A DNA stretch of 32,000 nt from Candidatus Omnitrophota bacterium (GTDB taxonomy: Bacteria > Omnitrophota > Gorgyraeia > Zapsychrales > JANLHA01). Position numbers and translations under genes: made by a program. Location of the stretch: NCBI GenBank assembly GCA_963662715.1, contig OY759724.1, forward strand, positions 480,001-512,000, in the 5' to 3' direction. The first letter of the stretch is position 1; each line of letters starts with the position of its first letter. Below, one piece after another: positions 1 through 32,000 of the stretch. The notes under the pieces were generated by a model. It had not been told where the DNA came from. It did no database searches and worked only from the letters and a program-made list of their open reading frames with translations.

Positions 1-247
1 TGAACGGAAGGGTCAGCCATAAAAACAGAATAAAACCATTAAAGATAAAGCATCGATTCAAAAGGGCTTGCCAGTCGACATGTGCGAAGAAAACAAATGT
101 CCCGGCTAAAAGGAAATACAGCAAAGCGGCTTCCCAGCGCTGCAAAGCGGCCACCGCAAAGACTAAAGGGATAAAAACTATAATTTTTATCCGCGGATCA
201 AGACGGTGAAAGAAAGAATTCCCTTTTGAAAAAATATCAAGATGCAT
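1..247 (-). CDS. cbiQ: ECF-type Ni/Co transporter transmembrane (T) component CbiQ/NikQ, N-terminal part only (gene runs off the left edge of the window)
   Basis: My translation of the minus strand from the ATG at 247 gives MHLDIFSKGNSFFHRLDPRIKIIVFIPLVFAVAALQRWEAALLYFLLAG... The HRLDPRxK start followed by hydrophobic helices is the typical CbiQ N-terminus. The start overlaps the stop of the upstream nikL-like ORF. It is absent from the ORF track because it is truncated. Confidence 0.65.
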   Translation of the reverse strand, partial: MHLDIFSKGNSFFHRLDPRIKIIVFIPLVFAVAALQRWEAALLYFLLAGTFVFFAHVDWQALLNRCFIFNGFILFLWLTLPF

Positions 248-845
248 GTTGTTTCTTGACAATATAAATTAATGAAAATACGGCGATGATCCATCCCACC
301 CCGCTTATGATAAAAACCGGCTGAGGTTCAGAATTTTGTTTTTCCAGCTGACGGACACGCTGTTCTAAGATTTGGAATTCTTCAAGCAGGGACGCACATT
401 CACTCGCGGAAAAATCCCTCTCAATAACCGCTTCCTGTTCCCGGGGCTGGACGGCTTTCTTCCGCTCCAGGACAAACTCCCCGCGATGTCCTTGCCCGGC
501 GTTCAGAACGGTCCTCAGAGGGACATCCGTATTTATCTTCATGGCAAACACGCCTTTTTCATCCGTTGTCGTTGTCCCGATCACCGTATCATTTTCCAGA
601 TTATAAATGATAATTTCCGCCTTTTGGGCCGGACGGCCTCCGCTGAAATAACCTTCCCCGCGCAGAGTATCATTGTCCATGTAGCAGAAAAGGTTCACTT
701 TATGGGCCCAGGCGGCCGTTTCAGGAAGAAGCCATAAACTGAGAATCAAGGTCATTTTGGCAAAACATAAAAAAACATCTCTTAGCAAGGAATTCCGCCT
801 TGGGAGATAATGAAAAATTAACCGAACGTGTTGAATCAGTTCCAT
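237..845 (-). CDS. NikL-like accessory component of a NikKMLQ(O) nickel transporter: secreted beta-rich domain plus a C-terminal TM anchor
   Basis: It lies between nikM and nikQ, and its start overlaps the nikM stop. It has a signal-like segment MTLILSLWLLPETAAWA, then AHKVNLFCY...GEGYFSGG...IIIYNLENDTVIGTTTTDEKGVF (carboxypeptidase-regulatory-like beta domain), and a C-terminal TM helix VFIISGVGWIIAVFSLIYIV. The start is uncertain: 845, or the internal Met at 755. Confidence 0.5.
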   Translation of the reverse strand: MELIQHVRLIFHYLPRRNSLLRDVFLCFAKMTLILSLWLLPETAAWAHKVNLFCYMDNDTLRGEGYFSGGRPAQKAEIIIYNLENDTVIGTTTTDEKGVFAMKINTDVPLRTVLNAGQGHRGEFVLERKKAVQPREQEAVIERDFSASECASLLEEFQILEQRVRQLEKQNSEPQPVFIISGVGWIIAVFSLIYIVKKQHAS

Positions 846-1432
846 ATCATCTCCGGTTTAACTTTTTTAAAGAATTGTAAGACCATCGCTGCGATGAGGC
901 CATCCATCACCATAACGGGTATATGAGCCAGAAAAATCAATTTTGCTGAATTCCAAAAATGGTCTCCGCTTAAGACAAGAAAAACACTTAAAAGCAGCCC
1001 GCTTAAAAATACGGATAAAAAGCCCACGCAAAACCCGATAAGAGGTTCCGGGAGGATATGCTTGCGGAGGGCCGGGGAAAAAATCAAATAACAAACATAA
1101 GCTGGGAGGGCCATATTGAGAGTGTTGACCCCCAGACTCGTTAAGCCTCCGAACTGAAAAAGAACGGCCTGAAAAGCCAGGGCGATAAATATGGCACAAA
1201 AGCATGCCGGACCTAAGAGCAAACCTATCAGCCCGTTAAGAATCAGATGGACATTGCCCGGGCCCAGGGGGATATGGATCAATGCGGCGACAAAAAAAGT
1301 TGCCGAGAAAACAGCTGTCCGGACAATGTCCTTATCTTTCAGCTGCCACAGGCTCATTCCGACAGTCACGGTCGTGAGAGCATAGCCGGCCGTTATAACA
1401 GGGAAGGACAAAACCCCTTCGGAAATATGCAT
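836..1432 (-). CDS. cbiM: CbiM/NikM substrate-capture (S) component of an ECF nickel/cobalt transporter
   Basis: The N-terminus MHISEGVLS matches the metal-ligating Met-His-x-x-E/D-G start of the CbiM/NikM family. The protein is about 198 aa with multiple TM helices and is flanked by the DUF4198 (NikK), NikL-like and CbiQ genes and by nikR. Confidence 0.85.
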   Translation of the reverse strand: MHISEGVLSFPVITAGYALTTVTVGMSLWQLKDKDIVRTAVFSATFFVAALIHIPLGPGNVHLILNGLIGLLLGPACFCAIFIALAFQAVLFQFGGLTSLGVNTLNMALPAYVCYLIFSPALRKHILPEPLIGFCVGFLSVFLSGLLLSVFLVLSGDHFWNSAKLIFLAHIPVMVMDGLIAAMVLQFFKKVKPEMIWN

Positions 1433-1437
1433 GACCT

Positions 1438-2241
1438 TTATTCCATGTTATAAGCTTTTAACCACAAAACAGCCCCGATCTCAACGGGCTTTTCTTCGTC
1501 TTCAAATTTGATAGTCTGCTTATCCTCATTCAGGGCCGCAAACCCCCACCATCCTGCTTTGGGAATAGCGTAGCTAAAAACCCCGTTGGCATCGCATTTG
1601 ATCACCTGAGTAACAAAAGGCGCTTTCGGCGCGTGATAGCGGCCTGCTTCATTATAAAATTCCACCTCGACTTCACTGAACGGGGCCGGACGGCCGTCGA
1701 CCTTGACAACACCCTGAAAAACATTCCCGGCATAAATCCCGAACGGGCGGGTCAGGGGAACGATCTCGGTTTTTAACCCTACTTCAGAATCCCATCCTTC
1801 TTCTTTCCCGTAGGCATCAACAACAACCTTTGTGTAATGCACAATGTAACAATCTTCCGCCGGCTCCCAGTAAGGCTGGGGCACCATATAAAAAATATAG
1901 TCTCCAGGCCTTTTGATTTTATAATCGGTCTGCCATCCCTTGAATGCTTCTTTATCGGCATAAAGTTCAAAATTTAAGGACTTGAGACTTCCGCTCAGGT
2001 CTTCCTTTTGACCGTCGAACAACACTCCTGCCTCTGCCGGTTTTTCCATATTCATTGACACACCTTCAAAAGGATGGGCGAACATAATACGCAGCTTCAA
2101 GTCCGCGTCCTGTTGATTGTCAACGATGTCCTGGGAAGGGATAATCATCCCAAAATGTGCCCGGGCAGACCCGGGGCCCCAGAATATTGCCAAAAACATG
2201 GTGACGGTAAGAACACGAAGGTTTCTCCTTTGTTTTTTCAT
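1438..2241 (-). CDS. DUF4198-family periplasmic nickel-uptake component (NikK-like)
   Basis: Signal peptide [28 protein letters not shown], then HFGMIIPS; later [15 protein letters not shown] and [30 protein letters not shown], typical of DUF4198. I chose the start at 2241 because AAGGAGG lies 7 nt upstream; the ORF-track start at 2268 has no such site. Confidence 0.7.
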
Positions 2242-2320
2242 CAGACATCCTCCTTGTGGAATTATCACATAAATGTATTACTTTTATTAATTTCGTGTTA
2301 CCAAATATGCAAAAAATTTT

Positions 2321-2716
2321 TCAGGTAATCGCGCTCATGACCAATTCCCCGTGCTTCATCCCTTTTATAGCGATGAGTTCATCAGCGATATTGCGCAGCT
2401 GAAAAGCTTTTCCCTTCAATGCGATTATTTCCAGGCAATTGTTATGATCCAGATGGACGTGCTGGCTGGACAAGATAAGATGATGGTATTTATGTTGAAT
2501 GTCGGTTGATTGATTCAGTAAGTCACGTTTATGGTGGTCGTAAACGAGAACCAGACACCCGCTGACAATCTGATTGCTTTCCCACTTTTCTTCTACAATA
2601 TTTTTTCGAATGAGGTAGCGGATCGCCTGAGAACGGTTGGGCAGTTTATGCTTTTTCACCAAAGCGTCAAGCTTCTCTAATAAATCATCTTCTAAGGAAA
2701 CGCCGAATCTTTTCAT
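2321..2716 (-). CDS. nikR: Nickel-responsive transcriptional regulator NikR (ribbon-helix-helix plus C-terminal His-rich metal-binding domain)
   Basis: [37 protein letters not shown] is a CopG/RHH N-terminus. The C-terminal part contains VYDHHKRDL...[22 protein letters not shown], the His/Cys nickel-site pattern of NikR. It sits directly upstream of the nik transporter genes. Confidence 0.85.
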
Positions 2717-2720
2717 TTAT

Positions 2721-2747
2721 GTGTTACCTTTTCGAATAAGATAACAT
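2721..2747. promoter_or_regulatory. Candidate NikR operator: GTGTTAC-N13-ATAACAT imperfect inverted repeat immediately upstream of nikR
   Basis: Read directly: GTGTTAC (2721-2727), a 13-nt spacer, then ATAACAT (2741-2747). The TGTTA/TAACA cores are reverse complements. The same heptamer GTGTTAC recurs upstream of nikK (2295-2301), 13 nt after GTATTAC (2275-2281). From memory, it resembles the GTGTTAC-N13/14-GTAACAC NikR box proposed by comparative genomics. Confidence 0.4.
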
Positions 2748-2770
2748 TGGGGGACGAAATGTCAAGCAAA

Positions 2771-3775
2771 TTATAAAGAAGCGGCAACGCCCTGCGATGA
2801 AGCGAGCAGCACGACTTTCAAAGAATCCTTGGCTTCAGAGACAAGACGGAAACCTTCCTGAATTTGTTCCAGAGGCAGAGTGTGCGTGATCATCTCCAGC
2901 ACCCGGCAGCGCTTTTCCCGGATCAGTTGCAAAGAATCTTCCAGATCAACAGGTGCTGCGCCATAGGAAGACGTGACGGTTATCTCGTTCCTCCACAGCC
3001 GCACCGTAGGGATTTTGATATCCTCCGCAGGGATCGCAAACAAAAGGATAATGCCCTTCCGGTCAACACAGGCAAAAGCCTGTTCAACCGCCTGATAGGC
3101 GCCGGTGCATAAAATAATGCGTTCGGCCAGCACCCGGAGATCCTTTTTCGCATGGATAACCTCATCCGCCCCGAATTCACGAGCCTTGTTTAAACGGTAG
3201 TCAGAGATATCCGTGGCTATGACCCGGGCGCCTTTCAGTTTGGCTAAAACAATATTCATAAGACCGGAAACACCGCAGCCCAAAACCAGGACCGTCTGGC
3301 CTTCCTTGACCCCGATGACACGCTGTCCGCGGACAGCGCAGGCTAACGGTTCAATCATGGCGCCTTCTTCATAAGAAACCTGTTCCGGCAAAACATAAAC
3401 ACCGTGTTCCACGTTAATCTCCGGAATACGGATAAAATCAGCATATCCCCCCGGATCATAATTGCCCGTATGAAGAGTCTCACAGGCCGTATGATGGCCC
3501 TCTAGGCAGTATTTGCAGGTATGGCACGGCACATGATGGCTGACAAAAACCCGTTCACCGACTTTATATTTTCCGGTTTTAGATTCAACGATATCCCCGG
3601 CGATCTCATGCCCCAAGATCCGGGGGCCTTTCTGAACCCGGTACCATTCCATCACGTCAGTCCCGCAGATGCCGCTGGCCCGCATACGCACGAGGAGTTC
3701 ACCTTCACCAATGACCGGTTTGGGTATTTCTTCTATGCGGATATCCCGGTTGTTATAATATCGTGCCGCTTTCAT
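2771..3775 (-). CDS. Zinc-dependent alcohol/polyol dehydrogenase (MDR superfamily; threonine/sorbitol dehydrogenase-like)
   Basis: GICGTDV...GHEIAGDIVE is the catalytic Zn motif. CHTCKYCLEGHHTAC is the structural Zn Cys cluster. VLVLGCGVSGL is the Rossmann GxGxxG. Length 334 aa. Confidence 0.85.
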   Translation of the reverse strand: MKAARYYNNRDIRIEEIPKPVIGEGELLVRMRASGICGTDVMEWYRVQKGPRILGHEIAGDIVESKTGKYKVGERVFVSHHVPCHTCKYCLEGHHTACETLHTGNYDPGGYADFIRIPEINVEHGVYVLPEQVSYEEGAMIEPLACAVRGQRVIGVKEGQTVLVLGCGVSGLMNIVLAKLKGARVIATDISDYRLNKAREFGADEVIHAKKDLRVLAERIILCTGAYQAVEQAFACVDRKGIILLFAIPAEDIKIPTVRLWRNEITVTSSYGAAPVDLEDSLQLIREKRCRVLEMITHTLPLEQIQEGFRLVSEAKDSLKVVLLASSQGVAASL

Positions 3776-3802
3776 AACATAAACAGTTTTACCCTTTTGA
3801 TC

Positions 3803-4588
3803 TTACTGCTTGGCTTCCGTAAAAATTTCGTTTGCCTCTTTGACCGAAGCATTATCATGAACAATAGCCCGCAAAGCTTTGGCCATGGCAACGGCATTGG
3901 GATTTTGCCAGACATTTCTTCCTAAATTGATTCCGACCGCGCCCTTCTGCATCCCGTCATGAACAAATTCCAGCACTGCCGAATCTGTCTGGCATTTCGG
4001 CCCGCCCGCCATGATAACAGGGACAGGACACCCCTGAACCACTTTGTCAAAATCCTTTTCACACCAGTATGTCTTTACAACGCGCGCGCCCAATTCCGCG
4101 GCAATACGGCAGCACAAAGCCAGGTAACGGGCCTCCCGCTTCTCCATTTCTTTCCCGACAGCCGTAACCGCCATAACCGGGATGCCGTAAGCTTCGCACC
4201 GGTTAACAAGCTCGGACAGATTTTTTAAAGTCTGTCTTTCATAATCACTGCCGATAAAAACCGAGACCCCAACGGCCGAAGCGTTCAGGCGCAAAACTTC
4301 CTCAATAGACGTTGTCAGTTCCTCGTTTGCCAAATCCCGGCCCACCATACTCGTACATCCCGAAACCCGAAGCACAATCGGCTTGCTTCCCGAGGGATCA
4401 ATCGCCGAGCGAAGAACACCTCTCGTACAGAAGAGAGCATCCACATAAGGCAGAAGCGGTGCGATGGTTTGCCCCGGCTGCTCCAACCCCGTGGTCGGCC
4501 CCTGAAAATAACCGTGATCGATCGGCATAAAAAAACACCGGCCGTTCGGCATCAGTTGACTCAATCGATTTGCCATACCCCAATCCAT
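3803..4588 (-). CDS. lsrF: DhnA-type class I aldolase family protein, LsrF-like (3-hydroxy-5-phosphonooxypentane-2,4-dione thiolase family)
   Basis: Blocks match my memory of E. coli LsrF: DWGMxxRLSxL, IDHGYFQGPTTGLE, CTRGVLRS, VFIGSDYERQTLKNL, PVMAVTAVGKEM, RIAAELGARVVKTY, GCPVPVIMAGGPK, GRNVWQ. I placed the start at 4588 because AAGGAGG lies 6 nt upstream; the ORF-track start at 4606 contains that SD inside the ORF. Confidence 0.7.
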   Translation of the reverse strand: MDWGMANRLSQLMPNGRCFFMPIDHGYFQGPTTGLEQPGQTIAPLLPYVDALFCTRGVLRSAIDPSGSKPIVLRVSGCTSMVGRDLANEELTTSIEEVLRLNASAVGVSVFIGSDYERQTLKNLSELVNRCEAYGIPVMAVTAVGKEMEKREARYLALCCRIAAELGARVVKTYWCEKDFDKVVQGCPVPVIMAGGPKCQTDSAVLEFVHDGMQKGAVGINLGRNVWQNPNAVAMAKALRAIVHDNASVKEANEIFTEAKQ

Positions 4589-4685
4589 TAAAACCTCCTT
4601 CTGCATTAGCCTTTTTTGCTTTCCGTCAAGGCAGCTGCCTTGACTTATAATTTAAAAAACTGTTAGCGGCGGGATTATCACACAC

Positions 4686-4895
4686 TCATTCCGGCCTGAC
4701 GATCTGGTATCCCCGGTCAATCAGCCAGTGATGAAACTCATACGTTGTTTTACAGCATTCCGTCTTGCAGGAGGACCGGATCTGTTCATATTCTGCCGAG
4801 CCTTCCCGGCTTTCCTCCAATTTCATTTGCACAGGACATTGTATATCCTTACAATATTCCCGACGGGTATAATCGATATATCCCGGGACCGCCAT
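4686..4895 (-). CDS. Small (69 aa) cysteine-rich hypothetical protein
   Basis: The internal ATG at 4895 is preceded by AAGGAGG at optimal spacing. Product: MAVPGYIDYTRREYCKDIQCPVQMKLEESREGSAEYEQIRSSCKTECCKTTYEFHHWLIDRGYQIVRPE (Cx4C ... Cx3CC). The upstream 72 codons of the ORF-track entry are low-complexity N/Y-rich and probably not coding. Confidence 0.5.
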   Translation of the reverse strand: MAVPGYIDYTRREYCKDIQCPVQMKLEESREGSAEYEQIRSSCKTECCKTTYEFHHWLIDRGYQIVRPE

Positions 4896-5145
4896 AAAAA
4901 CCTCCTTTAAAAGGGACCCACATTCATAAAACAATGTATTAGTATAATTCAATGAAATCTGCTCTGCAACTACTTTATGGGCTCTGAGCCCGCTGTTCTT
5001 GAGAAAACCACCCCTAACACTGTTTTCGCCGGCCCGCATAATAAAATTAGCATTATGATATATATTTGAGTTATAATTATTATATTGAGCCATATAATGA
5101 TAAAAAAACAAAACCCCCGGAACATGTCTTTAAGGCGGTTGACAT

Positions 5146-7383
5146 ATGGTAACTCAATCCCACTTTCACAATACAGGCCCTTGTAAACCCCGACGCAGGG
5201 CGTTTCTGTCTTTGGAGACCTGGCTTTTTTCAATTCTAACCGTTCTCAGCGCAGTCATTGTTTTCAAATTTGTCGACCTCACCCCTCATGTCGATCAGGA
5301 TTTCTTCTTTTCATCCAGTGATCCGCTCTATCAATCAGACCATGAAATATCCAAACTGTTCATCAGGAAAGACAGCCAGGTCATTATTAACGTCTCAGGG
5401 GACATTGCCTCTTCCGGATACAAAGAAAAAGTCAAGAAATTCAGCGAACATTTTCTGGCTTTGGAAAATGTCAAAAGTGTCAACAGCATCACTCACGGCC
5501 CCCGGAATTTGAAGGATGCCCTGCAAAGCCCCTTCTGGAGCCGGCTCCTGATCCCCGAAGACCAGAGGTCAACCAATCTCATTGTTTTTTTCAAAGAGCC
5601 GATCCCTCCGGACCTCATCAAGAAATCCGAAGAACTGATAGATATCTTTCAGGCCCAAGACTTTCAGATAACCATGTCCGGCTTCCCCTATATCATTGAA
5701 CTGATCCGCAGGTCACTGCTCCGCGATCTGAAAACTTTCAGCCTGTTAGCCTTCGTGATATTCGGCATTGTTATTGTCTTTGTCTTTCATTCCCTAAGAA
5801 TATTGCTGGGGATGATTGTGACCTGTTTGAATGCCGGGATGTTGACGCTGATGATAACGCATTTACTGAATATCAGAGTGGGGATATTGACCGCCAATCT
5901 CATAACCGTTGTTTTCGTCCTGACACTTTCTCATATCGTGTTTCTGACGTTCAACTGGAAAAATATTCATCAGACGGAAACAACCCCGAAATCATTTACC
6001 CGGGAAGCGATCCGGACAACCTGCCCGGCGTCCTTCTGGTGCATGCTGACAACATTCTTTGGTTTCGCAAGTCTTTTACTGGTCCCGGCCAAACCGATCA
6101 ACGAATTGGGGATTTCCGGGTCCATCGGAACGCTCATCTCTTTCATCGTCGCTTTCAGCATCTTCCCGGCCTTTCTGCGGCTTAAGGAATCGTCGCCCCT
6201 AAGGGAGGATCATACCCTGAAGGACCTCTTACGGTTATTGTTCTTTCAATTGGAAACACACTCGCATCTTGTTATTACGCCTATTATTCTCTTTATCATC
6301 ATCGCATCCCCGAAATTAAACAACATTGACATCGACCCCAGTCTGCTCTCGTATTTTTCGCCTAAAGGCAACATCACGCAGGGATTAACCTTAATCGATG
6401 AAAGAGGCGGCAGCTGTCCGCTTGTCATTATTGTCAAAACCCGTTCCGGAGAATCTTTCGGCTCCAACAAGGTTTACCGGAAGCTGGAAGAACTGCAGGA
6501 AGAACTGGAGGAGCATCCGGATACCGGAGCCGTGCTTTCCATTCATTCCCTTATGGCGGAAGGAAAACGTTCTCCGTTTTTCTTTCTCTATGGCTGGAAG
6601 AGATTTTTTAACCGGATCGAGCAACCCCGCTATGCCGAAATCGGCAAGAGTTTCATCACAAAAGACAGAAAACACGGAATGTTTCTTTTCCGCATGAAGG
6701 AACTCACACGCGACAAACCGAGAAGTAAAGTGATTGAGGAAATCAAAGCCATCATCGAAGCCCATAATTTCACGCCCCACCTGGTTGGCGGGATTTATGC
6801 CCTGCAGGGACATCTTTCCAAACTCGTGGCCTCGAGCCTCATCTTCGGTCTTGGACGGCTGATTCTTTTATTTGCTTTATTCAGTTTAATATTCTCCCGT
6901 TCCTTCAGGATCAGCATGGCTGTCACCTTCAGCGTTATGACCATCCCCTTGTGTATTTTAGGGGCATTCAGCATCTGGAGAATCCCCCTGGATATCATTG
7001 CCGCGCCCGCATCCAATGTGGCCATCGGCATAGGCATTGATGCCATGATCCATATGATCGCCCAGTTCCGCCGGCTGAAAAAACAATACGCGCATAAGAC
7101 AACGACCTGGCTTGTTGTGAGGAAAAAAATGTGGGAACCCATCATCACGTCCATGCTCATTGTTTCCTCGGGGTTCGGGATATTCTTTTTCTCGTCTTTT
7201 CCCCCCACACAAAGATTCGGCGGCTCCATCGCCATCGGAACCATTGTTGCGGCCATGACCGCCCTCTTTATCTTTCCTCCGCTGGCCGGAGGCCTGAAAA
7301 AACGATATAAATTTTCGCATTCCGAAATAACTCTGCCCGAACGAGTAAAACTGAGAAAAGAGAAAAAGGCGCGGAGGATTTAA
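5146..7383 (+). CDS. MMPL/RND-superfamily exporter (two 6-TM bundles, each preceded by a large extracytoplasmic loop)
   Basis: 745 aa. An N-terminal TM helix is followed by a loop of about 150 aa, then a TM cluster (LLAFVIFGIVIVFVFHSLR...). A second loop of about 170 aa is followed by a second TM cluster (GLGRLILLFALFSLIFSRSFR...), the typical duplicated MMPL/HpnN-like architecture. AAGGCGG lies 7 nt upstream of the ATG. Confidence 0.8.
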   Translation: MVTQSHFHNTGPCKPRRRAFLSLETWLFSILTVLSAVIVFKFVDLTPHVDQDFFFSSSDPLYQSDHEISKLFIRKDSQVIINVSGDIASSGYKEKVKKFSEHFLALENVKSVNSITHGPRNLKDALQSPFWSRLLIPEDQRSTNLIVFFKEPIPPDLIKKSEELIDIFQAQDFQITMSGFPYIIELIRRSLLRDLKTFSLLAFVIFGIVIVFVFHSLRILLGMIVTCLNAGMLTLMITHLLNIRVGILTANLITVVFVLTLSHIVFLTFNWKNIHQTETTPKSFTREAIRTTCPASFWCMLTTFFGFASLLLVPAKPINELGISGSIGTLISFIVAFSIFPAFLRLKESSPLREDHTLKDLLRLLFFQLETHSHLVITPIILFIIIASPKLNNIDIDPSLLSYFSPKGNITQGLTLIDERGGSCPLVIIVKTRSGESFGSNKVYRKLEELQEELEEHPDTGAVLSIHSLMAEGKRSPFFFLYGWKRFFNRIEQPRYAEIGKSFITKDRKHGMFLFRMKELTRDKPRSKVIEEIKAIIEAHNFTPHLVGGIYALQGHLSKLVASSLIFGLGRLILLFALFSLIFSRSFRISMAVTFSVMTIPLCILGAFSIWRIPLDIIAAPASNVAIGIGIDAMIHMIAQFRRLKKQYAHKTTTWLVVRKKMWEPIITSMLIVSSGFGIFFFSSFPPTQRFGGSIAIGTIVAAMTALFIFPPLAGGLKKRYKFSHSEITLPERVKLRKEKKARRI

Positions 7384-7437
7384 ACGTTGTGCCGGAAAAA
7401 GCCTGCCGGCTGTGTGGCGGGGGCGGGGGATCGGAAA

Positions 7438-8520
7438 TTATTTGCTGACATTAAACCGCACAAGCATAATATCGCCATCTTCAATCACATAATCTTTCCC
7501 TTTCAACATCCATTTGCCGGATTCTTTCACCGCCTGTTCACTGCCCAGTTCAAACAAATCACGGCACTTGAATATCTCGGCGCGGATAAAGCCCCTCTCC
7601 AGGTCAGAATGAATGACCCCGGCCGCTTCCGGAGCCAGAGAGCCTCTTCTCGCGGTCCATTGATGGACTTCCGTTGGGCCGACGGTAAAAAAGGAAATCA
7701 AACCCAAAGACTCAAAGCATAAAGCACTTAACTGGTTTAAAGCGGACTCCCTGATATTCAAATCGCGCAGGAATTCCGCCCTCTCCTCTTCTTCCAGGGA
7801 AGCGAGTTCGGCTTCAATTTTGGCGGATATCTGCATAATCCTAGCGTCATAATCTGAATATTTTTCCCTGACGTCCCGCAGCAGGCTTTCATCCGCAAGG
7901 GCCCCTTCGTCGATATTCAGGACAAGGATCATCGATTTTCTCGTCATAAAATTGTACATAGACATCAACTTCTGGTGCTCTTCCGGCATGCTGAAACGGA
8001 TAAGCGGTTTATTCTGATCCAGGATTTCTTTCATCTGCATCAGGATCTCTTTCTCCGTTTTCTGGGCAGCAGAGGCGATGCCTTTCTTCTGTTCAAGCTC
8101 CATCCTTTCGAGCCGTTTTTCCACCAGCATCAAATCCCTCAAAATCAGTTCAGTAAATACGTTCTCAATATCTCTTAAAGCATCAACGGTCCCCTCTTCA
8201 TGGAAGACGGATTCATCGCTAAAGACGCGGACAATATGACACAAAGCGTCGCAAGGCTCCAGGCTTTTGGCAAACTCGCCGCTGGCGACCGTTTCTTTGT
8301 CAAACTTCGGGAGTAAAACCACATCGATGGTGGCCGGGGAGAGTTTCTGGGGATGATACATCTCCACAAGCCTGTCAAAGCGCGCGTCGCGGACAAGGGC
8401 CGATCCGGCCTTGACCTCCTGCTTCCCTGAGAAAGAGTGCTCCGCCAATTTCTGTCCGGTAAGAATTTCAAACAAAGTCTTTTTCCCGCCTTGCGGTAAT
8501 CCAATGATTCCTATTTTCAT
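7438..8520 (-). CDS. ychF: YchF/OLA1-family P-loop NTPase with C-terminal TGS/DUF933 domain; divergent nucleotide-binding motifs
   Basis: MKIGIIGLPQGGKKTLF at the N-terminus, NIDE (the YchF-type NxxE G4 motif), and the C-terminus FFTVGPTEVHQWTARRGSLAPEAAGVIHSDLERGFIRAEI...KGKDYVIEDGDIMLVRFNV align block for block with E. coli YchF as I remember it. Confidence 0.8.
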   Translation of the reverse strand: MKIGIIGLPQGGKKTLFEILTGQKLAEHSFSGKQEVKAGSALVRDARFDRLVEMYHPQKLSPATIDVVLLPKFDKETVASGEFAKSLEPCDALCHIVRVFSDESVFHEEGTVDALRDIENVFTELILRDLMLVEKRLERMELEQKKGIASAAQKTEKEILMQMKEILDQNKPLIRFSMPEEHQKLMSMYNFMTRKSMILVLNIDEGALADESLLRDVREKYSDYDARIMQISAKIEAELASLEEEERAEFLRDLNIRESALNQLSALCFESLGLISFFTVGPTEVHQWTARRGSLAPEAAGVIHSDLERGFIRAEIFKCRDLFELGSEQAVKESGKWMLKGKDYVIEDGDIMLVRFNVSK

Positions 8521-8800
8521 GTCTTAATAAAACCTCGTTTCTTAAAAAGCCTCATTGATATTTTAAAGGGCGCCGCCCCGTTTCCCTGTTCTCTTATCCC
8601 GCCATTCTACCTTAAAGAGAAAACCTCTGCAACCCATTATAACAAAGCATCAGGGGCCTCCCCGGCTCCTTTTTTCGCTTTAATATTCCTAAGAATCCGG
8701 TAAAAATGATATACAATATTATTGGTTTCCCCGGCAATTCATATTATACTTACGATAAAGGCATCTTCACATTAACCATTATTTCTATGAAATAAAACTT

Positions 8801-9757
8801 ATGAAATGTGTCTACTCCGTTATTCTGCCGGTTTTTAATGAAGAAAGCTGCCTGGAAGACATCCTCAGACGAGTTCTTCACAGCCTGGATTCCCTGCAGG
8901 AACCTTATGAAATCATCTGTATTGATGATGGAAGCACCGATTCCTCATGGGATATTATCCAGTCACTCCACAAGGAATTCCCTCACATAAAAGGCATTAA
9001 GTTTCTCCGCAATTTCGGCCATCAGAATGCCTTTTACGCCGGCATAAAATATTGCACCGGGGAATATATTGCCCTGCTGGATGCCGACGGCCAGGACCCT
9101 CCGGAAATCCTGCCGCAGTTCTTTGCCAAATGCCGGGAGGGTTACGACGTCGTCTACGCCATAAGGGAGAAACGGAAGGAAATCATCTTTAAACGTGTCT
9201 GCTATGCCCTGTTTTACCGTTTTTATAAATTCATTGTTCCGTTTAACGTTCCCATCAATTCGGGAGACTTTTCCGTCTTTAACCGGAATGTGGCTGATTT
9301 CCTCTGTAGCCTTTATGAGAAAGAACCTTTTTTACGCGGATTACGGAGCTGGTACGGCGGCAAACAAATCGGCATTCAATACGAACGGCACAAGCGTTTG
9401 GCCGGCAAGCCCAAATATACGCTGACCAAACTGATATTATTGGCCATCAATGCCTCCATCACATTTTCCAAAATCCCTTTGCGATTTATTTCCGTGACAG
9501 GCATATTGCTTTCTTTATTAAGCATCGTCTGCGGCATTTATCTCGTACTCAGGGAAATGCTGACCGGGGCGGACATCTTGGGGTGGTCGTCAACATCAAC
9601 ATTAATCGTTTTCTTCGGGGGATTGCAGCTTTTTGTCTTGGGCATTATCGGTGAATATATCGGGAATATCTTTGATGAAGTCAAAAACCGGCCGCATTTC
9701 CTCATCGACCAGTCCCTGGGATTGAGCACCCGTCCCCCTGCGGACTCAAATCGCTAG
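8801..9757 (+). CDS. GT2-family polyprenyl-phosphate glycosyltransferase (ArnC/GtrB/DPM1-like) with two C-terminal TM helices
   Basis: SVILPVFNEE, ICIDDGSTD, LDADGQDPPE (DxD region), FLRNFGHQNA, and a C-terminal GEYIGNIFDEVKNRPHF after two TM helices. This is the canonical ArnC/GtrB layout. Confidence 0.85.
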   Translation: MKCVYSVILPVFNEESCLEDILRRVLHSLDSLQEPYEIICIDDGSTDSSWDIIQSLHKEFPHIKGIKFLRNFGHQNAFYAGIKYCTGEYIALLDADGQDPPEILPQFFAKCREGYDVVYAIREKRKEIIFKRVCYALFYRFYKFIVPFNVPINSGDFSVFNRNVADFLCSLYEKEPFLRGLRSWYGGKQIGIQYERHKRLAGKPKYTLTKLILLAINASITFSKIPLRFISVTGILLSLLSIVCGIYLVLREMLTGADILGWSSTSTLIVFFGGLQLFVLGIIGEYIGNIFDEVKNRPHFLIDQSLGLSTRPPADSNR

Positions 9758-9768
9758 ACGACCGAGCC

Positions 9769-10542
9769 ATGGACATCCATCATCTTTCCAAAGTTGAAAA
9801 TTTTTCTTTCCCGAAGGAATGGTACAATCTCGCGGACGAAAATCACTTCTGGCTGCAATGGAGGATGAAAGTCCTGCTGAACCAAATGCAGGCCGTGGGG
9901 GGCCTCAACATCACCCCAAACAGTCTGGGCGTTGAAATAGGCTGCGGGCAGGGGGTCCTGCGCAAACAAATCATGACCCGGACCGGCTGGAAGATAGACG
10001 GGATAGACATGGATTTAGCCGCCCTGCAGGCGAATGCTGACCTTGCGGGCGATTTGTACCTGTATGACATCCATGACAGGCATTCCGCCCTTAAAGAAAA
10101 GTACGACTTCCTCTTTCTGTTTGACGTACTCGAACATATTGCCGAAACAACATCCCTCCTGGAATCCTGCCTGTTCCATTTGAAAAGCGGAGGGTATCTG
10201 TTCATAAATGTTCCGGCCCTGCAGACATTCCACAGCGCTTATGATGTCGTCATGGGGCACCTCAGGAGATACAACAAAACATCCCTGCGTGCGGAGCTGA
10301 CCCGCGTCCAGCTGCACGTCATCGACATGCGATACTGGGGATTCAGCATGGTCCCTCTTTTGTTTATGAGAAAACTTATAACGGATAAAAAACAGCCACG
10401 CAAAGAGATCTTTGACCGGGGGTTCAAGCCCCCTTCTGCTTTTGCTCTGGCTATCCTCAACGGGTTAAAAAACACCGAAACAAAATTCCTGAAAGCCCCC
10501 GTCATCGGGTCTTCCCTGATGGCTATCGCGCAAAAAACCTGA
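9769..10542 (+). CDS. Class I SAM-dependent methyltransferase
   Basis: Motif I VEIGCGQGVL, then D-x-D (GIDMD), motif II/III FLFLFDVLEHI, and LKSGGYLFINVP. It starts 12 nt after the GT2 gene and is probably co-transcribed with it. Confidence 0.75.
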   Translation: MDIHHLSKVENFSFPKEWYNLADENHFWLQWRMKVLLNQMQAVGGLNITPNSLGVEIGCGQGVLRKQIMTRTGWKIDGIDMDLAALQANADLAGDLYLYDIHDRHSALKEKYDFLFLFDVLEHIAETTSLLESCLFHLKSGGYLFINVPALQTFHSAYDVVMGHLRRYNKTSLRAELTRVQLHVIDMRYWGFSMVPLLFMRKLITDKKQPRKEIFDRGFKPPSAFALAILNGLKNTETKFLKAPVIGSSLMAIAQKT

Positions 10543-10567
10543 CGTAACGGGTGGCCTGGAGAGCCTT

Positions 10568-11938
10568 TTACGGTTCCGCATTCAGAAAAACAATTAACAG
10601 CGTGGCGAGCGGGAAAATCTGCAGAATAAGCCGGCTGGCCGTATTATGCGAGTTGACGTGAACGGATAAAACAGAAGAAAATATCGCGAACATCAGGAAT
10701 ATCGATATAAACATGACGAGCCCGCCCAAAAGAACCTGAAGATTAACATCTTTCAATACTTTTCGCCGATGAACAACCAGGCTCACGCACAACAGCAGCC
10801 AGGTGAGATTCCAGTTCGCCGACAGGAACAGACTCTCCCCGAATATTTTCATGACCGGAAGAATCGTCTCCTGCGGATTGCGGAAGTTCAGCGAAGCATA
10901 AGCCATCGTTGAAATGCCCCGGGACATTTTATAAACGTAATGGAGCAGCAGGATCGCCGTGCAGGGGAACGCGTACTGCAGAAACAGTTTGGTTTTCGCC
11001 AGGCCCGGCAGGCTTTTTTCATGAAACAGAATATACATAAACAAAAGCAGTTGAACGACTAGATACGGATTCCCTTCCACTTTTGTGAAGGTCCCGAACC
11101 CGACGAACAGGGAGGAAAGAATGAGCCAGCCTCCCTCCCGGCTTTTCCTCCACATGATCATGAAAAGGACGGCCGAACACGTGTAATAAAGCAAGATGAT
11201 ATCCCGGTATTCCATCACCGCATGAAATAAAAGCAAGTTAGACGACAGAAGAAGAAAAATCCCATACAGCGCCCATTTCCTATTTATCAACTTATACAGG
11301 CAGTGACTGTAAATCAGCACAAAAGTCACAAAGTACAGCGGAAAAAAAATCTTGGTCAACTGGTCTTCCCAGAAACCGAAGTTACAGGAACTCCAGATAA
11401 AAAGGAAGGGCATCAGTAAAGGATAAACCGGGTACGGCACATGGGGCAAATTCTTCAGAGAGCCGTCGTAATAAAACAATTTTGCGTTATGCAGACTCGT
11501 TGAAAAAGAATCCCAGCCATATATGGGTAATTCAACGGCCCGGTTAAAAATAAAGAGCACATAATAGATGCTTATGCTGAGAATCAAAGCGTGAACCAGT
11601 TTTTCCTTGCCCGTATACTCTTCCGAGAAAAAGCTGCCGCCCCACAGAGAATCCCCGTCCGCAAGAAGACGGGACTTCCCCCCTTTATACTTCCTCATGC
11701 CGGCTATAAAGCATAAAACAATAAGAACGAGCTGGAAGAGGATAATCGCCTGCGGCCGGAATCCGATGCCGAGGATATCTAACAGGAGCATACCTTGCGA
11801 GAGGACGCCCAGCCCTAAGCCGTAAGACACGCTCATAACGACAAGCCAGGGCAACCGTATCGGCAGCAAATTCAGGACGCCGAAACCGAGGATTAAGGGA
11901 AGAAGTATCGTGAGGACTAATGGAAAAACATGGGACAT
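10568..11938 (-). CDS. Polytopic (about 12 TM) membrane protein, possible GT-C-fold glycosyltransferase or polymerase-like protein
   Basis: 456 aa, almost entirely hydrophobic helices, with one short loop carrying ELPIYGWDSF. The start is 1 nt after the stop of the upstream ORF (TGAtATG). It is in an operon with the ArnT/PMT-like gene. The family assignment is tentative. Confidence 0.55.
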   Translation of the reverse strand: MSHVFPLVLTILLPLILGFGVLNLLPIRLPWLVVMSVSYGLGLGVLSQGMLLLDILGIGFRPQAIILFQLVLIVLCFIAGMRKYKGGKSRLLADGDSLWGGSFFSEEYTGKEKLVHALILSISIYYVLFIFNRAVELPIYGWDSFSTSLHNAKLFYYDGSLKNLPHVPYPVYPLLMPFLFIWSSCNFGFWEDQLTKIFFPLYFVTFVLIYSHCLYKLINRKWALYGIFLLLSSNLLLFHAVMEYRDIILLYYTCSAVLFMIMWRKSREGGWLILSSLFVGFGTFTKVEGNPYLVVQLLLFMYILFHEKSLPGLAKTKLFLQYAFPCTAILLLHYVYKMSRGISTMAYASLNFRNPQETILPVMKIFGESLFLSANWNLTWLLLCVSLVVHRRKVLKDVNLQVLLGGLVMFISIFLMFAIFSSVLSVHVNSHNTASRLILQIFPLATLLIVFLNAEP

Positions 11939-11939
11939 A

Positions 11940-12542
11940 TCAAGGGTTCTTTCTGACCGCTAACAGATTGTTCTCATTGACTTCATAAGCCACCACATAA
12001 TTCTCCGGGACCGCATCACGGGCGTTTTCCTTGTTGAAATAGACGATGCATTCCGGAGGCGTCTGCTCATGCGCCCGCAAGTTCACCTTGGGCAATAAGG
12101 CGTAGGCGATGATACGCAATGCGGTGGAGCCGGGATCCACGGAAGTATCCAGATCCGAGACTAAAACGCCCCGGCACGTCCCGGGGAAATTCCGCAACAA
12201 TTCCCGGGAAAAATTATACGGCCCGCCGAAAAACAAAGATCTCTTTTCATGAGCGCTCAGGGAACGGATCTTGGCATGCTGCATCTGAAAATACAGCATA
12301 TGCCCCAGCGTCTGCAATACAGTTATGATGACGAAAAATGCCGTAACGAGACCGAGGGCTGATTTCTTCGGGTCAAACGGACCGGCGGCCAGCCCCCGGC
12401 CCCGTCTCAGCCCGCAAAAACAACACCCCAGCAAAAACAGCACGCCGATCATGATATAAATTTGAGAATACATCACCGCACTCTCACCGCGGAATCCGTT
12501 GAGAAACGGCTGGGGGTACAAACCTTTTAAAATATCCGACAT
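11940..12542 (-). CDS. Hypothetical membrane-anchored protein (2 TM plus a C-terminal soluble domain of about 100 aa)
   Basis: 200-aa ORF with TM segments IYIMIGVLFLLGCCFCGL and LGLVTAFFVIITVLQTLGHMLYF, translationally coupled to the downstream polytopic protein. I recognise no family signature. Confidence 0.5.
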   Translation of the reverse strand: MSDILKGLYPQPFLNGFRGESAVMYSQIYIMIGVLFLLGCCFCGLRRGRGLAAGPFDPKKSALGLVTAFFVIITVLQTLGHMLYFQMQHAKIRSLSAHEKRSLFFGGPYNFSRELLRNFPGTCRGVLVSDLDTSVDPGSTALRIIAYALLPKVNLRAHEQTPPECIVYFNKENARDAVPENYVVAYEVNENNLLAVRKNP

Positions 12543-12658
12543 ATTATGCCCTCACAAACACTATCCCCTCGTCAACTTACGGCCGTATCCCTTCCGGGCA
12601 GCAACAAGCACAGCCGCTCTTCGGGGACTCCCCCCGAAGATAGAGACAATATCGCCGG

Positions 12659-14104
12659 TTAAAAATAACACATATTGTTTATAAAACTCACATTGATATT
12701 AATGAGAACCGTTTTGAGCAGGCTTACGATTAACAACCCCGTCCATAAAATATACGATAATTTCTTCAGGACATCCTGTGGCATGAACATGATTTTTTGA
12801 AAAACAAAAGCCCACGTATGCGCGCCCAATATCATTAAGAAAGGAATCGCCATCAGAATATACCGGGACTGGTAATTCCCGTAAAGTGAATAAAAAATAA
12901 AATAGACGATGACATTCATTTTCATCCAGCCAAGAAAGCGTGCGTCTTCCGGGGTTTTCATAAAAAAAGCCGCGTAAGCCACAACGGATAACAGCGAAAA
13001 CTCCACAAGTTTCCGCAAATAAAACAAACAGCCGTATTCCTGGATAAAATCCGCATGGAACCATGTTGTCTGGGGGAAGTGAGAGAAAGAGCCCCCCCTC
13101 ATCAAGGGTTCCAACAAAAAATACGCGAGAAACAGGATGACGGACGGACGGATGATACGGATATGGTCGGCCTTAAACTGAAAGCCCGGTTCCGCCCCGG
13201 CCTTTTTCCGTTTAGCCGCAAGGATAACAGCACCAAAGAAACAGGCTAAAAGAACCAGAATAAATATCCGGCTTTTCACAGAAACAGAAAAGCCGTGTTC
13301 TCCGAGGAATTGATAAATATAATTCCCCCCGTAGACATGGAAATTCCAGAAAATCCACGGGACGGCCATCAGTATCGGCAAAAAAAGGCTTATGAGGAAC
13401 AAAGGTTGTTTGAGCGTTCTTCTGTCATAGAAATATACCGACAGCAGGACAGAAATACTTGTTAAGAAACCGGGATATTTTGTGAGTCCGGCCAACCCCA
13501 CAGAGCAGCCCCCCCACAAAAACAGCGCAGGATTATGGGTCTGAACTCCTTTGATATAGAAATAAACGGCCAAAAGGACAAAAAACGTCAACGTCGTGGA
13601 CAACCATATCTTTTGGGAACAAATAATGCTGACGGGATCGCTGGCAGCAAGCAACGCAGCCAACAAACTGACTTTACGGCTGCAGCAGGACCGGCTCAAG
13701 AGATAGACACAGGGAATGGTCAGGCAGCCGAAAACAAGTGAAACGAATATAACGGCAAACGGTTTAGTCCCGAAGATCTTCAAGGATAAAGCGACAAGAT
13801 AAGAATATACCGGAGGATGCTTAAAAAGCGGTCTGAACATATACGGCGGGAGTCCTTCGGGAGAAGAATGGTGTTCAACAAATCCCTGTGTGTTATAGGC
13901 CAACGGATCTTTTTTCAGCTGGCGGGCGATACAAAAATACACATTTTCGTCAGTCGTCACCCGCTTTTCTCTTGTGCTGATGCTGAAGGCCGCAAATCTT
14001 GTCCCGAAAGAGAAAACCGTAATAACGGATAATAACACAAAAACCAGAACAGACCGGCTCTTTTCCGATGCGGGTACCCGTTTAATGAGATTCAGTGTAT
14101 GCAA
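12659..14104 (-). CDS. GT-C-fold glycosyltransferase, ArnT/PMT_2 (GT39/GT83)-like, polyprenyl-phosphate-sugar dependent
   Basis: 481 aa with about 12 TM helices. The first extracytoplasmic loop has the acidic motif TTDENVYFCIARQL, comparable to the PDETRYAEISREM loop of ArnT. It lies convergent to a GtrB/ArnC-like GT2 that could supply the lipid-linked sugar donor. Confidence 0.7.
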   Translation of the reverse strand: MHTLNLIKRVPASEKSRSVLVFVLLSVITVFSFGTRFAAFSISTREKRVTTDENVYFCIARQLKKDPLAYNTQGFVEHHSSPEGLPPYMFRPLFKHPPVYSYLVALSLKIFGTKPFAVIFVSLVFGCLTIPCVYLLSRSCCSRKVSLLAALLAASDPVSIICSQKIWLSTTLTFFVLLAVYFYIKGVQTHNPALFLWGGCSVGLAGLTKYPGFLTSISVLLSVYFYDRRTLKQPLFLISLFLPILMAVPWIFWNFHVYGGNYIYQFLGEHGFSVSVKSRIFILVLLACFFGAVILAAKRKKAGAEPGFQFKADHIRIIRPSVILFLAYFLLEPLMRGGSFSHFPQTTWFHADFIQEYGCLFYLRKLVEFSLLSVVAYAAFFMKTPEDARFLGWMKMNVIVYFIFYSLYGNYQSRYILMAIPFLMILGAHTWAFVFQKIMFMPQDVLKKLSYILWTGLLIVSLLKTVLININVSFINNMCYF

Positions 14105-14348
14105 GGCAATAGAATTGATTTAGACGTCTAGGGTTAAAGGATTTGTCTTATTAGTCTAATTCTTTTAGTTTTTAAAAATTATAGTATAGCCCCCTGCGTC
14201 TTACAACTATAAAATATGTCACCTGCCCCGCCTTCTCTTAACATGATCTATAATAGGTGCCTTCCGGGAAACCACCCGTTATCGCTTTTTTCCAAAAGTT
14301 ATTATGCTATAATGCTACAAATCGATTTTTCAAACATCCGGATAACAC

Positions 14349-15125
14349 ATGAATCTTACTAAAGAACTAGAAATATCCCAAACAGCCGCACAGCGGGCCG
14401 CGGAAGCCATTTTAGACATATATCACGGCCGGGCATTTCAAGTCGAGATGAAAGACAATAAAAGCCCGCTGACTTCAGCCGACAAGAAAGCCAATGACAT
14501 TATTGTTAAAACCCTCTCCGAAACCTTCCCGGACTATGCGCTGCTGTCTGAGGAATCCCAAGACGACCGCCGCCGGTTAGCCAATAAATGGTGTTGGATT
14601 GTCGACCCTCTGGACGGCACGAAGGAATTCATAAAAAGAAACGGGGAGTTCACGGTCAATATCGCGCTTTCCTATGAAAACAGGGCCGTGCTCGGGGTGA
14701 TCTATGTCCCGGTGACGCACGAAATGTATTATGCGGTGAAAGGTCAAGGGGCCTATCATGTGAAAAACCATCATGCTTGTAGGATTTATGTTTCCGAGCG
14801 GAAGAAAGACATACGGCTTGTCATGAGCCGGTCACATGCCTCGGAACAGCTGCAGCGTGTTATCGATAAAAACGCGATCACCGATATCAAAAAATCCGGC
14901 AGCTCTTTAAAGGGGTGCCTGGTGGCCCAGGGCGCAGCAGAGATTTATTACCGCTTCAACCCCACGATGGAATGGGATACGGCGGCGATGCAGTGCATTG
15001 CAGAAGAAGCCGGAGGGATTTTCCGGCAATTGGATGACTCCGAAATGTTGTATAACAGGGAAAACAGCTTAAACAGCCGGGGATTCTATGTCCTTAACTG
15101 TGCGGACAACAAACTGGAACTCTGA
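14349..15125 (+). CDS. cysQ: 3'(2'),5'-bisphosphate nucleotidase CysQ (inositol monophosphatase superfamily)
   Basis: LSEES (metal-binding E), WIVDPLDGTKEF (the IMPase DPxDGT motif), and WDTAA near the C-terminus. It is divergent from the cysC-cysD-cysN genes. Confidence 0.85.
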   Translation: MNLTKELEISQTAAQRAAEAILDIYHGRAFQVEMKDNKSPLTSADKKANDIIVKTLSETFPDYALLSEESQDDRRRLANKWCWIVDPLDGTKEFIKRNGEFTVNIALSYENRAVLGVIYVPVTHEMYYAVKGQGAYHVKNHHACRIYVSERKKDIRLVMSRSHASEQLQRVIDKNAITDIKKSGSSLKGCLVAQGAAEIYYRFNPTMEWDTAAMQCIAEEAGGIFRQLDDSEMLYNRENSLNSRGFYVLNCADNKLEL

Positions 15126-15265
15126 ATCTAAGAAATAACATTCCAACCTTTTACTGGGCCCACCTATAGTACCACTACTATAAACGACAATACATTAGTT
15201 AAGATTATTTGCCTTAAGATATCGCGGAAGGTCTCATGAAATGGGTCAAAGAGGATTCTTTTCCG

Positions 15266-17068
15266 TTAAGAAGATAAATTGGTATGAATCAATTCTAATA
15301 TTTTCTCAACCACTTGCTCTCGCGGACTGTGTTCTGCAACATGCAAATCAGCCATCCCGGATGAGGAATCCTCATCCCCCACCCAGACCGTTTTGATCTG
15401 GTCGTCATCAATCGAGGTATGAATGATCTCCAGGTCAGACTTTTGCAGCTCTATCGCCGTTATAATCAGTATTGTCCCCATATTCAACATGATGTTGGCG
15501 ACCTCCGCAAGCCGGCGGAAATGTTCCGGGTGAGTGTCGGGATCATTCGTTAAATCAGCATCCAGACCGTGAATGACGTTACCGATCCCCAAGAAGTAAA
15601 CCAGCTTTCCCTGCATAAAGAGCCTTTCCTCCAAGGCCCGGGCTATTTCTTTGCGAGGGGCATCCCGCCGTCCGGTTATTAAAATCAAAGCGGCTTTCTG
15701 CCCATATCTTTCAAAACGCTGCTCCCGGGAAATATTGCTCATAATCCACCGGTAATTGCGTTCGATGACCATTTGCCTGACCTGGGATTGGGCGTCCTCG
15801 AGCGCCTCATAAATAATCCCGCCGCCGGATATGTTGTTTTGGTCAACAATAACGAATCTGCTGGTCGGGCTTATTCTGTCAGCCAGATCAAAGGCGATGG
15901 CCCGCGGCATTTTCAAAATGCACTTTGCCACCTCGTGGCGGGCAATCTTCTGGGCCGTATCAGTGCTGTCCAGGTTGGACGCGTTGAGGACTTGTTCTAT
16001 TTTTTCAATCTCTACCGGGACTTTCATAGTCCCGAGTTTGAGATGATATGTTTTACCCAGCTCCATGGGAGCCCGTCCCATCCAGAATAAATTAACCTTA
16101 ATTCTGGAGGTGACCTCCGGGGGATGGCCATGAAAAGCGGTTAACATTTCTCCTCTTTTAACATAAATCTGCTCGGTTAACGTCAGTCCAACAGCATAAC
16201 CGGCCCCGATCCCCGGCACAGCAGGCTGGTTAAACATTTCAATGGATTTGACATAGCTCTTCTTGCCGGAGGGATAAAAAACAACTTCATCCCCCACGTT
16301 GACGGTTCCGGTACTGATCGTTCCGCTGATGATACGGCGGTCATCCTGGAACTTCGTGAATTTATAAATATCCTGGACCGGCATCCGCAACGGCAAATTT
16401 TCATCAATATCCTTTTTATGAAATTCATCTAATATTTCAAAGACGGTTTTCCCGAAGTACCAGCTTAAATTCTCCTGCCGTTCGGAAATCATATCTCCCT
16501 CCCGTCCGCTGACGGGGATAAAACATGTCGCCTGAATTCCAATCTTTTCCAAAAATTCCTGATACTGTTGACTGATTTGTCTGAAAACATCCTCCTCATA
16601 GGAAACGAGGTCCATCTTGTTCACGAGGACAGCGACCTGTTTTATTCCCAGCATAGACAGCATGTAGCCGTGTCGGCAGGAATTCTCCTGAACCCCCTCC
16701 TTGGCGTCGATCACTAAAAGGGCCGCTTCGGCCCGCGCAGCCCCGGTGACCATATTCTTCAAGAACTCGATATGTCCCGGAGCATCAATAATGATGTAGT
16801 GGCGTTTGGACGTCTTAAAAAAAACCCTGGCAGAATCTATGGTAATGCCCTGGGCTTGTTCATCCTTTAAAGCGTCTAACAGAAAAGCATACTCGAAGGG
16901 TTTGGAATTATTTTCACATTGCTGACGGACCTGCTCAAGCTTCCCCTGGGGCAGAGAGCCGGTATCTGCCAGCAGGCGGCCCACGATAGTGCTTTTGCCG
17001 TGGTCAACGTGTCCCACAATAACGATATTCATGAATTGAGATGTCATAATATTAAAGAGTTGCCGCAA
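15266..17068 (-). CDS. cysN: Sulfate adenylyltransferase subunit 1 (CysN GTPase) fused to a degenerate APS-kinase-like C-terminal domain
   Basis: GTPase motifs [14 protein letters not shown] and NKMD, followed by EF-Tu-like beta-barrel domains. The last 165 aa or so align to CysC ([10 protein letters not shown] vs RRVGEVANLM), but the catalytic motifs are replaced. It lies directly downstream of cysD. The start is ambiguous: TTG at 17068, ATG at 17047 or ATG at 17032, none with a clear SD. Confidence 0.85.
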
Positions 17069-17129
17069 CTATATATTGATTAACCGAAACAATGTCCTGA
17101 ACAAAACTCGAAAGCCGGCCGGTTCCGCC

Positions 17130-18011
17130 TTACATATAACCTTCTCTTCTCAAGGTTTCCAGCCCCCCGCCGTCATCTTTATCCTGCGCCCGGCCGGAAC
17201 GCTCAGCGATATTGGAAAATTTACCGGTCCTTAATTCTTCGATGATATCATCGACGTTCTTAGCGGTAGATTCCACCGGGAGAGTACAGGGATAACAGCC
17301 GAGAGACCGGTAGCGCGTTCCCTTTCCCTGATCATAATACAGAGAAACGGTCGGAATCCCTTCTTTTTTGATATATTCCCAGATATTCAACTCCGTCCAA
17401 TCCAGCAAAGGATGAATCCTTAAATGTGTGCCTTCAGAAAAATCTGTATTAAACTGATCCCAAAATTCCGGCGGCTGATCGCCAATATCCCAAAGGCTCT
17501 CTTTGTCCCTGGGGGAAAAATACCGCTCTTTGGATCTTGAGCCCTCTTCATCGGAGCGAATGCCGACGATGACCCCGGTGAAGGACTCGGTGCCTGTATA
17601 TTCCTCATAAAGATCCTTGTCATGATTGAAACGGAAACGCGGCCCTGTTCCCTCCAGCGTACTCTTAAGGGCGTCGGTTTTAAGAAGCCGGCAGCAGCGC
17701 AGACGGTCCACTTGTCCGTCCGGAAAAGTTTGTTTTTCTGCCAGAGCCGCCTGATTCTGGCCGTAAAACATATTCAAATGCCATTCCCGGGTGAGCCGGT
17801 CACGATATTCGATCATTTCCGGGATCTTATACGCTGTGTCGATATGCACCAGGGGGATCGGGACGTGCCCGAAAAACGCCTTGCGGGCAAGCCACAACAG
17901 CACAGTACTGTCCTTGCCAATGGACCAGAGCATGCAAAGATTTTTAAAATTCGCATAGGCTTCTCTCAAGATATAAATACTTTTATTTTCGAGTTCTGTT
18001 AAATGGTCCAC
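17130..18011 (-). CDS. cysD: Sulfate adenylyltransferase subunit 2 (CysD, PAPS-reductase/ATP-PPase fold)
   Basis: [15 protein letters not shown]...[20 protein letters not shown] contains the SxGKDS PP-loop. ...[16 protein letters not shown]... and the C-terminal [20 protein letters not shown] are typical of CysD. Confidence 0.9.
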
Positions 18012-18039
18012 ATCCGGTGCCCTCGTTAAAAATACACGC

Positions 18040-18765
18040 CTATATATTCAAATAGCGGTCTATTTGTTTTTTAAGGCAAGAAAATGTTTCTTCTACCGTC
18101 TGCCCCTCGGTCTTGATAACAATTTCAGGGTTCTGCGGTCTTTCATAAGGATCATCGATACCCGTAAAATATTTGATTTCTCCGGCCCGAGCCTTTTTAT
18201 ATAATCCTTTAACATCACGCTGTTCACATATCTCAATCGGCGTGTCGACATGAATCTCCACAAAATTTTGACACAAATCGCGGACAAAATTGCGGGCATC
18301 CTGATAAGGCGAAACAAAGGAAGACACAACAATAACTCCGTTACGTTCAAGCATAGAAGCAAGAAATCCGACCCTCTTGATGTGATTATCCCGTTCTTCT
18401 TTTGTAAAACCGGTCTTAGGGAAGACCGAACGGACGACATCCCCGTCTAAACGCTCCACCCGCAATCCCTTTTCGGCGATATAATCGTAGGCCCGGCTGG
18501 CCAGCGCGCTTTTCCCGGACCCGGATAATCCCGTAAACCAGAGAACAAAAGGTTTGACGCTTTTTTTGCCGAAAGAGATTTTATTCCAGACACGTTCATG
18601 AAAGAAATATAAAATCATCTTTGCAATAATTTCAATGCCTCCCACAGACACGGCCAGGAAAAATCTTTTCGTAAAAAAATAAACAATGGTGCACGTCGTA
18701 ATCGTTGCCCAAATACGCCAGGAAATGGTCTTTAATATCGACCGGCTTCTTTTTTCAATATACAT
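18040..18765 (-). CDS. cysC: Adenylyl-sulfate (APS) kinase CysC with an N-terminal DUF2061-like two-TM membrane domain
   Basis: The kinase part has an intact P-loop [22 protein letters not shown] and [21 protein letters not shown]. The N-terminal 65 aa or so, [22 protein letters not shown]...[20 protein letters not shown], match the SWR...HERxW signature I recall for DUF2061. Confidence 0.85.
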
Positions 18766-19181
18766 CTCTAGAATTCAACGTTTTAAGATTAATCCAAATA
18801 TCTTCCATGGGAAACCGATTCTGCGAAATCATCCGGTATCAGTTCGTTAATAGTAATATTATTATTTATATATTATATGATAAATGCTCGGATTCTTAAG
18901 CCTTTTATTTATTATTACAGGAACTCCTAAAATGTCCCGGCTTGTCCAAGAAGCCATATTCTTGGCCGTACGAAAAGTACGCCGGGTTAGCCTGTATTGA
19001 ATTTTGATATTATAATAAAGAGGGGACGGGTGTCAAGCCCAAATAGGGGTCTCCGGGCTGCGCTCTCCTCTCCCTGGAATATCTTTCCGGGCCGCCCCAA
19101 CGACAGGGTTTCCCCCGGCAGAATCTGCCTTTCGGGCCCTTTGACGATCTTCTTAAAGAGAGGATATTATCCAAACATTCT

Positions 19182-19814
19182 TCAATGAAAATCGTTACGA
19201 TTCCGATACTCCTGTTGTCTGACAAATAATATCGGAAACACAATATCGCTTAAGCAGCAGGGAATCCACACGGCCAGGAAAAGAAATATAAATATCCCGA
19301 AATAAGACGCGGGATGCGTATGATCAGCGGCCATGAGCATGTGAAAAAGCGAAGCCCAAGTGCTGATAAGCACGTGCCCGGCGTGAGGATATTTCGTTAC
19401 AGGCCGGAAATACGCTAAAAGGATCCCCGCAAAAGCGGCGGAACTGATCAGCCAGCTCTTTTCCAATACCCCGATATGGGCATGCCGGTGCGGCATATCC
19501 AATAATATTTCCCCCCAGAAAGGGATAATGGAGTCGCTCAGCGTGCCGATGCCGACAGAGCCAATATATCCCACGGCTAAAACCTTCCAGATACGAAAGC
19601 CGCGTCTTTTCTCACGCGGTTTGTAGCGGCAAAAAAGCGCTGTCGTCACAACCGCACTTAAAAAAACGTGCAGGGGATGAAAGATATAAAATAAGCGATG
19701 AGAAATTTCATGCGGCATCCCTCGAAACATCATCATCAGAATAATCCCGGTCAATGCCCCGAACAAGGTAAAGGGATAGTGCTCCTTTAATTCATTGAGA
19801 ATTCTTCTTAACAT
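19182..19814 (-). CDS. His-rich polytopic membrane protein, putative metal-ion transporter or metal-binding membrane protein
   Basis: 210 aa with about 6 TM helices and clustered His residues (HPLHVF, MPHRHAHIG, HAGHVLIS, FHMLMAADHTHP). AAGGAGG lies about 9 nt upstream of the ATG. It is 160 nt downstream of a Fur-family gene and on the same strand. Confidence 0.6.
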   Translation of the reverse strand: MLRRILNELKEHYPFTLFGALTGIILMMMFRGMPHEISHRLFYIFHPLHVFLSAVVTTALFCRYKPREKRRGFRIWKVLAVGYIGSVGIGTLSDSIIPFWGEILLDMPHRHAHIGVLEKSWLISSAAFAGILLAYFRPVTKYPHAGHVLISTWASLFHMLMAADHTHPASYFGIFIFLFLAVWIPCCLSDIVFPILFVRQQEYRNRNDFH

Positions 19815-19974
19815 AATAGCCTTTCCTCCTTTTTATGATCCTCTGCCACAAAGCATATATAAATCGACAGACCTTCATCCCGATGACACCCCAGAATAGT
19901 CCGCATAATCCTGTATTCCCGCAGTATTGGCACATAACAAATGGAAATTATTTCTGTTTGATGTTTAAAAATTT

Positions 19975-20391
19975 TTAAACTTTCTGACAGCTGTCGCAAA
20001 TCCCGTCTAACTGCAGAAAATGGTCAACAATCCTGAAGCCATTGACACTTCTCTTGCGAAAAAGATCGCATCCCGCAATCTCTCCGACTTTGCCGCACCG
20101 GATACAGACAATATGATGATGGTGGACCCCGCCTTCAGCATGGCACAGGCCGTAATAACGGTTATTGTCAAACTTATGTATGCGGGTCAAAATCCCATAC
20201 TCTGTTAAAGACTCAAGATTCCGGTAAACGCCCGGCAGGCCGCACTGCCGAAATTTCCGGCGGAGTTTTTCATATACTTTCTCCGGAGTCAAAAACTTAT
20301 TGTTTTTATAAAAGATTTCGATAATAGCGATTCTTTTGGGAGTGCTTTTTAAAGGACAACTTTGAAGTTTTTCAAGATATCTGTCCAGCAT
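19975..20391 (-). CDS. Fur-family metalloregulator (Fur/Zur/PerR type)
   Basis: Winged-helix N-terminus (TPKRIAIIEIFYKN...LTPEKVYEKL), then HHHHIVCIRCGKVGEI (HHxHxxCxxCG) and a C-terminal CDSC. These are the hallmark Fur structural and regulatory metal sites. Confidence 0.85.
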   Translation of the reverse strand: MLDRYLEKLQSCPLKSTPKRIAIIEIFYKNNKFLTPEKVYEKLRRKFRQCGLPGVYRNLESLTEYGILTRIHKFDNNRYYGLCHAEGGVHHHHIVCIRCGKVGEIAGCDLFRKRSVNGFRIVDHFLQLDGICDSCQKV

Positions 20392-20425
20392 AGGACGGCC
20401 ATCCGAATAGAATTTTTTTTTATTT

Positions 20426-20453
20426 ATTATAAACCGAATCGGAGACCTGTCAA
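20426..20453 (-). promoter_or_regulatory. Sigma70-type promoter for the Fur-family gene (TTGACA-N16-TATAAT on the minus strand)
   Basis: Read directly. On the minus strand, TTGACA is at 20453-20448, followed by a 16-nt spacer and TATAAT at 20431-20426, about 35 nt upstream of the ATG at 20391. Confidence 0.5.
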
Positions 20454-20495
20454 GCCTTCCTCCGCAAAGGCTATCGAAGCGATCTTTCCCCTTTT

Positions 20496-21353
20496 TTAAG
20501 GAGTAATTAATTTTAAAGATTTAGGCAGAATCTTAATGTGAACAGACTTATACCTCAAAATCTCCCCGTCGCTTTGAAAATGCTGCTTCGGATCGGATGT
20601 GATTTCGATTTCCCGGACCTGCCAGTGCCTCAGGAAGCCACGAAAAATATTCTTTCTTCCTTCAAAAATATTTTTTAAATCCGTATGATTGATAATAATA
20701 ACGTCCAGCAACCCGTCATCGACCTGAATTTTAGATGATATGGAGATTCCCGGCAAACCCAAATTTCCGCTATTGGCGACAATGCACGCCAGGCCTCTTT
20801 CCTCGTACTCCTTCCCATCTAATGTTAACTGATACAGAGACGGAGTGGTTTTTAACGCCGCTTTTAAACTGTTCAGCGCATAGGCCAGCCACCCGATCCT
20901 GGTCTTGATATCCGGTTTTGTCTCTCTGACAACTTCGGCCTCAAAACCGCTGCTCACTCTTATCAAAAAATACTTGTGCCCCATCTGTCCCACATCAATC
21001 TCCCGGATACGATGCTGGCCCAGGCACAAATTAACCGCTTTCTCAACATCCTGGGCTATTCTTAATTCATTGGAGATCACGTTAGCCGTGCCGCCCGGGA
21101 GAATAAGCAACGGGGTTTTTCCGCCAATCAAGGCTCCAGCGGCTTCCTGGACCGTTCCGTCCCCGCCGTAAATAACGATCACATCCGCGTTTTCAGCAAC
21201 CGAAAGCTTCACAAACCGGGAAACATCCTCTTTGTTTTTAGTGACGTGCACGTCCCAGGACACCTTCTGGCGGGACAACACTTTATTTAAAGTGTAAAGG
21301 ACCGGGTATTTCATGCCCGATGAGGGATTTATGATAATGCTTAACCGTTTCAT
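20496..21353 (-). CDS. DAGK-catalytic-domain lipid kinase (YegS/BmrU/DgkB/sphingosine-kinase fold), copy 2
   Basis: LSIIINPSSG, VIVIYGGDGTVQEAAGAL (GGDGT motif) and LLILPGGTANVISNEL (GT.N motif). 285 aa. Confidence 0.8.
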   Translation of the reverse strand: MKRLSIIINPSSGMKYPVLYTLNKVLSRQKVSWDVHVTKNKEDVSRFVKLSVAENADVIVIYGGDGTVQEAAGALIGGKTPLLILPGGTANVISNELRIAQDVEKAVNLCLGQHRIREIDVGQMGHKYFLIRVSSGFEAEVVRETKPDIKTRIGWLAYALNSLKAALKTTPSLYQLTLDGKEYEERGLACIVANSGNLGLPGISISSKIQVDDGLLDVIIINHTDLKNIFEGRKNIFRGFLRHWQVREIEITSDPKQHFQSDGEILRYKSVHIKILPKSLKLITP

Positions 21354-21475
21354 AAAATATAATAATGTTTTATTTCTAAATCTTTTTCTGACAGCCCACC
21401 TTCAGAATACACCACATCTTTTTTCGGGATCGAAAAAAAGACATCGGGATGCGTTTCGGCTTTATGCCGGCTCTT

Positions 21476-21868
21476 TCAGGCCCGCAGACTCTTATAGGAA
21501 ATAAAAAAGATAATCATAAAAATCAGATCAAAGAATGCAAACGGGACCCAAATCCAGGGCATTTGACCTGCCAGCCAGTGCGGGAATACGACTAAGCAGT
21601 AGGAGAGCTTAATCAGGACAGCATAAATGATAAGACTCCTGTTGGCAAGGGGGTCCCTGGCGATATTAAAAAGCATATAGGCGAAAATGACCAAAATGCA
21701 GGCCGGGAACTGGACATACCCGATATGATTGGGCGGGGGGATCTGTACGGCATGAAAAATGGCCAGCGGCGCAATAAGAAAAGCGGCTCCGAGAATACCG
21801 TCATAAAACGCTGCCACGATATAAAAGGGTTTGATCCATTTAGGGATATTCATATTTTCCTCTTTCAT
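21476..21868 (-). CDS. Small 4-TM membrane protein of unknown function, within the lipid operon
   Basis: 130-aa ORF with four hydrophobic helices, lying between the UbiA-family gene and the second lipid kinase on the same strand. An alternative start at Met6 (21853) has AGAGGA upstream. Confidence 0.55.
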   Translation of the reverse strand: MKEENMNIPKWIKPFYIVAAFYDGILGAAFLIAPLAIFHAVQIPPPNHIGYVQFPACILVIFAYMLFNIARDPLANRSLIIYAVLIKLSYCLVVFPHWLAGQMPWIWVPFAFFDLIFMIIFFISYKSLRA

Positions 21869-21903
21869 TTTTTATTTATAAAATATTGTATCAATTTTTT
21901 CCG

Positions 21904-22875
21904 CTAAGCCAAAGCATCTTTATGAAAATCAAATAACCAGCCAATAAGGACAAAATTGATCAGGTAAAGCATCCCGGAAAGAAACGGATGCAGCAAAGCT
22001 ATAAAACCGGTCTCATAGAGTACCGCGCCCCTGAATGTCCATTTCAGCGAGTAATATGTCTTTTCACCGTGTGCGTTCCGAAAAAACAACACGGCCGTGT
22101 ACTGCATGATCAGAAAAGTCAATACCATCAATCCCGTAAAAAAGGGATTAATACAGCCTTTCCAGGGATCGAAAAAGAACATGAAAACAACAATCCCGAA
22201 GGGAAGGCTGCTCATCATAACGTTCAGATATTTTGCTTTTCCGGGAGACAACTTGACAACAATCGTTTTGATCCCGGCCGCCTTATCCCCCTGATAATCT
22301 TTAAAATACGTATAAAAAGCGACTGCCACATTCATGAGAATCACGCCTAAAGCCAGGACAGCTAACTGAGCATCCGCCATAATTTCCAGCCCTTTTCCGT
22401 TCAAACACATGGCACCGTAATAAAGACACGGCGCAACAAGACAGCCAAAAACAATATTCCCCAGGATAAGAATTCTTTTGGAATATTCATAAACGATATT
22501 GAGGAGAAAAACGAGCACATACAGGGTTAAAGCATATGGATTTAATAGAAGCGTTATTCCGGCCCCCAATACAAATAATCCCGCGCTTATACCCACAGCC
22601 GAACCGACCGGAAGTCGTCCCGTGACAAGCGGCCGGCGGGGCGCATTGATTCTGTCTTCTTTAAGTCCCAACAGATCATTGATGACCTGGTTGACGCCCC
22701 ACCCCACAAAAACGACGGTCAAAACAAGCGCCGTTCTAAAAGGAGTGATCTCTGCCCCGCAGAATGCTATCCCCAGGCACCCTGTCATGCCGGAGATAAA
22801 AAACAAATACGGACGCATGGATTTTATATAATTTAAAATAACACTCCTGGAAAATATCATACTAGACCTTTTCAA
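21904..22875 (-). CDS. UbiA-superfamily prenyltransferase, DGGGP-synthase/chlorophyll-synthase-like subgroup
   Basis: First motif NDLLGLKEDRINAPRRPLVTGRL (compare NDxxDxxxDxxNxPxRPxxSG). Second motif FKDYQGDKAAGIKTIVV (DxxxDxxxGxxT). About 8-9 TM helices. The start overlaps the upstream fusion gene by 14 nt. Confidence 0.85.
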   Translation of the reverse strand: MKRSSMIFSRSVILNYIKSMRPYLFFISGMTGCLGIAFCGAEITPFRTALVLTVVFVGWGVNQVINDLLGLKEDRINAPRRPLVTGRLPVGSAVGISAGLFVLGAGITLLLNPYALTLYVLVFLLNIVYEYSKRILILGNIVFGCLVAPCLYYGAMCLNGKGLEIMADAQLAVLALGVILMNVAVAFYTYFKDYQGDKAAGIKTIVVKLSPGKAKYLNVMMSSLPFGIVVFMFFFDPWKGCINPFFTGLMVLTFLIMQYTAVLFFRNAHGEKTYYSLKWTFRGAVLYETGFIALLHPFLSGMLYLINFVLIGWLFDFHKDALA

Positions 22876-25225
22876 TCAGACGCATTTTTTTATACAGGGG
22901 GACCTCTTCCTTGTTTTGAAACTGCTCCATAAGCTGCAGCGCATCCTCACCCGTTACTGGGAATGCCGTAATCTTCTTCTCTTCTATATACCGGCGTATC
23001 CTGCCATGCTCGGAATTACACAGCCAACTTAGACACGGCTTCTTAAAATGTGCCCTCATACGGTCAAAAATCACAGAAAAAGGCTCCTCTTGAACATTGC
23101 CGCAGGAAACATTTAAAAATTCACAGGGCTGAATTTCTCCGTGAGCGTTCACATAAAAACGCTCGATTCCCCCGGCCGTGCATCCGAAGGCCTCGGGGGA
23201 AGATTCAAAAACCTGCATGGAAAGCGACGGGAAATCCCGAAGCTCCCTGGCCTTGTTCAAACGCCAGTGATCGGCGCAAAGACGGGCGATCAGCTCCCGA
23301 TCCATTAAAGTGTTCCCCCTCCGGAGCCATCCCCCGGCAGGTTTTTCATGAATAACCTGCACAAAACTGCAGCCTAGTTCCCTGCCAAGCTGCAATATCT
23401 TTTTTATGCCGTCATCCATTATCATCTCCCGGGAAGGACAGCAATTGATGACAGCCGTAACACCTGTATCTGCAAATATGCGGATCGCCTTGCAGGCGAT
23501 CCGAAAAGCTCCTTCAAAGCCCACAAACTCATCGTGCTTTTCAGCCTCCCAATGATGCAGGGAGACCATCACTCCGAAAAGTCCGGCCTGCCGGAGACGC
23601 CAGGCCTTTTCATAAGTTAATGTGTGCCCCGTGGTGTTCACCCAGACTTCCCTCTCAGAGTCCAGAGACCCGATGAGTTTTAGCAAACGTTCATATTTTA
23701 ATAAAGGTTCGCCGCCTTCGATATCAAACATACTTATACCGGCATGCTGAATATCACGGGCGAGCCGCAAGAGATCGGCTTCCGGCAGGTCTTCACCGGC
23801 GTCACGTTTTTGATAGCAGTGCCGGCAGTGATACCCGCAGGCTTTTGTCATGGAAAAAACAACTGTTGTCGGATAGGTTGCATCATCGGTGATCAAAAAT
23901 TTATCGATGGCTTTATAAAAAGCCCTGCTTGGAAAAGCCGGAAGATACAAATGTATTTTATAGACATTATTTATTTTTACGGCCTTGTTATACCCGAGGA
24001 CTTTCGAGAGGAGAAGCATTCTTTTAACGAAAAAAGCATACTGTTTCAAGGTTATCGCCCCCTTCAACAAACGGACGAAATACCGCAAAAAAATTGTCAG
24101 GCCCATTGTCACATCTAATAATATGCGGCCGAAACCGACAACAAACTGCTGTTGCAAGGGCCTCTGTCTGTCATAGGGGATTGGCAGGAAACCATTCTGC
24201 CGCCACCAGCGGACTGTTTCTGCGACACCCTGCTCCAGGGACACCGTCTGTTTAAAACCCAAAACATCCCCGGCTCTGGCCGTAGCATAAACATTATGAC
24301 AATAAAACATCTTGACCCGGGCCCGGGTCAAAAGAAAAGGTTCTTTGGCTCCCAGGAGCTTCGCCATAAGTTCCAAAAACACGGCTGAAGGATAAAAGAC
24401 CCACAAAGGGAGATATACCGGCGGTCTTATCCCTAAATTCCGGCAATATAAATTAAAATATTCCCGGATGTTCGGGGCCCGGTCATTACCCATGTTAAAA
24501 ACATGAACCCCGGATAAATCCTTTTCCAAGGCGAGCAGCATGCCCCGGACCAGATCTTTCACATGAATAACGTGAAATCTATTGGTGCGTCCCATCGGCA
24601 TGACCCGCATCCCCTGCAAGACAGCGCGGCAGAATTCATACGGCCCCGAATGAAACTCCCTGGGGCCATAAACCCAGACCGGACGTATCACGACCAAATT
24701 CAAATCACCTTCCCCGGCTATGCCAACGGCTTCCTGCTCCGCCAGCATTTTCGTTTCGCGGTAATAATTCATATCTGACGGAAAAATAGCCGACAGAAAA
24801 TATGGCATGTCCGGCCGGTAAGGGGCTTCTTCCGGCTTGGGCTTTTCTTCATCCTCTTCACCCAAAACAGCAATGCTGCTTACCAAAACAACCTTTTTCA
24901 CTCTTTGCTCCTTGGCCGCACGAACAACATTGCGGGTCCCCTGAACATTGATTTCATGAAAGTCTTTCTTCCGGCCCCAGTCAGAAGCCAAAGCGGCCAC
25001 ATGAAAAACGGCGTCACAGCCGCTCATCGCTTCCGTCACTCCGGCAGAGTCCCTAATATCCCCATAGCAAATTTTGATCTTGTCTACCGGGAGAAACCGC
25101 AGATCACTGCCCGGACGCAGCAGAACCGTCACCTCATATTGACCGGCCACTAAACGGTCCACCAGATGACTGCCGATAAACCCCGAAGCCCCGGTCACAA
25201 AGACTTTCCGTATTCCGCTGTTCAT
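22862..25225 (-). CDS. Fusion protein: N-terminal NAD(P)-dependent extended SDR (epimerase/dehydratase/3beta-HSD-like reductase), hydrophobic linker, C-terminal radical SAM domain with a Cys-rich SPASM/twitch-like extension
   Basis: SDR part: VFVTGASGFIGSHL (residues 8-21) and YRETK (Y155/K159, the YxxxK motif). Radical SAM part: CGYHCRHC = Cx3Cx2C (C463/C467/C470, encoded at 23816-23839), plus DIEGGEPLL. C-terminal part: FGCTAGG...GEIQPCEFLNVSCGNV...PCLSWLC. 787 aa with no internal stop. Confidence 0.85.
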   Translation of the reverse strand: MNSGIRKVFVTGASGFIGSHLVDRLVAGQYEVTVLLRPGSDLRFLPVDKIKICYGDIRDSAGVTEAMSGCDAVFHVAALASDWGRKKDFHEINVQGTRNVVRAAKEQRVKKVVLVSSIAVLGEEDEEKPKPEEAPYRPDMPYFLSAIFPSDMNYYRETKMLAEQEAVGIAGEGDLNLVVIRPVWVYGPREFHSGPYEFCRAVLQGMRVMPMGRTNRFHVIHVKDLVRGMLLALEKDLSGVHVFNMGNDRAPNIREYFNLYCRNLGIRPPVYLPLWVFYPSAVFLELMAKLLGAKEPFLLTRARVKMFYCHNVYATARAGDVLGFKQTVSLEQGVAETVRWWRQNGFLPIPYDRQRPLQQQFVVGFGRILLDVTMGLTIFLRYFVRLLKGAITLKQYAFFVKRMLLLSKVLGYNKAVKINNVYKIHLYLPAFPSRAFYKAIDKFLITDDATYPTTVVFSMTKACGYHCRHCYQKRDAGEDLPEADLLRLARDIQHAGISMFDIEGGEPLLKYERLLKLIGSLDSEREVWVNTTGHTLTYEKAWRLRQAGLFGVMVSLHHWEAEKHDEFVGFEGAFRIACKAIRIFADTGVTAVINCCPSREMIMDDGIKKILQLGRELGCSFVQVIHEKPAGGWLRRGNTLMDRELIARLCADHWRLNKARELRDFPSLSMQVFESSPEAFGCTAGGIERFYVNAHGEIQPCEFLNVSCGNVQEEPFSVIFDRMRAHFKKPCLSWLCNSEHGRIRRYIEEKKITAFPVTGEDALQLMEQFQNKEEVPLYKKMRLIEKV

Positions 25226-26151
25226 GAGACAATCACCTCTAAACTCTTTGGCAGCACCTCAATGGTTGCCGGGAGTTTCCCCCTCATGTCACCGTCGAAT
25301 TCAATAAAGACGTCCTCCCGCTCCGAACAAACTTCAACCTTTCGGCCATAACGCATGCCCGCATGTTTGTACTCCATGAAATCACCGACATACAGTTTAG
25401 GGACGTTCGCAAGCAATGAAAACAAGCTGCCTTTTCTTAATGAGAACAAAAAAAGCTTCCCGTCATCAGGAAGCACATCACTAAAGACTCTCATCCCGGA
25501 AGCCAGATACGGATCTTTACCGACGGTTAAATTGATTAAAGATGTGAAGTCCGTCTTTTCTCCGTCTATTTTCACTTTCAAATCAACACCCTGAAAATTC
25601 CAGACAGCTGTTAAGGAAGACACCAGCGTCCCCAGAAAATCCCCCAGGTATTTTCTATAACGTGAATTGGCCTTACCGGCGATATGCGGCCCAAGCCCCA
25701 CGTTGACGCTGCTGCCGAAATAAAACACTCTTTCGTCTCCGGCCAGGTCCCGGAAAGAGACTTTGCCCACATCAACGCTCCGGGTTCTGCCGGCCAACAA
25801 GGCTTCAAGGGCCTCATCAAGGCGGACAGGGATATGACAATACCGGTTAAAGTCAGGACTTGTTCCGACGTGCAGTACGCCCAATGTCCTGGACGCGGCC
25901 GGGCTGTTCTGCCGCAGGCCCGTTATCACTTCACAGATCGTGCCGTCACCTCCGACAGCCACCACCACATCATAATCCCTTTCCCCGGCCTGCCGTGATA
26001 TATCGACGGCTTCATCCTTTCTCGAAGTCATCTGATAATCAAAATCAACCTTCCGGAGCTTCATTTCGGAAATAATCCGCCGGCACTGTTTATACGCACC
26101 GCCTGATCTGGCCGTCGGGTTCATAACCAAAAAATACTTCAACGGAGCCAT
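25222..26151 (-). CDS. DAGK-catalytic-domain lipid kinase (sphingosine/ceramide/diacylglycerol kinase fold), copy 1
   Basis: FLVMNPTARSG, VVVAVGGDGTICEVITGL (GGDGT) and LGVLHVGTSPDFNRY (GT..DF). It overlaps the upstream AOS gene by 13 nt and the downstream fusion gene by 4 nt (ATGA). Confidence 0.8.
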   Translation of the reverse strand: MAPLKYFLVMNPTARSGGAYKQCRRIISEMKLRKVDFDYQMTSRKDEAVDISRQAGERDYDVVVAVGGDGTICEVITGLRQNSPAASRTLGVLHVGTSPDFNRYCHIPVRLDEALEALLAGRTRSVDVGKVSFRDLAGDERVFYFGSSVNVGLGPHIAGKANSRYRKYLGDFLGTLVSSLTAVWNFQGVDLKVKIDGEKTDFTSLINLTVGKDPYLASGMRVFSDVLPDDGKLFLFSLRKGSLFSLLANVPKLYVGDFMEYKHAGMRYGRKVEVCSEREDVFIEFDGDMRGKLPATIEVLPKSLEVIVS

Positions 26152-27329
26152 TCCGGCTTCTCCTGCTTTATCTCCTCAAACGCTGAAATCGTTTTATCGA
26201 TGTCCTCATCTTCCAGCAGGGCGTTCACCGTTAAACGGATCCGCGCCGTGTTCTTGGCGACGCTCGGAGGGATGAACGGGACGCCATAAATGCCCCGCTC
26301 GGAAAGCATTTTGGCAGCCAGGAACGTGTTTTCGCTGGTCTTAAACACAACCGACACCAGCGGGGTCGTTGAGCCGGTCAGGTTGAATCTCATCTGATCC
26401 AGGGCCTCATACAGCTTCCTGGCGAGCCGCATGATTTTTTCTCTTAGCCGGGGGTGATCTTCCACGTAGCGCAAAGAAGCGATGGTCGCTCCGGCCATAA
26501 CAGGCGGCAATGCGGTTGAATAAAAATACATCGGGGCCTTATAACGGAAGCCGTCAATAATATCGGCCTTGCCGGCGATAAACCCGCCAAACGTCCCGAC
26601 AGCCTTGCCGAAAGACCCGGTCATCAAATCCACATCCTGATAAGTGTCCGTCAGTTCAAGAATTCCCCGGCCTTCCCGCCCCAAGACCCCCAACCCGTGG
26701 GCATCATCAACGATCACAAAAGCGTCGTGCCTGCGGGCAACATCCGTGAGTTCTTTAAGCGGAGGGGTGTCTCCGTTGGTGCTGTAAAGCCCTTCCAGGA
26801 CAATAAACTTGACGCGATAATGACAACACCGCAAGAGGGTCTTCTCAAGTTTGTTCATATCATTATGCGGGAAAATCTTAAACGCCGCTTTCGATAAGGC
26901 CACACCGTTTAACAGGGATGAATGAATCTCTTTGTCGGCAATAATAACATCGTTCTCCCCGGCCATGAGCTGAAACAGGCTCATATTGGCCTGATAACAG
27001 GAAGGAAAGACCAAAGCATCTTCCTGTTTAAGAAAACGGGCCGTAGCCAGTTCCAGTTCCCGGTTGACAGCGGACTGTCCGACGACAATAGGGGTCCCGC
27101 ACAAACTCAAACCGAAAGTCTCTAAAATCTTCGTCGCCTCCTTCTTGATGACGGCATTATTAGCGATGCCCAGATAATCATTTGTTCCTAAAGAAACCAT
27201 TTTTCTGCCGTTAACGGTAATTTCCCGGGCCAGCCCGCTCTGAACGATCTGATAATAGGCGTTGAAGTTTATATCGTCTGCCAGCTTTTTATCAATGTAC
27301 AAGCTATCAATTAATTCTTTTTTGGACAT
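26139..27329 (-). CDS. PLP-dependent alpha-oxoamine synthase family enzyme (serine palmitoyltransferase / BioF / Kbl / cysteate-acyltransferase family)
   Basis: GTNDYLGI, DKEIHSSLL (the PLP-stacking His), VDDAHGLGVLG, and GSFGKAVG (the Schiff-base Lys). I placed the start at 27329 (MSKKELI...) because GAGGAG lies 6 nt upstream. The 41-codon extension in the ORF track has no homology-like features. Confidence 0.85.
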   Translation of the reverse strand: MSKKELIDSLYIDKKLADDINFNAYYQIVQSGLAREITVNGRKMVSLGTNDYLGIANNAVIKKEATKILETFGLSLCGTPIVVGQSAVNRELELATARFLKQEDALVFPSCYQANMSLFQLMAGENDVIIADKEIHSSLLNGVALSKAAFKIFPHNDMNKLEKTLLRCCHYRVKFIVLEGLYSTNGDTPPLKELTDVARRHDAFVIVDDAHGLGVLGREGRGILELTDTYQDVDLMTGSFGKAVGTFGGFIAGKADIIDGFRYKAPMYFYSTALPPVMAGATIASLRYVEDHPRLREKIMRLARKLYEALDQMRFNLTGSTTPLVSVVFKTSENTFLAAKMLSERGIYGVPFIPPSVAKNTARIRLTVNALLEDEDIDKTISAFEEIKQEKPEWLR

Positions 27330-27518
27330 ACGCGTCTCCTCATGTTGTTTAACCCTGCCCTTAACTTGTTCACGTGCTGCTTTTCCGCCCCCTCTTATTC
27401 CAAAATGTGTTTCCCCCGGACAAAAGGCATGCCCTGATGACAAGAATCCCATTTCCTGGCGTCTGGCTTACCGTGGGTGGCCGGCGTGAGGTGTGAAAAT
27501 AATTTTGTCTACACAAAA

Positions 27519-27547
27519 AGTTTACCACTCAATTATTTATCTGTCAA
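27519..27547 (-). promoter_or_regulatory. Candidate sigma70 promoter for the lipid operon (TTGACA-N17-TAAACT, minus strand)
   Basis: Read directly. On the minus strand, TTGACA is at 27547-27542, followed by a 17-nt spacer and TAAACT at 27524-27519. This would give a leader of about 180 nt before the ATG at 27329. The -10 element is imperfect. Confidence 0.3.
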
Positions 27548-27718
27548 TTTTTATCTCTGCAGACCGCCGCACAGGACAAAACGCTCCCGGGGCAAAAAAA
27601 ATAACCCATTGTAAATTCTGCGTTACAATGAGCTATCTTCTTTCATCACATATCCCCCATGACGCCTCACAGGCAAAAAAGCAGGATTTTCACCTTACAG
27701 GGCCCGGGGAACAATTTT

Positions 27719-28042
27719 TTATTTAACGACATCATCCGCGGGCACAGTGAACATAACCCCCATGCCATCTTCTTCAAAATTAATTTTTTCTTCTTTAAGA
27801 ATGGCATAGAAATCTTTCAGGACATTTTCGTCTTCTATTAAAGCAAAAATCGTTTTGTTATGTTGCTTCTCCTGTCCGACAATTTTACGCAATCCCGCAA
27901 AAATAGGGACATCGTAAGCCAAGGCATGCGCCATGCCTTCAGAATCAATAATCGTCGCTCCGGTGATTCCGAGTTCAGCCATAATAGAAATAATGTCGTT
28001 CAGGAACTCCTCTTTATTAAGGACGATAAACAATAATTTCAT
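27719..28042 (-). CDS. PII-like (GlnB/DarA-fold) small signal-transduction protein
   Basis: 107 aa. MKLLFIVLNKEEFLNDIISIMAELGITGATIIDSEGM reproduces the beta-alpha-beta start of PII-family proteins (compare MKLVTAIIKP..L..V..AL...GI.G.TV..V.G.G). It starts 39 nt downstream of the CPA2 antiporter gene. Confidence 0.55.
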   Translation of the reverse strand: MKLLFIVLNKEEFLNDIISIMAELGITGATIIDSEGMAHALAYDVPIFAGLRKIVGQEKQHNKTIFALIEDENVLKDFYAILKEEKINFEEDGMGVMFTVPADDVVK

Positions 28043-28081
28043 ATATTCCTCCTAACCAATTTAATACACAAATGTGTGTTT

Positions 28082-29299
28082 TCAGGTACGGCGGCGATAA
28101 TTCATCAATTTCCCGACTTCGCCGGCTTTTTCTATTGCAATTTTAGTTGTCATCGGGCCAATGATTTCAAAAATAATAGTCGTGGCGGCAATCGTATTGA
28201 TAACCAAGGTCGCCACAGCTTCCCCCTCCGGCCCCAAAGCGGAGAATTCTTTTACCGTGATCAGGGCCAGACCGATAGCGACGCCTGCCTGAGATAAAAT
28301 ACCCAGGCCCAAATAATTCCTCACATTTTTATCAGCACGGCTGACTGTCGCCCCGAAGTAAGCCCCTCCGATAAGCCCCACGGTCCTGCCTATAATATAC
28401 AAAATTCCCAGAAGCCCCATGGACGGGAGCAGGTTAAGGTGTAAATGGGCGCCGGCCAGCACAAAAAAGAGCACAAAGATCGGTGCCGTAAGCCCTTCAA
28501 TGACATTGGCGGCCCTTCGGGATGCATGCAAGGATATGTTCGTAAGGACCAGCCCCACCATAAGATTAGTTAAAATGAGAGACAAGTGATATGCATTGCT
28601 TAACCCTGCACACAAAAAAATGGCCCCTAGCGTTATAACCAGAGTTTCGTTCTTTGAACGGACATGCCTCAAGACAAAAGCCAGCACCGCTCCTACCCCT
28701 GCACCTAATATCAACGATTCCACTATTTCGGCCACCGGTCCGACAAGAAACGATTCTGCCGTCATCATCTGAGCGCCCGTTATCATATTTTTGGCTAAAG
28801 CGGCGGCAAGACCGTAAATAATGATGGCCAATCCATCGTCCAGACCAACCACAGAAAGCAGGGTACTGGTTAAAGGGCCCTTGGCCTTATACTCCTGCAA
28901 AACGGCGACAGTACCCGCAGGAGCGCTGGCCGGCGCCATGGCTCCGAATATTAAGGCCAGATAACCTTTATGGGTCAAGAAATACACTAAAGCAGCTACA
29001 CAAAAAAAAGCAAAAAAAGACTCGGCAAAAATAATAGTGGCCAAACCCGCGCCCTGCCTTCTCAACACTCCCGCGCGCATCTCACTGCCGATAGTGAACG
29101 CGACTATGGCTAAGGCGATATCACTGATAATGCCCATACTGTCAACCAGATGGTCAGTGAATATCCCCAGGAAGGAAGGCCCTAATATCAGTCCGATAAG
29201 AATGTACCCCACGACCCCGGGGAATTTGAACCGGCCGACAATTTTACTGCCGGCGTAGCCCAGGATGAGGGCCAAGCCCATCAAAAATAAGATTTCCAT
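28082..29299 (-). CDS. Monovalent cation:proton antiporter, CPA2/Kef-type (Na_H_Exchanger domain only, no RCK/KTN domain)
   Basis: MEILFLMGLALILGYAGSKIVGRFKFPGVVGYILIGLILGPSFLG is the classic CPA N-terminus. 405 aa with about 12-13 TM helices, ending right after the membrane domain. Confidence 0.85.
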   Translation of the reverse strand: MEILFLMGLALILGYAGSKIVGRFKFPGVVGYILIGLILGPSFLGIFTDHLVDSMGIISDIALAIVAFTIGSEMRAGVLRRQGAGLATIIFAESFFAFFCVAALVYFLTHKGYLALIFGAMAPASAPAGTVAVLQEYKAKGPLTSTLLSVVGLDDGLAIIIYGLAAALAKNMITGAQMMTAESFLVGPVAEIVESLILGAGVGAVLAFVLRHVRSKNETLVITLGAIFLCAGLSNAYHLSLILTNLMVGLVLTNISLHASRRAANVIEGLTAPIFVLFFVLAGAHLHLNLLPSMGLLGILYIIGRTVGLIGGAYFGATVSRADKNVRNYLGLGILSQAGVAIGLALITVKEFSALGPEGEAVATLVINTIAATTIIFEIIGPMTTKIAIEKAGEVGKLMNYRRRT

Positions 29300-29317
29300 A
29301 ATAGTATCCTTACTATT

Positions 29318-29779
29318 CTAAACAGGTTCTTCAATCCTGTTAAAAGCTTTAATAATATCTTCCGCGCTGCTTGCACCAATGAGTGTGCCACGGAACTCTT
29401 CCTTTTTTAATATCCGCGTCAAATAGGCCAAGGCTTTCAAATATGTCCCCATATCTTTCTTCGGCGTCCCCAGCAGAAAGATCAGTTTAACGGGCTGATG
29501 ATCAATCGCGTCAAAATCAATACCCCGGCCAGACTTTCCAAAAGCAATGACAAGATTGTTTACGGCTTCTGTCCTGGCATGAGGCACGGCAATCTGATGT
29601 CCGATACCCGTTGTCATGGCGGCTTCCCGCTCAAAAACCTCTTGTAAAAACTGGTCAAAATCCTGGACTTCAGGAGAACCCTTCAGCAAGTCCGCCAATT
29701 CCCTGATCGCCTCTTCTTTGGTCGTTGCCTGTAAATCTGAGCAGATAAAATCTGCTTTTAAGTATTTAGATATTTCCAT
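29318..29779 (-). CDS. ptsN: PTS EIIA type-2 domain protein (PtsN / EIIA-Ntr-like regulator)
   Basis: 153 aa. The phosphorylatable His motif is TGIGHQIAVPHART; later VKLIFLLGTPK. AAAGGAG lies upstream of the ATG. It is the first gene of the antiporter operon. Confidence 0.75.
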   Translation of the reverse strand: MEISKYLKADFICSDLQATTKEEAIRELADLLKGSPEVQDFDQFLQEVFEREAAMTTGIGHQIAVPHARTEAVNNLVIAFGKSGRGIDFDAIDHQPVKLIFLLGTPKKDMGTYLKALAYLTRILKKEEFRGTLIGASSAEDIIKAFNRIEEPV

Positions 29780-29872
29780 AATAGCTTTCGCTCCTTTTTA
29801 GAAATCGTTTTGACATTTATCTAAAAAAACACTTCGTTCTATAAAATATACCAGGGATCAGAAAATAAAAAT

Positions 29873-30193
29873 TCAAATGAGAAGAGGAGGAGCATGGTTG
29901 AATAATTTTGATGATTTTGAGAAAGAAAAACATGTCGTTATAAAAACATCCGAAAATACCGGCTGGTTTGAAGAGGCCGCAGCACATGTCAGAAGAGATA
30001 ACGGCTCGTATTTAAAGGAATGGACATATTTCGATTTGATTCTTAAGTCTGTTTTTCCAATTTCATAAACTTCGCTTTCTTTCTCGATATCAACATCAAC
30101 AAAGAAAGGATTCCCCTCCCACAGGCTGAGCTGGAGGATCAGGCTCAAGGACAGGAACAGGCGGGCGATAATAAATAATTTATGTTTTAACAT
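29873..30193 (-). CDS. Hypothetical small secreted or membrane protein (weak call)
   Basis: 106-aa ORF with a signal-like N-terminus MLKHKLFIIARLFLSLSLILQLSLW, on the same strand as all its neighbours. A 63-aa ORF on the opposite strand (29877-30068) overlaps it and cannot be excluded. Confidence 0.3.
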   Translation of the reverse strand: MLKHKLFIIARLFLSLSLILQLSLWEGNPFFVDVDIEKESEVYEIGKTDLRIKSKYVHSFKYEPLSLLTCAAASSNQPVFSDVFITTCFSFSKSSKLFNHAPPLLI

Positions 30194-30628
30194 TCAGACA
30201 CCCCAAAACGACACCGGGCAACTCATATAACTCTTCCAGATATTTTCTATAATTTATAAATGAGTATCTTACAACTTAAGCCACAAATAGACAAGATTTA
30301 AATTTGCAATCAGAAAAACACCGCACCCCACACAGCAAAGGCCGTTAACCGCCGGTCAGGGGGCTGGCTGAACAGATGAAATTCTCAGGCAAGGAATTTC
30401 ACGGGCGGGGGTTTAAAACGCTGCAAATAAATATCTTATGGGATTAAAAAAGACAAAGAAAAACCGTATTCCTTATTCCTTACTGATACAAACTCGTCAA
30501 AGGATATTGCCCTTCGGATTCTCCTAATAGCATACTCCCAAGACAAGCGGAAAAAGGCCCTTTGGCCAAGGCCCAGGCTCTCGAGGTGACTGGTTTCATA
30601 TATCGGCCCTCCGCCGGAATCCCTGCCG

Positions 30629-30664
30629 CAAAAAAAATGAACAACCCAAATCTTGATTGTTCAT
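30629..30664 (-). terminator. Rho-independent terminator downstream of uppP
   Basis: Minus strand: ATGAACAA-(12 nt loop)-TTGTTCAT, a perfect 8-bp stem (30664-30637), followed by a T8 run (30636-30629), about 85 nt after the uppP stop. The stem is AT-rich and therefore weak. On the plus strand it is flanked by an A-run and a T5 run, so it may work in both directions. Confidence 0.4.
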
Positions 30665-30747
30665 TTTTCCAGAGTTGAAACAGAATATTTACCAAAGAAA
30701 ACTTCCAAAGACAGAATGTCCTCTTTACGGCCCCGCAATCAATTAAG

Positions 30748-31530
30748 CTATGCTCCGGCCACAAAAAAATAAAAAGCGGCAGCCGCCAGGACACGGTAAA
30801 CCCCGAAAGCCACAAAATTATTCCGCTGGATAAAATGCAATAAAAATTTGACCCCGGCCATAGCCACAACGAACGAGGTCACAAACCCTACAGCCAAAAA
30901 CATCATTTGTTCCGTGTTTAAAGAGACGAAACCAAAACTCTTAAACAAATCCAAAGCCGTTGCCGCAGTCATCGTAGGGACGGCCAGGAGGAAAGAGAAT
31001 TCCACAATCGTTTTGCGCCGCAGGCCCAAAACCAATCCTCCGACGATTGTGGCCGCTGACCGTGAGACACCGGGGACCATCGCCAAAGCCTGAAAAAAGC
31101 CGATCAAAACCGCGTCACGGTAAGGCAGACGGCTCAGATCGTCCTTGGCATCGGGTTTCTCCTGATAACGTTTCTCAAAAACGATCAGGAAAATCCCCCC
31201 CAGGAACAGCGCGCCCACCACGACCCCCGTGCTCCCCAAAAGAACCGTCTTGATGACCTTATAAAAAGCCAGCCCCATTATGGCCGTAGGGATAAAGGCC
31301 GCACAGATCCTCTTCAGGACCTCAATATTCACTAAGAACGACCGCGCATAAAGAACGACCACCGCTAAAATGGCTCCCATTTGAATCGCAATCTCAAAAC
31401 TCGTCAAAAAATCCGTCTGAGGAAGACCAAGAAGCTTGGCGGCAAGGATCAGATGCCCGGTTGAAGAAACCGGCAGGAATTCTGTTAACCCCTCAACAAC
31501 TCCTAAGATAAACGCGGAAAATATATTCAT
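30748..31530 (-). CDS. uppP: Undecaprenyl-diphosphate phosphatase UppP/BacA
   Basis: MNIFSAFILGVVEGLTEFLPVSSTGHLIL is the signature UppP N-terminal motif (EGxTEFLPVSSTGH). ...PGVSRSAATI is the second conserved motif. 260 aa with about 8 TM helices. Confidence 0.9.
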   Translation of the reverse strand: MNIFSAFILGVVEGLTEFLPVSSTGHLILAAKLLGLPQTDFLTSFEIAIQMGAILAVVVLYARSFLVNIEVLKRICAAFIPTAIMGLAFYKVIKTVLLGSTGVVVGALFLGGIFLIVFEKRYQEKPDAKDDLSRLPYRDAVLIGFFQALAMVPGVSRSAATIVGGLVLGLRRKTIVEFSFLLAVPTMTAATALDLFKSFGFVSLNTEQMMFLAVGFVTSFVVAMAGVKFLLHFIQRNNFVAFGVYRVLAAAAFYFFVAGA

Positions 31531-31645
31531 AACACCCTTTTTCTAGTTTAAACGGTTTTAATCCGGTCCGCTGACCAGGAACACTTTATCGGGATGAAAG
31601 AATTCACAAAAACACCTGGAGAAGAATCCAGACCAGATATGGTCT

Positions 31646-32000
31646 TTACAATTTCTTAGCCACAACAATTCCAAAACACTTATAACGTCCGACCCTCTTT
31701 ATTGTCGCGGCCCTGAACCCCGCTTTGCGGCAGACCTCCGCCCACTGCCTGAGGCTTACGCAATATTCCCCTTGGTTTAAGATGTGTTTTTTCCCGTTGT
31801 CAAACATCTTGGAGAAGGCCCCCACCCCCGGATCTTTTAAAGCGGCAATCCACTCCTGTTCCAGAACCCGAAGAATTCGTTTAAACCTTCTGATATCGGT
31901 ATGCGCACCGGTCGTATCCATATCGACTTCACCGATGATCAACACACCGCCGGGCTTAAGAATTTTCAATATGGTCTTTAAAGCCGGCAATTTGTGCTTG
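31646..32000 (-). CDS. Class I SAM-dependent methyltransferase, C-terminal part (gene continues beyond the right edge)
   Basis: LKILKPGGVLIIGEVD is the post-motif-II region of Rossmann-fold methyltransferases. The frame stays open to position 32000, so the Met at 31990 is probably internal. Confidence 0.6.
   Translation of the reverse strand, partial: KHKLPALKTILKILKPGGVLIIGEVDMDTTGAHTDIRRFKRILRVLEQEWIAALKDPGVGAFSKMFDNGKKHILNQGEYCVSLRQWAEVCRKAGFRAATIKRVGRYKCFGIVVAKKL

Follow-up and report, generated by a model that had tools for sequence, protein, structure and literature searches.

On the minus strand of the window, the 32,000-nucleotide stretch of Omnitrophota DNA analysed here, positions 21476-27329 encode an α-oxoamine synthase (AOS), a DgkB/YegS-type lipid kinase, an SDR::radical-SAM (rSAM) fusion protein, a UbiA prenyltransferase and a protein with four hydrophobic segments (4-TM protein). 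Together these genes very probably constitute a genuine, functionally coupled biosynthetic unit. Our tentative reading is that these five genes represent the compact version of an uncharacterised cassette that is widespread among anaerobic prokaryotes and whose product would most likely be a membrane-associated, isoprenoid-bearing amino-lipid. The cassette recurs in many anaerobes, and hosts of the core set include Omnitrophota, Planctomycetia, a MAG labelled as Nanoarchaeota and, as a culturable representative, the cultured strain Desulfosporosinus orientis DSM 765, in which the cluster lies at about 2,174,600-2,184,040 of CP003108.1. No description of the cluster was found in the literature searched for it, which agrees with the original prediction that no characterised pathway combines these enzyme families, and none of the cassette proteins reached the equivalog thresholds of BioF, Kbl, Spt, CqsA, DGGGPS, ChlG, HpnA or AhbD/NirJ.

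The minus strand from 20496 to 27329 comprises six co-directional open reading frames, with the boundaries originally predicted. The first encodes the PLP-dependent AOS (26139-27329, 396 aa; PF00155), whose start at 27329 is correct, as a 396-aa product is on record, a GGAG Shine-Dalgarno sequence precedes it and the homologues measure 395-397 aa. It is followed by lipid kinase 1 (25222-26151, 309 aa; DAGK_cat and YegS_C, PF00781 and PF19279), the fusion protein with its extended-SDR domain (24185-25225, about aa 1-347; PF01370/PF01073) and its rSAM module (22862-24172, aa 352-787; PF04055, PF13353 and, weakly, PF13186), the UbiA-family prenyltransferase (21904-22875, 323 aa, TTG start; PF01040), the 4-TM protein (21476-21868, 130 aa), which had no Pfam or NCBIfam match, and lipid kinase 2 of the YegS/BmrU type (20496-21353, 285 aa; PF00781 and PF19279). 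The Pfam search retrieved the domains that had been predicted, and all predicted catalytic motifs are intact in the translations (SFGKA, GGDGT in both kinases, GASGFIGS, YRETK, CGYHCRHC, GGEPLL and DYQGDKAAGIKT). The first four genes are translationally coupled, with overlaps of 13 nt (26139-26151), 4 nt (ATGA, 25222-25225) and 14 nt (22862-22875), exactly as claimed before, and the same overlaps recur in the homologous loci L001, L008, L009, L013 and L014 (50-67% amino-acid identity), with overlaps and synteny kept in Omnitrophota and other MAGs alike. Upstream of the cassette, a promoter-like site on the minus strand (27519-27547; TTGACA, a 17-nt spacer and TAAACT preceded by TG) matches the consensus at 10 of 12 positions and is a candidate by this consensus match only.

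Retrieval by rSAM similarity alone yielded 87 distinct related loci. All loci flanked by 8 kb or more of sequence on each side contained AOS, kinase, SDR, rSAM and UbiA, apart from three loci in which only the rSAM and the 4-TM protein occur within 10 kb; in these, the rSAM may act on a common lipid, or its partners may be encoded elsewhere. At least five arrangements of the core genes were distinguished (types A, A', D and E, and B/C, in which B and C are related by cyclic permutation), and fusions of three kinds were observed, namely SDR::rSAM, UbiA::rSAM (in other lineages, P0313 and P0314) and ACP::AOS. This conserved co-occurrence and the fusions strongly back the earlier claim that the genes act as one unit. 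A further, more distantly related rSAM carries a fused PlsC-type acyltransferase.

Extended clusters elsewhere add a ThiL-like kinase, an OYE reductase, a FabF-like KS, an ACP, a DH-like protein and sometimes an MMPL/HAE3 transporter, with an MMPL exporter being embedded in type E. Among the first 92 loci fetched, a number that includes duplicates, 45 encode the ThiL-like AIRS protein (best match thiamine-phosphate kinase, 130 bits). Its gene immediately follows that of the lipid kinase in types B, D and E, and the two are neighbours in most other lineages; no such gene is located nearby in the window or in any type A or A' cluster. KS and ACP are absent from the window and from types A and D. 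Type A' contains pairs of a FabF-like KS (272 bits with FabF vs 85 bits with PigJ) and an ACP::AOS fusion. MarR or XRE regulators are encoded immediately upstream in several loci. The cassette contains no N-acyltransferase of the bacterial ceramide synthase type, as had been predicted, and none is conserved in any related locus. Neither GGGPS nor glycerol-1-phosphate dehydrogenase was found by Pfam on the larger open reading frames of the window or when the genes of the loci were clustered into families. The conserved neighbours of the cluster in related loci include no cognate sensor kinase and no bioA/B/D, haem or sugar genes.

Lipid kinase 1 is a conserved member of the cassette. It passes the cut-off of TIGR00147 (YegS/Rv2252/BmrU subfamily; 125.7 bits, cut-off 118.65), its best PDB matches are DgkB-type kinases, and its orthologues adjoin the AOS gene in type A loci at 50-56% identity (other types 31-43%). 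Lipid kinase 2 (132 bits with TIGR00147) shares only 22% identity with kinase 1 and is separated from the 4-TM gene by 122 nt in which no convincing terminator was found. Since none of the 87 loci has a counterpart of this gene next to its cassette, the conserved unit consists of the five genes at 21476-27329. The predicted six-gene operon is therefore retained for these five genes, while the second kinase is an adjacent gene and not a conserved member.

The AOS matches PF00155 (E 1.7e-49) and misses every equivalog cut-off of NCBIfam (bits/cut-off: bioF 331/426, Kbl 304/460, Spt 288/500, CqsA 214/428), all three Spt models being missed widely (288/500, 266/640 and 219/670). Its best PDB matches are almost level (S. 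multivorum SPT (SmSPT) 216 bits, Thermus BioF/KBL 212, E. coli KBL 203), and this equidistance from SPT, BioF and KBL makes the amino acid and the acyl chain length unreadable from the sequence. The nearest relatives are ACP::AOS fusions; named relatives carry generic NCBI names and not BioF, Kbl or Spt, with a few JGI labels being BioF- or Kbl-like. A BioF or Kbl enzyme in a neighbourhood without conservation, which would speak against the original prediction, is at odds with both the missed thresholds and the conserved architecture. The PLP lysine is K242 (codon 26604-26606, in SFGKA). In an alignment to reference AOSs, seven residues, i.e., the active-site positions of SmSPT (N, H, S, D, H and K) and a C-terminal Arg common to the three references, are kept in 39-40 of 40 cluster AOSs. 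The position aligned to R82 of SmSPT is Pro, Ser or Ala in these 40 proteins and never Arg, so the pocket may differ from that of all characterised AOSs.

The SDR domain (PF01370, E 7.9e-40, plus PF01073) contains GxxGxxG and YxxxK and has HpnA (174/368) and OleD-type 2-alkyl-3-oxoalkanoate reductase (137/580) as best NCBIfam matches. In types A', B, C and E a stand-alone SDR is encoded directly upstream of the rSAM, and stand-alone rSAM homologues begin at the position equivalent to the rSAM module of the fusion. Within this module, a hydrophobic helix is found at aa 362-380 by hydropathy, the CX3CX2C motif is formed by C463, C467 and C470 (23816-23839), and C682, C701 and C736, plus C619, are invariant columns in two alignments. 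These C-terminal cysteines are consistent with an auxiliary Fe-S cluster. The AF2 model (pLDDT 87, pTM 0.90) predicts a generic SPASM/twitch fold with SkfB, SuiB, DesII, BlsE, anSME and MoaA as best Foldseek matches (TM about 0.5, identity 12-19%), and the nearest NCBIfam HMMs are AhbD and NirJ2. The original comparison of the rSAM with Tes and Mss found no support, as a sequence search of structure chains (E up to 1) gave no Tes, GDGT-MAS or Mss relative and the 50 Foldseek matches listed for the model included no Tes/GDGT-MAS structure.

For the UbiA protein (PF01040, E 2e-28; eight hydrophobic segments detected), DGGGPS-type models scored best (bits/cut-off: PRK12884 93/269, DGGGPS 79/353, ChlG 55/313; UbiA model 37 bits, MenA 18 bits), and the best PDB match is the M. 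jannaschii DGGGPS (56 bits). The description as DGGGPS-like is thus appropriate at the family level, and a grouping with quinone prenyltransferases is not seen; the score of 93 bits, however, stays far below the cut-off and the first Asp-rich motif is a variant. This motif is NDLLGLKED (22654-22680), the second is DYQGD, and each of the 53 non-identical cluster homologues has NDxxGxxED where the canonical motif is NDxxDxxxD. The 4-TM protein is a predicted accessory of one rSAM sub-clade only: its homologues (47-66% identity) are encoded after UbiA in type A loci, and in L004, L007 and L087, the rSAM-only loci, they come after a stand-alone rSAM.

Regarding the chemistry, we infer every substrate, the sequence of reactions and the classification of the product as a lipid, and propose the following scheme with considerable reserve. 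The AOS would form a long-chain α-amino ketone by condensation of an amino acid and a fatty acyl-thioester (with a dedicated or fused ACP as acyl carrier in relatives), the extended-SDR domain would reduce the ketone to an amino alcohol, and the DgkB/YegS-type kinase would phosphorylate a hydroxyl group. The DGGGPS/ChlG-related UbiA enzyme would then use a cellular prenyl diphosphate to attach a polyprenyl group to the phosphorylated backbone (O-prenylation), giving a two-tailed, phosphate-headed lipid on which the membrane-anchored SPASM/twitch rSAM would perform one further radical step, possibly a dehydrogenation, deamination, decarboxylation or C-C bond formation. In this picture, the 4-TM protein would partner the rSAM in one sub-clade only, and kinase 2 would be a neighbour outside the conserved set. 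For the keto-amine that was originally predicted to be reduced, phosphorylated and prenylated, domains, motifs and coupling stand, and the chemistry is plausible.

A lipid context is suggested by the integral membrane UbiA, the hydrophobic helix of the rSAM, the lipid-kinase subfamily and the links to ACP, KS, DH-like protein, OYE, transporter and PlsC. The family-wide conservation of the AOS active-site residues and the preference of UbiA for O-prenylating DGGGPS/ChlG models over quinone enzymes would count in favour of the scheme, and the fusions tie pathway steps together. Furthermore, compact clusters without a ThiL-like gene keep the same UbiA motifs, which favours an enzyme needing only a monophosphate and a normal prenyl diphosphate. 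The non-canonical first UbiA motif, the lack of an R82-equivalent Arg in the AOS and the three loci with rSAM and 4-TM protein only would count against it, as would the SDR if it were an oxidative or decarboxylating 3β-HSD-type enzyme, which it could be. The ThiL-like kinase beside the lipid kinase in most other lineages suggests a diphosphate intermediate, for which the scheme has no need, and the MarR/XRE regulators would also fit a facultative secondary metabolite.

Such a diphosphate is central to a different, rather unlikely route, in which the alcohol formed by AOS and SDR would be phosphorylated twice, by the lipid kinase and then by the ThiL-like enzyme, and UbiA would couple the diphosphate, now its electrophilic donor and not its acceptor, to another nucleophile. 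The same logic underlies thiamine, methanofuran and phytol salvage. In clusters that encode both, KS and ACP::AOS could first build a hydroxymethyl-pyrrole-type ring by a PigJ/PigH-like condensation. The identity, frequency (45/92) and position of the ThiL-like gene fit this route, as do the general capacity of UbiA enzymes to bind a diphosphate, the KS plus ACP::AOS pairs of type A' and the NDxxGxxED motif, which could reflect an unusual donor. However, the window and types A/A' have the same UbiA motifs with no ThiL-like gene nearby, types A and D lack KS and ACP, and ionisation would require an allylic or benzylic alcohol, with no sign of either. It also appears improbable that the product is a low-abundance exported secondary metabolite or signal, e.g., a prenylated α-hydroxyketone or amino-ketone of the CqsA/LqsA type. 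An AOS and a reductase form the core of α-hydroxyketone autoinducer synthesis, and this pairing, the CqsA score, the upstream regulators, the MMPL exporter of type E and a patchy, shuffled gene content typical of biosynthetic gene clusters would suit such a compound. Nevertheless, the CqsA cut-off is missed, a cognate sensor kinase is not conserved beside the cluster, and a membrane-resident product would be just as compatible with the membrane UbiA, the anchored rSAM and the lipid-kinase family.

It is very unlikely that the cassette is a divergent form of a known pathway, be it bacterial sphingolipid/ceramide-phosphate synthesis (Spt, CerR, ceramide kinase) or archaeal-type diether synthesis (DGGGPS). 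The best matches of AOS and UbiA (bacterial SPT and DGGGPS) and the parallel of an epimerase-family SDR and a DAGK-fold kinase with CerR and ceramide kinase point in this direction, but the Spt and DGGGPS cut-offs are missed, the first UbiA motif is altered, and the ceramide-synthase-type acyltransferase (all loci) as well as GGGPS and glycerol-1-phosphate dehydrogenase (window and locus families) were not found. Moreover, we know of no role for an rSAM in sphingolipid or archaeal diether pathways, and here it is conserved. An adjacency by chance of unrelated housekeeping genes (BioF for biotin, a sugar epimerase, a quinone or haem prenyltransferase) could be read from bioF as top NCBIfam score of the AOS, from the sugar-epimerase families matching the SDR and from the AhbD/NirJ models matching the rSAM. 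As all these scores lie far below the equivalog cut-offs, biotin, haem and sugar genes are not conserved nearby, and the core families co-occur across several phyla despite shuffled orders and are joined in three kinds of fusion, this reading is effectively refuted.

The cassette, tentatively read as producing an isoprenoid-bearing amino-lipid, can be set beside several known systems. Bacterial sphingolipid synthesis employs Spt (also of Sphingobacterium and Bacteroides), ACP, CerR, bCerS and the ceramide kinase CpgB (Caulobacter). The cassette shares with it a PLP-dependent AOS in which the SPT-type catalytic residues are complete, a soluble DAGK-fold lipid kinase and an epimerase-family SDR potentially able to reduce the 3-keto group; relatives of the cassette also have a dedicated ACP, encoded next to the AOS or fused to it. 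The cassette differs in an AOS that is no Spt equivalog and lacks the R82-aligned Arg, in the missing ceramide synthase and in the obligatory presence of UbiA and rSAM; to our knowledge, neither occurs in any described sphingolipid pathway, and the literature search likewise found none. In the MBC branch of prodigiosin synthesis, the KS plus ACP-ACP-AOS architecture of PigJ/PigH makes a hydroxymethyl-pyrrole. Sister clusters resemble it in that their KS precedes ACP::AOS, whereas the window has no KS or ACP, other prodigiosin genes are missing and the sister-cluster KS is closer to FabF than to PigJ.

The best sequence matches of the cassette UbiA, archaeal DGGGP synthase (M. jannaschii, 6M31) and ChlG/BchG, O-prenylate a lipid or pigment acceptor and do not C-prenylate an aromatic ring. 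The acceptor of DGGGPS is a monophosphorylated, one-tailed lipid, which the proposed phosphorylated amino-alcohol would parallel. Unlike these enzymes, whose cut-offs (269-353) it misses with 93 bits, the cassette UbiA carries the variant first motif, is bacterial and is encoded next to an AOS, with no GGGPS or glycerol-1-phosphate dehydrogenase in the window or among recurrent locus families. The cassette rSAM has no detectable kinship to the lipid rSAMs Tes and GDGT-MAS in the sequence search or among the Foldseek matches listed. It differs from the SPASM/twitch enzymes (SkfB, SuiB, anSME, BtrN, DesII, BlsE, AhbD/NirJ and MoaA) in its low structural and sequence similarity to them, in a ~100-residue N-terminal hydrophobic helical region, in its fusion to SDR or UbiA and in a context free of precursor peptides and tetrapyrroles. 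It shares with them CX3CX2C and invariant C-terminal cysteines, and they are its nearest folds and HMMs. Two of these enzymes, DesII and BtrN, have vicinal amino-alcohols as substrates, and a group of this type would arise from the proposed AOS and SDR steps.

The cassette comprises five minus-strand genes, which encode an alpha-oxoamine synthase (AOS; 26139-27329), lipid kinase 1 (25222-26151), an SDR::radical-SAM (rSAM) fusion of 787 aa (22862-25225), a UbiA prenyltransferase with a TTG start (21904-22875) and a 130-aa protein with four hydrophobic segments (4-TM; 21476-21868). The original prediction of a six-gene operon held for the co-directional gene set and for the overlaps of the first four genes (13, 4 (ATGA) and 14 nt), but not for the boundary, as lipid kinase 2 (20496-21353, minus strand) has no counterpart in any of 87 related loci and was therefore rejected as an operon member. 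Each predicted domain was confirmed with Pfam, and the predicted catalytic motifs were found in the translations. The AOS start at 27329 is supported by a GGAG located 8 nt upstream, by the lengths of its homologues (395-397 aa) and by the recorded product of 396 aa. A promoter-like site lies upstream of the cassette on the minus strand (27547-27519), and a perfect sigma-70 consensus (TTGACA, 16-nt spacer, TATAAT; 12/12) is present on the same strand at 20453-20426, directly upstream of a fur-family gene (19975-20391). This consensus is assigned to fur and marks a predicted independent transcription unit after kinase 2, so that the cassette cannot extend as far as 20453. These two sites apart, terminator and promoter scans inside the operon yielded counts at or near shuffled expectation. 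An Rfam scan of the window returned nothing at the gathering score, a Pfam search with the 4-TM protein at E up to 10 gave only noise, and no homologues of ThiL, OYE, KS or ACP were found in the window.

Loci of close relatives of the fusion protein repeat the order AOS, kinase, SDR::rSAM, UbiA and 4-TM in Omnitrophota MAGs, an uncultured Planctomycetia MAG and unclassified contigs, including the gene overlaps of the window. The fusion protein as sole query recovered only three loci from a genome collection, the window's own genome not being among them. In a metagenome scan for which conserved rSAM peptides were the only seed, 235 relatives were found and 80 loci retained. Altogether 87 distinct loci were classified using the window proteins and the proteins from one extended locus, with accessory families named by means of Pfam and NCBIfam. 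Wherever the flanks of the rSAM gene measured at least 8 kb on either side, AOS, kinase, SDR and UbiA were present, with the exception of three loci with rSAM and 4-TM only. Besides the order of the window (type A: AOS, kinase 1, SDR::rSAM, UbiA, 4-TM), further types were distinguished, which amount to at least five gene orders in all: type A' (KS, ACP::AOS, kinase 1, SDR, rSAM, UbiA), type B (UbiA, OYE, ACP, AOS, kinase 1, ThiL-like, KS, SDR, rSAM), type C, a cyclic permutation of type B, type D (UbiA, rSAM, kinase 1, ThiL-like, OYE, AOS, SDR) and type E (UbiA, OYE, MMPL, KS, ACP, DH-like, AOS, SDR, rSAM, kinase 1, ThiL-like). That the same families stay together although their order has been reshuffled repeatedly is a classical signature of functional coupling; that these genes adjoin one another by mere chance is next to negligible as an explanation.

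The fusions found among the relatives point in the same direction. SDR::rSAM fusions occur in type A and some type B loci, and an exhaustive rSAM profile search (431 representatives at E ≤ 1e-30) revealed two UbiA::rSAM proteins (P0313 and P0314; 739 and 721 aa), which together suggest that the rSAM enzyme works beside both the SDR and the membrane prenyltransferase. The same family includes a more distant fusion of a PlsC-type acyltransferase with rSAM (P0379, 794 aa) and a 1467-aa protein (P0306) with an N-terminal rSAM part and a DUF362 domain near its C-terminus. ACP::AOS fusions, in turn, suggest that the AOS uses an ACP-bound acyl group in the sister clusters. The 4-TM protein is restricted to the rSAM sub-clade of the window, that is, to types A and A' and the rSAM-only loci. 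In the latter (L004 at 10001-13845, L007 and L087) only a stand-alone rSAM gene and a 4-TM gene (59-60% identical to the window's) were present, and AOS, kinase and UbiA were not found within 10 kb; in L004, where the surroundings consist of housekeeping genes, the pair precedes genes for a PIG-L-family deacetylase and a GNAT. Locus L011 (16743-21269), of type D, has genes for FixX-like, FixC/ETF-QO-like and fused ETF (FixAB-like) proteins after UbiA and on its strand, which could supply electrons for the reduction of a prenyl chain or could be there by coincidence.

With the rSAM protein of Desulfosporosinus as query, 911 clusters (90% identity) were retrieved at E ≤ 1e-40. Cultured hosts are Desulfosporosinus orientis, D. 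hippei, D. fructosivorans, several Desulfosporosinus sp. strains and Petroclostridium sp. X23, and MAG hosts belong to Desulfitobacteriaceae, Peptococcaceae, Dehalobacterium, Clostridia and Omnitrophota. A complete extended cluster of type B is found in D. orientis DSM 765. All database names are generic. A MAG labelled Nanoarchaeota (GCA_030636085.1) contains an unfused type A' cluster with AOS, kinase, SDR, rSAM and UbiA (L094, 2260-7997) and a 4-TM homologue on the opposite strand; either the MAG is misbinned, or a DPANN archaeon acquired the genes by horizontal transfer.

The AOS remained below every NCBIfam cut-off for its characterized relatives (bits/cut-off): bioF (TIGR00858) 331/426, Kbl (NF005394 and TIGR01822) 304/460 and 264/493, CqsA (NF005526) 214/428, and the Spt equivalogs NF047599, NF047600 and NF047603 288/500, 266/640 and 219/670. 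Solved structures were nearly tied, with 216 bits for the serine palmitoyltransferase of S. multivorum (SmSPT), 212 for Thermus BioF/KBL and 203 for E. coli KBL. In a gapless alignment with SmSPT (8guh), seven positions are conserved in 39-40 of 40 cluster AOSs, namely the equivalents of Asn52, His138, Ser185, Asp210, His213 and Lys244, the roles of which have been described (PMC10196870), and a C-terminal Arg, which is kept in all three reference AOSs. These SmSPT-type catalytic residues mark the whole AOS family and do not single out Spt. The position aligned to SmSPT R82, which adjoins the loop contacting the amino-acid side chain (residue roles from PMC10196870), is Pro in the window AOS and Pro, Ser or Ala, never Arg, among the 40 cluster AOSs. 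Neither the best matches, which are near-ties among SPT, BioF/KBL and KBL, nor residue mapping, which gave family-wide catalytic residues and the Arg-to-Pro change, singled out Ser, Gly or Ala as substrate. ACP::AOS fusions, most of them from Omnitrophota, are the nearest relatives (49-56% identity), and the named close ones bear the generic NCBI label 'PLP-dependent aminotransferase'. The conserved neighbors of the AOS are lipid kinase, SDR, rSAM and UbiA, in place of bioA/D/B or tdh. The cluster AOSs form a clade of their own, apart from BioF, Kbl, Spt, ALAS and CqsA.

Both lipid kinases contain the PF00781 and PF19279 domains (DAGK_cat and YegS_C) and the GGDGT motif, have DgkB, BmrU and YegS as their closest solved structures and are the only proteins that pass an NCBIfam threshold (TIGR00147, cut-off 118.65 bits; kinase 1 125.7, kinase 2 132.1), which is the one for the broad YegS/Rv2252/BmrU lipid-kinase subfamily. 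The SDR reached none of the cut-offs for HpnA (174/368), OleD-type proteins (137/580 and 108/580) or SdmB (99/600) and is assignable to the extended-SDR superfamily (PF01370) only.

For UbiA, the top NCBIfam match was PRK12884 (93/269), followed by DGGGPS (NF009522/NF009521; 79/353 and 74/296), ChlG (55/313), UbiA (37) and MenA (18); the equivalog cut-offs for DGGGP synthase were thus missed, and the closest structure is DGGGPS from M. jannaschii (6M31, 56 bits). The first Asp-rich motif reads NQ[IV]xND[YFL]LGxxED[RK]INAPxRP in all 53 non-identical cluster UbiAs, i.e., NDxxGxxED rather than NDxxDxxxD, whereas the second motif is kept (KDYxGD in cluster homologues, DYQGD in the window). Judged by its sequences, a UbiA clade with a variant of the presumed metal/diphosphate motif is hereby delimited. 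As one UbiA::rSAM relative has the canonical first motif and another one NDxxNxxED, the Gly appears to be a clade marker rather than a marker of function.

The rSAM module shows the features of SPASM/twitch proteins, with CX3CX2C at C463/C467/C470, a SAM-binding GGEP motif at 504-507 and C-terminal C682, C701 and C736 as candidate ligands of an auxiliary cluster, all of them invariant, and begins with a hydrophobic helix (aa 362-380). Pfam assigned PF04055, with PF13186 below its cut-off; in NCBIfam, AhbD and NirJ2 gave about 86 of 500 bits, and the closest solved structure by sequence was SkfB (33 bits). The AF2 model is confident (pLDDT 87, pTM 0.90), and among the Foldseek matches listed its nearest predicted folds are the SPASM/twitch proteins SkfB, SuiB, DesII, BlsE, anSME and MoaA, with a TM of about 0.5. 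Neither sequence nor fold supports the idea that the module resembles the lipid enzymes Tes and Mss or acts as a Tes/Mss-like lipid cross-linker: phmmer with a limit of E = 1 gave no chain of Tes/GDGT-MAS or Mss, and of the 140 Foldseek PDB matches with E ≤ 0.001, the 50 listed include none either.

The chemical sketch of the original prediction remains a reasonable proposal. The AOS would condense an amino acid with an acyl-thioester to a long-chain alpha-amino ketone, which would be reduced by the SDR; the lipid kinase would phosphorylate a hydroxyl, the DGGGPS/ChlG-related UbiA would attach an isoprenoid chain, and the membrane-anchored rSAM enzyme might perform one radical step on the same molecule. 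That UbiA prenylates the AOS-derived molecule is ranked first among the readings, albeit with less than even confidence. Conversely, the AOS-derived alcohol might, as a diphosphate, become the donor of UbiA, as suggested by the near-core ThiL-like kinase, which adjoins the lipid kinase in other lineages and would fit a diphosphate intermediate; this kinase is the chief weak point of the first-ranked reading. However, compact clusters without ThiL keep identical UbiA motifs, for which reason prenylation of the AOS-derived molecule is placed above this second-ranked and rather unlikely reading.

A role of the product as secondary metabolite or signal is likewise improbable. The known routes to ceramide and archaeol are very unlikely to account for the cluster: as originally predicted, a ceramide-synthase N-acyltransferase is absent, with no acyltransferase in window positions 20496-27329 and no such family recurrent among the 87 loci. 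Pfam scans of the larger window ORFs and the recurrent families obtained by clustering the related loci revealed no GGGPS and no G1P dehydrogenase. In a tentative and on balance doubtful proposal, the product might represent a new class of membrane lipids with a sphingoid-type amino-alcohol phosphate backbone, in which an ether-linked isoprenoid replaces the N-acyl chain of ceramide. Such a lipid would unite the chemistry of sphingolipids with that of archaeal-type isoprenoid ether lipids, would be tailored by a new family of membrane-anchored rSAM enzymes and would occur widely among anaerobes (Omnitrophota, Planctomycetota, Desulfitobacteriaceae and possibly DPANN archaea).

Just downstream of the cassette and fur lies a block for PAPS synthesis (14349-18765), consisting of an APS kinase with an N-terminal DUF2061 membrane domain (18040-18765), CysD (17130-18011) and a CysN::APS-kinase fusion (15266-17068), all on the minus strand, and a CysQ-like gene of the inositol-monophosphatase family on the plus strand (14349-15125). 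This block could feed the sulfation of envelope molecules; no link between it and the cassette was seen in other loci. An envelope glycosylation cluster (8801-14104) encodes two PMT_2-type glycosyltransferases (12659-14104 and, as a weak match, 10568-11938), a SAM methyltransferase (9769-10542) and a GT2 (8801-9757). The plus strand encodes an RND transporter of the MMPL/HAE3 type that weakly resembles HpnN (5146-7383); a role as exporter of the cassette finds no support, as it is only 21% identical to the MMPL of type E clusters and orthology is unsupported. A nickel/cobalt uptake unit on the minus strand (237-2716) comprises NikR (2321-2716), a DUF4198 protein (1438-2268), CbiM (836-1432) and a NikL-family ECF subunit (237-845). 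Upstream of the cassette, minus-strand genes (27719-29779) encode a P-II-like protein of 107 aa (below the Pfam threshold), a CPA2-type cation/proton antiporter and a PTS EIIA-2 domain protein, and BacA, an undecaprenyl-diphosphate phosphatase, is found at 30748-31530.

The pathway is real and conserved and apparently uncharacterized. In agreement with the original statement that no characterized pathway combines these enzyme families, full-text literature searches aimed at the cluster, and likewise papers on Black Sea lipids, yielded no description of the gene combination, though an earlier account in a subscription journal is possible. Whatever the product may be, an rSAM family of more than 900 clusters (90% identity) gains a defined genomic context, and the variant-motif UbiA clade and the separate AOS clade stand as results. 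Should the product be a lipid, it would add a new combination of backbone and tail to the known repertoire of membrane lipids, bear on the 'lipid divide' through bacterial isoprenoid tails attached by a DGGGPS-related enzyme, and possibly provide new biomarkers for anoxic sediments, which are rich in orphan lipids. The extended cluster in the cultured D. orientis DSM 765 makes the pathway directly testable. The enzyme families are already known, and the novelty lies in how they are combined and in several clade signatures. Membership tests place the cassette proteins outside Spt, BioF, Kbl, CqsA, DGGGPS, HpnA, OleD, AhbD/NirJ and Tes. In its workings the cassette as a whole would most resemble the sphingoid-base synthesis of bacteria with a DGGGPS-type prenylation added to it.

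Follow-up and report, generated by a model that had tools for sequence, protein, structure and literature searches.

We have found that a ketoreductase-type extended SDR and a radical SAM enzyme are carried on one polypeptide in a Candidatus Omnitrophota bacterium, as a genuine bifunctional fusion of two enzymes. Both domains retain all of their catalytic signatures, and the fusion links two steps of a widespread five-gene cassette whose other members are of lipid-biosynthetic type and whose product is probably an unusual amino-alcohol/isoprenoid lipid. The fusion is direct genetic evidence that the extended SDR and an unassigned radical SAM family share one pathway. On balance, we favor a reading in which the cassette makes an amino-lipid, with the SDR domain reducing a 3-keto-amine and the radical SAM domain modifying the same lipid.

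The window analysed is a stretch of 32,000 nucleotides (GCA_963662715.1, OY759724.1:480001-512000), and its features are listed in Table 1. An earlier note on this DNA had described a single uninterrupted 787-aa reading frame, and this was borne out; the note's entry for the ORF carried no strand. The motifs quoted in it were all found at the residues given, namely TGASGFIGSH (11-20) and Y155-x3-K159 in the SDR half, C463-x3-C467-x2-C470 and GGEPLL (504-509) in the radical SAM half, and the C-terminal Cys regions GCTAGG (681-686), QPCEF (699-703), SCGN (707-710) and PCLSWLC (730-736). The identical 787-aa protein also occurs in public collections, on a 3.36-Mb contig. No characterised enzyme with an SDR-radical SAM fusion was found in the PDB, NCBIfam or the literature searched, in keeping with the note, which named none, and the architecture proved to be rare and without functional assignment rather than common and already assigned. 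An Rfam scan of the whole window gave no matches.

Table 1. Features of the window (positions counted from its first nucleotide; residues are those of the 787-aa protein)
Feature	Position (nt)	Strand	Remarks
Sigma-70-like promoter match, TTGACA-17-TAAACT with extended TG	27519..27547	minus	Upstream of alpha-oxoamine synthase; consensus match only
Alpha-oxoamine synthase (AOS), PLP-dependent, Spt/Kbl/BioF-like	26139..27452	minus	Cassette gene 1
YegS/DgkB-type lipid kinase, GGDGT motif	25222..26151	minus	Nearest DgkB/YegS
Whole fusion ORF	22862..25225	minus	787 aa plus stop; ATG start, no internal stops
Extended SDR domain, residues 1-347	24185..25225	minus	Pfam Epimerase and 3Beta_HSD
Flexible connector, residues 348-360 (PIPYDRQRPLQQQ)	24146..24184	minus	Junction comparison
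Radical SAM N-terminal module, residues 361-450	23876..24145	minus	In all stand-alone homologues
Radical SAM core, residues 451-660	23246..23875	minus	Pfam Radical_SAM and Fer4_12; C463/C467/C470, GGE 504-506
Twitch-like auxiliary-cluster domain, residues 661-787	22865..23245	minus	C682-x13-G696-x4-C701 and C736
UbiA-superfamily prenyltransferase, DGGGP-synthase-like	21904..22875	minus	Signature NDxxGxxED
130-aa polytopic membrane protein, no Pfam family	21476..21868	minus	Fifth cassette gene, fused (Omnitrophota-type) clade

The earlier note's reading of the polypeptide as an intact extended SDR together with a radical SAM enzyme bearing an auxiliary-cluster domain was supported. In the SDR half, Pfam Epimerase (PF01370) matched residues 8-246 well above threshold (E = 7.9e-40; 137.2 bits, gathering cut-off 20.9), and the TGASGFIG element (11-18), S116, Y155 and K159 do not vary across 49 partner SDRs. 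R37 is located after beta2, at a position that is R or H. A low-confidence insert at residues ~121-150 is probably a substrate lid. Stand-alone SDRs terminate at WW(K/R)xNG(Y/F)L, which corresponds to residue 347 of the fusion. The fold is that of a generic extended SDR, equally near NDP-sugar epimerases and dehydratases, and its nearest solved folds are GalE, RmlB and DesIV (~25% identity). The best NCBIfam matches were HpnA, OleD and SdmB, all under cut-off (HpnA, TIGR03466, 174.2 against 367.65; OleD, NF042422/NF042423, 137.2 and 108.2 against 580). At the family level, the best matches were HpnA, OleD and 3beta-HSD/NSDHL, which act on lipids as keto-reductases or dehydrogenases and in some cases have a hydrophobic C-terminal lobe, although the SDR stays under their curated cut-offs and hopanoid or olefin genes are absent nearby.

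The two halves had been described as joined by a hydrophobic linker. This is wrong, because the segment in question (FVVGFGRILLDVTMGLTIFLRYFV, residues 361-384) is part of the radical SAM module, forming the conserved N-terminus that all stand-alone radical SAM homologues (~430 aa long) also have. The real connector is only ~13 residues (PIPYDRQRPLQQQ) and sits where two-gene forms have a stop codon and an intergenic stretch or overlap; it is variable in length and sequence, with pLDDT <50 at residues 351-353. The N-terminal module comprises two long hydrophobic/amphipathic helices (364-387 and 393-410), which were modelled confidently, and a small beta unit, with G364, R402, K414, Y427 and P429 at least 95% conserved. 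A clear transmembrane linker was considered and downgraded to a borderline hydrophobic/amphipathic module, given that the hydropathy peak of the whole protein, which lies here, reaches a maximum Kyte-Doolittle 19-residue mean of 1.77 and that the hydrophobic segment includes R367 and D371 and is followed by amphipathic helices. The module is likely a membrane-association or substrate-entry element.

Pfam Radical_SAM (PF04055) matched residues 458-592 above threshold (E = 2.1e-14; 54.4 bits, gathering cut-off 29.5), and Foldseek matches to the core were radical SAM enzymes. Six Cys are invariant among 95 radical SAM homologues, three of them in the core (C463, C467 and C470) and exactly three C-terminal (C682, C701 and C736); GGE 504-506 is at least 95% conserved in the same set. 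Of five C-terminal Cys singled out as extra by the earlier note, C682, C701 and C736 hold, but C708 (Cys in 4% of members) and C731 (27%) are not conserved. For the auxiliary-cluster domain the earlier note's 'SPASM-like' label is an overstatement, and a full SPASM assignment is ruled out by the Cys conservation together with a sub-threshold score (PF13186, 19.5 bits against 21.5); of the seven-Cys pattern of two-cluster SPASM domains, the CX2CX5CX3C motif is absent from the C-terminal domain. A CX9-15GX4C element follows the core and, with C736, supplies the three invariant Cys. Since only these three are invariant, the domain fits, as judged from sequence, the single-cluster twitch type.

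Of known enzymes, BtrN, MoaA, SkfB and BlsE resemble the radical SAM half in having a CX3CX2C core followed by a C-terminal CX9-15GX4C, and SkfB, BlsE and MoaA are its nearest matches in both sequence and fold (structural matches with TM ~0.5 and identity of 18% or less). The substrate-binding auxiliary cluster of MoaA resembles the three fixed Cys ligands of the present domain. Some structural neighbours act on nucleotides or nucleotide-sugars. What sets the present family apart from these enzymes is its lipid-type gene context and an N-terminal module, unique to it, in which ~90 residues include hydrophobic helices. The best NCBIfam matches of the radical SAM half were AhbD/NirJ/NirJ2 of heme b and heme d1 synthesis (E ~1e-24), yet their scores (86.0 and 85.3 bits) are far from the cut-off of 500, and neither a second auxiliary-cluster motif nor a tetrapyrrole context accompanies them.

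A substrate tunnel shared by the two domains, which the earlier note had proposed to look for with AlphaFold, gained no support from the full-length AF2 model, which contains no confident inter-domain interface. Because the pTM, at 0.90 when the C-terminal half was modelled by itself, was only 0.63 for the full-length protein, and the connector fell below pLDDT 50, we propose from the model that the fusion would serve as a flexible tether of a soluble reductase to a membrane-associated radical enzyme rather than as a rigid shared active site.

The radical SAM family comprises at least 624 sequence clusters, with relatives in 146 species genomes, and about 3% of it is fused. The fused architecture was represented by 19 full-length protein clusters of 47-61% identity in NCBI, ENA, JGI and Logan assemblies; one cluster (P0008) was found on nine contigs from NCBI, ENA and Logan, and another (P0007) on 11. 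In a rough neighbour-joining tree of the family, midpoint-rooted and without support values, the fused forms make up one clade that is sister to adjacent-gene lineages. Close relatives carry two adjacent or overlapping genes that one base change would fuse, as would be expected if a sequencing or assembly error had erased a stop codon or frameshift between them. However, the same fusion recurs across independent assemblies in divergent clusters, all fused forms fall in one coherent clade, and the connector is variable in both sequence and length, as an evolved linker would be, so that an artefact, which the earlier note had asked to have checked, is effectively excluded and we regard it as extremely improbable. 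Multiple independent fusions were rejected on the grounds that all true fusions form one clade and that the 864-aa ORF of locus L080 is a high-GC read-through artefact, its real SDR and radical SAM genes overlapping in different frames. The fused ORFs called at L036, L044 and L047 are probably artefacts of the same kind.

In ~70 other species loci the SDR and radical SAM genes are separate yet clustered, always with the same partners, which strongly supports the earlier suggestion that both chemistries belong to the same pathway. The two genes are adjacent or overlapping in 16-17 loci (16 by script plus L080 by inspection), with gaps of 6-126 nt or overlaps of 14 or 28 nt, and lie several genes apart in most others. 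The fusion arose when two genes of this conserved cassette, lying next to each other and coupled in translation, were joined. In a set of 80 species loci, the radical SAM gene co-localises with the kinase in 68, UbiA in 56 and AOS in 50, and with an SDR wherever the contig allows; radical SAM (76 loci) and UbiA are core cassette members. Carriers of the family include Omnitrophota, the PVC superphylum, Riflebacteria, Elusimicrobia, Armatimonadota and Acidobacteriota, among others, and are uncultured and apparently mostly anaerobic bacteria; the family is distributed very broadly, in a pattern across phyla that looks vertical. No description of the cassette was found in the literature searched, and we know of no cultured carrier or lipid product.

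The cassette genes in the window overlap one another, by 13 nt (AOS/kinase), 4 nt (kinase/fusion) and 14 nt (fusion stop/UbiA). AOS probably starts at Met42 (nt 27329), its relatives being 395-396 aa long. Its best PDB match is the Sphingobacterium SPT (7e-63), whereas it scored only 288, 266 and 219 bits on the NCBIfam SPT models (cut-offs 500, 640 and 670) and higher, at 331, on BioF (TIGR00858; cut-off 426); all NCBIfam equivalogs were under cut-off. UbiA has archaeal DGGGP synthase as its best PDB (6m31, 3.7e-14) and NCBIfam relative, but its scores of 78.9 and 73.6 bits are far lower than the cut-offs of 353 and 296, and GGGPS and G1PDH are absent from the cassette. Its donor or acceptor may be unusual, since its first Asp-rich motif (NDLLGLKED, its first G shared by all 44 matched relatives) departs from the canonical NDxxDxxxD. 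The 130-aa membrane protein was found in 12 loci, and in L005, L015 and L019 it adjoins the radical SAM gene without the SDR or other genes. Extended cassettes carry an ACP gene directly upstream of AOS (as at L034 and L073), along with KAS, a PKS-type dehydratase and an MMPL exporter, and in some loci a MarR-type regulator lies ahead of the cassette. The PVC-type cassette also has AIRS-like and OYE genes; a search of the window found neither. No cassette component scores as high as the curated cut-off for a characterised family, so all substrates are assigned from context.

The cassette runs from the alpha-oxoamine synthase through the GGDG lipid kinase, the extended SDR, radical SAM and UbiA to the small membrane protein. 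In the pathway that we favor, the synthase would join acyl-ACP or acyl-CoA to an amino acid, giving a long-chain 3-keto-amine whose ketone the SDR domain (NADPH-type; Ser116/Tyr155/Lys159) would turn into an amino-alcohol, as happens in sphingolipid synthesis at the 3-ketosphinganine or CerR step. The kinase would then phosphorylate this product, and the DGGGPS-like UbiA would add an isoprenoid chain, a role in keeping with DGGGP synthase, which attaches a prenyl chain to phospholipids that have a single chain. Held at the membrane via its N-terminal helices, and carrying the SAM cluster and one auxiliary Fe-S cluster on three fixed Cys, the radical SAM domain would finally abstract hydrogen from the same amino-lipid for an oxygen-independent modification. 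By analogy with twitch/SPASM dehydrogenases, our best guess is a two-electron oxidation or desaturation; an AhbD/BlsE-like decarboxylation or C-C bond formation may be alternatives. The lipid-type neighbours make a membrane-embedded substrate of both domains, as earlier supposed, plausible. No conserved ceramide synthase, GGPP synthase or CDP-alcohol transferase was found in the cassette.

Canonical bacterial ceramide synthesis would make AOS an Spt, the SDR a CerR/KDS reductase, the kinase a ceramide or sphingoid-base kinase, and radical SAM and UbiA accessory decorators. In Caulobacter, spt, cerR and a GGDG ceramide kinase (Spt, CerR, CpgB) are clustered much as the cassette clusters its PLP alpha-oxoamine synthase, NAD(P)-dependent reductase and GGDG kinase, and P. 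gingivalis has a dihydrosphingosine kinase (PMC10331486, PMC11324152). The SPT match of AOS and the ACP adjoining the synthase in some loci (L034 and L073) add to the likeness. A bacterial CerR would be recognised by orthology to Caulobacter CC_1164 and by clustering with spt, acpR and aasR, with cerS in the genome. We nevertheless consider this pathway unlikely: AOS fails all three SPT equivalogs and scores higher on BioF, an N-acyltransferase (CerS-like) gene is not among the conserved families, radical SAM and UbiA are core rather than occasional (76 and 56 loci), and Omnitrophota, PVC, Riflebacteria and Elusimicrobia were not tied to sphingolipid production in the literature searched. A diffusible small molecule, such as a CqsA/LqsA-type alpha-amino- or alpha-hydroxy-ketone signal that is reduced, phosphorylated, prenylated and radical-modified, would agree with the match of AOS to the alpha-hydroxyketone autoinducer synthase model (1.9e-63) and with the MarR-type regulator. 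It too has a low probability, as the MMPL exporter, ACP/KAS, polytopic UbiA and membrane-associating radical SAM N-terminus fit a hydrophobic product and the distribution is so broad and vertical-looking.

The nearest solved folds of the SDR (GalE, RmlB, DesIV), the matches of the radical SAM half to BlsE, DesII, MoaA and viperin, and weak NCBIfam matches of UbiA to decaprenyl-phosphate phosphoribosyltransferase could instead indicate a nucleotide-sugar or polyprenyl-phosphate-sugar pathway. The SDR would then be an NDP-sugar 4-epimerase, dehydratase or ketoreductase, the radical SAM enzyme a BlsE/DesII-like decarboxylase or deaminase acting on the same sugar, and UbiA, working like that phosphoribosyltransferase, the enzyme joining the product to polyprenyl phosphate. 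This is improbable in our view: glycosyltransferase, nucleotidyltransferase and sugar aminotransferase genes are not conserved in the cassette, whereas an Spt/BioF-type AOS and a GGDG lipid kinase are; extended versions carry ACP, KAS, PKS dehydratase and MMPL; and R/H37 after beta2 and the HpnA/OleD/SdmB matches indicate a lipid-type NADPH reductase. We also dropped an interpretation in terms of tetrapyrroles, with AOS taken for ALAS, radical SAM for an AhbD-like enzyme and UbiA for one like heme O/chlorophyll synthase; all scores are far under cut-offs and no other tetrapyrrole genes are conserved. A threonine/aminoacetone reading (Kbl with a GalE-like TDH) was likewise set aside, as it does not suit a context of ACP, KAS, MMPL, UbiA and lipid kinase.

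In the cassette, a DGGGPS-like prenyltransferase accompanies head-group chemistry of the sphingolipid type. Bacterial DGGGPS homologues without an assigned role are a recurrent puzzle of the lipid divide (PMC6431249), and the cassette context suggests a concrete role for one subfamily of them. More tentatively, and with some doubt, the product could be a new class of membrane lipid, in which a sphingoid-like amino-alcohol phosphate made by the Spt-like synthase, SDR domain and kinase would receive, in place of the N-acyl chain, an isoprenoid second tail from the archaeal-type DGGGPS-like UbiA, and would be modified without oxygen by the membrane-associated radical SAM domain, through a reaction such as anaerobic desaturation or the cross-linking of chains. 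If true, this would be a third route to a two-tailed membrane lipid, combining 'bacterial sphingolipid' and 'archaeal ether lipid' logic across more than 12 mostly uncultured phyla, with the fusion protein as a Rosetta stone for its steps. The compact five-gene version in the window is a handy unit for heterologous expression and lipidomics. In public annotation, fused proteins are named 'NAD-dependent epimerase/dehydratase' and split ones 'radical SAM protein', which hides the link between them.

The fusion is encoded by a single ORF on the minus strand; the ORF is uninterrupted, as the earlier note had claimed, and the motifs and residue numbers listed there are all right. Pfam placed Epimerase (extended SDR) at residues 8-246 (E=7.9e-40) and Radical_SAM at residues 458-592 (E=2.1e-14), with the SPASM model sub-threshold (19.5 bits versus a gathering score of 21.5). 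Neither half was assigned to a curated family in NCBIfam. The closest models were HpnA (174 bits versus a cut-off of 368), OleD-type reductases and SdmB for the SDR half, and AhbD and NirJ2 (~86 bits versus a cut-off of 500) for the radical SAM half. Searching 5.8 billion protein clusters recovered an identical protein on a 3.36-Mb contig, as well as 18 more full-length clusters with the same domain order (761-805 aa, 47-61% identity). The fused clusters come from NCBI, ENA, JGI and Logan assemblies, and one of them, P0008, was found on nine separately assembled contigs. Because of these 18 further clusters and the P0008 contigs, an assembly artefact was ruled out as the source of the architecture as such; the lost stop codon that had been raised as a possible cause fails at the same level, given that the domain order recurs in separate assemblies. 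Public names of the fused proteins cover only the epimerase/dehydratase half.

Catalytic signatures of the SDR half were compared across 49 SDR partners drawn from all three gene arrangements (fused, adjacent and split). TGxxGFIG, S116, Y155 and K159 show little or no variation, and the residue following β2 is Arg or His in all 49. In SDRs, Arg or His at this position points to NADP(H) and a reductase over an NAD⁺-retaining epimerase; its constancy therefore favours an NADP(H) reductase role for this half. Among 95 radical SAM homologues, exactly six Cys are invariant: C463, C467 and C470, plus C682, C701 and C736. Of the extra Cys previously proposed to hold an auxiliary cluster, the latter three thus stand and C708 (Cys in 4%) and C731 (27%) do not, and the candidates for a fourth ligand vary: position 737 is Cys in 57% and Asn in the window protein, and position 619 is Cys in 85%. 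C682-x13-G696-x4-C701 forms a CX9-15GX4C element, which opens SPASM and twitch domains. The CX2CX5CX3C motif that marks two-cluster SPASM is not present in the radical SAM half, so that the "SPASM-like" label, with the HMM also sub-threshold, goes too far. This half is best described as a predicted twitch-type enzyme in which three fixed Cys would hold a single auxiliary cluster. Its nearest PDB enzymes by sequence and fold are SkfB, SuiB, BlsE, MoaA, PqqE, DesII and viperin, at ≤18% identity and a TM of ~0.5, and it is too far from characterised enzymes for a reaction to be transferred.

Stand-alone SDRs terminate at WW(K/R)xNG(Y/F)L, corresponding to residue 347 of the window protein, and stand-alone radical SAM proteins start near residue 355-361. 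The true connector is therefore PIPYDRQRPLQQQ, a segment whose length and sequence differ between fused relatives and whose pLDDT is <50 in the full-length model. The "hydrophobic linker" (361-384) of the earlier note is instead the first of two long helices (364-387 and 393-410) within a conserved ~90-residue N-terminal module of the radical SAM protein. This module holds the protein's most hydrophobic 19-residue window (Kyte-Doolittle mean 1.77); the hydrophobic segment includes R367 and D371 and is followed by an amphipathic helix. We read the module as a probable monotopic or in-plane element for membrane association or substrate entry, and not as an established transmembrane helix. AlphaFold modelled residues 346-787 confidently (pLDDT 89.3, pTM 0.90). 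Since pTM fell to 0.63 for the full-length protein despite good local confidence (pLDDT 84.4), the two catalytic modules are predicted to behave as beads on a flexible tether, and a fixed substrate tunnel shared by both, which the earlier note had raised as a question for modelling, has no support in this model.

Relatives turned up in 146 species when one genome of each species was scanned, and junctions were read in the loci of the best 80. Within these, a single ORF is limited to about five species loci (L009, L010, L011, L018 and kin), and the SDR and radical SAM genes are adjacent in 16 loci detected by script and in L080 by inspection, separated by 6-126 nt or overlapping by 14 or 28 nt in another frame. 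Three or four cassette genes lie between them in most PVC-type, Armatimonadota, Elusimicrobia and Acidobacteriota loci. In a rough neighbour-joining tree of radical SAM halves (midpoint-rooted, without support values), true fusions all fall in one clade whose sister lineages carry adjacent genes; a single fusion of an already coupled gene pair would suffice to explain this tree. A small Omnitrophota subgroup nested within the fused clade has since lost the SDR half. The radical SAM half used alone as a query matched at least 624 clusters at E≤1e-30. Because nearly all of these are stand-alone (~430 aa, with the generic name "radical SAM protein"), the fused state is ~3% of the family; SDR was the sole fusion partner seen in this search, and no cultured carrier was found among its named sequences.

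The 28-nt overlap is shared by the members of one lineage, L017, L021, L022 and L023 (e.g. L017 9002..9029), in which its sequence, GATGGTGGAGGAGG(A/T)ATGG, is conserved. It is unusually long for a conserved overlap and might be a sign of tight translational coupling or a step toward fusion. In some other Omnitrophota (L005 8001..9759; L015; L019), AOS, kinase, SDR and UbiA were not found within 8 kb of a stand-alone radical SAM gene, which adjoins PIG-L deacetylase and GNAT genes and keeps only a 125-aa membrane-protein neighbour. That the small membrane protein stays where the partners are absent suggests that it and the radical SAM enzyme are a functional pair.

In the window, the fusion takes third place in a compact unit of minus-strand genes, with overlaps of 13, 4 and 14 nt and one 35-nt gap.

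Coordinates of the cassette and of other features in the window
Feature	Position	Strand	Remark
Promoter-like site	27547-27519	minus	ahead of AOS
α-Oxoamine synthase (AOS)	26139..27452	minus	start probably Met42
YegS/DgkB-type lipid kinase	25222..26151	minus	GGDGT
Fusion ORF	22862..25225	minus	787 codons, no interruption
UbiA prenyltransferase	21904..22875	minus	downstream of fusion
130-aa membrane protein	21476..21868	minus	no family
Second YegS/DgkB-type lipid kinase (KIN2)	20496..21353	minus	285 aa, GGDGT
Fur-family regulator	19975..20453 (region)	minus	138 aa
Sigma-70 consensus match	20453-20426		12/12, TTGACA-16-TATAAT, upstream of Fur-family gene
Sigma-70 consensus match	19036-19009		perfect
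APS kinase, N-terminal DUF2061 membrane domain	18040..18765	minus	PAPS block
CysD	17130..18011	minus	PAPS block
CysN-CysC-like GTPase/APS-kinase fusion	15266..17068	minus	PAPS block
CysQ-like inositol-monophosphatase-family gene	14349..15125	plus	PAPS block
MMPL-family transporter	5146..7383	plus	745 aa

The nearest characterised relative of the AOS is bacterial serine palmitoyltransferase (8guh, 7e-63), which leads Kbl and BioF only narrowly, the protein falling below all NCBIfam cut-offs. That of the kinase is DgkB, and that of UbiA is M. jannaschii DGGGP synthase (6m31, 3.7e-14). The first Asp-rich motif of this UbiA subfamily is NDxxGxxED in 44 of 44 motif-matched members, in place of canonical NDxxDxxxD. 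The replacement of the central Asp by Gly, seen in the window and in the L009-L088 genes, suggests altered diphosphate/Mg binding or an unusual donor.

In relatives of the fusion at 58% and 49% identity, the five-gene order of the window is kept and the outer neighbours differ. The conserved set was defined by tblastn of window proteins against all loci and by de novo ORF clustering. It comprises radical SAM (76 loci), kinase (68), UbiA (56), AOS (50), an AIRS-fold protein (40), an OYE-type flavoprotein (35), KAS (13), the small membrane protein (12), MMPL (6) and ACP (5), many absences reflecting only short contigs. ACP is immediately upstream of AOS in Bdellovibrionota-type loci, and in Riflebacteria the cassette is extended by KAS and ACP as well as by a PKS-type dehydratase and an MMPL exporter. 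PVC-type cassettes carry two extra conserved genes between kinase and AOS (L007/L008 10210..12434 and ~40 other split-type loci), encoding an AIRS-fold (PurM/ThiL/HypE-like) ATP enzyme and an OYE-type FMN oxidoreductase, both absent from the window's clade; FixC/FixX-like ETF-QO genes adjoin UbiA in L007. Cassette contigs were also binned as Woesearchaeota, Nanoarchaeota, Pacearchaeota, Thermoplasmatota and Saccharibacteria MAGs (L020, L024, L062; P0092, P0118, P0156), reflecting either mis-binning or inter-domain transfer.

Taken together, recurrent clustering, adjacency and fusion make the classical case for one pathway shared by the SDR, the radical SAM enzyme, AOS, kinase and UbiA, and they strongly support the earlier proposal insofar as it has the two chemistries serve one pathway. 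All substrates were assigned from homology below family cut-offs and from gene context. In the most economical chemistry, AOS would condense an acyl-ACP or acyl-CoA with an amino acid to a long-chain 3-keto-amine, the SDR would reduce this to an amino-alcohol, the kinase would phosphorylate it, and the DGGGPS-like UbiA would add an isoprenoid chain to the product, a single-chain phospholipid analogue. The spt, cerR and ceramide-kinase genes are clustered in Caulobacter, and P. gingivalis has a dihydrosphingosine kinase (PMC10331486, PMC11324152); the AOS, SDR and kinase steps mirror both, although a prenyltransferase, and not a ceramide synthase, is among the conserved genes here. The main rival is a nucleotide-sugar pathway, the setting in which enzymes with this SDR fold and several structural neighbours of the radical SAM domain work; however, the cassette partners are lipid-type, and no glycosyltransferase or nucleotidyltransferase is conserved in the cassette.

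Of the steps in the proposed lipid pathway, the radical SAM reaction has the fewest constraints. A two-electron oxidation or a desaturation that acts on the amino-lipid without oxygen would be favoured by the single-auxiliary-cluster architecture, the lack of B12 or methylase features in the enzyme, and the carrier lineages, which we take from general knowledge of their phyla to be mostly anaerobic; taken by itself, this assignment is unlikely to be correct. AhbD/BlsE-like decarboxylation and C-C bond formation are alternatives.

The fusion is a combination of two known superfamilies, and neither it nor the cassette is described in the literature found by full-text search. DGGGPS-like UbiA homologues of unknown role in bacteria have been noted in the lipid-divide literature in another context (PMC6431249). 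The cassette may encode something more novel than the fusion itself, a hybrid sphingoid-isoprenoid lipid, which we put forward tentatively and regard as somewhat doubtful.

KIN2, downstream of the cassette and 122 nt from its last gene, shares only 22% identity with the cassette kinase; no second copy was seen in related loci, where KIN2 matches are the cassette kinase again. Downstream of the cassette, a complete sulfate-activation/PAPS block (14349..18765), on the same strand except for the CysQ-like gene, hints at sulfation of some product, and it is not conserved alongside the cassette in other genomes. The MMPL-family transporter, 15 kb away, is weakly similar (22% over 272 aa) to cassette-embedded MMPL exporters of Riflebacteria and Bdellovibrionota. 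ORFs at 237..845, 10568..11938 and 11940..12542 (-) (202, 456 and 200 aa) matched no Pfam family at E≤1e-3 to 1e-4. A P-II-like protein (107 aa, weak P-II match) is encoded directly downstream of Na+/H+ exchanger-family and PTS EIIA(Ntr/Fru)-type genes (27719..29779, minus strand), and the three might act together to regulate cation transport.

Follow-up and report, generated by a model that had tools for sequence, protein, structure and literature searches.

A composite EIIA and PII-like module as candidate regulator of a domain-less CPA-superfamily antiporter in an Omnitrophota bacterium

Results

Organization of the three-gene locus

The window, a stretch of 32,000 nucleotides from a Candidatus Omnitrophota contig (OY759724.1, positions 480,001 to 512,000), carries three genes on its reverse strand that encode a type-2 EIIA protein of the phosphotransferase system (PTS), a cation/proton antiporter of the CPA superfamily and a small PII-like protein (Table 1). 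The first-pass annotation had described them as co-directional and tightly spaced, which agrees with the ORF map, since gaps of only 18 and 39 nt separate the genes and each is preceded by a ribosome-binding site. The promoter-like site beyond the unit should be read with caution because the promoter and terminator scan of the window, this site included, produced signals no higher than expected from shuffled sequence.

Table 1. Features of the locus, in window positions
Feature	Position	Strand	Basis
EIIA type-2 gene, stand-alone, 153 aa	29318..29779	-	ORF map, Pfam PF00359
CPA-superfamily cation/proton antiporter gene, 405 aa, membrane domain only	28082..29299	-	ORF map, Pfam Na_H_Exchanger
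PII-like gene, 107 aa, unnamed subfamily	27719..28042	-	ORF map, AF2 and Foldseek
AAGGAG, Shine-Dalgarno-like, 11 nt before the EIIA start	29791..29796	-	sequence inspection
AAGGA, Shine-Dalgarno-like, in the 18-nt EIIA-CPA spacer	29307..29311	-	sequence inspection
AGGAGG, Shine-Dalgarno, in the 39-nt CPA-PII spacer	28048..28053	-	sequence inspection
266-nt intergenic region closing the three-gene unit	27453..27718	-	ORF map
Promoter-like site TTGACA-17-TAAACT, for the next gene, within the 266-nt region	27547..27519	-	consensus match only

Among 20 further ORFs of the window, Pfam identified no PTS, rpoN, amtB or glnA gene. A phmmer search of all ORFs in the window and in 160 loci, with HPr and NPr of E. 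coli and HPr of B. subtilis as queries, returned no HPr/NPr homolog, nor did the window or any fetched locus yield an Enzyme I gene. An upstream ORF of 106 aa (29873..30193) was considered as a degenerate PII gene and ruled out, as it had neither a Pfam match nor any resemblance.

The EIIA protein is a type-2 EIIA outside the PtsN family

The PTS_EIIA_2 domain (PF00359) covers residues 6-147 of the EIIA protein with an E-value of 1.4e-37 and 129.3 bits against a gathering cut-off of 27. Its AVPHART motif, annotated at first pass as an intact phospho-histidine motif, is indeed present and places the putative phospho-acceptor at His67, a residue found without exception in all 120 related EIIA domains, whether stand-alone or fused. 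By sequence, the protein is thus a type-2 PTS EIIA with an active-site His67 that is putatively phosphorylated. The earlier label "EIIA(Ntr)-like" held only in part: the type-2 assignment stood, but membership of the PtsN family did not. The protein passed the NCBIfam model for fruA-type EIIA domains (TIGR00848, 115 bits against 103.5), fell below the cut-offs of the PtsN equivalog TIGR01419 (76.4 against 138.7) and of NF008145 (53.7 against 221), and, unlike the rpoN-hpf-ptsN cluster, had neither rpoN nor hpf among its Pfam-annotated neighbor genes in the window. Aligned with the E. coli PtsN sequence, it shared 28% identity, with H67 matching PtsN H73. The sequence therefore does not support PtsN orthology as family membership, and "EIIA(Ntr)-like" applies by analogy only.

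The antiporter consists of a membrane domain

Pfam assigned Na_H_Exchanger to residues 11-386 of the 405-aa antiporter (3.8e-29) and no further domain. The AF2 model (pLDDT 86) was helical over residues 2-404 and had no soluble domain, and neither Pfam nor the model gave any sign of an RCK, KTN or CBS domain. The closest Foldseek matches of the model were NapA, NHA2 (TMq 0.80), MjNhaP1 and PaNhaP, with KefC only at rank 48. A single-sequence phmmer search of the PDB found no match; the family profile was needed, and its best hits were the CPA1 proteins PaNhaP (6.7e-9) and MjNhaP1. CPA1 proteins carry Asn-Asp in TM5 where CPA2 proteins have an Asp-Asp pair. D154-D155 in TM5 of the window protein is invariant in the CPA family alignment and aligned with the Asn-Asp of PaNhaP, while the score against the CPA2 subfamily model TIGR00932 stayed far below its cut-off (40 bits against 238.3, NCBIfam). 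Of the earlier description as a Kef-type antiporter lacking KTN/RCK, the absence of any domain beyond the membrane part was borne out; Kef-type membership is not demonstrable, and we describe the protein as a CPA-superfamily fold with an Asp-Asp pair. Homologs of about 400 aa number more than 4000.

The small protein belongs to a previously unnamed PII-like subfamily

The AF2 model of the 107-aa protein (pLDDT 82) showed two beta-alpha-beta units joined by a loop at residues 34-55, and its best Foldseek matches were PotN, GlnK3, GlnB and GlnZ with probability 1.0, in line with the PII fold proposed at first pass. The family profile matched Aquifex GlnB (2eg1) over its full length (E=1.6e-4). 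The window protein itself scored 21.7 bits against the Pfam P-II model PF00543 (gathering score 25), which many family members pass, and it had no NCBIfam match. On its predicted structure, it is a PII-fold member of a previously unnamed subfamily, which comprises 615 representatives of 50% identity clusters at E<=1e-10.

The T-loop has canonical length and is the best-conserved part of the family alignment. It contains a hydrophobic motif, V-P-I-F-A-G-L (residues 45-51), in which P46, I47, F48 and G50 are invariant. In the alignment with 2eg1, F48 occupies the canonical Y51 position, so the modifiable T-loop residue (Y51/S49) is absent. The B-loop of the family reads G-[TM]-G-[IV]-x-F against the canonical GDGKIF, with I or V in place of K90, and the protein stops before the region of R101 and R103. 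In canonical PII proteins, K90, R101 and R103 are the basic ligands of the ATP phosphates. Nucleotide sensing by the PII-like protein is not assured because all three equivalents are absent. We also considered phosphotransfer from EIIA to the T-loop and rejected it as unlikely because the alignments of three PII subtypes contained no T-loop His, Ser or Cys conserved across them.

The gene triad is conserved across phyla

We collected 55 genome loci anchored on the PII gene, each with 2.2 kb or more of flanking sequence, using a search built on 16 of 49 aligned family sequences. EIIA, CPA and PII genes were all present in 34 of these loci, CPA in 40 and EIIA in 37. Six had CPA and PII without EIIA, and CPA with EIIA only occurred at some other loci. 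The loci carry about eight phylum-level labels (Planctomycetia, Omnitrophota, Elusimicrobiota, Endomicrobiales, Zixibacteria, Latescibacterota, Aminicenantes and Clostridia/Eubacteriales MAGs), and the gene order is shuffled between EIIA-CPA-PII, CPA-EIIA-PII and EIIA-PII-CPA. The check for conservation of the triad in relatives was thus positive across many phyla, albeit with varied order. A CPA-anchored metagenome sample had EIIA and PII domains within 2.5 kb in 35 of 53 loci, the two collections not being fully independent as they share some contigs (L030/L084, L048/L087). Identities of 42-72% and the diverse taxon labels oppose the view that the synteny is an artefact of close relatives.

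The partners follow antiporters without a cytoplasmic tail. An adjacent EIIA and/or PII gene accompanied 76 of 98 short CPA genes, as opposed to 7 of 24 CPAs with a C-terminal CBS pair (Fisher p=1.4e-5), and 17 short CPAs had a PII neighbor only. CPA paralogs with such CBS pairs occur in the same loci, and these paralogs are mostly without EIIA/PII partners. Pairing was also partner-specific: VPIFAGL-type PII accompanied CPA orthologs of at least about 51% identity, and an LPLFASFW-type fused PII accompanied a clade of 42-50% identity.

Nevertheless, the module is not exclusive to CPA transporters because its members also occur without one or next to other genes. PII-like proteins lacked a CPA neighbor in 12 of the 55 loci, e.g., in Gemmatimonadaceae, and others adjoin V-ATPase, CNNM, MatE or HisS genes. 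An EIIA of 56% identity adjoins V-ATPase and MgtE genes with no CPA there, and three KSB1 loci (L049, L050, L058) contain EIIA-PII gene pairs without any CPA.

Fusions of EIIA and PII-like domains occur in either order

The new observation here is a set of more than 40 distinct proteins that combine an EIIA and a PII-like domain in a single polypeptide, in either order; their genes usually lie immediately upstream of a short CPA gene. The EIIA-PII order is represented by 33 distinct proteins of about 270 aa directly upstream of the CPA clade of 42-50% identity, and their PII part matched the PII family of the window with an hhalign probability of 97% (E=1.5e-11). The PII-EIIA order is found in about 9 proteins upstream of CPA orthologs (E=5e-11). 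Independent gene calls back the fusions of both orders (P0248, P0293, P0309; P0441, P0460, P0484). The survey revealed no fusion of CPA to EIIA or to PII. Since the EIIA and PII-like domains are joined in either order, the two small proteins probably work together as a single composite module and not as separate, independent inputs.

Discussion

Gene arrangement, folds, active-site conservation, synteny, domain fusions and the distribution complementary to that of CBS-tailed paralogs form a body of comparative genomics that backs the following reading. The EIIA, CPA and PII-like genes would constitute a single operon serving a regulated cation/proton antiporter, in which the 405-aa CPA would be the transporter, devoid of its own cytoplasmic regulatory domain, and EIIA and the PII-like protein would form a joint cytoplasmic module docking on it. 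EIIA would signal, via His67, the state of a PEP-dependent phosphorelay. The PII-like protein is presumed to be trimeric and would sense a small molecule, with an adenine nucleotide or second messenger as the likeliest candidates, and its invariant hydrophobic T-loop may touch the partner by analogy with the GlnK/AmtB and SbtB/SbtA plugs. What we infer is the physical binding itself, the choice of partner that contacts the transporter, the direction in which the transporter is regulated, the ligand and the ion moved (K+ or Na+ against H+). As a whole explanation, we consider it fairly likely that the composite module binds the domain-less CPA and sets its activity. CPA antiporters are usually dimers and PII proteins trimers, so such a complex would involve a symmetry mismatch, unlike the trimer-on-trimer GlnK-AmtB and SbtB-SbtA.

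The first-pass annotation had proposed two trans-acting sensors in place of an RCK domain. The substitution of trans regulators for a cis domain fits the contrast between short and CBS-tailed CPAs, but the fusions argue against separate sensors. Parallel action, with EIIA and the PII-like protein binding the antiporter separately and conveying unrelated signals, seems unlikely to us. Such an arrangement would suit the separate genes flanking the CPA gene in the window and the loci with only one of the two partners, and each partner has a precedent for acting by itself, as SbtB alone regulates SbtA and PtsN alone regulates YcgO (PMC11808508). A joint unit, however, fits better with the fusions in both orders and with the EIIA-PII gene pairs of the KSB1 loci that lack any CPA. 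Rather improbable, in our view, is a linear relay with direct transporter contact by just one of the small proteins. The PII-like protein might, e.g., plug the CPA and itself be bound by EIIA or EIIA~P, which would govern the T-loop or the release of the PII-like protein and leave the CPA untouched. PII is the steadier neighbor in this comparison, judging from the CPA and EIIA counts at PII-anchored loci and from the short CPAs with PII only; the fusions join EIIA to PII and not to the transporter, and the T-loop is so well conserved. On the other hand, the unlikelihood of phosphotransfer to the T-loop speaks against it, and the relay is a sub-case of the composite module that sequence data do not separate from it.

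An incidental neighborhood, with EIIA serving a sugar or nitrogen PTS, the PII-like protein serving nitrogen control and neither tied to the antiporter, is disfavored and seems highly improbable. It would agree with the database names of the relatives ("PTS sugar transporter subunit IIA" and "nitrogen regulatory protein P-II") and with the score of the fruA-type model. However, no EIIB, EIIC, glnA or amtB gene is near in the window, the association is kept across phyla despite shuffled order and with fusions, and the distribution is complementary to that of CBS-tailed CPAs.

The composite module bears comparison with several known systems, and the operon fits the regulatory themes of GlnK-AmtB, SbtB-SbtA and PtsN-YcgO as a variant. 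In E. coli, PtsN (EIIA-Ntr) also controls TrkA and KdpD. Like the window EIIA, whose His67 is a putative phospho-acceptor, PtsN is a type-2 EIIA with a phosphorylatable His, and it regulates a CPA-superfamily antiporter, YcgO/CvrA, by contact, the unphosphorylated form binding and inhibiting this CPA1 protein (PMC11808508). PtsN docks on the C-terminal CorC/RCK region of YcgO, whereas the window CPA has no cytoplasmic domain. Moreover, ptsN is an rpoN operon gene, while the window EIIA lies in a transporter operon and is coupled, or in relatives fused, to a PII-like domain.

Likewise, SbtB-SbtA and GlnK-AmtB pair a small PII-fold gene with a transporter in one operon. The T-loop of the window protein has canonical length, with F48 corresponding to Y51, and PII-family T-loops plug AmtB and SbtA (bioRxiv 10.1101/2023.08.10.552651). 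SbtA and AmtB are trimeric; the window transporter is a cation/proton antiporter and expected to be a dimer, as the CPA structures matched by Foldseek are in the literature. The window PII-like protein also differs from SbtB and GlnK in its hydrophobic VPIFAGL T-loop and in lacking K90, R101 and R103, and neither system has a counterpart of the EIIA partner. The best structural match, PotN from Firmicutes pot operons (PDB 7o4x; Foldseek E=2.8e-5, 21% identity), is also encoded in a transporter operon. PotN belongs to another subfamily, its transporter is an ABC system for polyamine uptake, and it has no EIIA partner. In KefC/KefF, KhtTU, CpaA and AmhMT, a CPA-fold antiporter relies on a cytoplasmic nucleotide-sensing module, as proposed here, but in contrast to CPA2 systems regulated by RCK, KTN or CBS domains, the regulator in the window would be an EIIA and PII-like pair encoded by separate genes, neither RCK nor CBS in kind.

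Our literature search found no published description of a module of EIIA, PII-like protein and CPA antiporter, and the "valve plug" paper (bioRxiv 10.1101/2023.08.10.552651) makes no mention of antiporters or the PTS; a paper on an anammox antiporter proved to have no bearing on it. Ligand fishing with A. brasilense GlnZ recovered TrkA and an EIIA-Ntr (PMC7646526). A broader proposal, which we advance tentatively and hold somewhat less probable than not, is that EIIA and the PII-like protein, fused or separate, form an unrecognized composite module that would join the PTS phosphorelay and PII ligand sensing as a phospho-switchable plug on domain-less CPAs, perhaps also on other ion transporters such as V-ATPase or CNNM, across many uncultivated phyla.

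Few metabolic signaling systems of bacteria are as widespread as PII proteins and the regulatory PTS (EIIA-Ntr), and each is known to touch ion transport separately. The operon and the natural fusions would show the two wired into one device on a cation/proton antiporter. If true, this would be a third route to gating CPA transporters beside RCK and CBS domains, offering a concrete, cloneable three-gene system for studying how domain-less CPA antiporters are gated. It would also put a name to a PII-like subfamily that Pfam and NCBIfam do not recognize. Most hosts are uncultivated anaerobes (Omnitrophota, Planctomycetota, Elusimicrobiota, Zixibacteria), in which ion and pH homeostasis is poorly understood.

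Organization of the gene trio

The genes for the EIIA protein, the CPA antiporter and the PII-like protein lie on the minus strand (see table), and the ORF map agrees with the first-pass annotation in coordinates and spacing, with 18 nt between the EIIA and CPA genes and 39 nt between the CPA and PII-like genes. A Shine-Dalgarno-like sequence precedes every start (AAGGAG for EIIA, AAGGA for CPA and AGGAGG for the PII-like gene), and 266 nt separate the PII-like gene from the next downstream gene, a class I/II aminotransferase of an unrelated lipid-type cluster. Because of the short gaps, the ribosome-binding sites, the 266-nt gap and the unrelated neighbor, the trio reads as a separate transcription unit at the sequence level. 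Promoter and terminator scans gave nothing exceeding shuffle expectation. By eye, we observed an inverted repeat (ACACA-CATT-TGTGT) in the CPA-PII spacer, just 5' of AGGAGG. Immediately upstream of EIIA is a putative gene for a 106-aa protein that starts with a hydrophobic stretch and matched nothing in Pfam.

The lipid-type run directly downstream of the trio (20496-27452, minus strand), which includes an unusual epimerase-radical SAM fusion, may make an uncommon membrane lipid. Sulfate-activation genes occupy 14349-18765 of the window.

Features of the window
Feature	Position	Strand	Source
EIIA, 153 aa	29779..29318	minus	ORF map
CPA antiporter, 405 aa	29299..28082	minus	ORF map
PII-like protein, 107 aa	28042..27719	minus	ORF map
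Putative 106-aa ORF	29873-30193	minus	
Inverted repeat, CPA-PII spacer	28066-28079		by eye
Class I/II aminotransferase, KBL/serine-palmitoyltransferase-like	26139..27452	minus	Pfam
DAGK/YegS-type lipid kinase	25222..26151	minus	Pfam
NAD-dependent epimerase/dehydratase-radical SAM fusion, 787 aa	22862..25225	minus	Pfam
UbiA prenyltransferase	21904..22875	minus	Pfam
DAGK/YegS-type lipid kinase	20496..21353	minus	Pfam
APS kinase with N-terminal DUF2061 membrane segment	18040..18765		Pfam
PAPS_reduct-domain (CysD-like) protein	17130..18011		Pfam
CysN-like GTPase fused to APS-kinase domain	15266..17068		Pfam
Inositol-monophosphatase/CysQ-like gene	14349..15125		Pfam

Identity of the three proteins

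The EIIA protein matched Pfam PTS_EIIA_2 over residues 6-147 (1.4e-37) and the NCBIfam fruA-type EIIA domain model above its cut-off. H73 is the phosphorylated residue of PtsN. His67 in the AVPHART motif aligned with this residue, at 28% identity to E. coli PtsN, and was invariant in 120 of 120 EIIA domains, a set that included stand-alone domains, fusions in either order and fusions to HTH_17. By sequence, the protein is classed as type-2 EIIA, and its active site is intact. The earlier description as EIIA(Ntr)-like therefore held for the domain type and the phospho-His motif but not for PtsN orthology, which we rejected because both PtsN equivalog scores fell below their cut-offs (76 vs 139 and 54 vs 221; NCBIfam). 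Loci L082 (305-1012), L136 (2484-3188) and about 25 others encode ~235-aa fusions of an HTH_17 DNA-binding domain to EIIA with the His conserved, often immediately upstream of the EIIA/PII/CPA cluster. These proteins may control transcription of the operon in response to phosphorylation; none was found in the window.

Pfam Na_H_Exchanger covered residues 11-386 of the antiporter with no other domain, and the AF2 model (pLDDT 86, pTM 0.84) was all-helical from end to end, in agreement with the claim that the protein is a membrane domain alone, lacking RCK/KTN. Its nearest structures by Foldseek were NapA, NHA2 (TMq 0.80), MjNhaP1, PaNhaP and SOS1, and the closest solved proteins in the sequence-profile search were the CPA1 members PaNhaP and MjNhaP1 (6.7e-9). 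The invariant D154-D155 aligned to N-D of PaNhaP; an Asp-Asp pair is a CPA2-type signature. Given these fold and profile matches, the Asp-Asp pair and a score far under the NCBIfam CPA2 cut-off, we call the protein a CPA-superfamily member with a CPA2-like DD motif. The Kef-type assignment made at first was not established, with KefC ranking only 48 among the structural matches.

The 107-aa protein scored below threshold with Pfam P-II (21.7 vs 25) and had no NCBIfam match. Its PII fold, which had been proposed, was nevertheless recovered by an AF2 model from 49 homologs (pLDDT 82; beta-alpha-beta/T-loop/beta-alpha-beta), by Foldseek hits to PotN (7o4x), GlnK3, GlnB and GlnZ at probability 1.0 and by a full-length match of the family profile to Aquifex GlnB (E=1.6e-4). 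The family comprises 203 matches at 90% clustering; in a set of 1.84 billion cluster representatives, 615 matched it at E<=1e-10. Its hallmark is the hydrophobic T-loop motif VPIFAGL, with P46, I47, F48 and G50 invariant in the family alignment and F48 at the position of the canonical modifiable Y51. In canonical PII proteins, the basic residues K90, R101 and R103 hold the ATP phosphates. The B-loop glycines are kept here (G-[TM]-G), but K90 is replaced by I or V and the C-terminus stops short of R101/R103; these basic residues are therefore missing, as judged from the alignment. In the representative library, PII-like domains are also fused to PilZ, a c-di-GMP receptor (protein P0443, 405 aa), and to a PrmC-type methyltransferase (P0416, 422 aa), and an MTS-type methyltransferase gene follows the EIIA ortholog in locus L162.

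Conservation of the trio

We sampled one genome per GTDB species with two PII-family motifs and used the EIIA, CPA and PII-like proteins of the window as tblastn and phmmer queries against the loci. Of the best 80 loci among 361 relatives, 55 had flanks of 2.2 kb or more in both directions; in these 55, all three genes occurred co-directionally in 34, CPA in 40 and EIIA in 37, whereas the PII-like gene stood alone in 12, mostly Gemmatimonadaceae and other distant members. Within this best-80-of-361 sample, the trio proteins were 42-72% identical to those of the window and came from MAGs labeled Planctomycetales/Planctomycetia, Omnitrophota, Elusimicrobiota, Endomicrobiales, Zixibacteria, Latescibacterota, Aminicenantes, Ca. 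Makaraimicrobium and Clostridia/Eubacteriales. EIIA-CPA-PII was the commonest order there; CPA-EIIA-PII and EIIA-PII-CPA also occurred, as did arrangements in which two CPA paralogs stand in tandem. Since gene order is not fixed, the shuffling appears to be a product of selection for co-expression, not of one arrangement's shared ancestry. Among 80 metagenome loci collected by CPA motifs, 53 had adequate flanks, and 35 of these had both EIIA and PII-like domains within 2.5 kb. Both samples bear out synteny of the trio in relatives, the check that the first-pass annotation had proposed.

Seven Gemmatimonadaceae PII-like genes (L055, L057, L060, L063, L065, L075, L079; 43-46% identity) adjoin a MurA-like gene; no CPA or EIIA was seen near these seven loci, where high GC made ORF calling noisy. 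Some loci hold up to four tandem CPA paralogs, some CBS-tailed, with EIIA-PII genes between them (L139, 1247-2923 and 5266-7005; L161, 10916-12556).

Fused regulators and short antiporters

Directly upstream of a CPA clade 42-50% identical to the window protein, a ~270-aa protein is encoded that joins an N-terminal EIIA (Pfam ~1e-30) to a second domain of ~110 aa at the C-terminus. When 33 distinct copies of this second domain were aligned, the alignment matched the window PII family (hhalign probability 97%, E=1.5e-11); the domain's cognate loop motif is [LM]-P-L-F-A-[SG]-F-W. The opposite order, PII-EIIA (~270 aa; PII-like domain with hhalign E=5e-11 and Pfam P-II E=0.0017), was found at about nine loci with close CPA orthologs, where a stand-alone VPIFAGL-type PII gene still lies 3' of CPA. 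Independent public gene calls support both fusion kinds: P0248, P0293 and P0309 are fusion proteins of 267-268 aa, and P0441, P0460 and P0484 (274-289 aa) combine PTS_EIIA_2 with a C-terminal match to the PII-like family profile, with sub-threshold Pfam P-II matches in P0441 and P0484. The KSB1 loci L049, L050 and L058 carry an EIIA-PII gene pair without CPA. In the loci examined, we saw CPA fused neither to EIIA nor to PII.

In many loci there are also paralogous CPAs that end in a CBS pair (Pfam CBS 1e-12). Short CPAs had EIIA and/or PII as an immediate co-directional neighbor in 76 of 98 cases with sufficient flanks (both in 47), as opposed to 7 of 24 CBS-tailed CPAs (Fisher odds ratio 8.4, p=1.4e-5). 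The loci compared are not independent phylogenetically, and the two collections share a few contigs. In inspected loci such as L139, the neighbor of the CBS-tailed CPA was the EIIA-PII gene ahead of a short CPA.

Discussion

The first-pass annotation proposed two sensors acting in trans in place of an RCK domain. The contrast between short and CBS-tailed CPAs agrees with trans-acting regulators, whereas the fusions favor one module over two. In the best-supported reading, moderately probable on comparative evidence, EIIA and the PII-like protein would form a single composite regulatory module for the CPA antiporter, filling the role of RCK or CBS domains in other CPA transporters. Either half of this reading has precedents that make it plausible: in E. 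coli, the CPA1 antiporter YcgO is bound and inhibited by unphosphorylated PtsN, with weaker contact once PtsN is phosphorylated (PMC11808508); T-loops of the PII family physically plug AmtB and SbtA (bioRxiv 10.1101/2023.08.10.552651); and ligand fishing with Azospirillum GlnZ recovered both TrkA and an EIIA-Ntr, a result that led its authors to propose a ternary complex (PMC7646526). Because of its extreme conservation and hydrophobicity, the PII-like T-loop is likely the contact surface, and it could touch either the transporter, as a plug, or EIIA, as a relay. EIIA is unlikely to pass its phosphate to the PII-like domain, since the loop has no conserved His, Ser or Cys across the three PII subtypes. 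The composite-module reading is qualified by the missing ATP-binding basic residues, by the symmetry mismatch that a PII trimer on a CPA dimer would be and by the finding of no HPr, NPr or EI genes in the window or the loci examined.

The two regulators are found beside other genes as well, so the module is not exclusive to CPA. V-type ATPase genes lie beside a PII-like gene (L052, 6001-8965) and an EIIA ortholog (L162, 1408-10462); further neighbors are CNNM/CorB (L014), MgtE (L162), MatE (L022), MlaE (L037) and HisS (L050), and one trio variant adjoins an Mrp/Mbh-type hydrogenase-antiporter cluster (L161, 1-9000). These contexts hint that the regulators may serve ion homeostasis more broadly and be linked to ion-motive machinery.

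All three elements of the trio are of known kinds (EIIA type 2, PII superfamily, CPA fold), and the pairing themes are known from PtsN with YcgO, TrkA or KdpD, GlnK-AmtB, SbtB-SbtA and PotN in the pot operon, as is RCK/CBS gating from CPA2 systems. Our full-text literature search retrieved no description of the EIIA-CPA-PII three-way operon, EIIA-PII fusions or the VPIFAGL subfamily. In databases, the proteins go under the names 'PTS sugar transporter subunit IIA', 'cation:proton antiporter' and either 'P-II family nitrogen regulator' or 'hypothetical'. That small proteins can regulate transporters in trans is an already established principle; the comparative evidence presented here is strong and yields a directly testable three-gene system.
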